Positions 1 through 51,600 of a stretch of 51,600 bases of DNA are shown piece by piece; within the stretch, counting starts at the first letter, position 1, and each line of letters starts with the position of its first letter. Origin of the DNA: Planctomycetota bacterium (GTDB lineage Bacteria; Planctomycetota; UBA1135; UBA2386); NCBI GenBank assembly GCA_947501605.1, contig CANMWZ010000030.1, positions 1 to 51,600 on the forward strand, read 5' to 3'. Both the position numbers and the translations under genes were made by a program. The notes beneath the pieces were generated by a model. It searched no databases, was not told the origin of the DNA, and was given only the letters and a program-made list of their open reading frames with translations.

Positions 1-147
1 CGCTTCGTGCACATGGTCGAGGCCGGGAAGACGACGCTGCGGCTCGACAAGCTACTGACCCTTCTCGATGCGCTCGGGCTCGGACTCGAACTGCAGCGAC
101 GGCCCGGCCTGCGGGTCGCGGATGACCTGGCCCCCCCCGCGTCATGA
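1..147 (+). CDS. hipB: HipB-like XRE/HTH antitoxin, 3' part only (truncated by window start)
   Basis: Frame 1 reads RFVHMVEAGKTTLRLDKLLTLLDALGLGLEL..., the C-terminal half of an XRE HTH. Its TGA (145-147) overlaps the hipA ATG (ATGA). Confidence 0.8.
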   Translation, partial: RFVHMVEAGKTTLRLDKLLTLLDALGLGLELQRRPGLRVADDLAPPAS

Positions 148-1352
148 GCCTCGCCGATCTCAAGACCCTCGAGACTGCGGCGGTTCTCGTCGACGGCCAG
201 CGCGCGGGCACTCTGCGGCGGACCAGGACCGGCATCGAGTTCGTCTACGTCGACGGCTACGACGGCAGCCCGGTCGCCACGACGCTGCCCCTCGACATCG
301 GCGTGGTGAAGGCACCCGCCGGCGCCCTGCCTCCATTCTTCTCCGGCCTCTTGCCCGAGGGCCGTCGACTGACGGCGATCCGACGTGCGACCAAGACCTC
401 GGCCGACGACGAACTGACGCTGCTTCTCGCCGTCGGCGCGGACACCATCGGCAATGTGCAAGTCGTGGCCGATGGCTCGACCTCGCTCGCAGCTCCCGAC
501 TTCGCACCGCAAGGACTCGGAGAAGTCGACTTCGAAGCTCTGTTCGAGGACGTGCTCTCGCCAACCATCGCCGACCGCGCAGCCATCCCCGGCGTCCAGG
601 ACAAGGTGTCGGGTCGCATGATCTCGCTGCCGGTTGCCTATCGCTCGGCCCAGTGGATCCTGAAACTCGACCCACCGGAGTTCCCGCACCTCGTCGCCAA
701 CGAAGCCTTCTTTCTCGCCGCAGCTCGCGCATCGGGCATCGATGCAGCATTCGCCGAAACGATCGTCGACGCCAAGGGGCGCCGCGGATTGCTCGTGCGC
801 CGATTCGATCGCGTGCGCGACGGCAAGCAGTTCAGGGCACTCGCCCAGGAAGACGCCTGCCAAGTTCTGGGCCGCTATCCCGCCGACAAGTACCGACTGT
901 CGGCCGAAGAAGTTGTGCGCGGACTGTCGCTCTGCACCGGGGCGCCGAAGGTCGCCGCGCGCACGCTGCTCTCACAATTCGCGTTTGCCTACGTCACCTG
1001 CAATGGTGATGCGCACGCCAAGAACTTCTCGATCGTACGTTCGGATCGCGACTACGAAGTCGCCCCGCTGTACGACGCGCCGAGCACCTATCTCTATGGC
1101 GACACCACACTGGCCCTCGACGTGGTGGGCAAGAACCGCGAGGACGTCGGTCGCGAGGATTTCGTAGAACTGGGCAGCCGGTGCGGCGTGCCGGAGAAGG
1201 CCTCGCGGTCTGTGCTCGATGCGATTGCTGCGGGTGCGGAGTCGTGGCTGGCGAGGCTGGCGGAGTTGCCTTTCGATCGCCGCAAGGTGCACAAGCTGCG
1301 AAAGGCCTGTGAGTACCGGCGGGATCGATTGGCGGGGATCAGGACGGGGTGA
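144..1352 (+). CDS. hipA: HipA-family Ser/Thr kinase toxin with N-terminal couple_hipA domain
   Basis: Motifs LPPFFSGLLPEG, IPGVQDK (Gly-rich loop), ILK, RFDR, QEDACQ, NGDAHAKNFS and PLYD. Confidence 0.93.
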   Translation: MSLADLKTLETAAVLVDGQRAGTLRRTRTGIEFVYVDGYDGSPVATTLPLDIGVVKAPAGALPPFFSGLLPEGRRLTAIRRATKTSADDELTLLLAVGADTIGNVQVVADGSTSLAAPDFAPQGLGEVDFEALFEDVLSPTIADRAAIPGVQDKVSGRMISLPVAYRSAQWILKLDPPEFPHLVANEAFFLAAARASGIDAAFAETIVDAKGRRGLLVRRFDRVRDGKQFRALAQEDACQVLGRYPADKYRLSAEEVVRGLSLCTGAPKVAARTLLSQFAFAYVTCNGDAHAKNFSIVRSDRDYEVAPLYDAPSTYLYGDTTLALDVVGKNREDVGREDFVELGSRCGVPEKASRSVLDAIAAGAESWLARLAELPFDRRKVHKLRKACEYRRDRLAGIRTG

Positions 1353-1463
1353 CACCTCGCCCTGGGCCGCCTCAGTGGATCCGGAACTGAGTGACGTTCG
1401 TCAGGTGCGCCTTCGGCACGCCGGCCTCGTCCCACAGGTCGATGCCCTGGGAGTCGCGACACG

Positions 1464-3056
1464 TCAGGGCACGGTCGCCTTGACTCTTGCCGTCATTTGC
1501 GCCGTTCCGCGCGCGAGGTCAAGGTCAAGGCCTTGCACATGGAGTTGGACGCCGGACATCGACGCCGACGACGGAACGGGAAACGACACCGTCGCCTCGT
1601 ATGCAAACGGGTACCGGATGGTCGGCCCGAGGATCCCGAGTTGCGGATCGAGCAACACCAGCCCGAGGCCAGGGATGTCGAAGCGCGCTGCCGCCGGGGA
1701 GATCATCGAGACCAGTGCATGGCCGGCCTGCGCGATGAAGCCGACATCGAAGCTGCCGCCGCGGGTGGGAGTACGTATGAGACGTGCCTCCCGGTACTGA
1801 TTGCTCATAGCCACGATTCCGCCCCCGAACACGCCCGTGATCACATCGAGATCTCCATCGCGGTCGAAATCGATCATGGTGCGCGCCGTTGCGAGACCTG
1901 CTCCAGGCGTCGATATGGACGGACCTGGCAGAAGGCGCCCGTTCACGTTCTCCCAGAGCGCGTGTCGGTCCCCAGCCACGAGGAGGTCCTCGTCGCCGTC
2001 CTGGTCGAAATCGAAAGCCGCGGTCTTGCGGGCTTGCCCCAGAACCGTAGGCAATAACGAAGTGCCATTCGGCATGGAGGTCGAGCCAGCAGCCGCGAGA
2101 AATGCGTGCACGGGCCACGTGGTAGCCGTCACCGGGTAGCTAATGACCACGTCGCGATGCCCGTCGCCATTGACGTCGATGGCAGACACGGAGGGCGAGT
2201 AGACGTAGACAAACTGATCTCGGGCCACGAACTGCCCTGCACCCAAGTTCTCGAACAAATAGGTCGGCCCAGAACGGAACTGGTAGGATGTGGTCGCGAA
2301 TACGTCCATATCGCCATCGAGATCGGCGTCCACGAGCACGGAGGGGCCTCCCTGGTATCCCAGCGGCTGAACCACGCTCGTGGCAGTGACGTCAGTGAAA
2401 ACCCCACTCCCCTGATTGATGTAGGTTCTTGCCCCCGCACTCGTGCAGAGGAAGAGGTCCATGTCGCCATCTGCGTCGAAGTCCATCGTCACACCGGACG
2501 ATATGGCAACTCGCATGGTCGTCAGCTGGAATCGCTCCTCGAGATGGCCTTGGGCATTGCGCAACCAGATACTCGGAACCTCAGGTCCGAGATTGCCTTG
2601 GATCGGCGAACTCCGCACGAACCGACTCGTGAGCACATCACCTTTGCCGTCGCCGTCGAAGTCACCGATCATGGGCAGCGAGTACTCGAGCACAGTCCAA
2701 GCTGGCGGAGTGACTGTGGATTGGAGGATGGTCGACGAGACCCAGTCACCCGACCCGAGCATGCTGTTGTAGGCTAGGCCATAGACGGTGCCAGAGGAAG
2801 CTCCATTGACCGGTCGAACGATCTCAAGAACCCCGTCCCCGTCTACGTCGAGTTCGATCTGCATTCCGTCGAAAACCGGCGACCCGCCGGGGAAAACAAC
2901 ACCACGGAAAGGCGGCGGGCGCAGGATCGGATCATGACTACCGACCTGCCCAGCCTCAGCCACACGCGCTGCGGACCGGATCGTCCAAGGCGATGACTGC
3001 GCAAGGCAAGCGGCACCGACGAACCAAAGGCTCAGGAGCGAGAAATGAAAGCTCAT
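1464..3056 (-). CDS. Secreted FG-GAP/VCBS-repeat protein with shared C-terminal domain
   Basis: Signal peptide MSFHFSLLSLWFVGAACLAQ and seven DxDGDGxxD-type repeats (DVDGDGVLE, DFDGDGKGD, DFDADGDMD, DADLDGDMD, DVNGDGHRD, DFDQDGDED, DFDRDGDLD). The ATG at 3056 overlaps the upstream stop. Confidence 0.85.
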   Translation of the reverse strand: MSFHFSLLSLWFVGAACLAQSSPWTIRSAARVAEAGQVGSHDPILRPPPFRGVVFPGGSPVFDGMQIELDVDGDGVLEIVRPVNGASSGTVYGLAYNSMLGSGDWVSSTILQSTVTPPAWTVLEYSLPMIGDFDGDGKGDVLTSRFVRSSPIQGNLGPEVPSIWLRNAQGHLEERFQLTTMRVAISSGVTMDFDADGDMDLFLCTSAGARTYINQGSGVFTDVTATSVVQPLGYQGGPSVLVDADLDGDMDVFATTSYQFRSGPTYLFENLGAGQFVARDQFVYVYSPSVSAIDVNGDGHRDVVISYPVTATTWPVHAFLAAAGSTSMPNGTSLLPTVLGQARKTAAFDFDQDGDEDLLVAGDRHALWENVNGRLLPGPSISTPGAGLATARTMIDFDRDGDLDVITGVFGGGIVAMSNQYREARLIRTPTRGGSFDVGFIAQAGHALVSMISPAAARFDIPGLGLVLLDPQLGILGPTIRYPFAYEATVSFPVPSSASMSGVQLHVQGLDLDLARGTAQMTARVKATVP

Positions 3057-5989
3057 CGAAGCACCCTCATTCCTCCAGTCAATCCAACGCCCAGAGGAGA
3101 CCACTCCCTACCGATTTTCCCATCAACAGCCATAAATGCTCGCGCGCGAGTCTCCCTATTGCCTGCGATCATGCCTACCCAGTCTTCAGACAGTCGCACA
3201 TCACCTGCCCCTCCTCGTGGTGCGCTGGCTGCAAGTCCGCTCCATGGATTCGGATTGATTACGTCAGTCAGTACCACCAGAAACGTCTGCAAGTTGTTCC
3301 CGACTTGCGCTGCTGGAGACAACTGCCTGAGCTCACAGTCTACGCGAACACCCAGATCCCAGCCGTTATCCGGAACAATGTCCGGGCACACAGAAACGCC
3401 CATTGCATCGAAAGAAATCAGCGGCTGGAACACGCCGCCGCAATCCGACAGTGGGCCAAATTGACTGGGGGGCCCACTGCCTCCGTCCAGAACATAACGA
3501 TAGGGGCTAGGCAACACTCTCAGCCCAGCTCCCGGAGGATTGATGTGCGCAGCGACAACCCCACCATTGTAGCCGCTTAACCCAAACCACACCATAGGCG
3601 GGGCGCCATGGGGAACTTGCCCTACATTGTAGAAGAGCAGCGGATTGTCCCAAGCCAGACCCAATTCTCCAAGCTCATGTTCACAGTAGTCTGGGTGAGC
3701 ACTGTAGGGATCGAACGCAAGTTCCGGAAGCGGAAATGTCAATCCCAGCGCGTCGAAGAAGCCCCCCCAAGGATGCGCATCATGAAGCAAGTGAGGACTG
3801 AAATCGCAGGGCAAATTGCGCATGAACGGAGCATGACTCCCGACTTCGAAGCTGCGTCGCCGAAAGGACCTAAGCGTTATGGGATCTTGTGGAAATGGCT
3901 GATAAATGACTTGCGCCCAGCCCGCAGTGTAGTTAGACGTAGACAACAAGCCGTTGTAGTATGGGGACGCCGGGAGGGGCAGTGGCTCCTGTCGGACATT
4001 CTCGCTCCATGGCAGGAAGCCGATTACAGAATTCGCATCCGGCCTCGCATGACCAGCCGAGCCAGGCTGGCCAATGTAGTAAATCTTGTTGTATGCACCC
4101 CCAGGCACTTCTGGCATGCTCGGACTCAGTGCACAGTACATGCGCGTATTCGGAACGTATCCAGCCATGATCAACTTCGCGCACTGATCAGCACCAATGT
4201 CGATACTGCCCAGAGATCCTGGTGCGGCACCACTCATCGGCTCAATCCTCGGATTGCCAAAGCCCTCGCAATCGTAGTCCCACCCGTGCACAGAAGCATC
4301 CTCTGCATTCAGAGGCAGGCCGGGAGCGCTGATAATAAGTGCTCCATTATCGTTCGCCAGCATTGGGGACCCATTCGTCCCCACGCTTGCGGCAGGGAAG
4401 TTAATGCCCGCGCCAATCAGCGGATTGGGCACGTTGGGGACCGCACTCGGCAACTGACGAGCGAATGGAGTAATTCGCAAGTCATTGTGGAAAACATCGT
4501 CCTGGAGGACCTCTCTCACGAGTAGTGACCCATACTGCTGCGTATTCACTCGGGGCGGCTCCGGGGCCGGCAGGGCAATGAAGCCCGTCTGCGCGATAAC
4601 CCAGTTCGGAGTAGAACTAAGACTAACTCCACGATTGGCGCGGCCCGCATACCAGGCATTGTAGTCCCGCTGATCCTGAGTCGGGAGAACTTGGCCATTA
4701 TGGAAGCGGACCCTCTGACTTTGAGGCCACACACCCTCGAATGCCGACGAACCATCGTCTTGCTCTTGATTCGAGGCATAGAACAAGTTGTTGACCATGA
4801 GAGGGTTATGGTTGTTGACATACGGCGACGTGGGAGGAGGCGTATCCGTGGCCAACATTCCAGACCACAGCCCCACAAAATTGTCGTAGAAGGTGTTATT
4901 AATTATGACCGGCTCGTGCACTCCAAACCTGTCGACAAGCCCGTCTCTCCAACCAAAACTGTCGATCCCCACGCCCACCAAGTTGTCGATGAAAAAGCAA
5001 TTCGTGATTCGGATTCGCGCAATTGAAGCGTGTCCCATGATGTGTATGCCAATCCCCCGACAGTGCCGCTTCGTGCCGCTGGATGACACATCGATGACAG
5101 ACCTCGCACCTCGGATCGTGATGCCGTCTATGAACGCATTGTCGTGCTGAAGGCCAGCACCCCCAGTCCAAACCTGGATTATGTCTGAAGTGCGCTGCAT
5201 CGGAGTCAACGCGGCGTCAGATCCTCTAGCATCAAACACCGTGTCCAACGCGCTCGTTCCCTGAATGGACACTCTGTCATGCAAAGCACTGGGCCCAAGG
5301 TCTCCTCCAGGAGTTCTTCCGCCCAGCAGCACCGGGAAGTCCTCGCCATTCCATGGGAGACCCGACTCTGGGTCGATCTCACCTTCGAATGCCGCGGGGC
5401 CGTAGAGGCCAGGCAGACAGTGAATCACCACGAAGGCGACGGTAAGCCCAGTAGCTGGGTTAGTCCAGGGGAGCTCAGCAACGTGTGGAAGCTGCGGGCC
5501 GTTCGGGCTTACCTTGGAGAACAAGGAATTCACGTATTCGATCGCCCCCCATTCTCCTGTCAGTGTGCGGAACGAGTATGGGGCATGCTGGATGTAGCCT
5601 GAGATGCCTTGCCCCGATGGCGAATTGGGCGAATCCCAGGGGGAGCATTCTTGTCTTGTATCCAGTGGCCTAGGCCTCGTCGCTCTTTCAAATGGCGGGC
5701 CCAACCCGGACTGCCACACGTAGAAGTCGTGAAGCATGGGTGCAACCGGCGTGTTGATACCGTTCGGAGGGTCGGGTTCGCGATTGCCAGGATTCAGCGC
5801 AATTGCCTCGGCGTTGTCCCCGAAGATCGGATCGACGTATACATGGAACACAAAGTTGGTCCTGCCAACCCCTCCCTGCGCCCGAGCGGGAACAGCCATC
5901 ACGGCTAGAACCAGCCCAGCAAGCAACGCTTCCCCAGTGCCGGCGCGGGACGCCTTGCGAAAGTTCTCGACAAACATCGAAAGCTCCAC
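3053..5989 (-). CDS. Large secreted protein with DUF1565-like/parallel beta-helix region
   Basis: 978 aa ORF with signal peptide ending PARA-Q. Contains VYVDPIFGDN, LPGLY, GEDFPV, VSIQG..TVFD, beta-helix-like IDGITIRG/ITNCFFIDN/IINNTFYDN/MVNNLF, and GNPRI...DIGADQ. Confidence 0.7.
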   Translation of the reverse strand: MELSMFVENFRKASRAGTGEALLAGLVLAVMAVPARAQGGVGRTNFVFHVYVDPIFGDNAEAIALNPGNREPDPPNGINTPVAPMLHDFYVWQSGLGPPFERATRPRPLDTRQECSPWDSPNSPSGQGISGYIQHAPYSFRTLTGEWGAIEYVNSLFSKVSPNGPQLPHVAELPWTNPATGLTVAFVVIHCLPGLYGPAAFEGEIDPESGLPWNGEDFPVLLGGRTPGGDLGPSALHDRVSIQGTSALDTVFDARGSDAALTPMQRTSDIIQVWTGGAGLQHDNAFIDGITIRGARSVIDVSSSGTKRHCRGIGIHIMGHASIARIRITNCFFIDNLVGVGIDSFGWRDGLVDRFGVHEPVIINNTFYDNFVGLWSGMLATDTPPPTSPYVNNHNPLMVNNLFYASNQEQDDGSSAFEGVWPQSQRVRFHNGQVLPTQDQRDYNAWYAGRANRGVSLSSTPNWVIAQTGFIALPAPEPPRVNTQQYGSLLVREVLQDDVFHNDLRITPFARQLPSAVPNVPNPLIGAGINFPAASVGTNGSPMLANDNGALIISAPGLPLNAEDASVHGWDYDCEGFGNPRIEPMSGAAPGSLGSIDIGADQCAKLIMAGYVPNTRMYCALSPSMPEVPGGAYNKIYYIGQPGSAGHARPDANSVIGFLPWSENVRQEPLPLPASPYYNGLLSTSNYTAGWAQVIYQPFPQDPITLRSFRRRSFEVGSHAPFMRNLPCDFSPHLLHDAHPWGGFFDALGLTFPLPELAFDPYSAHPDYCEHELGELGLAWDNPLLFYNVGQVPHGAPPMVWFGLSGYNGGVVAAHINPPGAGLRVLPSPYRYVLDGGSGPPSQFGPLSDCGGVFQPLISFDAMGVSVCPDIVPDNGWDLGVRVDCELRQLSPAAQVGNNLQTFLVVLTDVINPNPWSGLAASAPRGGAGDVRLSEDWVGMIAGNRETRARAFMAVDGKIGREWSPLGVGLTGGMRVLR

Positions 5990-6076
5990 TCAAGCCTCAG
6001 CTCGCCACGCCCAGCCAACACCGAGGCCCGAGTTGTGTTGGTCGAGTTGCGGACCTTTCCCGATCCGCACCCCTTG

Positions 6077-6104
6077 ATGGTACGAAGAGGCTTCCACTTG
6101 TCAA
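6077..6104 (-). promoter_or_regulatory. Putative sigma70 promoter for the 5989-1464 gene pair
   Basis: Minus strand reads TTGACA-N16-TACCAT about 90 bp upstream of the ORF. Confidence 0.55.
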
Positions 6105-6171
6105 GCCCACGGTTCATGGAGGTTGGCCCGGACCCGCCGCCTCCTTGCCATCGCCCCCGGGTGCGCCGTTC

Positions 6172-8025
6172 TCAGTAGCCCAACGTCCACCGCGCCGCCG
6201 CCGTCAACCCGATCGGAACCCCCGCCCCCGGCGCGAAGTCGACGATCGCGCCCTGCAGGAACAACTGCACCCCGACGAACGCCACGTCGTACGGCACCGC
6301 CACCGCCACCGACGACGGCAACCCCGACCCAGCCCACGGCGGCAGGATCCAGTTCAGCACCTCGGTGGCCGGATCGACGAGCAGTTCCCCCGGCGCTCCA
6401 CCACCCACCATCCCATATCCCGGCAGCGGCACACCGCAGGGAAAGCCCGGCGCCGGCGCCGTCGTCAGCAGCACGATCGGCAGCGAACCCACCGACTGCG
6501 TCGCCGCGGGATTGTCGACGAAGATCACCGCCGTGCCCGCGAGCGAAGGCCCCCCGTTCACGAACAGACTGCCCGTCGGATTGAGCCCGCAACCGTAGTA
6601 CGTCGTCGCATTGCGCACAGGCACCAGTTGCGCATTGCTGCTGATCGCCTGCACGACCGTGTCCCCAGGGCTCGTGCGCAGATCCGTCCACGACAGCACC
6701 GCCGCGCCCGAGCGCGTCGACGCGCACACCAGCCGCAGCTTGTCGCTCGCGAACGTGCTCGCATAGGTCGCCGACGTCCACACCACGTTGCCCGCGAAGT
6801 CCATCTGGAACCCCCGCACTTGGTCGTTCTGCGTCGCCCCGATCTGCTCCAACACGAAGCCGAACGCCCCGCCCGCGAACGCCGCCGCGACCGGCGCGAA
6901 GTAGGTCGTGCTCCCCACCGGCACCAACGAGATGCCGCTGCTGCCCCACAGCACACCGCTCGCGTCGACGCGTTGCGCCGTGATGCCCCACTGCGACTGC
7001 GCCGTGTTGCGTTCGTTGAAGTAGACGATCGCCGATTGCGTCGCCACGTCGACTGCCATCGCCGGATCGAACTTGCTGTTGCCGTTGGTCGACAGGTCGA
7101 GCCCGTTGTGCGCGTAGAGCTCGTTGCCCAGCGCGTCGAGTCGTTGAACGCGCGCGCTGAACGCCGTCGCCGGCGCGAAGTGCCACGACATCCATGCACC
7201 ACCGAACCCGTCGGCGATCATCTTGTGTTGGTGCGCGATCGGCACCGAGGTCTGGTCGAAGACTGGCAGCCGCACGCCGGCATTCCAGATCGGCGTGCCC
7301 GCCGCATCGAACTTCATCGCGTGCAGATGTCGCGCCGCCGTGAAGGCCGTGGCCCGCATCCAGCTCAGGATCGCACTGCCGCTGTCGCTCGCGACGATCT
7401 GCACGAAGCCCGGTGTCGCGCCCGCGTCGCCGGCGTAGCCGATCCCGTCTTGCGCGAACCGCGGCGTGCCCGCCGGATCGAGCCATTGCAGTCGCACCGT
7501 GCGCGTGACCGAGTTGGCCCATGCGAATGCGAAGTGCCCGTCGCTGGTCTCGACGACGCGCGGGTTCGCTTCGAAGTCGCCGTTGGCCGAGAGCGCCACA
7601 CCATTTGCCCCCCAGATCGAGACGCCCGTCGGATCGATGCGATAGGCATAGCAATCGAGATCTCCGCCCGCGCGCGTATCCGTGAACGTCAATACACAGA
7701 GTCCCGTGCTGTCACAGATCAGGTCCCAATCGACCAGCGAGGTCGATTGCGGATTGTTGGAGACCACGATGCCGTTGTGCGCCCATTGCTCCTGCCCGTC
7801 GCGGTCGAGCCGCTGCAGCCGCACTTCGTAGCCGCCGTTGCGGTTGTCGAACCAGCCCACGTAACAGCCGCCGTCCGGCAGCAGCGCGATCTTGTTGAGC
7901 ACTTGCTCGCCGGCGCCGTCGGCGACCGAGAGGTTCTGCGCCGCGTTGGGCGACCATTGCGCTGCCGCGGAGGCCGCGACGAAGGAGAACGAGACGAGGG
8001 CCGCGAGGGAAAACGTCGTGCGCAT
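6172..8025 (-). CDS. Secreted repeat (probable beta-propeller) protein with shared C-terminal domain
   Basis: Signal peptide ending AAA-Q and about seven ~55 aa repeats ending [QR]xxDxxGxxx[WFY]xxxG (WAHNG, WGANG, FAQDG, WNAG, YAHNG, WGSSG, WTS). Confidence 0.8.
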   Translation of the reverse strand: MRTTFSLAALVSFSFVAASAAAQWSPNAAQNLSVADGAGEQVLNKIALLPDGGCYVGWFDNRNGGYEVRLQRLDRDGQEQWAHNGIVVSNNPQSTSLVDWDLICDSTGLCVLTFTDTRAGGDLDCYAYRIDPTGVSIWGANGVALSANGDFEANPRVVETSDGHFAFAWANSVTRTVRLQWLDPAGTPRFAQDGIGYAGDAGATPGFVQIVASDSGSAILSWMRATAFTAARHLHAMKFDAAGTPIWNAGVRLPVFDQTSVPIAHQHKMIADGFGGAWMSWHFAPATAFSARVQRLDALGNELYAHNGLDLSTNGNSKFDPAMAVDVATQSAIVYFNERNTAQSQWGITAQRVDASGVLWGSSGISLVPVGSTTYFAPVAAAFAGGAFGFVLEQIGATQNDQVRGFQMDFAGNVVWTSATYASTFASDKLRLVCASTRSGAAVLSWTDLRTSPGDTVVQAISSNAQLVPVRNATTYYGCGLNPTGSLFVNGGPSLAGTAVIFVDNPAATQSVGSLPIVLLTTAPAPGFPCGVPLPGYGMVGGGAPGELLVDPATEVLNWILPPWAGSGLPSSVAVAVPYDVAFVGVQLFLQGAIVDFAPGAGVPIGLTAAARWTLGY

Positions 8026-8049
8026 GCGAAGCGAAGCCGGGTCGGTGGA

Positions 8050-8649
8050 TCAGGAAATCAGCGGGGCTTCGCCATTGGAGCACGAAGCCAACCATGGCGA
8101 TATCGCCGCGGACCAGACGGCGAGCTTCTCCGCGAGCCGTAGAGAAGCGTGCGCGGGGCTTGTCGACGGCAGTTGCACCAGCGGCAACGCCCGCCAATCC
8201 ACCGCCAAGTTCGGCACGACGTATCGGCGGTAGCAGCCGTAGGCCGCCCCGCCGTTGCAGAAGACCGCCCGCAGCTCGCGGTGCGTCGCAAAGAACGTGG
8301 CGAAGTCGTTGACCACGATCGAGTTCTTGTCGATGTCGGCGTCGAGGCTGCCCGTTCGCGCGCACGACTGCAGCACGTCCCAGACCGCGAGCCCGCACCG
8401 CTGCAGCACGGCGGCGCGCTGGTCATAGGGCAGCTCCGGCCCGGCGCCGGCGATGGCACCGACGATTGGCCAGAAGGCGTTCTGCGGGTGGGCGTAGTAC
8501 TCGCCACGCTGCAACGACGCCCGCCCCGGCATGCTGCCGAGCACCAGCACGCGCGCGTCCCCGGCCGCGATCGGTGGGAAACCTGTCGCGATCGGCGGGA
8601 ATCCGGTCTCGACCGCAGGGACACTTCGAGGTCGTCCGTTGCGCGCCAT
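8050..8649 (-). CDS. DNA-deoxyinosine (hypoxanthine) glycosylase, UDG superfamily family 6-like
   Basis: GFPPIA..ARVLVLGSMPG.ASL...YYAHPQNAFW, WDVL, GSLDADI, NG and LPSTSPAHA motifs. Start placed at ATG 8649. Confidence 0.88.
   Translation of the reverse strand: MARNGRPRSVPAVETGFPPIATGFPPIAAGDARVLVLGSMPGRASLQRGEYYAHPQNAFWPIVGAIAGAGPELPYDQRAAVLQRCGLAVWDVLQSCARTGSLDADIDKNSIVVNDFATFFATHRELRAVFCNGGAAYGCYRRYVVPNLAVDWRALPLVQLPSTSPAHASLRLAEKLAVWSAAISPWLASCSNGEAPLIS
8566..8607 (-). repeat. 21-bp tandem duplication encoding TGFPPIA twice
   Basis: cgcgatcggtgggaaacctgt / cgcgatcggcgggaatccggt; three mismatches, all synonymous. Confidence 0.9.
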
Positions 8650-8824
8650 CGACAAAGGCCTAACCGCACACCGGGGGAACGCCAAGGGCATGGTGCCCGA
8701 CCTCGACCTTGCGGGTTCCCGTTCGAGCGTGCGACTGCTAGCCTGTTCGGACCTGCCGCCCTTAGCACTCCGGCCTCCCCCCCGAAGCCGGCCGTTTCCA
8801 CCACCTGCACGAGAAGGCACCCGC

Positions 8825-10738
8825 ATGCGGTCCCCCCTCACGGCCCTCGCCATTTCCTTGTTCGCACTCTCGACGCTCGCGCCCGCAACTGCGCAGACCG
8901 TCCCGTCGGGCTTCGTCATCGACACGCTGGTGTCGACCGGACTCAACGGCCCGAACGACTTCACCTTCTTGCCGGACGGTCGCATTCTGATCGCCAACTA
9001 CGCCGGCGCGATCACGGTGTGGGCCAATGGCCCCACTGCCTCGATTGGCTCGGTGCCGAGCGTCGAAACTGGCTCCGAACGCGCGCTGCTCAGCATCGTC
9101 GCCGACCCGGGCTTTGCGACCAACGGCTACATCTACGTCTGGTACGCGAGCACGGCCGACACGTTCTTGAAGCTGGATCGTTTCACCCTCGCGGGCGACC
9201 TGACGATCGGCAGCAGCACGAACTTGACGCTGCAAGCAACAACGCGGCGCGTGGTGCTCGGCTCGATCACCGACAGCGCCTTCAACCACAACGGCGGCTC
9301 GTTGCGATTTGGCCCCGACGGCATGCTCTACGTGTCGTTTGGCGATGATGCCAGCAACTGCCCGGCGCAGACGCTCACCGACCCGCGCGGCAAGTTGCTG
9401 CGGCTCGACGTCAGCGGCTTGCCGGCCGGCGGCAGCACAGTGGCGCCCGCGTTCACCGCCATCGGCCCGAGCACCAACCCCCTCGGCACGGCGACGGACT
9501 TCTCGCGACTGGTCATCGGTCACGGCCTGCGCAACCCCGTGCGCATGACGATCGATCCGAACACCGGCAACTGCTACATCGGCGACGTCGGCCAGAGTGC
9601 GCGCGAAGAGTACAGCGAGTACGTCTACAACACCGGCGGTCTGCAGCTGGTCAACTTCGGATGGCCCTGGCTGGAAGGCAATGCGAACTTCACGACCTGT
9701 GTCGGCACGATTCCGCCAGGCTTGACTCCGCCGTTGGTGGATGTTCCGCGCGCGCAGTCGTGGATCTCGATCATGGGCGGCCCGCGCTACCGCAATCGCG
9801 GCGGTCAGTGGGACTTCGGCCCCGGCTATGAAGGCAACGCCTTCTACAACGATTACTACGCTGGCGAACTGCGCATGCTGACGCGCAGCAGTGGCGCCTG
9901 GGCCCCCGCACCGGCAGTGCCCGGCCAGCCGAACGCGACCAACTGGGGCACGGGCTTCACGGGCCTCGTCAGCTATGACGTCGGCCCAGATGGGGCGATC
10001 TACATGGTCAAGCACACGACCTCGGGCTCGCAGACCGGCGGTTCGCTCTTGCGCCTTCGTCCACTCGGCCCGGTCAATTCGGTTGCCGCGGTTTCGGGAG
10101 CCGGCCAGGCCGGCGTGGCGACGGAAGCGTTCGCCCAACCGTTGGTCTTCCAGGTCAACAACCCGCAGGGCCAGCCGCTGGCCGGTGGCACGGTCAACTT
10201 CTCGACGATCGGTTCCGCCACGCTGTCGACGACCAACCCAGTCATCGCCGACGCCACCGGCCGCGTGCAGACGTTGGTTACGGCCGGCCCGCTCGGCGGC
10301 CTCATCCGTGTCACCGCAACGACCCCAGGCGGTCTGGTCGCGGGAACCACGGCGGACCTGTTCGCGCGCCGCACGGCGATCACGCGCGCCGGCGGCATCA
10401 TGGTCGTGCAGGTGCAAAACACCACGACCGCGCCGACGCCAGTCCAAGTACCGATGCTGCTGATGTGCTCGATCCCGGGCATCAACCCGCTGCAAACGGC
10501 CTTTGGCCCGGTTTGCACCAACCCTTACGACCCGTGGACCTTCCCGATCGAGGATTCGATTGGCGTCTACGCCTTCTATTCGCTGAGCGGCACGGGCGCG
10601 ATCGGAACGCCGGGCCTGACCAAGCTCTACAACATCCCGACCGGCGCCTTGGTCGGCACCACGCTGTGGTTCCAGAGCATCGGGCTCGACCCGGTCGCGG
10701 GTCTGTGGCGCACCAACTGCGAGCTCAAGACCCTGTGA
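8825..10738 (+). CDS. Secreted PQQ-dependent glucose/sorbosone dehydrogenase-family protein with Ig-like (Big_1-like) domain and C-terminal domain
   Basis: Signal peptide ending ATA-Q. Motifs FLPDGRILI, ERALLSI..DP.F..NGYIYV, HNGGSLRFGPDGMLY, GLRNP, GDVG, NFGWP and GPDGAIY, followed by SGAGQ.G...PLVFQV....GQPL.G.TVNF. Confidence 0.88.
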   Translation: MRSPLTALAISLFALSTLAPATAQTVPSGFVIDTLVSTGLNGPNDFTFLPDGRILIANYAGAITVWANGPTASIGSVPSVETGSERALLSIVADPGFATNGYIYVWYASTADTFLKLDRFTLAGDLTIGSSTNLTLQATTRRVVLGSITDSAFNHNGGSLRFGPDGMLYVSFGDDASNCPAQTLTDPRGKLLRLDVSGLPAGGSTVAPAFTAIGPSTNPLGTATDFSRLVIGHGLRNPVRMTIDPNTGNCYIGDVGQSAREEYSEYVYNTGGLQLVNFGWPWLEGNANFTTCVGTIPPGLTPPLVDVPRAQSWISIMGGPRYRNRGGQWDFGPGYEGNAFYNDYYAGELRMLTRSSGAWAPAPAVPGQPNATNWGTGFTGLVSYDVGPDGAIYMVKHTTSGSQTGGSLLRLRPLGPVNSVAAVSGAGQAGVATEAFAQPLVFQVNNPQGQPLAGGTVNFSTIGSATLSTTNPVIADATGRVQTLVTAGPLGGLIRVTATTPGGLVAGTTADLFARRTAITRAGGIMVVQVQNTTTAPTPVQVPMLLMCSIPGINPLQTAFGPVCTNPYDPWTFPIEDSIGVYAFYSLSGTGAIGTPGLTKLYNIPTGALVGTTLWFQSIGLDPVAGLWRTNCELKTL

Positions 10739-10870
10739 GTCCGCCGCGGCGGCCGGCGCCGGGCGACCAACGCTCGTAGCCGGCCCCCGTGGCCCCGCGC
10801 GCGATCGATCGCGCGCCTCGGTGTCCGCCGTCGCGCGCGGCACCCGTCGGGGAACGGACCCTGGCCGCCC

Positions 10871-10899
10871 TTGACCGTTGCGGGTCGGCTCCGCACAAT
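10871..10899 (+). promoter_or_regulatory. Putative sigma70 promoter of glmU-prs-rplY
   Basis: TTGACC-N17-CACAAT, 37 bp upstream of the glmU ATG. Confidence 0.5.
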
Positions 10900-10936
10900 C
10901 CTTCGCCCCTTTCCCCGAGCCGCCCCTCCCCTCCCC

Positions 10937-12238
10937 ATGTCTCGACCGCTGGCCGTCGTCTGCCTTGCCGCTGGCTTGGGCAAGCGCACGAAGGTGAGCA
11001 TTCCCAAGGTATTGCTGCCCCTGTGCGGCCGCACCTTGTTGGCGTGCTCGCTCGATGCCACCGACACGCTGAACCCTCAGCGTACGATCGTGGTCGTGCA
11101 TCATCAGAAGGAGAAGGTCATCGCCTCGGTTGCCGATCGCGCCAACACGGTGTGCGTCGACCAGGGCAAGCCACTCGGCACCGGTCATGCAGTCAAAGTC
11201 GCGATGCAAGCACTCGCCGACTTCGACGGCGACGTGCTCGTGACCTACGGCGACTGCCCGCTGATCGCCGGCATGACGCTGCAGCAGCTGGTCGCATCGC
11301 GCGGCTTCGCGCCGTGCTCGGTGTTGACCGCCTATCCCGAAGACCCGTCTGGCCTCGGTCGCATCCTGCGCGACGACGACGGGAGATTCGTGGGCATCCG
11401 CGAAGATCGCGACTGCGACGACGAGCAACGCGCGATCGACGAGATCAACGCCGGCTTCTACTGCTTTGATGCCAAGACCCTTCGGCCGGCGCTCGAGAAG
11501 CTGCAGCCGAACAACGCCCAAGGCGAACTGTATCTCACCGACGTGATCGCGCAGTTCGTCGCCGCCGGCCGCGAGGTCCCCACGCTCGAGGCCGAGGACA
11601 GCGGCGATATCCAGGGCGTCAACTCACTCGCCGACCTCGCCATGGCGCGCGTCGTGATGCAGGAGCGCATCCTGCTGGAGCACCTGATGCGCGGCGTGAT
11701 GATCGAGGACCCGTCGTCGACCTACATCGACTTTGGCGTCGAGATCGGCGCCGACACTCGCATCCTGCCCTGCACCGTGATCGGCAAGGGCTGCAAGATC
11801 GGTAGCCACTGCGAAGTCGGTCCCTTCGCGCACCTGCGCGCGGGCACCGTGCTCGAAGACGGCGCCGAGATCGGCAACTTCGTCGAGGCCAAGAAGTCGC
11901 ACCTGGGCGCTGGCAGCAAAGCCAAGCATCTGACCTATCTCGGCGACGCCGTGGTCGGTGCCAAGGCCAACATCGGTGCCGGCACGATCACCGCCAACTA
12001 CGACGGCGTGAACAAGCACACGACGCGCATCGGCGACGGCTGCTTCGTCGGCAGTGGCACCGTCATCGTCGCGCCGAGCGATCTCGGCGCGCGCTCGATG
12101 ACCGGTGCAGGCGCGGTCGTGAAGCGCGGCAGCAAGATCGGCGCCGACGAGGTCTGGGTCGGAGTCCCCGCCAAACTGCTGAAGCAGCGCGATCCCGCGA
12201 CAATCAAACCTTCGAACCAAGCGAAGGAGACCCGATGA
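10937..12238 (+). CDS. glmU: Bifunctional GlcN-1-P acetyltransferase / UDP-GlcNAc pyrophosphorylase
   Basis: LAAGLGKR, PKVL, LGTGHAV, GD.PLI, NNAQGELYLTD, GNFVEAKK, HLTYLGDA, GAGTITANYDG and hexapeptide repeats. Confidence 0.96.
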   Translation: MSRPLAVVCLAAGLGKRTKVSIPKVLLPLCGRTLLACSLDATDTLNPQRTIVVVHHQKEKVIASVADRANTVCVDQGKPLGTGHAVKVAMQALADFDGDVLVTYGDCPLIAGMTLQQLVASRGFAPCSVLTAYPEDPSGLGRILRDDDGRFVGIREDRDCDDEQRAIDEINAGFYCFDAKTLRPALEKLQPNNAQGELYLTDVIAQFVAAGREVPTLEAEDSGDIQGVNSLADLAMARVVMQERILLEHLMRGVMIEDPSSTYIDFGVEIGADTRILPCTVIGKGCKIGSHCEVGPFAHLRAGTVLEDGAEIGNFVEAKKSHLGAGSKAKHLTYLGDAVVGAKANIGAGTITANYDGVNKHTTRIGDGCFVGSGTVIVAPSDLGARSMTGAGAVVKRGSKIGADEVWVGVPAKLLKQRDPATIKPSNQAKETR

Positions 12239-13188
12239 GCGCTCGTGGCGAAAGACTCCGCGTGTTCACCGGCACCGCGCATCCGAAGCTGGCGCAGGAC
12301 ATCTGCTCGCACATGGGCGTGCCACTCGGCGCCGCATCGCTGCAACGCTTCCCCGACGGCGAGATCAACCTGAAGGTCGAGTGCGACGTGCGCGGCGCCG
12401 ACGTGTTCGTCGTGCAGCCAACCTGTCCGCCGGTTCACGAGAACCTGTTCGAACTGCTCAGCTACGCCGACTGCCTCCGCCGCGCGTCTGCCGATCGCAT
12501 CACTGCGGTGATCCCCTACTACGGCTACGCACGCAAGGACCGCAAGGACGAGGGTCGCGTGCCGATCAACGCGAAGCTCGTCGCCAATCTGCTCGTAGCG
12601 TCGGGCTACACGCGCGTCGTTGCGATCGACCTGCACGCGGCACAGATCCAAGGCTTCTTCGACATCCCGGTCGACCACCTGTTTGCACGGCCCGTGCTCA
12701 TCGAGCGCGTCCGCCAACTCGGCGCCGACAAGCCGGTCGTAGTCTCGCCGGACGTCGGCGGCGTCAAACTCGCTCGCGCCTACGCCAAGGACCTCGAGTG
12801 CGACCTCGCAATCATCGACAAGCGCCGCATCAGCGGTGACACCACGGTGATCGAGCACATCATCGGCGAAGTGAAGGGCCGCGACGTCTTGCTGGTCGAT
12901 GACATGGTCAGCACCGGCGGCTCGATCGTCGACGCTGCCCGCATCGTCAAACAAAAGGGCGCGAACGCGGTGTTCCTCGTCGCGACCCACGCGGTACTCG
13001 CCGGCAAGGCGGTCGAGCGACTCAACAACGCCGACGTCGAGAAGATCCTCTTCGCCGACACGATCCCCCTGCCGGACTCGAAGATCACGCGGCTGGAAAC
13101 GGTATCGATTGCGCAGCTCCTGGCTCGCGCGATCGACCGCATCCACCGCAGCGAGAGCGTCAGCAAGCTGTTCGAGACCGACAACTGA
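12235..13188 (+). CDS. prs: Ribose-phosphate pyrophosphokinase
   Basis: FPDGEI, PYYGYARKDRK, DLHAAQIQGFFDIPVD, SPDVGG and DDMVSTGGS. Confidence 0.97.
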   Translation: MSARGERLRVFTGTAHPKLAQDICSHMGVPLGAASLQRFPDGEINLKVECDVRGADVFVVQPTCPPVHENLFELLSYADCLRRASADRITAVIPYYGYARKDRKDEGRVPINAKLVANLLVASGYTRVVAIDLHAAQIQGFFDIPVDHLFARPVLIERVRQLGADKPVVVSPDVGGVKLARAYAKDLECDLAIIDKRRISGDTTVIEHIIGEVKGRDVLLVDDMVSTGGSIVDAARIVKQKGANAVFLVATHAVLAGKAVERLNNADVEKILFADTIPLPDSKITRLETVSIAQLLARAIDRIHRSESVSKLFETDN

Positions 13189-13246
13189 CCCCGCGCACCA
13201 GAAGCGCTCCGAACCCCACCCAAGCATTCCGAAACGAGGTACGAAG

Positions 13247-13906
13247 ATGCAAGTAGCACGAATGAAGGCCGAGACCCGCGTCGCCCTGGGTCGCAACAAA
13301 CTGAAGGGCCTACGAGCCCAGGGCTGGATGCCCGCCGTTGTCTACGGTGAGAAGAAGGACACTGACTCGATCAGCATCTCCGAGTGGGAGCTCGAGCAGC
13401 ACATCCGCCACCATCACAAGATCTTCCAGCTTGAGTATGCGGGTGGCCACCAGCATGCGATTCTGCAGGACATCCAGTTCGACGTGCTGACTGACCGTCC
13501 GCGTCACTGTGACTTCCGCCGCATCGACCTGACCAAGCCGATCGAGGTCGAAGTCGAAGTCACGCTGCTTGGCATCGCCCCCGGCATCGCCAAGGGCGGC
13601 ACGTTGGTCAAGGACCATGCGCACGTCACCGTTCGCTGCTTGCCCACGGAGATCCCCGATGCCATCGAGGTCTCGGTCGCGACGCTCGACCTGGACATGT
13701 CCCTCACGGCCGCCGACGTGCCATTGCCCAAGGGCGTGGAACTGGTCGTCGACCGCGACACCGTCATCTGCCACGTAGCCAAGCTGGTTGCCCAGGCGGC
13801 AGCAGCTCCGGCCGCGGTTGTGGAAGCGGCTCCGGCGGCCGACGCGGCCCCGGCTGCTGGTGCGGCCAAGAAGGACGAGAAGAAGCCAGACGACAAGAAG
13901 AAGTGA
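13247..13906 (+). CDS. rplY: 50S ribosomal protein L25/Ctc, long form
   Basis: LRAQGWMPAVVYG, IQFD...HCDF, GIAKGG, CLPTEIPDAIEV and an Ala/Lys-rich tail; follows prs. Confidence 0.95.
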   Translation: MQVARMKAETRVALGRNKLKGLRAQGWMPAVVYGEKKDTDSISISEWELEQHIRHHHKIFQLEYAGGHQHAILQDIQFDVLTDRPRHCDFRRIDLTKPIEVEVEVTLLGIAPGIAKGGTLVKDHAHVTVRCLPTEIPDAIEVSVATLDLDMSLTAADVPLPKGVELVVDRDTVICHVAKLVAQAAAAPAAVVEAAPAADAAPAAGAAKKDEKKPDDKKK

Positions 13907-13913
13907 CCCGCAT

Positions 13914-13940
13914 GAAGGCCGCTTGACTTAAGTGGCCTTC
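13914..13940 (+). terminator. Hairpin just downstream of rplY (terminator-like, no U-tract)
   Basis: gaaggccgctt-gactt-aagtggccttc, an 11-bp stem with one G-U pair. Confidence 0.45.
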
Positions 13941-14025
13941 CCCCCGGTAGCAGCGCGCCGTCGACGCAATCCGTCGACTGACGCGCCGATCCAGTCCCAG
14001 GAAGAGGCTGGAACAGGGGGGTTAC

Positions 14026-16071
14026 ATGATGGGTTCTGCAGCAGGTACACACGGGAAACGCCGCGGTTTCGAACAGCGGAGTCGTCGTTCTTCGATCTGG
14101 CTATGCGGCCTTGCCGCGCTTGCTGCCTGTGGCAGCGCCGGCGAGTCCACTGGCTCGAGCGGCGGTGGCTCCGGTGGCGGCGGTTCTGGCGGCGGCGGTT
14201 CTGGTGGTGGCGGCGGCGGTTCTGGCGGCGGTTCGACCAGCATCGGCGGCGGCATCGGCCCTGGCACCGTTAGCCAGGACCCGGCCATCCCGTCGACGGC
14301 CTTCTATGTCGCTACCGACGGCAACAACGCCAGCGCGGGCACCCAAGCCCAGCCGTGGCGCACACTGACCTACGCAATCGGTCGACTCGTGGCCGGCGAC
14401 ACGCTCGTGGTTCGCGGTGGTAGCTACCTCGAAAGCTCGGTCCGCATCGCGATCGCTGGCACCGCCGGCGCCCCGATCACGATCCGCAATCATCCCGGTG
14501 AGGTGCCGATCGTCGATGCCGACTACGCGCAGTTCCGAACGGTGGGCAACACCGACTGGGAAGTGGTCGATTCGGGCAAGTCGATCTGGCGCTCCACCGC
14601 CTCGTTCGCAGGCGGTGGCCAGCTCTACGGCTACTTCGGCGCCGACAACGGCAGCTATCGCCTCGTGCCGTATGAGACCTATGCCGACCTCGCGGCCACC
14701 GGCGAGAACTACTCCGAGTCTGCGCCCTACTACTGCGGACCTGGCGTGTTCTGGAACACCGCCGACCAGCGCATCTATGTCCGCACACAGCGCAGCACCT
14801 ATCAAGCTCGGTTCTCGCTGCAGGTCCCGCAGAACCTCGATCCGCGCGCCACGCCGATGACGATTGGCCCGAGCCGCACCGTGCTGAACGTCACCAGCGC
14901 CGCGCGCTACGTCGTGCTCAGCGGCCTCACGCTGCAAGGCGGCGAACGCATCGGCGACCTGCCAAACGGCTGCCATCACCTGACCTTCCGCAACTGTGCG
15001 ATGCGCATCGGGCGCTATGGCTTTGTCGTCCGTGACGGCTTCCACGACATGCTGCTCGATGGCGTCACCATGCGCGGGTACTTCCCACCGTGGATCGCAC
15101 GCAGCGACATCAAGGCCAACACGAATCCTGCGCACTTGATGCAGGACGCTGCCTTCGAGATCAATGGCGCGACCGACGCTATCGAGATTGCGAACAGTCG
15201 CTTCCTCGGCATGTTCGATGCGATCGACACCTATGGCACGCCCACCAACATGCGCGTGCACCACTGCGAGTTCGCGACGATCCGCGACGACGTTTTCGAG
15301 ATCGCGACCGCCGGCTACGAGATCCGCTTCGACCACAACTACTGCCACCAGGTGACGCAGGGCGTGTCGTGGAACGGATCCACCGCGCCGACTCTCGCAA
15401 TGGCGGGTCGGAAGTACGTCCATCACAACGTCATCGACACGAGCCAGGAGCAGCTCTACGGCCGCGCCGATCCGTTCGCGCTGAGCGAAGCCAAGTGGCT
15501 TGGCCCGACCGGCAACGGCATGGCGAGCGGCCCGATCTTCAGTCTGCATGAGACGGGCGGCCTCAACGGTCCCGATCCGTGGAAGGTCTATCGCAACACC
15601 TTCGTGAGCGGCGCCGACGTCGACAACGAAGGCCTCGGCGTCTGCTACATGTTCCCGGGCAGCAACCCGGCGTATCCGCACGAAGTGTTCGACAACATCT
15701 TCGTGCAGAAGGGCAATCAGTGGATCCTGCGTCGCGGCCGCGTCGCGGACGGTTCGCAGTGCTTTGACGGCAATCTCTACTTCCGCAGCCATGCGAACCC
15801 GACCACGTCGCTGCTCGAGGGCTTCACGTCTGGCTCCACCACGCGCAGCTTCACCAGCCTCTATGGCTTCGTGACCTCGTCGCTGTGGCTCCAGAGCCGC
15901 ACCTTCTACAGCCCGGGTTGGGAACTCGCTGGCGTCGAGGGCGACCCGCAGCTCGACTCCAACTACCGGCCGGCGGCGACCGGCCCAGCGGCCAGCGGTG
16001 CGCTCGATCTTGCGAGCAAGGGTTGGCCTGACGCCGGCTCGGCGGGCCATCGCGGCGCGATCACACCGTGA
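14026..16071 (+). CDS. Lipoprotein with Gly/Ser linker and right-handed parallel beta-helix (pectin-lyase-like) domain
   Basis: Lipobox LAAC, FYVATDGNNASAGTQAQPWRT, AGDTLVVRGGSY, GTAGAPITIRNHPGE and beta-helix rungs. Start codon uncertain. Confidence 0.8.
   Translation: MMGSAAGTHGKRRGFEQRSRRSSIWLCGLAALAACGSAGESTGSSGGGSGGGGSGGGGSGGGGGGSGGGSTSIGGGIGPGTVSQDPAIPSTAFYVATDGNNASAGTQAQPWRTLTYAIGRLVAGDTLVVRGGSYLESSVRIAIAGTAGAPITIRNHPGEVPIVDADYAQFRTVGNTDWEVVDSGKSIWRSTASFAGGGQLYGYFGADNGSYRLVPYETYADLAATGENYSESAPYYCGPGVFWNTADQRIYVRTQRSTYQARFSLQVPQNLDPRATPMTIGPSRTVLNVTSAARYVVLSGLTLQGGERIGDLPNGCHHLTFRNCAMRIGRYGFVVRDGFHDMLLDGVTMRGYFPPWIARSDIKANTNPAHLMQDAAFEINGATDAIEIANSRFLGMFDAIDTYGTPTNMRVHHCEFATIRDDVFEIATAGYEIRFDHNYCHQVTQGVSWNGSTAPTLAMAGRKYVHHNVIDTSQEQLYGRADPFALSEAKWLGPTGNGMASGPIFSLHETGGLNGPDPWKVYRNTFVSGADVDNEGLGVCYMFPGSNPAYPHEVFDNIFVQKGNQWILRRGRVADGSQCFDGNLYFRSHANPTTSLLEGFTSGSTTRSFTSLYGFVTSSLWLQSRTFYSPGWELAGVEGDPQLDSNYRPAATGPAASGALDLASKGWPDAGSAGHRGAITP
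14158..14235 (+). repeat. Low-complexity (Gly3-6-Ser)n coding repeat
   Basis: Encodes SGGGSGGGGSGGGGSGGGGGGSGGGS; recurring ggcggcggttct units. Confidence 0.9.
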
Positions 16072-16093
16072 TGGCGACCTGCGGTGCTACCGC

Positions 16094-16471
16094 TCAATCG
16101 CGCCGACGCGCGCGCCGCGCCGGCGCCGTCTTCGGCGCCACTTCGCCTTCCTTCTTGGCGCGCTCGCGAACGCGCTGGCACATCAGTTCGCACAACTGAG
16201 CGGCGCGCCGATCGGCGAGCGCGTAGTGCACTGTGGTGCCAGCCTTGCTGCGCACCACCCAGCCCGCGTGATGCAGCACCGACAGGTGCTTGCTGACGTT
16301 CGCGATCGAGGACCCGACGATCGTCGTCAATTCCCCGACCGAACGCTGCCCGTGGAACAGTGCATTCATGATCGCCAGTCGCATCGGATCCGACAGGGCT
16401 TTGAACTGCGCCGCCACGCGCGGCAAGAAGTCGGCGGGTATCGCGTCGTCAGACCTCGCCTCGCGGTTCAC
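16094..16471 (-). CDS. ArsR/SmtB-family transcriptional regulator
   Basis: FKALSDPMRLAI, SVGEL, NVSKHLSVL and V.Y.L motifs. The GTG start overlaps the upstream stop (GTGA). Confidence 0.92.
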   Translation of the reverse strand: MNREARSDDAIPADFLPRVAAQFKALSDPMRLAIMNALFHGQRSVGELTTIVGSSIANVSKHLSVLHHAGWVVRSKAGTTVHYALADRRAAQLCELMCQRVRERAKKEGEVAPKTAPARRARRRD

Positions 16472-17871
16472 TCCACACCTCCGGTCGCGACTGGGAGGTC
16501 GGTGCGCTCGGCCCATTCGGTGAACGAGCCGTTGAACCACTTCACTCGTTCCTGGCCGCGAAGGTAGCGCAGCAGGAAGAACGTCGCCGCCGCCTGATGG
16601 CCGGTGCGGCAGGTCACGATCGTGGGCCGCGTCCCGTCGACACCGAGCGCGGCGTAGCCCGCGACCACGTCGTCGAGCGCCGCGAACGCACCGCCACGAG
16701 TATCGCGATCCAGCGGCCGATTGTACGCGCCCGGGATGTGCCCGCGCCGCGCTTCGCTGCCGGCAGTGCCGTGGAACTGCTCGGGGGTGCGAACATCGAC
16801 GATGGCAACCGCCCCCTGCTGCACCAGCCGCGCGACTTCGTCGATGCCGATCGTGAAGTCATCCGCACCGTCGCGGACGCCGTGAACGACCTTGGTCGGC
16901 GTCACCGTCTCCTCGTCGAGCGGGAGCCCTTCGGCGGCCCAGCGCAGCACGCCGCCCTCGACGATGGCGACAGCAGTGTGCCCCGTACGCAGCAGCGCCA
17001 GCGCGGCCAACGCCGCATCCTGCACGCGGTCGGCGGCGACGATCGCAACCGGAGTGTCGAGCGCGATGCCGAGCGCACCAAAGGTCGCTGCCAGTACCTC
17101 CGCCGGCAAGAGCATCAGGTCGCGATCGCCGTGGCGACTGCGCAACGACGACAGCGGCACGTGTACCGAATCCTCTACGTGCGCAGCGTCGTAGGCTGAT
17201 CGCGCCCGCACATCGAGCACGACGACCGTCGCCAAGCGCTGGGCCAACCACGAGGGCGAGACGACGCACGGGGCTACGAGATGCGGCGGATCGCTGGCCC
17301 ATGTCGACACCGGTGCGGGCTCGAACGACCCCAGGAAGGCACGTTGACAGACAGCGAAGAACCCGCTGTGCGCATCCTGCGTGGCCGCGTCGAGGTCGCT
17401 GCGCAAGGACGGTGGCGTCAACACCTGCAGTCGGAAGGCATCGAGCCCGCCGTCGAGCACGCGAACGTTGTCGTAACCCCGCCGCTGCAGTTCGACCCAA
17501 GCCTGGGCCGGATGCGCGGCGCCGTTGCTGTAGATCACGACGAGGCGCGGTCCGGCCGCGAGCGCCGCAGCGCCGCGTTCGCCGACCAGATCCGGCACGG
17601 TCATGGACAGTGCGCCTGGAAGGTGAAAGCGCTCGAACTCCTCGCGCGGCCGCACGTCGATGAGCGTCACCTCGGAACGCGCGCGCAGCAGTTCGTGGGC
17701 GAGCTCGATCGGACCGATGTGGTCATCACCGGTCTCGACCTGCTGCCATGGCACTGCCGCGGCGCGCCCCCGCGCAGCCCTGTCGACTTCGCCAATCGCG
17801 ATCACGGCGATGACCGCCGCGACCATCCCCGCGAGCGCCACCACTTGCTTCGCTGCGTCGTGCATCACCAT
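16468..17871 (-). CDS. Membrane-anchored triple-rhodanese sulfurtransferase
   Basis: N-terminal hydrophobic helix and three DVR...H[LVI]xx[AS] rhodanese units. Only the third has an active-site Cys (TCRTGHQA). Ends with signature FNGSFTEW. Confidence 0.88.
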   Translation of the reverse strand: MVMHDAAKQVVALAGMVAAVIAVIAIGEVDRAARGRAAAVPWQQVETGDDHIGPIELAHELLRARSEVTLIDVRPREEFERFHLPGALSMTVPDLVGERGAAALAAGPRLVVIYSNGAAHPAQAWVELQRRGYDNVRVLDGGLDAFRLQVLTPPSLRSDLDAATQDAHSGFFAVCQRAFLGSFEPAPVSTWASDPPHLVAPCVVSPSWLAQRLATVVVLDVRARSAYDAAHVEDSVHVPLSSLRSRHGDRDLMLLPAEVLAATFGALGIALDTPVAIVAADRVQDAALAALALLRTGHTAVAIVEGGVLRWAAEGLPLDEETVTPTKVVHGVRDGADDFTIGIDEVARLVQQGAVAIVDVRTPEQFHGTAGSEARRGHIPGAYNRPLDRDTRGGAFAALDDVVAGYAALGVDGTRPTIVTCRTGHQAAATFFLLRYLRGQERVKWFNGSFTEWAERTDLPVATGGVE

Positions 17872-17893
17872 GACTCGCTCCTGTTCGATTGCT

Positions 17894-18493
17894 TCACGAT
17901 TCGGTCGTTTCGGGAATGCGCCGCATGCGCGCTTCGACGGCGTGCGCCATCACGAACGCCAGCAGTGCCACCACGAGGAGCCCGATCGCGCCCGTCATCG
18001 GGTCGATGCCGAGCAGCTCCGGGACACCGCTGCGACCAGAGGCTCCGAGTCCGCGCAGCGGTGAGATCGCGGGCGCAGCCGCGGCGAAAGCCATGCTGCC
18101 GATGCCGGCTCCGACCAAGAACACGAGAGCGTCGATGCGGCCGCTTCCGAGCCCGACGGCCGCGGTGCCGGGACAGAACCCGCCGATCACGAAGCCGAGG
18201 CCGAACACGACCCCGCCCACCGCCTGCGCACCGATCACGGTGTCGGGCACGTAGAGCTGCAGCGGTTCGACCACGCCCATCGCCGCCAGCAGTTGCAGTC
18301 CGATGGCAGCGACGGCCATCGCGCTGAACATCACCTTGAGCACGGCCCAATCGCGGAAGTAGAAGATCGACGTCAGCTTCCTGCTGCTGCCGAAGCCGGC
18401 ACGTTCGAGCCAGAAGCCGAACAACAGCCCGAGCACGAGGGCGGCAGCGAATCCCGCAGCGGTGTCGAGCAGTCCTTGGTCGTACAGATTCAT
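17894..18493 (-). CDS. YeeE/YedE-family sulfur-compound transporter subunit
   Basis: GLLFGFWLERAGFGSSRKL, DWAVLKVMF and GGVVFGLGFVIGGFCPGT. Confidence 0.9.
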   Translation of the reverse strand: MNLYDQGLLDTAAGFAAALVLGLLFGFWLERAGFGSSRKLTSIFYFRDWAVLKVMFSAMAVAAIGLQLLAAMGVVEPLQLYVPDTVIGAQAVGGVVFGLGFVIGGFCPGTAAVGLGSGRIDALVFLVGAGIGSMAFAAAAPAISPLRGLGASGRSGVPELLGIDPMTGAIGLLVVALLAFVMAHAVEARMRRIPETTES

Positions 18494-19002
18494 CGCCAGA
18501 GCCTCTTCAGGAAGGGTGCCGCCGCGAACGCCGCGGCGAAAGTCGCGCCGACGAACACGAAGCTCCCGACTTGGAGCATCGCACCACCAGACAGTGCGAG
18601 ACCCGAAGTGCAGCCGAGCGAGAGTCGCGCCCCGAAGCCGGCCAACACGCCACCGACCACTGCGGCGCCGAGTCGCGCAACGACACTCGCGCGCGGCCCG
18701 CGTTCGATCGCGATCGCGGCGCGGCCGGCACTGACCGCGGACAAGAGGCCGCCGGCCAGCGTGCCGACAAACATCGCAACGAGGTAACTGCGCAACGGCG
18801 AGCCGCCCTCGTAGAAGGCGCCGGTCACCGCGTTGTTCTCGACGGCTTCGCTCGCGACGGTGTGCGTGGAAGCAGCGGCGAGGCGCGCGATCGCACCCGA
18901 AGCACCGAGCCCGGTGCCGAGCACGACGTAGCTGAGCAGCAACGTGAGCCCGAGGCCGGCGCCCGCGAGATAGGGATTCCAGAACGGTCGGTCGGTGTTC
19001 AT
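18490..19002 (-). CDS. YeeE/YedE-family sulfur-compound transporter subunit
   Basis: WNPYLAGAGLG, GLGASG and GGVLAGFGARLSLGCTSGLALSG. Confidence 0.9.
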   Translation of the reverse strand: MNTDRPFWNPYLAGAGLGLTLLLSYVVLGTGLGASGAIARLAAASTHTVASEAVENNAVTGAFYEGGSPLRSYLVAMFVGTLAGGLLSAVSAGRAAIAIERGPRASVVARLGAAVVGGVLAGFGARLSLGCTSGLALSGGAMLQVGSFVFVGATFAAAFAAAPFLKRLWR

Positions 19003-19012
19003 GGCGTTGCTC

Positions 19013-21055
19013 TCAGCAGCCGGCGCTGCGCTTCTTCGGTTTGGTAGCTGAGGAAGGAACTGCGGCCGACGGCGCGGCGGCAGCTTCCGCTCGGGCCGCC
19101 GGAACGGGCGCCGCGCCCCTCGGCTTCGAGGCGCCGCCGAACTCCTGGCTCGCGTAGAAGTCCATCACGCCACCGAGGAGCACGCGCACGGACCGCTGCG
19201 GTGCGAACGCGAGCAGCGTCCCGCTCGCGGCGAACGCCGTCGTGCCGTCGCGATCGACGAGCACGATGCGCGAAGAAGGCGGCAACGCGTCGACGTGCGC
19301 ACGCAGATCGCCGAGCGCGACGCTCTGACTACCGGGCACGTGCCATTCGGCGAACTGTGCGGCCGGCCGCAGGTCGAGCACCGCGTAGGCCTCAGGTTGC
19401 GTTGCGAGCACGCGCGCCAACAACGCGCTGTCGATCGGTTCGGGCAACACGAGATCCGCATGCACCGCCACCTGAGCGCTGCCAGCCGCGGACGCGACGT
19501 CCGCTACCGAACGACCCACGACAGGTAGCCCTGATTCGACCCAGGCATCGAGACCGCCGTCGAGCGACCCGACGTCGGCAAAGCCGAGCCTCTCCGCGAG
19601 GCCGACCGCCATGCTCGACCGATATGCCGAGTTGCAGACCATGACTACCGGTTGCGTGCGATCGAGGGTTCGCGCGAACCGTTCGCTCTCGGTCACCGGC
19701 AGGTTGCCGACCTCGCCGAGCCGCAGGTCCGCGAACTCGTCCGCTGAGCGCACGTCGACGATCATCGGCTCCGTCCCCGCCTGCATCAGCGCGAACAGGT
19801 CCTTCGGCGCCACGAGCTTGCTCGCGCGCACTGCGCCGCCACCCTTCTGCCACGCCTCGATGCCGCCGTGCACGTAGCCGGCCAACGTGTCGTAGCCGAT
19901 GCGCCGCAGTCGGAACGCGCCTTCCCGAACTTCACTCTCGTCGTTGCCGAGCAACACCAACTGCGCGTCGACCGGCACGACGATCCCCATCCAGGTGTCG
20001 AGGCGCCCGCGCAGCGCGATGTTGACGCTGCCGGAGATGTGGCCCTTGCCGTAGCTCTGCTGGTCGCGCACGTCGACGACGTAGCCACCGGCGGCGAGGA
20101 TCGCGCTCGTCGCCGCGACGTCGAGTGCTTGCGGCAACGGCTGCATGCGATCGACTGGCGGCGGGCCCTTGCGATTCATCGCGACGTTCATCGCGAAGTA
20201 CTGAGGCGCCACGGGCTGGTGCGAGATGACGTTGCTGACGAACGTCGCGCGGCTGCGGAACGCGAGGAACGGGTTGGTCCGCTTCTCGGCGCCGATCGTC
20301 GACGTGGTCTCGGGACTGAGGTGCGCGCCGCACAGCGAACCGGCGCCGTGGGCCGGAAGCACCAGTACGTCGTCGGGCAGGGTCTTCAATCGCTGCACGC
20401 TGTCGAACGATTGGGACGCGAGCTGCGCCGGCGGCACGTCGAGCAGATCTGGCCGACCGATGCTGCCGACGAACAGCGTATCGCCGGTGAATGCGAAGGC
20501 CGGTTCACTCGCGCCTGGCAACGAGAGCAGGAACGTGCTCGCGTCGGGCGTGTGACCCGGAGTATCCCACGCGCGCACCGTCGCGGTGCCGATCGCCACC
20601 ACCTCGCCGTCGGCCAGTGCGCGGTGCGGGAAGGCTGCGCCGGCGCGGCGACTGATCAGCACTTCGGCTCCTGTGGCAGTCGCGAGTTCGAGATGGCCGG
20701 CGACGAAGTCCGCATGCGGATGCGTCAGCAGCACGTAGCGCAACTTGGCGCCGAGCTGCTCGAGATCGCGAAGGTAGTGTTCGATGTCGCGTTGCGGATC
20801 GATCACCACGGCCTCACCGTCGACGACGACCAGATAGCTGAGGTGTGACAGGCAGCCGAGCTGGTACTGCCGGACTAGGACGTTGCCGCGGCGCTCTTCG
20901 AAGGACACCTGCGGCAAGGAAGCACTGTCGCTGTGCGTCCTGCTCTCCGCATCCTGCGGTGCCATCGCGACACCGGCAGCAGGGGGCGCGCCGGCGGCCG
21001 GAGCGGCTCCGAGCAGCGCGGCAGAGAAGACGAGGACGAGATCGGGCATCCGCAT
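19013..21055 (-). CDS. MBL-fold persulfide dioxygenase-rhodanese fusion (CstB-like) with three rhodanese domains and putative signal peptide
   Basis: CLSHLSY, IDPQRD, THPHADF, TPGHT, FTGDTLF, GRPDL and PAHGAGSLCG. Rhodanese active site VCNSAYRS; C-terminus KKRSAGC. Confidence 0.9.
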   Translation of the reverse strand: MRMPDLVLVFSAALLGAAPAAGAPPAAGVAMAPQDAESRTHSDSASLPQVSFEERRGNVLVRQYQLGCLSHLSYLVVVDGEAVVIDPQRDIEHYLRDLEQLGAKLRYVLLTHPHADFVAGHLELATATGAEVLISRRAGAAFPHRALADGEVVAIGTATVRAWDTPGHTPDASTFLLSLPGASEPAFAFTGDTLFVGSIGRPDLLDVPPAQLASQSFDSVQRLKTLPDDVLVLPAHGAGSLCGAHLSPETTSTIGAEKRTNPFLAFRSRATFVSNVISHQPVAPQYFAMNVAMNRKGPPPVDRMQPLPQALDVAATSAILAAGGYVVDVRDQQSYGKGHISGSVNIALRGRLDTWMGIVVPVDAQLVLLGNDESEVREGAFRLRRIGYDTLAGYVHGGIEAWQKGGGAVRASKLVAPKDLFALMQAGTEPMIVDVRSADEFADLRLGEVGNLPVTESERFARTLDRTQPVVMVCNSAYRSSMAVGLAERLGFADVGSLDGGLDAWVESGLPVVGRSVADVASAAGSAQVAVHADLVLPEPIDSALLARVLATQPEAYAVLDLRPAAQFAEWHVPGSQSVALGDLRAHVDALPPSSRIVLVDRDGTTAFAASGTLLAFAPQRSVRVLLGGVMDFYASQEFGGASKPRGAAPVPAARAEAAAAPSAAVPSSATKPKKRSAGC

Positions 21056-21180
21056 AGTTCTACTCTTTGGTTGAATATGCAATCATGGGCCGGACCACCG
21101 CAGGCTGCAAGGCAGCCTTCGAGCCACCTTTTCACCCAATCAAGCCGGATGGGACCGCCTGCCGATGCTCGACGACACGG

Positions 21181-22560
21181 ATGGGCCACGTCCTCGCAGC
21201 AGCACCGGGAGTCGAGCGGTTCCACCTCGTGGACCGCTGGCTACGCGAACTGACCGCACGCGGCCATCGCACCGAGGTCTTGTGCGTCGACGAGGCCGAC
21301 TTCCTGTTCTGGAGTGCCCAGGGCCACTCGTCGAGCTTGGTCTCACCGCAGACCAACGCTGCCGCCAAGGCGGACCTGCGCTTGCAGGTACCGTTGCGCG
21401 AGTTTGCCGAACTCGACTGCCGCCGGATGCGGCGCGCGGCACGCGGATCGACCTTGCGACGCGCAGAACAGCGCCTTCTGCGCCTGCTTCCAGGCCTGAT
21501 CCGCCGCTTCGAAGTCGACGCACCCGACCTCGTCCTGCTGCACCAGCGGCGAACGGGCGCGCATGCGATGTTGCAGTTCGTCGCTCGCGAATTCGGCGTT
21601 CGCGTTCTGTGGACCGGCGACGGGCTGCTACCCGGCACGATGCAGATCGACGAAGGTGGACTCGATGGCGATGCACGCGCCAGCCGTCGCTCTGCCTGGG
21701 ATTTCCGCTCATTACCGAGCGAAGACGAGTTCCTGCGCGCCGCGATGACCGGAGTCGTCGGCCGCAACCATCCTCCTGGCCTGGCGCGGCGAAAGGTCCA
21801 GCGCCCGCCGCTGCTGACACGAATCGGTGCTGCTCTGCGGGGTCGCGCCGAAGGTACTGGGCCGGGATTCTGGTCGGGCTTCCGGTGCTGGCAACGTGCC
21901 GAACCGAGGCCACCGCATCCCGCGCGCACGATCGAGATGCCGCGGGATCCGTTCGTCGTTGTGCTACTGCAATCACGCGACGACGCGCGCGTCCTTCTCG
22001 ACGGCACCACCTCGCTCGCACCGGAGCAACTGCTGCGTGCAGTTCGCGACGCCGTCAATCTGGTCGACCGGAGCATGCCCATCGTGGCCGTGCTGCCTGC
22101 TGCTGGGATCGATGAGCGCGACCTTCGGCCACTCCGCGACATGGAAGGCGTTGTGCTCGAGCTCGCCCATGCCGAGATCGAAGCCTGCATCGCGGCCACG
22201 GCAGTCGTGACGATCAACGCGCCGCATGCGGCGATTGCACTGCTCGCAGACACGCCAGTGCTCCATCTGGAACGCGCGCTCTACGGCATTCCGGGTGTGG
22301 CGGTGCGCTGCACGCTGCCCGATCTGGCAGCCTCGCTGCAACGGGCGCTGAGCGAGGATCAGCCCGAACTCCGTCGGCGCTGCCTGTCGTGGCTGTTCCG
22401 ACACGGGCACCTCTGGTGCGATCCAGAAGAACCGGACTACAACGGGCTTTGTGGCCTGATCATGCAGGTGGAGCGGAGGCTCGGGGGCAGCCCACTGGCG
22501 GGTTCCAACCTGGAGTACCGAGCGGGCCCGGCATGGCCGTTGGCTGCCGAAGGGCGCTGA
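21181..22560 (+). CDS. Divergent KpsS/KpsC-like (capsule synthesis family) protein
   Basis: GLLPGTMQIDEGGLDG, FVVVLLQSRDDARV and AVVTINA..AIALL..PV..L..ALYGIPG resemble KpsS blocks. Confidence 0.65.
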   Translation: MGHVLAAAPGVERFHLVDRWLRELTARGHRTEVLCVDEADFLFWSAQGHSSSLVSPQTNAAAKADLRLQVPLREFAELDCRRMRRAARGSTLRRAEQRLLRLLPGLIRRFEVDAPDLVLLHQRRTGAHAMLQFVAREFGVRVLWTGDGLLPGTMQIDEGGLDGDARASRRSAWDFRSLPSEDEFLRAAMTGVVGRNHPPGLARRKVQRPPLLTRIGAALRGRAEGTGPGFWSGFRCWQRAEPRPPHPARTIEMPRDPFVVVLLQSRDDARVLLDGTTSLAPEQLLRAVRDAVNLVDRSMPIVAVLPAAGIDERDLRPLRDMEGVVLELAHAEIEACIAATAVVTINAPHAAIALLADTPVLHLERALYGIPGVAVRCTLPDLAASLQRALSEDQPELRRRCLSWLFRHGHLWCDPEEPDYNGLCGLIMQVERRLGGSPLAGSNLEYRAGPAWPLAAEGR

Positions 22561-22600
22561 CGTAGCCGCCAGCGCCCCTCGTCGACACACCGCTCGTTCT

Positions 22601-23164
22601 TCAGGCCTGCGCGGCCTGCGAGATGTGCCGCGGCGGTTGCGGTGGCACGCGCGTTTGCTTGGTGCGCGGCTTGCGCTGACCCATCAGTTCGCGCTTCAAG
22701 CGCTCTTCGAGGTCCTTGTCCGTGTCGCGGCGCGCCGAGTGAATCGACTCTTCGAGCACGCGCGCGGCGTCACCGTTCTGGCACGTCATGCGCTGCGCTT
22801 GAGCTACCGCGTCGTAGAACCGAGCGCCTTGCAGCACCGGGCACAGCTTGACGCCGTCGTTGGTCGTGACCCAGGAACCCTCAGGAACCTCGAGCCAGTT
22901 GCCGCGCGTGAGCAGGTTGGCGCGCTCGCTCCAGCGATCCCGCAGGGTGGGCTCGATGGGGCGGTCGTCGTCCAGAAGATAGGTCGGCACGACGTCGTAG
23001 TGTTTGCAGAGCGCGAGCAACATCGGCAAGGTCGGCAGCGAGCGACCCTGTTCCAGATGCGACATCGTCGCTGGGCGAACCCCGAGGATCTTGGCAGTGA
23101 CGCCCTGCGGCTCACGCTTGACGCGGGTGCGGAGGTAGAAGAGCTTGAGATGCAAGCGGCGCAT
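22601..23164 (-). CDS. XRE-family HTH transcriptional regulator
   Basis: Q...AKILGVRPATMSHLEQGRSLPTLPMLLALCKHYDV..TYLL followed by an unknown C-terminal region. Confidence 0.85.
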   Translation of the reverse strand: MRRLHLKLFYLRTRVKREPQGVTAKILGVRPATMSHLEQGRSLPTLPMLLALCKHYDVVPTYLLDDDRPIEPTLRDRWSERANLLTRGNWLEVPEGSWVTTNDGVKLCPVLQGARFYDAVAQAQRMTCQNGDAARVLEESIHSARRDTDKDLEERLKRELMGQRKPRTKQTRVPPQPPRHISQAAQA

Positions 23165-23362
23165 AACTGGGAGGTGGGGACAATGAGCAAGGGAGAGCAG
23201 CCTTCGCCACACGGGCAACGAAGACCGGTAATGCGCAAGTCTAGCACTGTTCGCGGCAATGAGCTGGGAAGCGCAGCGGGCGCGCGATGCCCCGCAGCAG
23301 TAGCGTTTGCTCCAGCGCCGTTGCCAACGACGGTTCGGCGCCAACAGCAGGAACAGAACCAA

Positions 23363-24118
23363 GTGCCAGATTCGGCTTCGATCGTCTTCGTCGGACCTTG
23401 TGATTCGGCCGACGCAGCAGCGTGCATGCGCTTTGGCATCGAGATCGTCGACGGGGCCGAGCCTTCTGCATGGACGCTGCGGCGCGGCGAACTCGGCGAG
23501 CTGGAACTGCGCGCGCCTACACGTGAAGACGCCGTCTGTGTCGCCATCGACTTTGACCGCGGCGATCTCGCACGACGCTTGCAGACCGCCAGCAAGAGTC
23601 AGCCGCTGTCACGCGCGATCGGTCTGCATCGGCGAAGCGAGCCGCCGCGAGTTCTCGATGCAACCGCCGGCCTGGGCCGCGACGCGATGCTGCTCGCGCA
23701 CCTTGGCTGCAGCGTCGTCGCGTGCGAGCGGAACGGCGCACTCGCACTGATGCTCGACGAGGCGGCGCAGCGAGCACCCTTTGCAGCTCGCCTCCAGGTC
23801 CACCATATCGACGCCGAAGAGTATCTCGCGGCGCTGGCGCCCGGCTCGATCGACGTGGTCTATCTCGATCCGATGTTTCCCCAGCAAGGGCGGGCCCAGG
23901 TCAAGAAGGAGATGCAAGTGTGCCGCCGGCTGGCGGGCATGCCGGCTAGTCCTGCCGTTCTGCTGCATCGCGCCTTCTTGTGCGCTCGCGATCGTGTGGT
24001 GGTGAAGCGCCATCCGCACGAACAACCACTCGCGGGCGCGCCATCGTTTACCGTCGATGGCGAGCGCGTGCGATTCGACGTTTACCTCAAGAGCGCGGCA
24101 GCACCGTCAGCGCCGTGA
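23363..24118 (+). CDS. rsmJ: 16S rRNA m2G1516 methyltransferase RsmJ-like
   Basis: VLDATAGLGRDA, DVVYLDPMFP, KKEMQ, RVVVKR and RFDVY. GTG start inferred. Confidence 0.9.
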   Translation: MPDSASIVFVGPCDSADAAACMRFGIEIVDGAEPSAWTLRRGELGELELRAPTREDAVCVAIDFDRGDLARRLQTASKSQPLSRAIGLHRRSEPPRVLDATAGLGRDAMLLAHLGCSVVACERNGALALMLDEAAQRAPFAARLQVHHIDAEEYLAALAPGSIDVVYLDPMFPQQGRAQVKKEMQVCRRLAGMPASPAVLLHRAFLCARDRVVVKRHPHEQPLAGAPSFTVDGERVRFDVYLKSAAAPSAP

Positions 24119-24854
24119 ACGCGCCGCGCGCACGCGCGATCGCGGGCAGGGGCAAGCGCGCAGCGACCGCGTCGACTTCGTGGGCGCGCATGCCCGACAA
24201 CACCAACGGCGCGCAACCGGTCCAGAGTTCGAGAATGGCCGGCAACGCCGCATGCTGCTCGGCGCCGGTCAAGTTGGCGATGACGAAGTCCGCACGAAAC
24301 GGCAGCGCCTCAGGACCACCGAGCACGACCTTCGCTGCCGGCAGCAGTTCGCGCGCTGCGAGCACCGCGGGCTCCTCGATGTCACAGGCCTCGACGCGAC
24401 GGCAGCCGCGCAACCAGGCGTAGCTGGCCAGAATGCCTGACCCAGTGCCGACGTCGGCAAAGGTGGCGGGATCGCACCACGCCGCGTGCAACGCCAGCAA
24501 TGCCGCCTGCGTGCTGTCGTGTTCCCCGCTGCCGAACGCCATGCCGCGCGGCACCACGAGTTCGAAGCCTACGAACGAGGCGGGACGATCGACCCACGGT
24601 GGTCGCACCAGCAGGTCGCTCGCAACCAAGATCGGCACATCGTGCTCGAGGCCCGTTGCGGTCGCGTTGGCGACTTCAGGCGACAGCTCTTCGATGACTA
24701 CCTCGCCGAAGTCGATCGCCGGTAGAGCCCCGGCAAGCCACACGGTGACCATGTCGTCGCCTTCGACGACACCGAGCACGTCCGTGCTCACGTGCAGGCG
24801 ATCGAGTGCCACAGATGCGCCGCCGCCACGCAGCACGAACGCGCGCAGCGTCAT
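24087..24854 (-). CDS. prmA: Ribosomal protein L11 methyltransferase
   Basis: VRPPW, GMAFGSGEHDST, DVGTGSGILA, ANL and LVLSG. Confidence 0.85.
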   Translation of the reverse strand: MTLRAFVLRGGGASVALDRLHVSTDVLGVVEGDDMVTVWLAGALPAIDFGEVVIEELSPEVANATATGLEHDVPILVASDLLVRPPWVDRPASFVGFELVVPRGMAFGSGEHDSTQAALLALHAAWCDPATFADVGTGSGILASYAWLRGCRRVEACDIEEPAVLAARELLPAAKVVLGGPEALPFRADFVIANLTGAEQHAALPAILELWTGCAPLVLSGMRAHEVDAVAARLPLPAIARARGAFTALTVLPRS

Positions 24855-25402
24855 GACGAGCCGACGGCTAGTTCGTGGATGCGGGCGCAGATTGTCGACG
24901 GCTCCACCATGCGACCGACGGCGTCGTAGCCCTCTGCGAGGTGGCCTTCGACCGGCCCGAGCACGTGCATACCACGCTTGCGCAACTGCGCGACGTTGTG
25001 CTGCACGGCGGGGTGCAGCCACATGGCGTCGTTCATCGCCGGGCACAGCAGGATCGGACACCGGCAGGTCAAAGCCAGCAGCGTGACCGCGTCGTCGGCA
25101 ACGCCGGCCGAAAGGCGCCCAATGAGATCGGCCGTCGCCGGCGCGACGACGTAGACCGCCGCCGCGCGCGCAGCGGCGATGTGCGGCACCGAACCATCGG
25201 GGTCCACTTGCGTCGACGACAAGATCGTCTTCTTGCCAGTCAGACCTTCGAACGTGAGTGCACCGACATACTCGGTTGCCCGCGGCGTCATCGCCACGCG
25301 CACCACGAACCCATCTTGGACGAGGCGACTCGCGACGAACGCGATCTTGTAGGCCGCGATGCCGCCGCCGATGCCGAGGAGCACTTCGCGCGGTCCGGTC
25401 AC
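24851..25402 (-). CDS. coaC: Stand-alone phosphopantothenoylcysteine decarboxylase (flavoprotein, CoaC half)
   Basis: LLGIGGGIAAYK, PHI, VAPATAD, PAMN..MW.HP and G.GRM.EP; no CoaB domain. Confidence 0.85.
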   Translation of the reverse strand: MTGPREVLLGIGGGIAAYKIAFVASRLVQDGFVVRVAMTPRATEYVGALTFEGLTGKKTILSSTQVDPDGSVPHIAAARAAAVYVVAPATADLIGRLSAGVADDAVTLLALTCRCPILLCPAMNDAMWLHPAVQHNVAQLRKRGMHVLGPVEGHLAEGYDAVGRMVEPSTICARIHELAVGSS

Positions 25403-25971
25403 CTGCGCACTCCGATCAACTCGGCGACCCGCGTGATCGTTGCGGCGAGGTCGAAGTTGGGGATTGCATGGTCGTAGAGCGGTTCGCCGCCGACCAACTG
25501 CTGCGAAGCGGCGATCTCCTCACGAGCTATGCGAACGCGCGATTCGATGTCGTCCGTGGTGTTGGTGCCGCGGCGAACCAGCCGCTGCCGCAACTCGTCG
25601 ATGCTTGGCGGTGCAATGAACACGTAGATGCCGGGCACTCGCTGTTCCCGCAACTGCTTCGTACCTGCGACCTCGATCTCCAACAAGAAGGTGCGGCCGG
25701 CGGCAATCGCAGTATCCATCGGCCATCGCGGCGTGCCGTAGAGGTTGCCGTTGTAGCTGGCCCACTCGAGGAACTCGCCCTTCGCCGCGCGACGCTCGAA
25801 CTCGTCGCGCGACAAAAAATGGTAGTCCACTCCGCCCTCCTCGCCCGCACGCGGGACACGCGTGGTTGCGGAGACCGAAAACTCGACGCCCGGAAGAAGC
25901 TTGAGCGCGCGACAGACCGAGGTCTTGCCGGCACCCGACGGGCCAGAGATCACCACCAGCTTGCCGCTCAT
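25399..25971 (-). CDS. gmk: Guanylate kinase
   Basis: SGPSGAGKT, SVSATTR.PR.GE..GVDYHF, FLEWA, YGT and FIAPPS. Confidence 0.97.
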   Translation of the reverse strand: MSGKLVVISGPSGAGKTSVCRALKLLPGVEFSVSATTRVPRAGEEGGVDYHFLSRDEFERRAAKGEFLEWASYNGNLYGTPRWPMDTAIAAGRTFLLEIEVAGTKQLREQRVPGIYVFIAPPSIDELRQRLVRRGTNTTDDIESRVRIAREEIAASQQLVGGEPLYDHAIPNFDLAATITRVAELIGVRR

Positions 25972-26837
25972 TCGAGGTTGGCCGCCTGCTCCTTGAGCCG
26001 ATCGATTGCCGACTTCATCGCAACAACGCAGTGCGCCATTGCGACATCCGGCGACTTCGAACCGAGAGTGTTGGTTTCGCGCAGCACTTCTTGCAGCAGG
26101 AACTCGAGCTTGCGCCCGACGCCGCTGCCGTGAAGCAGGAGACCGCGGATTTCGCGCAGATGCGCCCCGAGCCGCTGCAGTTCTTCGTCGACATCGACGC
26201 GCTCGGCAAACAGCCCGACCTCGCGGACCAGTTCCGCCGCCTGCAGCTGCAGGCCCTGCGTCGCCACGAAGTCGCGCAACCGCTGCAGCAACCTCGCGCG
26301 ATAGTCGTCGATGATCGCTGGCGCGCGGTCGACAGCTTCCGCACGCAAGCGATCGAGCGAATCGAGTTCGAGGCGCATGGCTGCGACCGTGTCGGCGCCG
26401 CTCTGCGCGCGGTGCGCTTGCAGGTCAGCGATCGCAGTGCGCAACAGAGCCAACACCTGCGGCGACGCATCGCGGTCGGCAGTGACGCGCGACTCGGCGG
26501 CCAGCGCCAGCACTTCACGCAAGCCCAGGTCATCGCGCAGACCGAGGTCGCGTGCGAGCGAGCGCAGATCGGCAACCATGACCTGCAGGGCTTGGCGATC
26601 TGGCAGCCCCACCGCCCGACTCTCGCGCTCGACGATCAGCGTGACGGTGCCGCGACCAATGGTGCGGCGCATCTCGTCTTCGAAGACGGGCTCGAAACCC
26701 GCGACTTCGTGGCAGAGCCGCTGCTTGAGCTGCAATGTGCGGCCATTGACCGAACGCAACTCGATGCGCAGCGGCCCCACTTCTGTGGTACCGACTGCAG
26801 AGCCGGTACCGGTCATGCTCAAGGTCGCTGCACTCAC
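25968..26837 (-). CDS. yicC: YicC/YloC-family endoribonuclease
   Basis: SMTG.G, ELRSVNGR, DVDEELQRL and GRKLEFLLQE..RE.NTLGSKS...EQAANLE. Confidence 0.93.
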   Translation of the reverse strand: MSAATLSMTGTGSAVGTTEVGPLRIELRSVNGRTLQLKQRLCHEVAGFEPVFEDEMRRTIGRGTVTLIVERESRAVGLPDRQALQVMVADLRSLARDLGLRDDLGLREVLALAAESRVTADRDASPQVLALLRTAIADLQAHRAQSGADTVAAMRLELDSLDRLRAEAVDRAPAIIDDYRARLLQRLRDFVATQGLQLQAAELVREVGLFAERVDVDEELQRLGAHLREIRGLLLHGSGVGRKLEFLLQEVLRETNTLGSKSPDVAMAHCVVAMKSAIDRLKEQAANLE

Positions 26838-26896
26838 GACAACCCCGCGCCGCGCGCGTCGCTACCGCGGCTACGTGCCGCGGCGACAGCGACTGA

Positions 26897-27130
26897 TCAG
26901 TTGTTCCAGGTAGCGTTGATGACCAACGCCGAGATGCAGAAAACGGCAGCAAGGGTCATCGTGACCTTGTTGATGCCGCCCGACTTGACGCCGAATGTTT
27001 CAGCGCCAACGCCGCCGAACGCCTCGGACATGCCACCACCCTTCGACTCCTGCAGCAGAATCACGGCGATCAGCAGGACGGAGGAAAGGAAGAACAGAAC
27101 CCAGGAGATGTAGTGCAGTGCGAGGCTCAT
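26897..27130 (-). CDS. secG: Preprotein translocase subunit SecG
   Basis: Two TM helices flanking ILLQESKGGGMSEAFGG; directly downstream of tpiA. Confidence 0.93.
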   Translation of the reverse strand: MSLALHYISWVLFFLSSVLLIAVILLQESKGGGMSEAFGGVGAETFGVKSGGINKVTMTLAAVFCISALVINATWNN

Positions 27131-27897
27131 CGCGCGTCGTATTCTATGATGGGAATGAACGTGTCGGCTTGCAGGCTGGCGCCGCCGACCAGGAGTCCGT
27201 CGATGTCCTCGACGGACATGAGTTCTTTGGCGTTGTCCGGCTTCACGCTGCCGCCGTAGATCACACGCAGAGTCTGTGCAGCCTCGTCACCGAGCCGCTG
27301 CAGGATCCACTTGCGGATCATCTTGTGGACATGGGCCGCTTGCTCTGTGGTCGCAGTCTCACCGGTGCCGATCGCCCAAACGGGCTCGTAGGCAACGGTG
27401 AAGCGATGGCTGTCCTCGGCGCGCACGCCCTCGAACCCGGCCTCGAGCTGGCGCTTGATGACGCGCTCCGTGCGGTTGCCGCGACGCTCTTCGATGGTCT
27501 CGCCAACGCAGTAGATGGGCAGCAAGTCGTGATTGAGTGCGCAACGGACCTTGCGACCCATCCACTCGTCCGGCTCGTGGAACAGGTGGCGGCGTTCGCT
27601 GTGTCCGATGAGCACGCGATCGGCACCGATTTCGCGCAGCATGCGCGCCGCCAACTCCCCGGTGAACGCGCCGCTGTCCTCGTACCAGATGTTCTGGCCA
27701 CCGACACCGAGCGGCGAACCTTGCGCCACAGCCGTGACGTCGGCGAGGTAGATCGACGGCGCAAACACCCCAACCTCGCGATCATTGCCGTCGCCCAGTC
27801 GGCCCTTGATGGTCTTGACCATGTCGAGGCACTTGGACCGGTCTAGGTTCATCTTCCAGTTGCCGGCGATGTACGGCTTGCGGGCGCGGTGGGTCAT
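27127..27897 (-). CDS. tpiA: Triosephosphate isomerase
   Basis: AGNWKMN, GAFTGE, GHSERR, AYEPVWAIGTG, YGGSVK and LVGGASL. Confidence 0.98.
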   Translation of the reverse strand: MTHRARKPYIAGNWKMNLDRSKCLDMVKTIKGRLGDGNDREVGVFAPSIYLADVTAVAQGSPLGVGGQNIWYEDSGAFTGELAARMLREIGADRVLIGHSERRHLFHEPDEWMGRKVRCALNHDLLPIYCVGETIEERRGNRTERVIKRQLEAGFEGVRAEDSHRFTVAYEPVWAIGTGETATTEQAAHVHKMIRKWILQRLGDEAAQTLRVIYGGSVKPDNAKELMSVEDIDGLLVGGASLQADTFIPIIEYDAR

Positions 27898-28742
27898 GGC
27901 GCAATGAACTCGTCGGAGATCGTTCCGTTTGCAGAAGCCCCGTGGCCGGAGACACCCGGCCGCACGAGGCGACGGCCCAGCATGGGCAGGAGCCGGCGCA
28001 GGTCGACCATCATTTGCGCGAAATCCGTTGGGAGCAGCGCCTGCATCCCATCGCACAGAGCCTTGTGCGGCTCGGCGTGCACCTCGATGAGCAGCCCGTC
28101 GGCACCGGCCGCGGCAGCCGCGAGCGCCATCGGCCGCACCAGACTCGCCCGCCCAGTGCCGTGGCTAGGGTCGACGACGATTGGCAGGTCCGAACGTTCA
28201 CGCAACAGCGGCACGACGGCGAGATCGAGCACATAGCGCGTCGCCGTGTCAAAGCTGCGGATGCCACGCTCGCACAAGATGACGTTGCCGTTGCCCTCGT
28301 TGGTGATGTACTCGGCGGCAAACAACAGTTCATCGACGGTCGCCGCCGCGCCGCGCTTCAACAGCACGGGCAAGCGCTGCCGGCCCACCTCACGCAGCAG
28401 GGGAAAGTTCTGCATGTTGCGGCTGCCAACTTGCAGCATCGCCGCATGCTGGGCGACGCGCTCGACGTCGCGGGGATCGAGAACCTCGGTGACCACCGGC
28501 AGGCCGGTGCGCGCCGAGGCCTCGTCCAGCAACTGCAAGCCCATTGGGCCGAGACCCTGGAACGACTTGGGCGATGTTCGCGGCTTGTAGGCACCGCCGC
28601 GGAGCATTGCCGCCCCGGCCGCAACGACCGCGTCGGCCGACGCGAACATTTGCTCCTTCGACTCGACCGCGCACGGGCCAGCCATGACCACGAAGGCGTC
28701 TCCTCCGATGAGGAAATCGGCGATAGGAACAGTCTTGCGCAC
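27894..28742 (-). CDS. aroF: 3-deoxy-7-phosphoheptulonate (DAHP) synthase, type I-beta
   Basis: AGPCAVES, LRGGAYKPRTSP.SFQGLG, RNMQNF.LL, LCERGIR, DPSHGTG and IEVH. Confidence 0.95.
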   Translation of the reverse strand: MRKTVPIADFLIGGDAFVVMAGPCAVESKEQMFASADAVVAAGAAMLRGGAYKPRTSPKSFQGLGPMGLQLLDEASARTGLPVVTEVLDPRDVERVAQHAAMLQVGSRNMQNFPLLREVGRQRLPVLLKRGAAATVDELLFAAEYITNEGNGNVILCERGIRSFDTATRYVLDLAVVPLLRERSDLPIVVDPSHGTGRASLVRPMALAAAAAGADGLLIEVHAEPHKALCDGMQALLPTDFAQMMVDLRRLLPMLGRRLVRPGVSGHGASANGTISDEFIAP

Positions 28743-28790
28743 GCGCTTTTGCTTGGCGGTCGTAGGTGTGGCAGCGAGAAAGGGGGGCGG

Positions 28791-28819
28791 ACGATAGGCC
28801 GCGCAACGGAGCCGGTCAA
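28791..28819 (-). promoter_or_regulatory. Putative sigma70 promoter of the aroF-tpiA-secG... operon
   Basis: Minus strand reads TTGACC-N17-TATCGT about 50 bp upstream of the aroF GTG. Confidence 0.5.
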
Positions 28820-28824
28820 CGTCG

Positions 28825-28987
28825 GCTCGGCGATGGCCACGGGCCTTGGTGGCTCACAGACGCTGGCAGGGGGGGCGAGACCCCGGCACCGCGGGAACGC
28901 CACCGATCCTGATGACGAGCGGTTCATTCTGCGCCACCCAGCCAAGGTAACGGAGCTCGGCAAGCACCAAGCCCCCCTATCGCGGGC
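28825..28987 (+). ncRNA. Candidate rod-shaped structured RNA (6S-like); identity unconfirmed
   Basis: Nested pairings by eye: gctc/gggc, gcgatgg/ctatcgc, ttggtg/caccaa, gctc/gagc, gctgg/ccagc, gcggga/ttctgc, accg/cggt. G-U pairs favour the + strand. Confidence 0.3.
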
Positions 28988-29020
28988 AACCACCGCAGCC
29001 GCAACGAGGCGCGCCCGTCG

Positions 29021-29728
29021 TCAAAACCAGAGGATGCGGCGCAGCGCGTGCAGCAGCCCGCGACCCTCCCGAACGGCGAGTCGCTGCAAGTCGAACTCAT
29101 GCCGCTGCCGCTCGACTTCGCTGGGCACCTGGTTCGCGGCCCCGATCGGGCAGTGGCGAACGACCTCGCATCCCGTCGTGCATGATCCGCTGAGGCGTTC
29201 GTCGTAGCAGCGGCGCAGATCCGACGCACCGAGGCCGTCGTGCACGTCGGCTGGACAGGCAGCTACGCAGGGTCGCGAACAGTTGCAGCACGGCTGGAAG
29301 CGATCGGCAATGGTCGCATCTGCAATCGCGCCGAACGGCAGACCTTCGACCAACAACACGGCTCTGACCGACACCCGCGGCCCATACGCCGGGTGCAACA
29401 GTCGGTGGATGACCGGCGACACCGTGCCAAACCCCGCGGCCTCGCCGAGGCAGGCGAAGCGAATGGTACTGCGCAGCGGCGGCGCCAGGCGTGCGCGAAG
29501 GCCGGCCTCGGTCAGCATGCGCAACAGTTCTCCCGGGCCTTCAGCTTCCGCCAGCCTTGGCGCACCGCTACCGAGCACGATCGCCGTGCCGCAGCCGGCG
29601 AACTCGCGCGCGCATCGCCCTTCGGCCGGTTGCGCCGCATCGAAGCGCTGCGTGTCGACGATGCCGAACAAGTCGTAGCCGCGGGCGCGGGCGCGTTGTT
29701 CGAGCGCGATCAGGAGAGCTTGGGACAT
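29021..29728 (-). CDS. QueG/CblC-like Fe-S protein (possible cobalamin-binding reductase)
   Basis: GEAAGFG, LLHPAYGPRVSVRAVL, and Cys clusters PCCNCSRPCVAACP and C..CTTGCEVVRHCPIG. Confidence 0.65.
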   Translation of the reverse strand: MSQALLIALEQRARARGYDLFGIVDTQRFDAAQPAEGRCAREFAGCGTAIVLGSGAPRLAEAEGPGELLRMLTEAGLRARLAPPLRSTIRFACLGEAAGFGTVSPVIHRLLHPAYGPRVSVRAVLLVEGLPFGAIADATIADRFQPCCNCSRPCVAACPADVHDGLGASDLRRCYDERLSGSCTTGCEVVRHCPIGAANQVPSEVERQRHEFDLQRLAVREGRGLLHALRRILWF

Positions 29729-29794
29729 CGACGCGGGCGTTTTCGTCGGCGTCTCGCTGCGGCACAAGCCCCGAGCTTGACCCGTGGGTCACGA

Positions 29795-29960
29795 TCGAGC
29801 TAGGTTCTGCCCACCCCGAACGAGGGAAGCCGGTGTGAATCCGGCGCTGTCCCGCAGCTGTCACCGAGGACGAACGTTCCAAAACCACTGGTAGCGCCGT
29901 GTTGGTGCCGCTGGGAAGGTGGAACTAGTAGGTGGATCCGGAAGCCAGAACACCTCGTTG
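29795..29960 (+). ncRNA. Cobalamin (B12) riboswitch
   Basis: AGGT (P1 5') ... AGGGAAgccGGTGtgAATCCggcgCTGtCCCgCAgCTGT ... CCACTG ... GGGAAGG ... AGCCAGAACACCT (B12 box/P1 3'), in canonical order. Confidence 0.93.
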
Positions 29961-30157
29961 GGCGGCAGGCCGAAAGGCTTGCTCCAGACCGCCACGGCGC
30001 GAACGACGTCCGCGGCAGGAGAACACCCGAGCGAGTCCGACTGCCAACAGCGCCATTGCTGCGGGTTTTGGGGCCGCCGTGGTGCGCATCCTGCCTCGGA
30101 CCATCGCTGTGACGGCCCAAACTCCGTCCGGCGGTCCCCCGCCGAGGAGCGTTCGTG

Positions 30158-31495
30158 ATGTCCGTTCTTGTCTTGCTGTCTCCGTCTCTGCGCGCCGCCA
30201 CGCTTTCGGTGTGCGCGCTTTCCTTGACCGCTGCCCTCTTGGCACAGGTCCCGGCCGCCGGCTACCAGAGCCAACTTCAATCGGTGCCCGGCTCGGCCAA
30301 CAGCCTTGCCGTCGTCGACGAAAATGTGGTTTGGTTTGACGGCGTGACCCTGTTCGTCGACTCGCCGAGCCAGCCGAGTCGCGCGCTGCTGACGCTTCCT
30401 GGGTTCCGCTTTGGCTCGTTCACGTTACCGATCGGCAACGGCAACCTGCTGTTCGCGGAGAGCAGCAACGCCCAATTGTGGCGCGTGCCCCTGGACCCGC
30501 TCGGCACGCCGTCGCTGCTGACGACCGTGCAGTTCGCGTACGACGCGGTCGCGATCGGCACGCGCATGGCCGTGGTCTCCGCCAAGCCCGGCGGCTTCGC
30601 TTCGGCCCAGAACGACCTGATCGCTGTCGACCTCGTGACCGGTGCGCAGTCGACGATTGGCGTCATTCCTGGTGCTTCGGGCCCGCTGGCCCTCAATGCG
30701 GCCGGTGAACTTCTCTATGCCACGGCGTCGCTCAACTTCCCGCCGCCGCCCGCGAGCGTCGAGATCCTCAGTTGGACTGCCGGCCAGTGGTCGCTGGCGC
30801 TGAATGGTGGCCTCGTGCTGACGCGCGCGAACGCGCACCTCGTGCTCAGCGGTATCGACTCGGCCGGCGACCTCGCGGTCGACGGAGATGACGATTTGAT
30901 CGCGGCGGACTGGGCCAATTCGCGCCTGCTCGAGATCAACGACCATCGCACGACACCGACTGTGTCGACGCTCATCGACTACGGCACCGCCGCGGTCTCG
31001 CCCGCGACTCTCGCGTTCCGTCAGGGCACCGTCCCAGGCACCGAGTTCGAGCCATTTGGTCGAACGGGCGCCGGTGAGTTGCTGGTTGTCGAGACCAACT
31101 TCTTCTCGATCACCCAGGTCCGCTGCCTGACAACGGCGCCGAGCACGCTAGACCTCGTTGGCACATCTCAGCCGGTCGCCGCAGGTCCGTTCACGCTGCT
31201 GTTGCAGAACGGGCCGCCCGCCGGCCTGTCGCTGTTCGCCATCGGCACTGTCGGCACTGGGGTGATGCTGCCATTGCATCTGCCCGGCTTCGAACAGACG
31301 TTGCCATGGGAGGCCGGGCTGCTGTACCCGCTGCTCACCTCACTGGTGCCCCTCGACGCAGCCGGCTCCGGGCCGCTCGGCCTGACGAATCCGGGGTTCC
31401 CCGGTGGTCTCTGGATTCACACCCAGACGATGTTCGTCACGGCGGATGGCTCGCAGTTGGGTACCTCCAACGTGAGTTCCGTGCAGCTGCAATAG
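30158..31495 (+). CDS. B12-riboswitch-controlled secreted protein (beta-propeller-like) with shared C-terminal domain
   Basis: AGGAG RBS at 30145-30149, signal peptide ending LLA-Q, and beta-rich repeats (SGPLALNAAGELLY, AGDLAVDGDDDLI). Confidence 0.8.
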   Translation: MSVLVLLSPSLRAATLSVCALSLTAALLAQVPAAGYQSQLQSVPGSANSLAVVDENVVWFDGVTLFVDSPSQPSRALLTLPGFRFGSFTLPIGNGNLLFAESSNAQLWRVPLDPLGTPSLLTTVQFAYDAVAIGTRMAVVSAKPGGFASAQNDLIAVDLVTGAQSTIGVIPGASGPLALNAAGELLYATASLNFPPPPASVEILSWTAGQWSLALNGGLVLTRANAHLVLSGIDSAGDLAVDGDDDLIAADWANSRLLEINDHRTTPTVSTLIDYGTAAVSPATLAFRQGTVPGTEFEPFGRTGAGELLVVETNFFSITQVRCLTTAPSTLDLVGTSQPVAAGPFTLLLQNGPPAGLSLFAIGTVGTGVMLPLHLPGFEQTLPWEAGLLYPLLTSLVPLDAAGSGPLGLTNPGFPGGLWIHTQTMFVTADGSQLGTSNVSSVQLQ

Positions 31496-31622
31496 GCCGG
31501 CCCGAAGCTGGGTGCGGGCCGCCGTCGGCCCTGCCCTTGCAGAACCGTTACAGTGGCCTGCTATGGGGGCGGAGCGAAGTAAGCCGTAATAGGGCCCTCT
31601 CATCTGCTCGCCCCGAATGCCC

Positions 31623-34600
31623 ATGCGCCAATCCGTCGTCGTCGTCCTGATACTGACCGCCCTGGTCGCCACCGCCGGAATGCTCCTGGTGCCCGACCTC
31701 TTCACCGGCGACGCCCTTCCGATCACTCGCTGGAGCGAGGCCGATGAAATCGTGGTCGAGGCGCGCGCGGAGGACACGGACCTCGCCGTCGGCGAGGCGT
31801 TCGCGCCGCAGACCCAGCGAGAGGAAGTCGAAGTCGAGGCCCTCGGCGCCGACGAACGCACGGAACTGACCCTGCGCGGGCGGGTCGTCGACCGCTACCG
31901 CGCGCCGGTGGCTAGCGCCAAGGTATGGCTCGACTTCGGCCGCGGCGGCCAGCGCGGCCGCGGTGATCGTTCGCGCCGCGTACCCGAGCCGGTGCAGACC
32001 GACAGCGATGGCCGTTTCGCCTTCCAGGGGCAGGCCTTTCGCAATCTGCGCGTCAATCTGCTGGTCGTGCACGGCACGCACGCGCCGACGCAGTTTGACC
32101 GCAACCTCGGCGAGGTCGGCAGCGAGCTCGACCTCGGCGAATTGGTCGTCACCGACGGTGGCGAGCTGATCGGCCGAGTCACCGACCTCGGTGGCAACGG
32201 CATCCCAGCGGCCGCAGTGCAGCTGCAACCGGACAGCGACAACTGGATGCGTTTCCAAAGGGATCGCGAGTCTCTGCTGCCAGCGCAAGCGACCGACAAC
32301 AATGGTTACTACCGCTTCGCCAACGTCACGGCCGGCGATTGGCGCGTAGCGGCGACGGCGAAGCGCTACGAAAACGGCACCAGCGACTCGGCAACCGCGA
32401 TCGACAACCAGCGCACCGAAGTCGCCGACATCCTGCTCGGCCCGGGCTTCGAACTCGCCGGCATCGTCATGGACCGACAGGGTCAACCGATTGTTGATGC
32501 CGAGGTCGCGGCGCGCCCAAGGCGTCAACCAGACAACACCGGCGGTGGTCGCGGTGGCCGCGGGGCACGTGGCGGCCCAGGTGGCGGTGGCGGTGGCGGC
32601 AACGACTACCGGACGCAGACCGATGCCCAGGGTCGCTTCTTGCTCGAGCACCTGCCCGATGCACTGGTCGATCTGTCGGCGCAGAAGCAAGGCTACCTCG
32701 ACGCACAACTCACGGAACTCGACCCCGAGCAGACCCAGCCGGTCTACCTCACGATGGAGGACGGGCTGCAGATCCGCGGCTCCGTGACCGACGTCGTTGC
32801 CAACGCCCCGGTAACACGCTTTTCGGTTCGGGCCCAATGGCGCCGCGCCTTGCCAGCGGACGCGGGTGTCGAGACTGAGATCCAAACCCTCGTGCAGCAG
32901 ATGCGCGACGGCAATGTCGACGAAGCAACCCGAGCGCAGTTGCAGAACCGCATGCAGACGCTGCGCGGTCAGCTGCGAGGCAACACTGGCGGCGGGCCAT
33001 TCGGCATGGCGGGCGGTGGTCCCGACGCGCAAGGTGGGCGCGGCGGCCGCGATCGCGGGGCACGAGCTGAAGACCACCCGGGTGGCGCCTTCGTCGCGAC
33101 GGGCCTGCAGGCTGGCATCTACACCGTGGTCGTCGAGTCCGACGCACACGCCGTCTACCGCAGCGAGGACGTGGAACTACGCCTCGGCGCACCGGCGCCC
33201 GAGATCCAGGTCGGCCTGACGCGCGGATTCGTCGTCAAGGGCACGGTCAAGAGCGCCCTTGGCCAGCAGATCGCGGGTGCGACCGTCGAGCTGCGGCGGG
33301 CCACGGAAGCGCCGGCCCAGCCGGCGACCACGCCGGCAGCCCAGCCCTCGGATGCCAACGTCCGCGGTGGCCGCGGTGGTCGCGGCGGCCGCGGCGGCAA
33401 CATGCAGACGATGTTCGAGCAATGGACTGGGGGCGGCGCGATCGAGACCGCCACGACCGACAAGGACGGCGCCTTCACGATCGAGCACGCCCCTTCTGGT
33501 CGCTACACAGTCGATGCGCGCGCGAAGGGCCACCAGAACGCGAAGACTGAGCCGTTCGCGCTCGGCAATGACGTGCAGGGCATCTCCTTGTCACTCAACC
33601 TGCTCGGTCGCCTCGGCGGCCGCGTTCTCGGGGCCACACCAGAACAGCTGCAGGAAGTGCGCGTGCTTGCCGTCCCGATCAGCAAGGAGCGCGACCTTGG
33701 CGCGATGTTCCGCGGCGGTGGTGGCAACGGCGGGCAGCCGTTCGCGATGGTCTCGCCCGACGGCACCTACCTGTTCCGCGAGTTGCAGCCCGGCGACTAT
33801 GCGGTGCGCGCGTTTCTCGGCCAGGGCATGCGCGAACTCTTCCAGCAGTTCAACGCGGGAGAGATGGTCGCCGACGTCGCGGTGACGAGCGGCGAACAGG
33901 CCGAACTCGACGTCACGGTGCTGACGCCACAGACCGGCATCGTGCGCGGCTCGGTGCTGCACAACAGCGCCCCCGCCACGGGCTTCCAGGTCGCGCTGCA
34001 GTTGCAGAGCAACGACGGCAGCGGCACCGATCCGGGTGCGGGATCCATGTTTGGCGGCCGTGGCGGCCGTGGCGGCGGCGGGCGCAATAGCAGCGCGCGC
34101 GTCGACGAGCAGGGGCGCTTCGAGATCAAGGACGTGCAGGCGGGCACCTACACCCTGACCGTCAGCGCCGACCGGCGGTCCGGCACGCTCCATCGTGAGA
34201 CCATCTTCGTGCACCCGCAGGGCACCACGGAGCCACTGATCACGATCGCGACCGCAGCTATCGACGGCACGATCGAGGCGACCGACGGCACCAACGCAGC
34301 CGACCTCGACGGCAGCGTCATCTTGCTCCCCGGCGTCACCGAGGTTCCTACCGACTTGGCGGCGCTGCGCGGTGGCGGCGGGTTCCGCGCCCGCATCGAA
34401 GGCGGCAAGTTCGCGGTCGAACAGCTGCCGCAGGGCAACTACCTCGCCGTCGTCAACATCCGCGGCCGCGAGCGCACATCGGCGCCAGTCACCGCCGTAC
34501 TGGGGCAGCGGACCCAGGTCCGCGCCCCGCTCGGGGCCATTGATCAGAACGCGAATGCGCAACGCGGCAACGCCCCGCAGCGGCAACCCGGGGCGGCGGC

Positions 34601-34718
34601 ACCTGGCAGCGGTGGGACTGCGCCGGGTGCGGCCCCAAGAGGGGCTCGTGGCGCGCAAGGCGGGCGCAATGGCGGCGGCGCACCGGCCCCGAATCCGCCC
34701 GCGCGCCGCGGCGGCTGA
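31623..34718 (+). CDS. Membrane-anchored carboxypeptidase-regulatory-like (transthyretin-like) repeat protein with RGG-rich inserts
   Basis: N-terminal TM and repeated GRVVD..G.P[VI]..A.V...TD..GRF....L..G.Y.V units; several GGRGG tracts. Confidence 0.88.
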   Translation: MRQSVVVVLILTALVATAGMLLVPDLFTGDALPITRWSEADEIVVEARAEDTDLAVGEAFAPQTQREEVEVEALGADERTELTLRGRVVDRYRAPVASAKVWLDFGRGGQRGRGDRSRRVPEPVQTDSDGRFAFQGQAFRNLRVNLLVVHGTHAPTQFDRNLGEVGSELDLGELVVTDGGELIGRVTDLGGNGIPAAAVQLQPDSDNWMRFQRDRESLLPAQATDNNGYYRFANVTAGDWRVAATAKRYENGTSDSATAIDNQRTEVADILLGPGFELAGIVMDRQGQPIVDAEVAARPRRQPDNTGGGRGGRGARGGPGGGGGGGNDYRTQTDAQGRFLLEHLPDALVDLSAQKQGYLDAQLTELDPEQTQPVYLTMEDGLQIRGSVTDVVANAPVTRFSVRAQWRRALPADAGVETEIQTLVQQMRDGNVDEATRAQLQNRMQTLRGQLRGNTGGGPFGMAGGGPDAQGGRGGRDRGARAEDHPGGAFVATGLQAGIYTVVVESDAHAVYRSEDVELRLGAPAPEIQVGLTRGFVVKGTVKSALGQQIAGATVELRRATEAPAQPATTPAAQPSDANVRGGRGGRGGRGGNMQTMFEQWTGGGAIETATTDKDGAFTIEHAPSGRYTVDARAKGHQNAKTEPFALGNDVQGISLSLNLLGRLGGRVLGATPEQLQEVRVLAVPISKERDLGAMFRGGGGNGGQPFAMVSPDGTYLFRELQPGDYAVRAFLGQGMRELFQQFNAGEMVADVAVTSGEQAELDVTVLTPQTGIVRGSVLHNSAPATGFQVALQLQSNDGSGTDPGAGSMFGGRGGRGGGGRNSSARVDEQGRFEIKDVQAGTYTLTVSADRRSGTLHRETIFVHPQGTTEPLITIATAAIDGTIEATDGTNAADLDGSVILLPGVTEVPTDLAALRGGGGFRARIEGGKFAVEQLPQGNYLAVVNIRGRERTSAPVTAVLGQRTQVRAPLGAIDQNANAQRGNAPQRQPGAAAPGSGGTAPGAAPRGARGAQGGRNGGGAPAPNPPARRGG

Positions 34719-34785
34719 CCGCAAGCGAGTTTGAGGCGGTGGCCAGCGCGAGGACGTTCGCTACACTGCCCGACCGAGGTTCCCC

Positions 34786-35544
34786 ATTCGCGCCCTGCTG
34801 CACGTCCTGATCGCATTCGTACTCGCCGTGACGCTGGCCGTCGTCGGCTACGTCGTCATGCTCTCGCTGCGCCAGGAACCCGTGGCTGCCGGCACGCCGT
34901 CGCCGATGAGCCGGTTGCCGAGTCTGCCGGAGCCTGATCGCCTGCCGCGCCGCGCCTCGTTTGCGCCGGCGAGTGCTGGGGGCCAACACACGTTCCCGGC
35001 TGAAATGCGACCGCTCGCGATCCTGGTGCGCGACTTGCCTGCAGCACGACGCGAGACGGCCGGAGTCGCCGTCTACGACGAGATCGGGGCCCACGTCGCC
35101 TGGTTGCCGCTGCGGGATGCGACCGAAAGCGACGGCGCCTTGCGAGTCGAGACCAGTGCCCCCACCAACTGCGAACTGCGGGTCGTCGTCGCCGACGCCT
35201 ACGCCACCGCCCGGAATGGCTACTGGTGCAAGCTCGAGCTGCCGGCGAACCTGCCGCTCGATGCGGTGCCCGAACTGCGCGCCGGTGTCCAAGACGTTCT
35301 CGTCCACACCAGCAGCACAGAACGCACGGTCGCTGGTGCCTTGCGGCTGCGTCGCCTCGGGGACGCGACGTGGATCCCGCGTACAGCGTTTGTCAGTCGT
35401 TCCGATCGCGACCAACCGGGTGTGCTGACGTTGCGGCTCGGACCTGGTAGCTACGAGGTGCTGCCGTGGACCGAGGGAACTTCTGCACCCGTGGCGATCA
35501 CGGTTCCTGGCCCGAGCTCGATCGACGCGACCTTTGCCAAGTGA
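34786..35544 (+). CDS. Hypothetical membrane-anchored protein (start uncertain: ATT 34786 or GTG 34828)
   Basis: Open frame with N-terminal hydrophobic helix; ends in LGPGSYEV...ITVPG, a prealbumin-like strand pattern. Confidence 0.6.
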   Translation: MRALLHVLIAFVLAVTLAVVGYVVMLSLRQEPVAAGTPSPMSRLPSLPEPDRLPRRASFAPASAGGQHTFPAEMRPLAILVRDLPAARRETAGVAVYDEIGAHVAWLPLRDATESDGALRVETSAPTNCELRVVVADAYATARNGYWCKLELPANLPLDAVPELRAGVQDVLVHTSSTERTVAGALRLRRLGDATWIPRTAFVSRSDRDQPGVLTLRLGPGSYEVLPWTEGTSAPVAITVPGPSSIDATFAK

Positions 35545-35553
35545 CGCTGGCCG

Positions 35554-36408
35554 TCAGCGGGTGAGGCGGGAAGGCCCATCGGCTGCGAGCCTATAGACGT
35601 GGTCGGAGATCGGGTGCGAACTCGCCGCCGCCATCGCCTGCGCTTGCTGTTCGAGACGGGACAGGTCCTGCCCTTCTTCGCGAGCGAGCCACAGTACGTC
35701 GCGCTCGGGCATCGCCACCAACAACTGTTGGTCTAGCGGCAGCAGCAGCACGCGCGCGGCGTCGTAGCCATCGCCAGTTTGCAGCAGCACCGGAGCACCG
35801 GCAGAGGGCACGGGCAGCACCGCTGACCCGGCGCGCCGACGGAGGTTGGATGTCGCCAAGTGATGGACGTCCTCGACGCCTCGATGCCAGCGTTTCAGAT
35901 GGCCACGACAGACGAACGTCATCGACCGCGGGTCGTCGATCACATAGACGATCGCGAGGTCCTCGCCGAACGGCATGGACACCAACGCTGCATCACCAAA
36001 GAGCCCCTTTGCGGCGACCCAGTCTCGACTTCGCACCTGCGGCATCAGGTCTTGTGCAACCGCGCCGAACTCGTGATCCTCCAGCCGATCGAGCCCAATG
36101 TCGTCGATCTCGGCAAGCAGCTGTTCGACCGTCTTCGGGAACGCCGCGGGAAAGGCCTGGCACCGCCGGTGGATCTCGTGCAACGACATCGGCGTCTCCT
36201 GCCCGCGCACGCGAAGCAGGCAAGCGAACTGACCCGGCAGGAGGCCGAGGAACTGGACGTCCTCGTAGCGCGCCAGCTCTTTCGAGAAGCGCTCGACGAA
36301 TCGCACCACTTCCGGCGTGGGACCGGGGGGGCGTCGGCGGAGCCGGTGCAGCACGGCTGCCAGCAGGACGGCGGCGCCGCACCAGATCCCCACAATCCAA
36401 TCCCACAT
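35554..36408 (-). CDS. DUF1444/YtpQ-like protein with N-terminal TM
   Basis: LAIVYVID....MTFV....L..W...V...A..NL, DGYDAARVLL and LLVAMPERDVL. Confidence 0.65.
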   Translation of the reverse strand: MWDWIVGIWCGAAVLLAAVLHRLRRRPPGPTPEVVRFVERFSKELARYEDVQFLGLLPGQFACLLRVRGQETPMSLHEIHRRCQAFPAAFPKTVEQLLAEIDDIGLDRLEDHEFGAVAQDLMPQVRSRDWVAAKGLFGDAALVSMPFGEDLAIVYVIDDPRSMTFVCRGHLKRWHRGVEDVHHLATSNLRRRAGSAVLPVPSAGAPVLLQTGDGYDAARVLLLPLDQQLLVAMPERDVLWLAREEGQDLSRLEQQAQAMAAASSHPISDHVYRLAADGPSRLTR

Positions 36409-36583
36409 GCAAGGGCTGTATCGGCAGACGCAAAAGCCCCGCTCAAGCTCGCCGCGCCGCATCGCCGCAGGCGTCCGATTCGCCGGTGGCAACCGTCACA
36501 CGGCGCAGTTCCGCGGGCCACGGCCGTAGCCGACGGTGCCCTGGCTGTGGCCCGCGAACGGCCGCTTCGCCATGATCGAGCGA

Positions 36584-37768
36584 ATGCCGCGCCCGATCTA
36601 CCTCGACAATGCTGCCACGACCCGCCCGACCGAGAGCGTGGTCGAAGCCATGCAGAAGGCCCAACGCGACCTGTTCGGCAACCCGAGCAGCAAGCACTTG
36701 TTTGGCGTCAGTCCGAAGAAGCACCTCGATGACGCCCGTGAATTCCTGCGCGGCACGCTGTCGGCGGCCGAGATCGTGTTCACTTCCGGCGGCAGCGAGG
36801 CTGACTACCTCGGCATCCTCGGGTCGTCGATGGACCGTTCGCCCGGACGCGTGCTGATGGCCACAAGCGACCATCCTGCGATCCTGCAAACCTCGACCCT
36901 GTTGTCGCGCTGCCGACATCACACGAGCGTGTTGCCGGTGACGCGCGATGGTGACATCGACCCCGAGACGCTGTTCGACGCGCTGGGCACCGACGTACGC
37001 ACAGTGGCATTGATGCACGGGCACAACGAGCTCGGCACGCTGTCGCAACTCGAGGAGCTCGTGACCCTGGTGCGACGCACCGCGCCAGAGGCCCACATCC
37101 ATGTCGACCTCGTGCAGACCTACGGCAAGCTGCCGTTCGATCTCGACAAGATGGACGTCGATTCGGTTGCGGTCTCGGCGCACAAGTTCCACGGCCCCCG
37201 CGGTGTTGGCTTCCTGGCACTGTCGAGCAAGGCGAAGATCGCACCGCTGCAGCTGGCGGGCGGCCAAGAACACGGCCTTCGCGGCGGGACCGAGAACGTC
37301 GCTGGCGCGATCGGCACGATGCTCGCTGCCGAGGCTGCGTTTCTGCACCAAGCCGCGAATGCGCACCACACCGCGGCGATGTGTGAACTGGTCGAGAACG
37401 CTGTACTGCGCGCGGTCCCGGATGCCGAACGCCTCGGCCACCCGACGCGTCGCCTGCCGCACATCCTGTCACTGCGCATCCCTGGCACCACCAGCGAGAC
37501 CTTGATGCTGCGCTGCGACGAACGCGGCGTCTCGTTCTCGACCGGCTCCGCCTGCCATACCAAGGATGGAGAGCGCCGCGATCCAAAGAAGCCCGACAAC
37601 CACGTGCTCGCAGCGATTGGCCTCGATCGCATGGCCGCGCGCGAAGTGATCCGGTTGTCATTCTGCGGCACGACTTCGCGTGAGGATGCCGAACTCGCCG
37701 CCGAGATCCTGATCGAAGAGGCGCTCGAACTGCGCGCCAACAGCCCCGCCGCCGGAGGCCGTCGATGA
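36584..37768 (+). CDS. Cysteine desulfurase (IscS/NifS type, PLP-dependent)
   Basis: IYLDNAATT, GNPSS.H, FTSGGSE, SAHKFHGPRGVG, GGQE.GLRGGTEN and STGSAC. Confidence 0.93.
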   Translation: MPRPIYLDNAATTRPTESVVEAMQKAQRDLFGNPSSKHLFGVSPKKHLDDAREFLRGTLSAAEIVFTSGGSEADYLGILGSSMDRSPGRVLMATSDHPAILQTSTLLSRCRHHTSVLPVTRDGDIDPETLFDALGTDVRTVALMHGHNELGTLSQLEELVTLVRRTAPEAHIHVDLVQTYGKLPFDLDKMDVDSVAVSAHKFHGPRGVGFLALSSKAKIAPLQLAGGQEHGLRGGTENVAGAIGTMLAAEAAFLHQAANAHHTAAMCELVENAVLRAVPDAERLGHPTRRLPHILSLRIPGTTSETLMLRCDERGVSFSTGSACHTKDGERRDPKKPDNHVLAAIGLDRMAAREVIRLSFCGTTSREDAELAAEILIEEALELRANSPAAGGRR

Positions 37769-40365
37769 CGGAGTTCGCGTCCTCGACACCGGCGATGGCG
37801 CAGTATCTCGCCCATAAGAGACTCCATCCGGACGCGTTGCTGTTCTTCCGGATGGGTGACTTCTACGAACTGTTCTTCGAGGACGCGAAGATCGCGAGCA
37901 AGGTGCTCGGCATCACGCTGACAAGTCGCAGCAAGGGCGACGCGGCCATCCCGATGGCCGGTGTGCCGTACCGATCGCTCGACGGCTACCTGAAACGGCT
38001 CGTGCAAAAGGGCCACCGCGTCGCCATCTGCGAGCAGATGCAGGACCCAAAGGAAGCCAAGGGGGTGATCGAGCGCCAAGTCGTACGCATCGTCACGCCG
38101 GGCACGCTCACGGAGGACTCGCTGCTCGACAACAGCCGCCCCAACCACCTCGTCGCCATCACGGTGCAGAAAGACCGCGCCGGCCTCGCCTGGGTCGAGC
38201 TGTCGACCGGGGCGTTCTCGGTCCACGAATGCACGCTCGCGAGCCTGCCCGACGAACTGTTGCGGATCGAAGCCGCCGAGGTGCTGCTTTCCGACGAGCT
38301 GCGCGGCCAAGAGCGGGAATGGCTGCGTGAGAAGGAGCTCCCGATCACCTACCGCGCGCCCTACGACTTCGGCGTCGACTCCGCCACGCGCACACTGTGC
38401 ACGTTCTTCGCCACGACCACATTGGCGGGGTTTGGCATCGACGAACTGCCGCTCGCGACCGGGGCGGCCGGTGCGCTGATCGGCTACGTGCAGGAGACGC
38501 AACTGACCGCGCTGCCGCACGTGCGCGCCATCGCCATCTTCGACGATGGCCTGCACATGCGCCTCGACCGCGCGACGCAGCGCAGCCTCGAGCTGGTGCA
38601 GACACTGCACAAAGACAGCGACGGCACGCCGCTACTGTCCATCCTCGATCGAACCAAGACACCGATGGGCGCGCGGCTGTTGCGCAACTGGGTGCTGTCG
38701 CCCCTTGTCGCCGTCCACCTGATCCTGCAACGTCAATCCGCCGTTGCTGAGTTCGTCGCCACGCCTGCGACTGGCGAGGCCCTGCAACAGTGCTTGCAGC
38801 ATGTGCTCGATCTCGAGCGTCTCTGCGGCCGCGCAGCCTTTGGCCGCGCCCACGCGCGCGACCTGCAGGCCCTGCGCCAGAGCCTCGACCCGCTGCCCGA
38901 GGTCAAGCACGCGCTTGTGCACTGCAGTTCGAAGACCCTGCGCTCGCTCGGCGAACGCCTCGACCCACTTACCGACCTCGCCGACCGCATCGGCAAGGTG
39001 CTGGCCGATGACTTGCCGCTCGGCCTCAGAGACGGCGGCCTGATCCGCTTGGGCTTCGATCCAGCCCTCGACGAGCTGCGCACACTCGCCCACGACAGCA
39101 ACCAGTGGCTCGCGCGCTACCAGCAGCAACTCGTGGAGATCACCGGCATCGCGACCCTCAAGGTCGGGTTCAACAAGGTCTTCGGCTACTACATCGAGAT
39201 CACGCAGGCGCACAAGGCAGTGGAACTTCCGCGCGAGTTCCTTCGCAAGCAGACGACGAAGAACGCGGAGCGCTACGTCACGGACGAACTGCGGACCTTC
39301 GAGAGCAAAGTGCTCAAGGCGGAGGAGAACAGCAAGGCGCTGGAGTACGAGCTGTTCTGCGCATTGCGCGAACAGGTCGCCAACGAGATCGAGCGGTTGC
39401 AGCAGACGTCAGCGGTGATCGCCGAGCTCGACGCCTACCTGTCGCTGGCGCAGGTCGCGCGCGATCGCAACTACTGCAAGCCGGAGCTGGATGACTCCAT
39501 GATCCTGCGGATCGAAGACGGCCGGCACCCGGTTCTGGAAGCAACGCACGCGGCCGGCACGTTTGTCCCCAACGACACGGACCTCGGCGCCGTGCGTCGC
39601 CGAGTGTCGCTGCTGACCGGCCCGAACATGGCCGGCAAGTCGACCTACATCCGGCAGAACGCGCTCATCGTGCTGCTGGCACAGATCGGTTCCTTCGTGC
39701 CGGCGAAGGCGGCGCGCATCGGCATGGTCGATCGCATCTTTACGCGCGTCGGCAGCAGCGACGACATCAGCCGCGGCGCCTCGACCTTCATGGTCGAGAT
39801 GACCGAGACAGCCAACATCCTCAACAACGCGACGAAGCGCAGCCTCGTGATCCTCGACGAGGTCGGGCGCGGCACGAGCACCTACGACGGCATGTCGCTC
39901 GCCTGGGCCATCGCCGAGGACCTGCACGATCGAGTTGGGTGCCGCGCGTTGTTCGCGACGCACTACCACCAGTTGACCAACCTGCAGGCCGAAGGCCGCG
40001 CGATCGTGAGCCAGCGCGTCGCCGTTCGCGAGTGGGACGACCAAATCGTGTTCTTGCACCGCATCGAGGATGGCGGCACGGACAAGAGTTACGGCTTGCA
40101 CGTGGCGCGCCTCGCCGGGATCCCGCGAGCGGTCATCGCACGCGCGGAAGCGGTGCTGAAGGAACTGGAGAGCGAGGGCGAGGAGATGCGCGAAACGCTG
40201 GTATCGGCGCGCGAGCGGAAGAAGCCGGGGTTGAAGCAGAAGGAACTGTTCGCCCCACCGCCGGACCCGATCGTCGAAGCACTGCGGACGTTGGATGTGG
40301 ATGGACTCTCGCCGCGCGAGGCGCTGTTGCTGTTGGCGAAATGGAAGGAGCAGGCTGGCGGGTAG
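37765..40365 (+). CDS. mutS: DNA mismatch repair protein MutS
   Basis: TPAMAQY, FRMGDFYELF, PMAGVP, TGPNMAGKSTY, STFMVEM, DEVGRGTST, ATHYH and SYGLHVA. Confidence 0.98.
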   Translation: MTEFASSTPAMAQYLAHKRLHPDALLFFRMGDFYELFFEDAKIASKVLGITLTSRSKGDAAIPMAGVPYRSLDGYLKRLVQKGHRVAICEQMQDPKEAKGVIERQVVRIVTPGTLTEDSLLDNSRPNHLVAITVQKDRAGLAWVELSTGAFSVHECTLASLPDELLRIEAAEVLLSDELRGQEREWLREKELPITYRAPYDFGVDSATRTLCTFFATTTLAGFGIDELPLATGAAGALIGYVQETQLTALPHVRAIAIFDDGLHMRLDRATQRSLELVQTLHKDSDGTPLLSILDRTKTPMGARLLRNWVLSPLVAVHLILQRQSAVAEFVATPATGEALQQCLQHVLDLERLCGRAAFGRAHARDLQALRQSLDPLPEVKHALVHCSSKTLRSLGERLDPLTDLADRIGKVLADDLPLGLRDGGLIRLGFDPALDELRTLAHDSNQWLARYQQQLVEITGIATLKVGFNKVFGYYIEITQAHKAVELPREFLRKQTTKNAERYVTDELRTFESKVLKAEENSKALEYELFCALREQVANEIERLQQTSAVIAELDAYLSLAQVARDRNYCKPELDDSMILRIEDGRHPVLEATHAAGTFVPNDTDLGAVRRRVSLLTGPNMAGKSTYIRQNALIVLLAQIGSFVPAKAARIGMVDRIFTRVGSSDDISRGASTFMVEMTETANILNNATKRSLVILDEVGRGTSTYDGMSLAWAIAEDLHDRVGCRALFATHYHQLTNLQAEGRAIVSQRVAVREWDDQIVFLHRIEDGGTDKSYGLHVARLAGIPRAVIARAEAVLKELESEGEEMRETLVSARERKKPGLKQKELFAPPPDPIVEALRTLDVDGLSPREALLLLAKWKEQAGG

Positions 40366-40468
40366 CGACAGCAGCGCCCGCTCGACCAGAGACCTCGCTT
40401 CTCCGTGGCGGACTGACGACCGCGCAAACCAGCATCCGCAGCGGACAACACCAACGAAACGAGCCGCC

Positions 40469-40942
40469 ATGTTCGACCCTTCCGCGCTCGACACCATTAC
40501 CGCGTGCTACCACGAAGCTGGCCACGCCATGATCGCGCACTGGATCGGCGGCACCGTTCTTATGTGCACGATCGAAACCGAGGACGACACGCTCGGAGGC
40601 CGGACTTCGGTGGAATGGCGCGGCCTGTCCACCGCCGAGCGCCGGCGCTGCTCGGCTCTGGTGGCCCTCGGCGGACCGATCGCCGAAGCACACCACCGCC
40701 GCGACCTCGATCTTCTGGAGTCGATCGCAGCCTGGGAGGCCGACTGGCGCGAGATCGCCACGGCACTCGCCGCGCAGCCTCCCTCGAGCCGTCGCGAGCA
40801 GACGTTGCGGGGGTGGATCGCCGAGGTTGCTCGTCAACTCGAGGACCCCAATCAGTGGGAACGCCTTTGTCGTGTCGCCGACGCGCTCGCCGCGCACGAG
40901 ACCATCGACCGCGCCCTGTTCCTCGACGCAATCTCGGACTGA
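40469..40942 (+). CDS. Stand-alone peptidase M41 (FtsH protease-domain)-like protein
   Basis: ACYHEAGHA, LGGPIAE, EAD and ADALAAHETID; no AAA domain. Confidence 0.7.
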   Translation: MFDPSALDTITACYHEAGHAMIAHWIGGTVLMCTIETEDDTLGGRTSVEWRGLSTAERRRCSALVALGGPIAEAHHRRDLDLLESIAAWEADWREIATALAAQPPSSRREQTLRGWIAEVARQLEDPNQWERLCRVADALAAHETIDRALFLDAISD

Positions 40943-41131
40943 CGCGACGACGGCGGCGACCGTTCGCCTGCGACCGCGGGCGCGAACACTACGCCCACCG
41001 CGGTCGGGCTCAGAAGGCTGCGACGCCACTACGGGCACCGCAGCTTGACCAATCCGAGCGACCTGGTGTCGCCCTCGTCGGCATCGGCGCAGGAGGCCAC
41101 CGTGACCATCGTCCGGCGGCCAGATGCACGC

Positions 41132-41956
41132 TCAGACCTTCGGGGACTTCTCAGTCTCGTCGTGCCGACGCGCGCTCTCGAGCAGCAGCTGCGTCATCGA
41201 CATGCCGCGGTCGTGTTCCTCGTCGCGGCATTCCGGATCGAACCGATACCACGAGTCTGGCAGGTCATACGCAGCGTGGAAGACCTTCTGCGCCTGCTGC
41301 TCCACGGCGCGCAGGAGCGTCGCGCGATCCACCTTGCCCGCCTCCACCAACGCGTCGCCCAGTCGCTTGCCGCGCGGGATCGCGTGGTCGACGAACTCCT
41401 GCAGCGTTGCCGCCTCGATCGCGCCCCCATCCACCAGGATCTTGCCGAGGCGAAGGTCTGGATCCGCCGAGGTGGTCTGTGCCGAGACCACTGCGCCGCG
41501 CTTGATCTCGACGCGGAAGGCCGCGAATTCATTCCAGACGTGCACCGTGCCGCTCTTCTGCAAGGTCGCCAACAGGCCGAGAACTTCTGGTACCGCGAGC
41601 ACCGACGAATGGCCAAGCAAGGTGGCACCCGTAGGCGTCTCCGCCTCCTCGTGCTCTGCCGCCTCTGCGGGCGCTTCGCTCACCGCCACTGTCGATCCAC
41701 CCTGCACTCCACCCAGGAGGTCGTACTCCGTGAGCAGCCACTTCGCGGCGCGCAGTGCACGGAAGGCAAAGTGCTTCGGAACAGCAGGAGAGCCTGCATC
41801 GGCGACTGACCCAGCGTCCTTGCCGACGACAGGGTTCGTCGCACCGGATTCCGCCGACGGCGACGGACTGGCCGAGGCAGCCGCAGTGGTTGCCAGAGAT
41901 CCGCCCTGATTCAGGGACGGATGCGGTTCTCGGCGGTTACTGCGCTTCTTCGACAC
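41132..41956 (-). CDS. DUF4388-domain protein
   Basis: L.G....LAVPEVLGLL...KSGTVHV, G.VV.A, RLGKILV..GAI and RLGDALVEAG...LLLESARRHDE. Start uncertain. Confidence 0.78.
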   Translation of the reverse strand: MSKKRSNRREPHPSLNQGGSLATTAAASASPSPSAESGATNPVVGKDAGSVADAGSPAVPKHFAFRALRAAKWLLTEYDLLGGVQGGSTVAVSEAPAEAAEHEEAETPTGATLLGHSSVLAVPEVLGLLATLQKSGTVHVWNEFAAFRVEIKRGAVVSAQTTSADPDLRLGKILVDGGAIEAATLQEFVDHAIPRGKRLGDALVEAGKVDRATLLRAVEQQAQKVFHAAYDLPDSWYRFDPECRDEEHDRGMSMTQLLLESARRHDETEKSPKV

Positions 41957-42066
41957 GATGTGAGACTCTCGGTACCGACCGCGAGAGCGCCACATCCTGA
42001 GCACCCAGAAGCGGCGTGGGGTCTTTGTCGTACACCGCGCGCCAAGAGCCCCTTCCCGTCAGCACT

Positions 42067-44340
42067 TCACCACATCAAACGGCCACCGAGAATCGCGTTG
42101 AAGCCCGGTTGATTCACACCCGACCCGTGGATGCGGTAGCTCGTGTCGGTGACGTTCTCCAACGTCAGCAAGAACTCAACGTTGTCCGAGACCTTGTAGC
42201 CAGAGTTGATCATCATCGCGAAGTAGCGCGGCGTGCCGGCCGGCGGAAAGCGCGAAGTATCGGCTCGGTCGGCGGAGTTGAGGCGACCTTCGTGCGCGGC
42301 CGCGATTCCACGTGTCTCGACCCAGAAGCGACCCTGCGGCTGGGTCCAACGCAATGCCAGCGAGCCGGTCACCGGCATCAGGCGCGAGATCGGCTGCGTC
42401 ACTGCCGTGAGACTGCCCGTTGGGAAGGCATCGGCCTCGCCATCGACGTAGGCGACGAAGCCCGAGGCCAACCAGTCGCGATCCATCTGCCACGACGACT
42501 CGAGTTCACCGCCCGCGAGCCAGCCGCTACTGCCGTTGGTCGTGGTGGTGATGATCTCGCCGGTGCCTGGCACGACGCCGATTGGTCGGCTCGTGATGAG
42601 GTCTTGGATGTCGGTGTAGTAGACGGCAGCCTGCAGACCGACGTCCTTGCCGACGTGGCGGGTGCCCACTTCGTAGGTAAGGAAATGCTCGGGCTCGACG
42701 TCGAGCGAACCGGTCGAGATCACACCCGTGCGCGAGGACTTCAACGAACTCAGATCGTCGATGTTGGGCGCGCGGAAGGCCTGGCTCGCACCGCCGTAGA
42801 GACTCCACTCGGGATCGAGCCGGTAGCTCGCGCGCAGATTGAAGGTCGCTTCTTCCCAGTCCTTGTCGGCACTGATCGGCGTGCCCCCGTCGTTGAGTCG
42901 GCCGATGTCGGCTTTGGCGTAGGTGTAGCGACCACCGAGCGTGAACTCGAGATCGTCGCTGGCCGGCAAGCGACCCTGCGCATAGACACCGAGCAAGTCG
43001 TACGTCGCGTCGTCTCCCAGCGGGCCCTGAATCGCCGTGGTGTTGGAGATCAGGGCGTTGCTCGGATTGAACAGCAGCGTGTTGGTGTTCGAGTCGACCT
43101 CGTCGCGGTAGTAATCGACGCCGTAGGCAATCGTCGCCGCGTCGACCTTGCTCTCGAGATTCAGTGCGGCGCCGAGCGTGTCGACCTGCGTCCGGTCGAG
43201 CTGCACGCTGGTGTTTGGCGCGACGGTACGCGTGCGGTTGAAGTGCTCGTCCGAGCGCTGGTACGAGATCGTCAGCTTGTAGGCATCGACGGCGCCGCCG
43301 AGGTCCTCACCGGCGACACGCGCGTAGGTGAGCTCTCGTTCTTGGTCGTAGATGCGTGCGAGATCGGGATTGGTCAACGACGTGCCGCGCCACGGCTCGA
43401 AGTAGATCGTGTTGTGCGTGCGCCACACGTCGTCTTGCTCGACGGCTTGGTGCGCGACGGTGAAGGTGTGCTTCTGCGACAACGCTGCGTCGAAGCGAAG
43501 GTCGTAGTCAAACTCCTCGTAGCCCGTCTTCTCCATCGTGCCGAGCATCCGGTCGCGGATGTCGCCAAAGTCACGGTAGGTCGCACCGACGTGCAAGCCA
43601 AACGAACCGCCTTCGCCCACCTGGGCCTCGAGCCTTCCGGTGTGCGAGCCGCCGTTGGTGTCGTAGCGATAGAGCGTTGATCCATGGGAGAAGCCGCGGC
43701 CCGCGGCCTCGCTACGGAAGTCGGCAGCGCGTGTGTGCAAGTTGATCGTGCCGCCCGCCGCGTCGGAGCCGTAGAGCACCGAGCCCTGGCTCTTGATCAC
43801 TTCGAGGCGATCGATCGAGAACGCGTCGATCGTGTTCCAGTACTGCACCGGACCGCTGCGGAAGCCCGAGTTGTTGAAGCGGATACCGTCGATCAGCAGC
43901 AAGTTCTGACGACCCGTGAAGCCGCGGATGTACGGCGAACCGTGACCATGCGTGGTCTTCTGCACCATGACGCCCGGAACGAGACTGAGCGCTTCGGGCA
44001 GCGTGCGCACGCCGCGCTGCATCATGGTCTGCTGATCCAGGCTCTGGAACGTGTAGGGCGTCGCGAGCTCGTCCTCGGCAAAGCCCGAGGCTGTCACCAT
44101 CACGCGCGGGACAGGCTTGTTGTCGCTTCCCTTAGGCCCTGCGGGGACCGGAGACCCTGCGGGGACCGGAGACACAGGCTCTTGGCCTTGGCCTGCGGCT
44201 GCGGCGCCCGGGTCGGGCCTCGCCACCGCCGTCGACGGTGACGGGCTCGGAGTCTGACTTGGCGCCTGAGCCAGAGCCGTGAGGGACAAGAGGGTGCACG
44301 CCGCAGCGAGCGGCAACGGGGAGCCGGACGAGGTGGACAC
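42067..44340 (-). CDS. TonB-dependent outer-membrane receptor
   Basis: Signal peptide, TonB-box-like VMVTAS, plug PGV..Q...IRGF...LLLIDG...LEVIKSQGSVLYGSDA.GG.IN, FRAPN, LENVTD..Y and C-terminal W. Confidence 0.95.
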   Translation of the reverse strand: MSTSSGSPLPLAAACTLLSLTALAQAPSQTPSPSPSTAVARPDPGAAAAGQGQEPVSPVPAGSPVPAGPKGSDNKPVPRVMVTASGFAEDELATPYTFQSLDQQTMMQRGVRTLPEALSLVPGVMVQKTTHGHGSPYIRGFTGRQNLLLIDGIRFNNSGFRSGPVQYWNTIDAFSIDRLEVIKSQGSVLYGSDAAGGTINLHTRAADFRSEAAGRGFSHGSTLYRYDTNGGSHTGRLEAQVGEGGSFGLHVGATYRDFGDIRDRMLGTMEKTGYEEFDYDLRFDAALSQKHTFTVAHQAVEQDDVWRTHNTIYFEPWRGTSLTNPDLARIYDQERELTYARVAGEDLGGAVDAYKLTISYQRSDEHFNRTRTVAPNTSVQLDRTQVDTLGAALNLESKVDAATIAYGVDYYRDEVDSNTNTLLFNPSNALISNTTAIQGPLGDDATYDLLGVYAQGRLPASDDLEFTLGGRYTYAKADIGRLNDGGTPISADKDWEEATFNLRASYRLDPEWSLYGGASQAFRAPNIDDLSSLKSSRTGVISTGSLDVEPEHFLTYEVGTRHVGKDVGLQAAVYYTDIQDLITSRPIGVVPGTGEIITTTTNGSSGWLAGGELESSWQMDRDWLASGFVAYVDGEADAFPTGSLTAVTQPISRLMPVTGSLALRWTQPQGRFWVETRGIAAAHEGRLNSADRADTSRFPPAGTPRYFAMMINSGYKVSDNVEFLLTLENVTDTSYRIHGSGVNQPGFNAILGGRLMW
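44138..44173 (-). repeat. Perfect 18-bp tandem repeat (SPVPAG twice) in the TonB receptor N-terminal linker
   Basis: cctgcggggaccggagac occurs twice in tandem. Confidence 0.9.
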
Positions 44341-44518
44341 GGTGGACGAGATGCGGGACTAGCCGAGGATGGGGCGGAGACAGTGGCCGGTCGACAGGTG
44401 AGGGTCAACGCGACGGAGGGGCCGTGGGCGGCGCAACGAGCCGTAGTACGGGTCGGTTCAGCGACTTTTCCGCCGGGCCGAGCGGATGGAGGGTCGCTAC
44501 CCTCTGCCCGCCACTCGC

Positions 44519-45712
44519 ATGCGATCCACCTCCGGCCAGCACTACCTCGCTCTCGACCACGTGCGCGCGGTAGCGGCGTGGTTCGTGTTCGTTTGGCACT
44601 TCAACCACGGCAATCCGGGCGCCACCGCGCCACTGCCGCCGACCTTCGCTGTTCCGATCAGTCCGGCCGGGCTCCTACAGAACGCGATGACTGCATGGCA
44701 GTTGTTCGTCCAGCACTTCGCACCGGGTGCGCTCGCTGGCACACCCGTCCTGTTCCGCAACACGCCGTCATTCTGGCCGGGCTCGCTCCTCGACGAAGGC
44801 CACACCGGCGTCGCGTTGTTCATGACTCTGTCGGGCTACTTGTTTGCCAAACTGCTCGACGGTCGGCGGGTTCACTTCGGTGCGTTCTTGTGGAACCGCG
44901 CACTACGCCTGCTTCCGCTGCTCGCAGTGGTGCTGACGATTGTCGGGGTGGAGACCGTCGTGAACGGCAGTGCCAGCCTCCTCGACTACCTGCGCTTCGT
45001 CGGCAGCGGCCTCCTGTTACCGCACCTGCCGAACGGGGCGTGGTCCATCACGGTCGAACTGCACTTTTATGTACTGCTGCCGCTGTTGCTCGCCATGTCG
45101 CGCCGCTGGACGTGGCCACTGCTTGTGGTCGTGGCTTCGATGATTGCGCTGCGAGCTGTCATCCACGCCACCGACGGCAGCGTGCAGATGCTGGCCTACT
45201 CGACGCTGTGCGGACGCATGGATCAGTTCGTGTTCGGCATCCTCGCACTGCGTCATCGCGCGGCGATCGCGCGGCGGTGGCCGCTGGTGCTCGCGGCACT
45301 GGCCGCATTCGTGTTCGCCTACCATGACTTCGACGCGAGTGGCGGCTACTACGGCGACTCGGGCTACCCGACGACCACCGCGTGGTGGATCATCCTGCCG
45401 ACGATCGAAGGACTCGCCTACGCGTTGGCGATCGCAGCCTATGACACGCTGGCGCGGCCTCGTGACACCGGCGTATCCGCGTTCCTTGCACGACTCGGCG
45501 CCTGGTCCTACTCGATCTATCTCCTGCACTTCTTCGTCGTGTTCCACCTAGCCGCGCTGTTCACGGACTGGTTCGGCATCCGCGCCATGAGTTTCACGGT
45601 GAGCACGGGGCTCGCGACGGTGTGCTTCTGCGCCATGGCGCCCATCGGTTGGTTGAGCTTCCGCATCATCGAAGGCCCGTTCTTGAAGTTGCGGCGGCCC
45701 TATCTGAAGTAG
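44519..45712 (+). CDS. Acyltransferase-3 (OafA/YrhL-like) membrane O-acyltransferase
   Basis: LDHVRAVA, GVALFMTLSGYL, RALRLLP, WSITVELHFY and LGAWSYSIYLLH. Confidence 0.93.
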   Translation: MRSTSGQHYLALDHVRAVAAWFVFVWHFNHGNPGATAPLPPTFAVPISPAGLLQNAMTAWQLFVQHFAPGALAGTPVLFRNTPSFWPGSLLDEGHTGVALFMTLSGYLFAKLLDGRRVHFGAFLWNRALRLLPLLAVVLTIVGVETVVNGSASLLDYLRFVGSGLLLPHLPNGAWSITVELHFYVLLPLLLAMSRRWTWPLLVVVASMIALRAVIHATDGSVQMLAYSTLCGRMDQFVFGILALRHRAAIARRWPLVLAALAAFVFAYHDFDASGGYYGDSGYPTTTAWWIILPTIEGLAYALAIAAYDTLARPRDTGVSAFLARLGAWSYSIYLLHFFVVFHLAALFTDWFGIRAMSFTVSTGLATVCFCAMAPIGWLSFRIIEGPFLKLRRPYLK

Positions 45713-47276
45713 CGGCAGAACGGTCGAGTTCGAGCGTGTGCCACGTCGAGACCGACTTGGAAGCAGTGTGCGAGTCGACCGAGCCGTTCCAGACCGCGAA
45801 TGCGACCAACAGCTTCTGCCCACTGACCATCGCGATCTCACCCTTCTCGTGGGCAGCGAGGCTGCGCGTCATCTGCAGTGTCCAGGTGCCGTCGCGCCAC
45901 ACCGGCGTTGCGACGATCGTGCGTCCCTGACCGCGATGCTGCGTCATGCCAAGCGGACCGTGGACTGACAGCGTCTCGCCCCGCCGCGATGGCGCCGTGA
46001 GGCCAGGCAGCTGCGGCGACACGTCCGATTCGGTCTGACCGAGATGGCTGAGCAGATCGAGAGCGCCAGCAACGTCGTCGCGTCGGAACGCCTTCCAGTG
46101 CCAGATCTCGACCGCATCGCTGCCGCCCATGGCGAACTGCGGCGGCTCACGCTCGTCGCTCCACTGCATCGCCGCACCATCGCCCTGCATGGACTCGCCG
46201 GTAGCGCGGTCGTCGCGAGTGCGATCCGACCACGTCAACTGAACCACCAGGCGGTCGCCGTCGTGCACCGCCCGCACGGAAGCCTCGAACACGGCATTCT
46301 GGCGCCACCACAGAGGTGCCAGCGGAATGCGCACAGCCTCGAAGTCGTTCCACGTGAGGTCTGCCGCATCGTTGGGGACATTCGCTACTCGCGCAGCATG
46401 CAAGTGGCGGCGCCACTGGACGTGATGCCCGTCGCTGCCGTCTGCGATCTTGCTGACGAGGTGATCGATCAGCATCGCGCACTCGATGTCCGTGAGCTCC
46501 GTCGGCGGCATGCCGGCGCCTGGGATGCCCGCGCGGACTCGGTGCGTGAGCGCGGCGCGACTCGCGTCACCGCGGAGAAACCCAGCCGTGAAGTCACGCG
46601 GCCAGACCATGTCGGCGACTCCGGCCCAGTCGGCAGCGGGTGCGCGACCCTTGCCATCTTCACCGTGACACGCCGAGCAGTGGCGACGATACAACTGCTC
46701 GCCGGCCACCCGGTCCGCTGCGGCGACTGCGGCGGCCGCCAGTGGCTCCGGCACCACGACCAGCGGCCCCGGCTGCAAGCGTCGCTCGGCCTCAGCGCGA
46801 ACTTGTTCCGCCGTCGTCGCGATGCCGAGTAGCGCAGCGCGCGAGCGCAGCGAGTCCGTCATGCCGGCGATCGCGAGCCCGCGCACGTGCTGCGCCAGCT
46901 CCAGCAAGGCCGCGTCGCCAAGCCAGGCATAGGCCGGCATCGCCGAGCCCGGGAGTCCGCGACGCAGCGTCGCGACGAGGTCGTCGTCGGTGGGGACGCC
47001 GTTCTGCGTACTGACCAGCTTGAAGACGCCGGCGCGAAACGCTCGCGGACGCGGAAAGAGCAGGGAGCAAACCGGAGTCTCGCCGTCGCCGCTGAGCCCG
47101 TGGCAACCGGCGCAGTGGCGCACGAACAGCGCGGCCCCATGAGTCAGGGTTGGCGCACCACCACCACCGACGGGGCTAGCGCACGACGTGAAGGCGATAG
47201 CTAGGACTGTGACTGCAGCCAACAGGAGTGCGGTGGCGACAAGGGCCCAAAGGGCGCGGACGGGATGCGGTGCCAT
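45666..47276 (-). CDS. Diheme c-type cytochrome fused to an ethylbenzene-dehydrogenase-gamma-like (EB_dh, heme b) domain
   Basis: CAGCHG..GDG/PRPRAF/GLPGSAMP and CSACHG.DGKG/PRDFT/GIPGAGMP, then RAVHDG..L...LTWSD, FAMGG, EIWHWKA and VAFAVWNG. Confidence 0.85.
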   Translation of the reverse strand: MAPHPVRALWALVATALLLAAVTVLAIAFTSCASPVGGGGAPTLTHGAALFVRHCAGCHGLSGDGETPVCSLLFPRPRAFRAGVFKLVSTQNGVPTDDDLVATLRRGLPGSAMPAYAWLGDAALLELAQHVRGLAIAGMTDSLRSRAALLGIATTAEQVRAEAERRLQPGPLVVVPEPLAAAAVAAADRVAGEQLYRRHCSACHGEDGKGRAPAADWAGVADMVWPRDFTAGFLRGDASRAALTHRVRAGIPGAGMPPTELTDIECAMLIDHLVSKIADGSDGHHVQWRRHLHAARVANVPNDAADLTWNDFEAVRIPLAPLWWRQNAVFEASVRAVHDGDRLVVQLTWSDRTRDDRATGESMQGDGAAMQWSDEREPPQFAMGGSDAVEIWHWKAFRRDDVAGALDLLSHLGQTESDVSPQLPGLTAPSRRGETLSVHGPLGMTQHRGQGRTIVATPVWRDGTWTLQMTRSLAAHEKGEIAMVSGQKLLVAFAVWNGSVDSHTASKSVSTWHTLELDRSAATSDRAAATSRTGLR

Positions 47277-47420
47277 GACCTCACCGTAGGCAACTCGCAC
47301 CGCGTTCCCGAGGAGCGACCCGGGTCATGTCAGGGCAAACGAGTGCGTAGTCCAGCCTGATCTCGTCGGCTCAGTGCAACCCCAATTGGCTTACCCGACG
47401 TGACGCACCCGACGCTGTCG

Positions 47421-48581
47421 TCAGTTGCCAAGCCGAAGAATGCCGCCACTGGTGACCGCGCCAACCGCGTCGTTGGCGAAGGCCAGAGCCTGCACGTAGA
47501 CCTCGACTCCAGCGAGGTGCGGCAGCATTGGCACCGCGAGCGACCATGTCATGCCACCGGTCGCGGAGGCGGTACCGATCAGCCAAGCCTCCGAGTATCG
47601 CAACGGATTGACGAACAGGAACTCGTCGATGTTGGCCAGCGGCACGGCTGCGGATTCGAGTCCGAGGACGCCGACGATCGGTGCGTACGGGATCATGTCG
47701 CGGATCTGCAGCGAGAACGACGACCCGAGCACTGGGGCACTCGTGCGCCATGCGGCAGTCAGCGTCGGTTCGGACGTGCCAGCACCCTTGCCAAACTCGG
47801 AAAAGCAGGCACCGGACGGGGTCGGAGGCGGCAGGACCTGGGTCAGCACCTGGAACACGCGGTCCGCGATGATCTGCTCGCCGGCTGCGTTCGGATGCAC
47901 TTGGTCCGCGAGGTGCAACTGACTGTCGATGCCGGTGTGCAGATCGACGACCCGAACACCGGGCAACGACGCAAGGCCAGCAATCGCCGCGTTCACGGCC
48001 AGGATGCCCTGATCGAGACCGTAGATCGGACCACTCGGCGGCAAGTTGAGCGCCGGACTCGGCACCAGCACGGCCGGCAGCGGCGGCACCTGCGCGATGA
48101 CGATCTGCATGTTCGCGTTGTAGGGCGGGTTCTGCAGGATCCCGATCATCGAGCGCAAGAACTGGTCGGCGAGGTCGGCAATCTGCTGCGCGCTGAGCGA
48201 GTAGAACACCGTGCCTTTGATGACGTCGTTGGTGCCGAGCTGGATCACGGCGATGTCCGCGTCGAACTGCGGGATCGGCGCCAGCAACTGGAAGCACATC
48301 TCGAACGACGACTCGCCCGAGAAACCGTAGTGGTCGAGGTCGTAGGTCGGCCGAGTCGGAGTGCGCCCACCGATGACGCCGCGCCGCCCGCCCACGAAGT
48401 CAAAGCAGTAACCGGCACCGTTCAATCGCTCCCACAGCGGCTGGCGGAACGTCGGACGAGTAATCGTGCCCTCGGTGATCGAGTCGCCGATGAAGACGAT
48501 GCGCGGATGCGGTGCCTGCGCGAGGAGGCTCGCGGCCATGGCGACGCATGCGAAGAACCCGGACACGATAGGGTGGCGCAT
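47421..48581 (-). CDS. Secreted SGNH/GDSL hydrolase with shared C-terminal domain
   Basis: Signal peptide ending LLA-Q; GDSITEG, FDFVG, H.G.SG, LGTND and DQVHPN. Confidence 0.9.
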   Translation of the reverse strand: MRHPIVSGFFACVAMAASLLAQAPHPRIVFIGDSITEGTITRPTFRQPLWERLNGAGYCFDFVGGRRGVIGGRTPTRPTYDLDHYGFSGESSFEMCFQLLAPIPQFDADIAVIQLGTNDVIKGTVFYSLSAQQIADLADQFLRSMIGILQNPPYNANMQIVIAQVPPLPAVLVPSPALNLPPSGPIYGLDQGILAVNAAIAGLASLPGVRVVDLHTGIDSQLHLADQVHPNAAGEQIIADRVFQVLTQVLPPPTPSGACFSEFGKGAGTSEPTLTAAWRTSAPVLGSSFSLQIRDMIPYAPIVGVLGLESAAVPLANIDEFLFVNPLRYSEAWLIGTASATGGMTWSLAVPMLPHLAGVEVYVQALAFANDAVGAVTSGGILRLGN

Positions 48582-48714
48582 AGGCGGCAAAGGCTACGCT
48601 CATTGTGCGTTTGTGCCAGTGCGAAGCCGCAGGCGACGGGACGGTCGTTCGCGACGTTTCGATGTCAGCGACTGCAGCGGTGGGCGCAACGGTCCGCAAA
48701 ACCCCGAAAACGTC

Positions 48715-50175
48715 ATGCCTGGACACGACTTCCGTCCGCCAGCTCCCCGCCGCGTCTTTTGCAACCGCACCCTGAACATGCGTTCGGTGCAGGCCATCGG
48801 TTTCGACATGGACTACACGCTGGTCCACTATGACGTTCCGGAATGGGAGTCGAGGGCCTATGCGCACGTGCAGCGAAAACTCGCGCAGATGGGTCACCCG
48901 GTCGCGGACCTGAGGTTCGATCCGGAGCTGTTCTCGCGCGGCCTCGTCATCGACCTCGAACTCGGCAACATCGTCAAAGCCAACCGCTTTGGCTACATCG
49001 TCAAAGCCGCACACGGCACGCAGCTGATGGCCCACGATGCCATGCGCAAGATCTACAGCCAGGTGTGGATCGACCTGCACGAGCCGCGCTGGGTCTTTCT
49101 CAACACGCTGTTCTCGCTGTCCGAAGCCTGCCTCTACGGTCAGATGGTCGAGCTGCTCGATGGCGGCAAGCTGGGCGAGCTCGGCTACGGCGCGCTCTAC
49201 GAGCTCGTCAAGACGACGATGGACGCTGCGCACCTCGAAGGCGAACTGAAGGCTGACGTCATCGCCGATCCGGAACGCTTCGTCACTGTCGACCCTGATC
49301 TGCCGCGCGCGCTACTCGACCTCAAGCACGCCGGCAAGCGGTTGTTTCTCGCGACCAACAGCGAATGGCACTACACGCTGCCGATGATGCAGTTCACGTT
49401 CGACCGGTTCCTCGGCAAGGGCAACTGGCAGGACCTGTTCGAGCTGGTCATCGTGCAGTCGCGCAAACCGTCGTTCTTTGATGGTGCGGCGCCGTTTGTC
49501 GCGATCGACGAGCACGGCAAAGAAGTCTCGACGGACGCCAAGCTGCAGGCTCATGGCCGCTATCGCGGCGGCAACGCGCGCATCGTGCAGGAGTACCTCG
49601 GCTGCGGTGGCGAGTCGATCCTCTACGTCGGCGACCATATGTACGCCGACGTGCACGTCAGCAGTCGCATTCGCCGGTGGCGCACGGCCCTGGTTCTGCG
49701 CGAGCTCGAGAACGAGGTCGGGCAGGAACAGGTGTTTGCCGAGCAACAGCAAGAGCTGCAGCGACTGATGACGCAGAAGGAGCGCCTCGACCGCGAACAG
49801 GCCCTGTTGCGGCTGTGCTTGCAGCGCCACGACCACGGCTTGCCGATGCCAGCCGAATTGCCCGAGACGTTGCGGCCGGCTGCGAGCGGCACCCAGGCAA
49901 TCGTCGAACGACTGCGTGAGTTGCGCCACGACGGCGAAGCGCTGGACCGCAGGATCCAACCGATCGCCATCCACGCTGGCGAACTTGGCCATGTGCGGTG
50001 GGGTCCGCTGATGCGAGCTGGCGGTGACAAGAGCCAGTTGGCGCGACAGATCGAGACGCACGCCGATATCTACACATCGCGTGTCGCCAACTTGCTGCAC
50101 CTCACGCCGTTCGGGTATCTGCGCGCATCGCGCGGCAGTTTGCCTCACGACGCGCGGCCGCCAAGCGAACGCTGA
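48715..50175 (+). CDS. HAD-IG family 5'-nucleotidase (cN-II-like)
   Basis: VFCNRTLNM, GFDMDYTLVHY, RGLVID...GN..K, LFLATNS, KPSFF, LYVGDHMYAD, WRT.LV..ELE and ADIYTS. Confidence 0.93.
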   Translation: MPGHDFRPPAPRRVFCNRTLNMRSVQAIGFDMDYTLVHYDVPEWESRAYAHVQRKLAQMGHPVADLRFDPELFSRGLVIDLELGNIVKANRFGYIVKAAHGTQLMAHDAMRKIYSQVWIDLHEPRWVFLNTLFSLSEACLYGQMVELLDGGKLGELGYGALYELVKTTMDAAHLEGELKADVIADPERFVTVDPDLPRALLDLKHAGKRLFLATNSEWHYTLPMMQFTFDRFLGKGNWQDLFELVIVQSRKPSFFDGAAPFVAIDEHGKEVSTDAKLQAHGRYRGGNARIVQEYLGCGGESILYVGDHMYADVHVSSRIRRWRTALVLRELENEVGQEQVFAEQQQELQRLMTQKERLDREQALLRLCLQRHDHGLPMPAELPETLRPAASGTQAIVERLRELRHDGEALDRRIQPIAIHAGELGHVRWGPLMRAGGDKSQLARQIETHADIYTSRVANLLHLTPFGYLRASRGSLPHDARPPSER

Positions 50176-50342
50176 CGAGCCCTGGACGCGGCGTTCCACA
50201 GCGCCTGCGTGCACGGCAAGAACCCGGTGGCGGAGGGCAAGAAGCGGGCGCGCCGCTGAAACTCGAGAGTCGGCGCCGCGGTCATCGGCATCGGGCCGGG
50301 CCGCAGCGGCTTGCGCCTTGTGAAGGCACTTGCAGCGCTGCG

Positions 50343-50900
50343 TCACCGCAGTTGGCGATTCCACTCCTTGCTGGTGATGACAGGCTCGCTCTCGAGCACT
50401 CGCTGATCGTCGCGACTGGCACGGCCGACGCGGATCTCCCAGAACCCACCGAGCTGGTTGAGCCACGTTCCAATCGAGTTTCGTTGCTCGATCGTCAAGG
50501 TCTCCCACGCGGTCTCGGATAGGACGACGCGGTTGGTCGAAGAATCGCGCGCGGCACTCTCGTCGACCCTGCTGCTGTGAGCGATACCCGCGTGCTGCTC
50601 TGCCAACGCGGCATACAGCTCGCGACCGGACAGTGCCGCTTTGCGCACTGTTCGCTCCGCACCACCTGGAACCGCCATCAGAACCAGAGTGAACACGACG
50701 GCAGCACCCGAGCCGACGAAGGCCATCGTTCGCGGTTCGCGCAGTTTGGGCAGCACGCTGCGAATCGACGCAGCCTTCTGCCCCAGCCACCGCGTCGCTT
50801 CGGGGACGCGAGCATGCAAGGTATGCAGGCTCTTGACCGTCCGACCACGGAGTTGCTCGATCTGCTCGACCAACCGCTTCATGACTGGATGCTGCTTCAT
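50343..50900 (-). CDS. Hypothetical protein with one central TM helix
   Basis: Open frame with hydrophobic stretch AFVGSGAAVVFTLVLMAV; translationally adjacent to the upstream lipoprotein. Confidence 0.6.
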   Translation of the reverse strand: MKQHPVMKRLVEQIEQLRGRTVKSLHTLHARVPEATRWLGQKAASIRSVLPKLREPRTMAFVGSGAAVVFTLVLMAVPGGAERTVRKAALSGRELYAALAEQHAGIAHSSRVDESAARDSSTNRVVLSETAWETLTIEQRNSIGTWLNQLGGFWEIRVGRASRDDQRVLESEPVITSKEWNRQLR

Positions 50901-50902
50901 GG

Positions 50903-51295
50903 TCACCTCACTTTGTTGAACTTGGGCTGACCGAACAGGTCCTGGCCCTCGGGCTCGTAGATCGAGTGCACCTCACTGTCGACGGTCAGCACTTTGTAGG
51001 TGCGCCAACCGGTGAACGCGCCGAACTGGTTCTTTGCGTTCACGTCGGTCCAGATGACCCATCCGTAAACAAAGCCCTTCTGGTCGTGGCCCCACCCCTG
51101 CTCCGGCTCGCCACAACGGAACTCCGCTTGGTCAGGATCCAGCAGCAGCGGTCGGAAGGCTTCGCGAATGCGCGCGGCCAGCGACGCTGTTGGCGTCGGG
51201 CCGTAGTTCGCGGTCTCGAGCGCCTTCGCGCCTGGAGTCGCCGCACAAGCGCCTAGCGCCAGCACAGCGAGAACGGTCCATCGACAAGAATGCAC
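50903..51295 (-). CDS. Hypothetical lipoprotein
   Basis: Lipobox LGAC; L.DP..A.F and VNAKN.FG.FTG motifs typical of small conserved lipoproteins. Confidence 0.7.
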   Translation of the reverse strand: MHSCRWTVLAVLALGACAATPGAKALETANYGPTPTASLAARIREAFRPLLLDPDQAEFRCGEPEQGWGHDQKGFVYGWVIWTDVNAKNQFGAFTGWRTYKVLTVDSEVHSIYEPEGQDLFGQPKFNKVR

Positions 51296-51390
51296 AGGTC
51301 CCCCCTCGGCCCACTGTAGGCTCGGGACCTGTGTCGAAGAGAACGGCAGCGACCTTGACCACAGGATTGCAAGCGGTGTCGTTGCGAGAC

Positions 51391-51600
51391 ATGCACCGAG
51401 AACGCTCCGCCGCCACGTGCCTTGGCATGGGCATCGTCGCTGCATCGCTCGCGATGCTGGTCGGCGGCTGCACTTCGCGGCCATGGTTCGACCCGGTTCC
51501 GCGCGGCCACGCCCACAACGACTACTTGCACGCACGACCGCTGCTGGATGCCTTGCGAGCGGGCTTCGCCAGCGTCGAGGTCGATGTCTTTCTGCGCGAC
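51391..51600 (+). CDS. PI-PLC-like/GDPD-like phosphodiesterase lipoprotein, 5' part only
   Basis: Reads MHRERSAATCLGMGIVAASLAMLVGGC...HAHNDYLHARPLLDALRAGFASVEVDVFL; runs off the window end. Confidence 0.8.
   Translation, partial: MHRERSAATCLGMGIVAASLAMLVGGCTSRPWFDPVPRGHAHNDYLHARPLLDALRAGFASVEVDVFLRD

Follow-up and report, generated by a model that had tools for sequence, protein, structure and literature searches.

A conserved cobalamin riboswitch precedes a predicted exported six-bladed propeller protein of Planctomycetota, a candidate corrinoid-capture factor

Results

Features of the locus

The window, i.e., the whole stretch of DNA that was analysed (51,600 nucleotides of a contig from a planctomycete genome assembly), carries on its plus strand an open reading frame of 445 amino acids (30158-31495) with a cobalamin riboswitch in its 5' leader, a gene for a large CarboxypepD_reg protein downstream and a divergently oriented gene upstream. 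The features, with the basis of each assignment, are as follows:

29021..29767, minus strand: divergently oriented gene on the upstream side, encoding a Cys-rich protein of the CxxCxxxC type, outside the control of the riboswitch
29789..29959, plus strand: cobalamin riboswitch aptamer (RF00174 match and relatives' profile), with the B12-box region AGCCAGAACACCU at 29943-29955
29965..29982, plus strand: hairpin of seven pairs capped by a GAAA tetraloop, immediately 3' of the aptamer (fold energy)
29995..30011, plus strand: leader element CGGCGCG-N-ACG(C/U)C, conserved (columns without variation when the window is aligned to relatives' loci L004, L005, L006 and L008)
30009..30100, plus strand: strongly structured stretch of ~92 nt (fold energy against shuffles)
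30129..30149, plus strand: CGGCGG/CCGCCG hairpin (30129-30144), then AGGAG (30145-30149), read from the sequence
30158..30244, plus strand: residues 1-29, a predicted Sec signal peptide (low-pLDDT hydrophobic helix spanning residues 11-27; homologue alignment)
30245..31150, plus strand: predicted six-bladed NHL-type beta-propeller, residues ~30-331 (AF2 model, VIA, PDB profile)
31151..31495, plus strand: predicted Ig/macroglobulin-like beta-sandwich, residues 332-445, and stop codon (domain model)
31617..34718, plus strand: downstream gene for a 1033-aa CarboxypepD_reg protein (Pfam PF13620, E 7e-50, and translation)

The cobalamin riboswitch and the leader

The cobalamin riboswitch is real. 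In an Rfam scan the sole match within the window is RF00174 at 29823-29955 on the plus strand, i.e., in the 5' leader and on the same strand as the gene, and the alignment takes in AGCCAGAACACCU, the B12 box. Its 80.1 bits (E 3.3e-18) lie far over the gathering score of 31.5, which bears out the B12 riboswitch called in the first-pass annotation by the very RF00174 comparison that it had proposed as a check. An nhmmer profile built from the riboswitches of 46 relatives widens the aptamer limits to 29789-29959 (E 2e-27), and two methods agree on one copy in the window's genome, an assembly that is 91% complete.

Between the aptamer and the start codon lie several further elements, some of which had been noted at first pass. 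The GAAA-tetraloop hairpin described there is found at 29965-29982 with a fold energy of -16.4 kcal/mol (z -3.42; 2/200 shuffles equally good), and same-family relatives carry a hairpin at the same place with other letters in the stem, both sides having changed in 2/5 pairs. The stretch 30009-30100 folds still more strongly (-53.4 kcal/mol, z -4.42; 0/200 shuffles equally good); it falls within 130-150 nt of additional leader that are present in the window and L004 only and are missing in L005, L006 and L008. In the relatives with short leaders, the CGGCGCG-N-ACG(C/U)C element stands immediately 5' of the SD and start codon. Closest to the gene, the ribosome-binding AGGAG is present as annotated, 8 nt ahead of the ATG at 30158; the cggcgg/ccgccg hairpin said to abut it does exist, but at z -1.64 (16/200 shuffles equally good) it is no stronger than shuffled sequence and is, therefore, indistinguishable from chance.

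The leader yielded neither an intrinsic terminator nor a helix that could be shown to sequester the RBS. In the MFE fold of the whole leader, aptamer bases 29869-29880 lie opposite the RBS region in a helix; this was not adopted because the segment is palindromic and serves the aptamer's own helix, and because the arrangement is missing in the short-leader relatives. The switch may act on translation, as the first-pass annotation proposed, by Rho-dependent termination or through RNA decay.

Conservation of the pairing between riboswitch and gene

The propeller protein belongs to a family of 265 cluster representatives (E<=1e-30), whose named members are all from Planctomycetota or an unclassified bacterium, none of them annotated beyond "hypothetical protein". 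At 49/59 relatives' loci RF00174 lies directly upstream on the same strand, with aptamers scoring 34-120 bits. These comprise 28/29 loci, a second copy in genome G199, 15/20 matches that are weaker or represent second copies (relatives with the propeller alone, at E 1e-5 to 1e-7, among them) and 5/9 named MAG loci, for which the flanks extend just 700 nt. The other 10/59 are without a riboswitch in the DNA fetched, and seven of these, when rechecked, gave no subthreshold Rfam match either.

As a genome of ~5 Mb has 1-2 such riboswitches, the likelihood that they lie close to the propeller gene by chance is negligible. The propeller gene is included in the riboswitch set of each of G157, G119, G397, G199 and G350, and in G397, G350 and the window's genome it is the sole target found. 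This comparison of loci shows that the cobalamin riboswitch truly targets the propeller gene and that the link is conserved. Of the two ways in which the first-pass annotation had thought a link to B12 might show itself elsewhere, the one, homologues following B12 riboswitches, is what is seen, whereas the other, homologues near btuB, is not, no TonB-dependent receptor having been found in the parts of the loci that were examined. Metatranscriptome contigs from 4 libraries of 3 studies hold the stretch, which might also reflect DNA carry-over; in the RNA-library runs X13 and X20, uncovered bins are not to be read as silence.

The propeller protein

The 445-aa protein has no Pfam or NCBIfam family match, the sole listing in a Pfam scan at E<=1 being NHL with E 0.16. 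Nor does it match BtuG, BtuH, BtuJ/DUF4465 or BtuF in sequence, the BtuF/Peripla_BP_2 model PF01497 included, in keeping with the earlier statement that no known B12 family could be recognised in it. The same annotation had described a propeller-like protein with a signal peptide, and this too is upheld by prediction: a signal-like hydrophobic N-terminus precedes a mature end that would begin at the invariant Q30 (across 32 homologues Q30, G35 and Y36 vary little or not at all), and the AlphaFold (AF2) model (pLDDT 90.5) has 24 strands forming six four-stranded blades. The first 40 columns of the 32 homologues contain no conserved Cys, the C19 of the window's protein being unconserved. Further along the chain, the family keeps F88, F99, W108, Y128, F147, N152, D242, D244, D246, D251, E312, E379, N411 and Q423 invariant.

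All of the best 50 matches listed by VIA are six-bladed propellers (Z 24.0 to 20.1), headed by 6jt5_A (Z 24.0, rmsd 2.8, 269 residues aligned), with Z 23.7 to 2p4o and 2qe8 and with the NHL propellers 1rwi_B, 6fpt_A and 9jur_A at Z 23.1, 22.8 and 22.5. At the sequence level a profile search of the PDB finds the NHL-derived Pizza proteins (E 1e-14), and one blade (residues 221-266) is NHL-like. With both the modelled six-bladed fold and an NHL-like signature, the protein is placed in the clan of NHL-repeat six-bladed propellers. A further hallmark of the whole family is its acidity, with a pI of ~4.2 and a net charge of ~-19 in 32/32 homologues.

The C-terminal domain is modelled with a pLDDT of 92.4, and its best match, 7s62_A, reaches a Z of just 9.2, so its fold is to be regarded as generic. 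The first-pass annotation had spoken of a shared C-terminal module in this protein. Genome-wide clustering of C-termini indeed defines a common module carried by ~105 ORFs, and the two show a remote likeness at the profile-profile level: set against 21 copies of the module by hhalign, the domain reaches E 4e-4 at a probability of just 35% over 104 columns with the NPG...Q...S motifs in register, and the module HMM run with --max against 27 C-terminal sequences scores the 445-aa ORF at 22.3 bits. What did not hold is detection by simpler means, since BLAST and the family HMM find no significant paralogue of the C-terminal 125 aa in the genome or the window and the ORF is absent from the module HMM matches at E<=10 with default filters. 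Thus, the domain is possibly a divergent copy of the common module; as that module sits on ~105 unrelated ORFs, such kinship would be uninformative on B12.

Neighbouring genes

The 1033-aa product of the downstream gene combines an N-terminal membrane anchor, at least 5 CarboxypepD_reg domains and Gly/Arg-rich linkers. The 121-nt gap ahead of the gene at 31617 yielded no terminator, and one RNA-library contig covers 31472-32003; the gene may be co-transcribed with the propeller gene. The same kind of gene lies downstream in L004, L006 and L007 only. On the upstream side, a gene of the 29021-29767 type is kept beside the locus in L004, L006, L007 and L008; its product in the window is 41% identical to that of a neighbour in G157, which weakly matches QueG TIGR00276 (E 0.002).

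Most loci form an operon without a transporter gene, and neither the ORFs that follow the homologue at 26 loci nor 5 loci examined over a longer stretch yielded a TonB-dependent receptor. A few operons have other partners. In L034 and L035 a BtuF-like Peripla_BP_2 gene lies downstream of the homologue, and its product starts without a signal peptide, so no contact with an exported propeller is to be expected. The G199:C10 copy is followed by a weak MetE-like gene, and the G199:C1 copy is preceded by gene X, which represents a second riboswitch-controlled secreted family (no Pfam match at E<=1; PDB matches of a 3-sequence profile at E 0.45 or worse). In G157 and G119, gene X stands at the head of operons with DUF71, a family for which PMC3541065 predicts a role in B12 salvage.

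B12 economy of the genomes

PF02310 B12-binding domains and MetH are present in 5/5 genomes checked, while CbiC, CobS and NrdB were each found in 0/5, calls of absence that rest on assemblies 90-96% complete. The window's genome further yielded neither MetE nor a BtuB-type receptor. It has two TonB-dependent receptors, one of the Xanthomonas/Caulobacter type and one of the heme type, the latter being that of the window, 11 kb from the propeller gene; in G199 no TonB-dependent receptor whatsoever was found. Elsewhere in the window's genome there is a Peripla_BP_2 and FecCD pair (a BtuF/FecCD-type ABC system) without a riboswitch. Given the presence of B12-using proteins and the failure to find the biosynthetic, B12-independent and receptor functions named above, the gene content suggests that these organisms are probably obligate B12 scavengers. 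For such scavengers, a role in uptake is the most economical reading of the riboswitch-controlled propeller.

Discussion

A candidate corrinoid-capture factor and its rivals

The reading that we consider to have slightly better than an even chance of being right is that the protein is a B12-repressed, extracytoplasmic corrinoid-capture factor, BtuG-like in its working and lying outside the BtuG family. At high B12 the bound aptamer would turn the propeller gene off; at low B12 the protein would be made and exported by Sec, its C-terminal domain possibly retaining it on the surface of the cell, and would capture cobamides for an importer. Corrinoid capture outside the cytoplasm would thereby aid B12 uptake by an auxotrophic planctomycete. 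A bolder form of this idea, which we regard as rather unlikely, is a BtuB-independent B12 route in Planctomycetota: the primary B12 trap ("cobalophore"-like) would be the riboswitch-controlled, surface-tagged, highly acidic propeller of six blades, in some lineages together with gene X, and it would feed a passage across the outer envelope other than a TonB-dependent receptor. If true, such a route would explain the B12 supply both in G199, with no TonB-dependent receptor, and in the window's genome, with none of the BtuB type.

The predicted propeller fold is generic—the best 50 VIA matches span many functions, with lactonases, PQQ dehydrogenases and protein-binding NHL propellers among them. 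One alternative, in our estimation an improbable one, is a secreted enzyme of the SGL/NHL clan (e.g., a Ca-dependent lactonase/hydrolase or a PQQ-type oxidoreductase) that is induced by B12 starvation and frees bound or conjugated corrinoids or harms B12-holding neighbours, itself binding no corrinoid. Lactonases, SMP-30/gluconolactonase-like proteins and domains of PQQ dehydrogenases do stand among the best structural neighbours (Z 23-24 in VIA, with Atlas structure matches of this kind as well), and the acidic clusters D242, D244, D246, D251 and E312 together with N152, all invariant in the 32 homologues, could hold a metal. However, propellers of the NHL type that bind proteins or ligands score equally (Z 22-23), the matches at the sequence level are solely to NHL-type Pizza repeats, and even at E<=1 Pfam gives nothing for SGL, Arylesterase or PQQ.

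Closer to the capture factor in kind is a periplasmic B12 chaperone or store that hands the corrinoid to a BtuF/FecCD-type ABC importer with no capture at the surface. The predicted signal peptide, which is of type I and has no lipobox cysteine, the Peripla_BP_2 and FecCD pair lacking a riboswitch in the window's genome and the lack of an outer-membrane partner encoded nearby would all suit such a protein, but the features found do not separate periplasm from surface, and we hold this placement to be quite improbable. It is harder still to credit a surface adhesin or partner-recognition protein that is switched on when B12 is scarce and fixes the cell to particles or to neighbours that produce B12 without binding the vitamin itself. 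NHL and YWTD propellers are frequent as protein-binding modules, the C-terminal domain may be the common module of the lineage, and the giant CarboxypepD_reg protein encoded downstream (family f1) resembles an envelope protein; against this, the riboswitch pairing is held across distant families, for which habitats and neighbours must differ, and the partners in some operons are not adhesion genes but a BtuF-like gene, a weak MetE-like one or gene X. That the riboswitch might be a relic or serve something else, the protein having no relation to B12, is scarcely credible with the pairing kept at 49/59 loci by aptamers of up to 120 bits, and the same holds for its variant of cobalt-ion capture (B12 riboswitches also control cobalt transporters in B12 producers), as taking up cobalt to make B12 would serve no purpose in genomes in which neither CbiC nor CobS was found.

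The corrinoid-capture reading bears on a wider problem. Most microbes require B12 and few make it, and the mode of its capture, therefore, shapes aquatic and soil communities; to our knowledge, the outer steps of its uptake are largely unknown beyond Proteobacteria (BtuB/BtuFCD) and Bacteroidota (BtuG/H/J/K). Here, a phylum-level family carries the most specific of regulatory flags, a B12 riboswitch. Should its members bind corrinoids, they would add a structurally novel way of capturing a vitamin, would furnish a marker gene by which B12 limitation could be read from freshwater metatranscriptomes and might provide a new high-affinity B12-binding scaffold; should they not, something unexpected would lie within the B12-starvation response.

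Comparison with known systems

Set beside the RF00174 leaders, e.g., that of E. coli btuB, the window likewise has the aptamer core and the B12 box in a 5' leader, its local match corresponding to positions 45-169 of the 189 in the model; it differs in an expression platform of ~200 nt with a lineage-specific structured insert. In fold, the predicted propeller is like the NHL/SMP-30 (SGL) propellers (the PknD sensor 1rwi, 2p4o and the TRIM71 NHL domain; Z 22-24, rmsd 2.4-3.0), whereas in sequence Pfam NHL stays below threshold and SMP-30/gluconolactonase PF08450 gives no match at E<=1, for all the structural similarity to 2p4o. We know of no NHL/SMP-30 six-bladed propeller family that is B12-regulated, and a literature search returned nothing pairing a cobalamin riboswitch with an NHL repeat.

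Among the B12-capture systems of Bacteroides, BtuH, BtuJ1/J2 (DUF4465) and BtuK are described in PMC13398666 and PMC8941943 as signal-peptide proteins from riboswitch-regulated loci that bind B12 via loops. The planctomycete protein resembles these in its predicted signal peptide and its riboswitch-regulated locus; it differs from DUF4465, a beta-jelly roll by the account in PMC13398666, in having no Pfam match to that family. BtuG, BtuH, BtuJ/DUF4465, BtuK and BtuF are absent among the matches listed by Foldseek/VIA for the whole model and the C-terminal domain, which is in itself no proof of different folds.

BtuG offers the nearest parallel and sets a precedent for a propeller scaffold in B12 capture. 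PMC6143338 presents it as a seven-bladed propeller of femtomolar B12 affinity with a strongly negative face, a lipoprotein cysteine and an adjacent btuB, reported there only in Bacteroidetes; its Pfam family is PF16819 according to PMC13398666, represented by BtuG1-3 of Bacteroides thetaiotaomicron (PDB 3DSM). In place of those seven blades, the planctomycete protein has a predicted six of the NHL type with an Ig-like tail, and it is without a PF16819 match at E<=1, a conserved Cys or an adjacent TonB-dependent receptor. Yet the two have in common a beta-propeller outside the cytoplasm (here predicted), a locus under B12-riboswitch control and a B12-scavenging host, and the negative face of BtuG is echoed by the uniform acidity of the planctomycete family. 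The resemblance, drawn from these shared traits, is one of functional analogy only, in which a propeller of a different make would serve a scavenging host in a comparable way.

The riboswitch and its leader

The Rfam scan of the whole window returned a single match, to the cobalamin riboswitch model RF00174 at 29823-29955 (+). Its 80.1 bits exceed the gathering score of 31.5 (E 3.3e-18, model positions 45-169), which bears out the B12 riboswitch of the first-pass annotation. A DNA profile built from the riboswitches of 46 relatives extends the aptamer to 29789-29959 (E 2e-27). With this profile, no second copy was found at E<=10 in the 4.65-Mb, 91% complete assembly of the genome containing the window (G000), and a separate genome-wide search, in which 150 of 228 candidates were scored, found one riboswitch. 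The following elements can be read between the aptamer and the propeller gene:

29965-29982 (+), GAAA-loop hairpin, 7 bp (z -3.4)
30009-30100 (+), 92-nt stretch, the most structured part of the leader (z -4.4)
30129-30144 (+), CGGCGG/CCGCCG hairpin beside the ribosome-binding site (z -1.6)
30145-30149 (+), AGGAG
30155 (+) GTG and 30158 (+) ATG

Both hairpins had been proposed earlier: the GAAA-loop hairpin is present and folds better than shuffled sequence, whereas the one beside the ribosome-binding site is there in the sequence but folds no better than shuffles, 16 of 200 being equally good. In the aligned leaders of the window and four same-family relatives, the aptamer is followed by a hairpin, whose stem letters vary among genomes with both sides changed in two of five pairs, and then by an invariant CGGCGCG..ACGCC element. 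A Shine-Dalgarno (SD) sequence and start codon lie immediately 3' of this element in three relatives (L005, L006, L008), and an additional 130-150 nt precede the start in the window and in L004, the locus of the related genome G157. The lineage-specific insert of the window, 30009-30100 (+), forms a long, very stable hairpin and includes an SD-like AGGAGA at the place of the real start site in the relatives with short leaders. In the G157 leader (L004 ~1333-1483), the ATG at the relatives' start-codon position opens, as judged by eye, a frame of ~48 codons, which may be a coupled leader ORF; its stop lies 4 nt before the ATG of the propeller gene. Neither a sigma-70-like promoter nor an intrinsic terminator was found in 29500-31800, and translational control by the riboswitch is plausible.

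Metatranscriptome contigs from four libraries, belonging to three studies that sampled freshwater lakes or sediments, contain parts of the locus. One contig (29722-30403) crosses from the aptamer into the propeller gene, and another (31472-32003) joins the end of that gene to the next; starts, strand and level cannot be read from such contigs, which may also stem from DNA carry-over.

Linkage of riboswitch and propeller gene across the phylum

A word-indexed search yielded 46 relatives of 351-457 aa, the named ones being "hypothetical protein" entries of Planctomycetota MAGs, and an exhaustive search gave 1786 representatives at E<=1e-3, of which 654 reach <=1e-10 and 265 reach <=1e-30. Matches occur in 49 of 401 sampled genomes of the phylum, including all sampled members of three families: the window's own (f1, 5/5), f2 (12/12) and f25 (8/8).

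Loci with RF00174 on the same strand directly upstream of a homologue
Best-match loci: 28 of 29
Second copy in the related genome G199: 1 of 1
Weaker matches or second copies: 15 of 20 (distance to first ATG 3-352 nt)
Named MAG loci, with flanks of 700 nt: 5 of 9 (only 309 nt upstream at one of them)

The propeller gene is a member of the cobalamin riboswitch regulon. The first-pass annotation had asked whether homologues elsewhere also follow B12 riboswitches, and they do so at 49 of 59 loci, a total in which the nine MAG loci may repeat genomes already counted. At the best-match loci, the aptamer ends 63-301 nt ahead of the match in 27 cases and 1291 nt ahead at L011, where another gene intervenes; no RF00174 lies upstream of the homologue at L031. 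The weaker set takes in proteins of family f56, 515-661 aa long, with a profile match of only E 1e-5 to 1e-7. Rescanning seven riboswitch-negative loci at E<=1 revealed no RF00174. In a census of five relatives, each genome has one or two riboswitches, and the propeller gene is always among the targets. A literature search, with subscription journals outside its coverage, found no paper on this family and none joining a cobalamin riboswitch and an NHL repeat.

Other regulon members and neighbouring genes

In G157 and G119, the second riboswitch lies in front of a gene from an unnamed family of secreted proteins, here gene X (340-400 aa, mutual identity 39-52%), with a weak NCBIfam match to the LIC_13355 lipoprotein (E 8e-13). 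Gene X lies directly 3' of a cobalamin riboswitch at three loci:

L039:665-1789, in G157
L040:440-1474, in G119
L036:5317-6651, in G199

In G157 and G119 it is followed by genes of DUF71/PF01902, for which a role in B12 salvage has been predicted (PMC3541065), and in G119 also by DUF6580. On contig C1 of G199, a single riboswitch stands ahead of gene X, with the propeller gene next in line, and on C10 of the same genome the propeller gene precedes a weak MetE-like ORF (PF01717, E 1e-5). By tblastn, gene X, DUF71, DUF6580 and the MetE-like gene were not found in G000. At L034 and L035, a BtuF-like Peripla_BP_2 gene comes directly after the propeller gene (L034:8495-9433 (-), L035:7840-8790 (-)). 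The product, in family f93, begins MVRVVSLLPAATEIV; lacking a signal peptide, it would stay in the cytoplasm, although its protein family is normally periplasmic.

The genes flanking the propeller gene in the window are:

29021-29767 (-), Cys-rich protein with ferredoxin-like CxxCxxxC motifs, upstream and divergent from the riboswitch
31617-34718 (+), membrane-anchored protein of 1033 aa, in which Gly/Arg-rich linkers (GGRGGRG runs) separate five or more CarboxypepD_reg domains

A gap of 121 nt, in which no terminator was found, parts the propeller gene from the latter gene, which is kept 3' of it solely in the same-family loci L004, L006 and L007. Four f1 genomes keep the Cys-rich gene at this position. 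The G157 orthologue has a weak match to QueG (E 0.002), a B12-dependent enzyme, and a BtuF-like Peripla_BP_2 ORF lies beyond this orthologue, overlapping its 3' end.

The propeller protein

The ORF at 30158-31495 encodes 445 aa and matches no Pfam or NCBIfam family, NHL being the sole Pfam model at E<=1 (E 0.16). An AlphaFold model computed with 32 homologues (pLDDT 90.5, pTM 0.84) comprises:

Residues 11-27, N-terminal helix, low-confidence and signal-like
Residues ~30-331, six blades of 24 strands
Residues 332-445, beta-sandwich

The 32 homologues are all acidic, with a median pI of 4.2, a net charge near -19 and 0-2 lysines. The invariant Q30 and the lack of a conserved Cys after the signal segment make a predicted type-I signal peptide more likely than a lipoprotein one. 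One rival reading places the protein in the periplasm rather than at the surface. Among the matches listed, fold searches returned only six-bladed propellers with many functions; the best VIA match is 6jt5_A (Z 24.0, rmsd 2.8, 269 aligned), and Z is still 20.1 at the 50th of the best 50. These matches cover NHL domains, SMP-30-like lactonases, PQQ dehydrogenases and YWTD modules, and a secreted enzyme or an adhesin are further rivals. With a PDB sequence profile, the sole matches are Pizza proteins derived from NHL (E 1e-14), at the blade of residues 221-266.

Modelled alone (pLDDT 92.4), the C-terminal domain has the generic fold of an Ig/macroglobulin-like sandwich, the best Z being 9.2 and the Foldseek E 6e-4. 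By BLAST and family HMM, this tail has no paralogue in the window or genome besides one marginal match on contig C34. An unnamed C-terminal domain of ~130 aa, with motifs G.PGC ... IP..P.F.G....QA..D ... SN, terminates many otherwise unrelated G000 ORFs: clustering 9,891 ORFs by their C-terminal 140 aa gave a group of 66, and the HMM built from it matches 105 ORFs at E<=1e-3, among them three in the window:

1467-3107 (-), weak match
6175-8049 (-)
47424-48593 (-)

The riboswitch-controlled ORF had been said to share this module. It is absent from the HMM matches under default filters and scores 22.3 bits with filters off; a profile-profile comparison aligns the two over 104 columns with the NPG..Q..S motifs in register (E 4e-4, probability 35%). 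The kinship is thus remote and unproven.

B12 economy and predicted function

Five genomes were surveyed, with absences judged on 90-96% complete assemblies, one of them a single contig. All five have PF02310 B12-binding domains (seven matches in G000, five above the cut-off) and MetH; none was found to have CbiC, CobS or the class I ribonucleotide reductase small subunit NrdB; two have MetE, which was not found in G000. The MetE match at G157:C1:686967-688088 and the MetH match at G350:C33:139031-139774 each lie in a frame that is open apart from a single in-frame TGA. G000 has two TonB-dependent receptors, one heme-type and one Xanthomonas/Caulobacter-type, and none was found in G199. The TIGR01779 score in G000 is 73 bits, its cut-off being 600. 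In the window, 11 kb downstream, a heme/hemoglobin-type TonB-dependent receptor (TIGR01785, E 9e-50) at 42067-44340 (-) lacks a riboswitch and does not resemble BtuB. A Peripla_BP_2 and FecCD pair lies on contig C12 of G000, with no riboswitch detected. From these gene presences and absences, we infer that the surveyed bacteria would need B12, be unable to make or finish it, and lack a classical outer-membrane receptor.

The propeller protein is most simply seen as a predicted B12 uptake or capture factor, because it would be produced only under B12 scarcity, is predicted to be exported, would serve an obligate B12 scavenger and is often the sole riboswitch target. Although none of the features of BtuG membership that can be judged from sequence or model was found in it, the protein would work in a manner like that of BtuG, the B12-binding propeller of Bacteroides.
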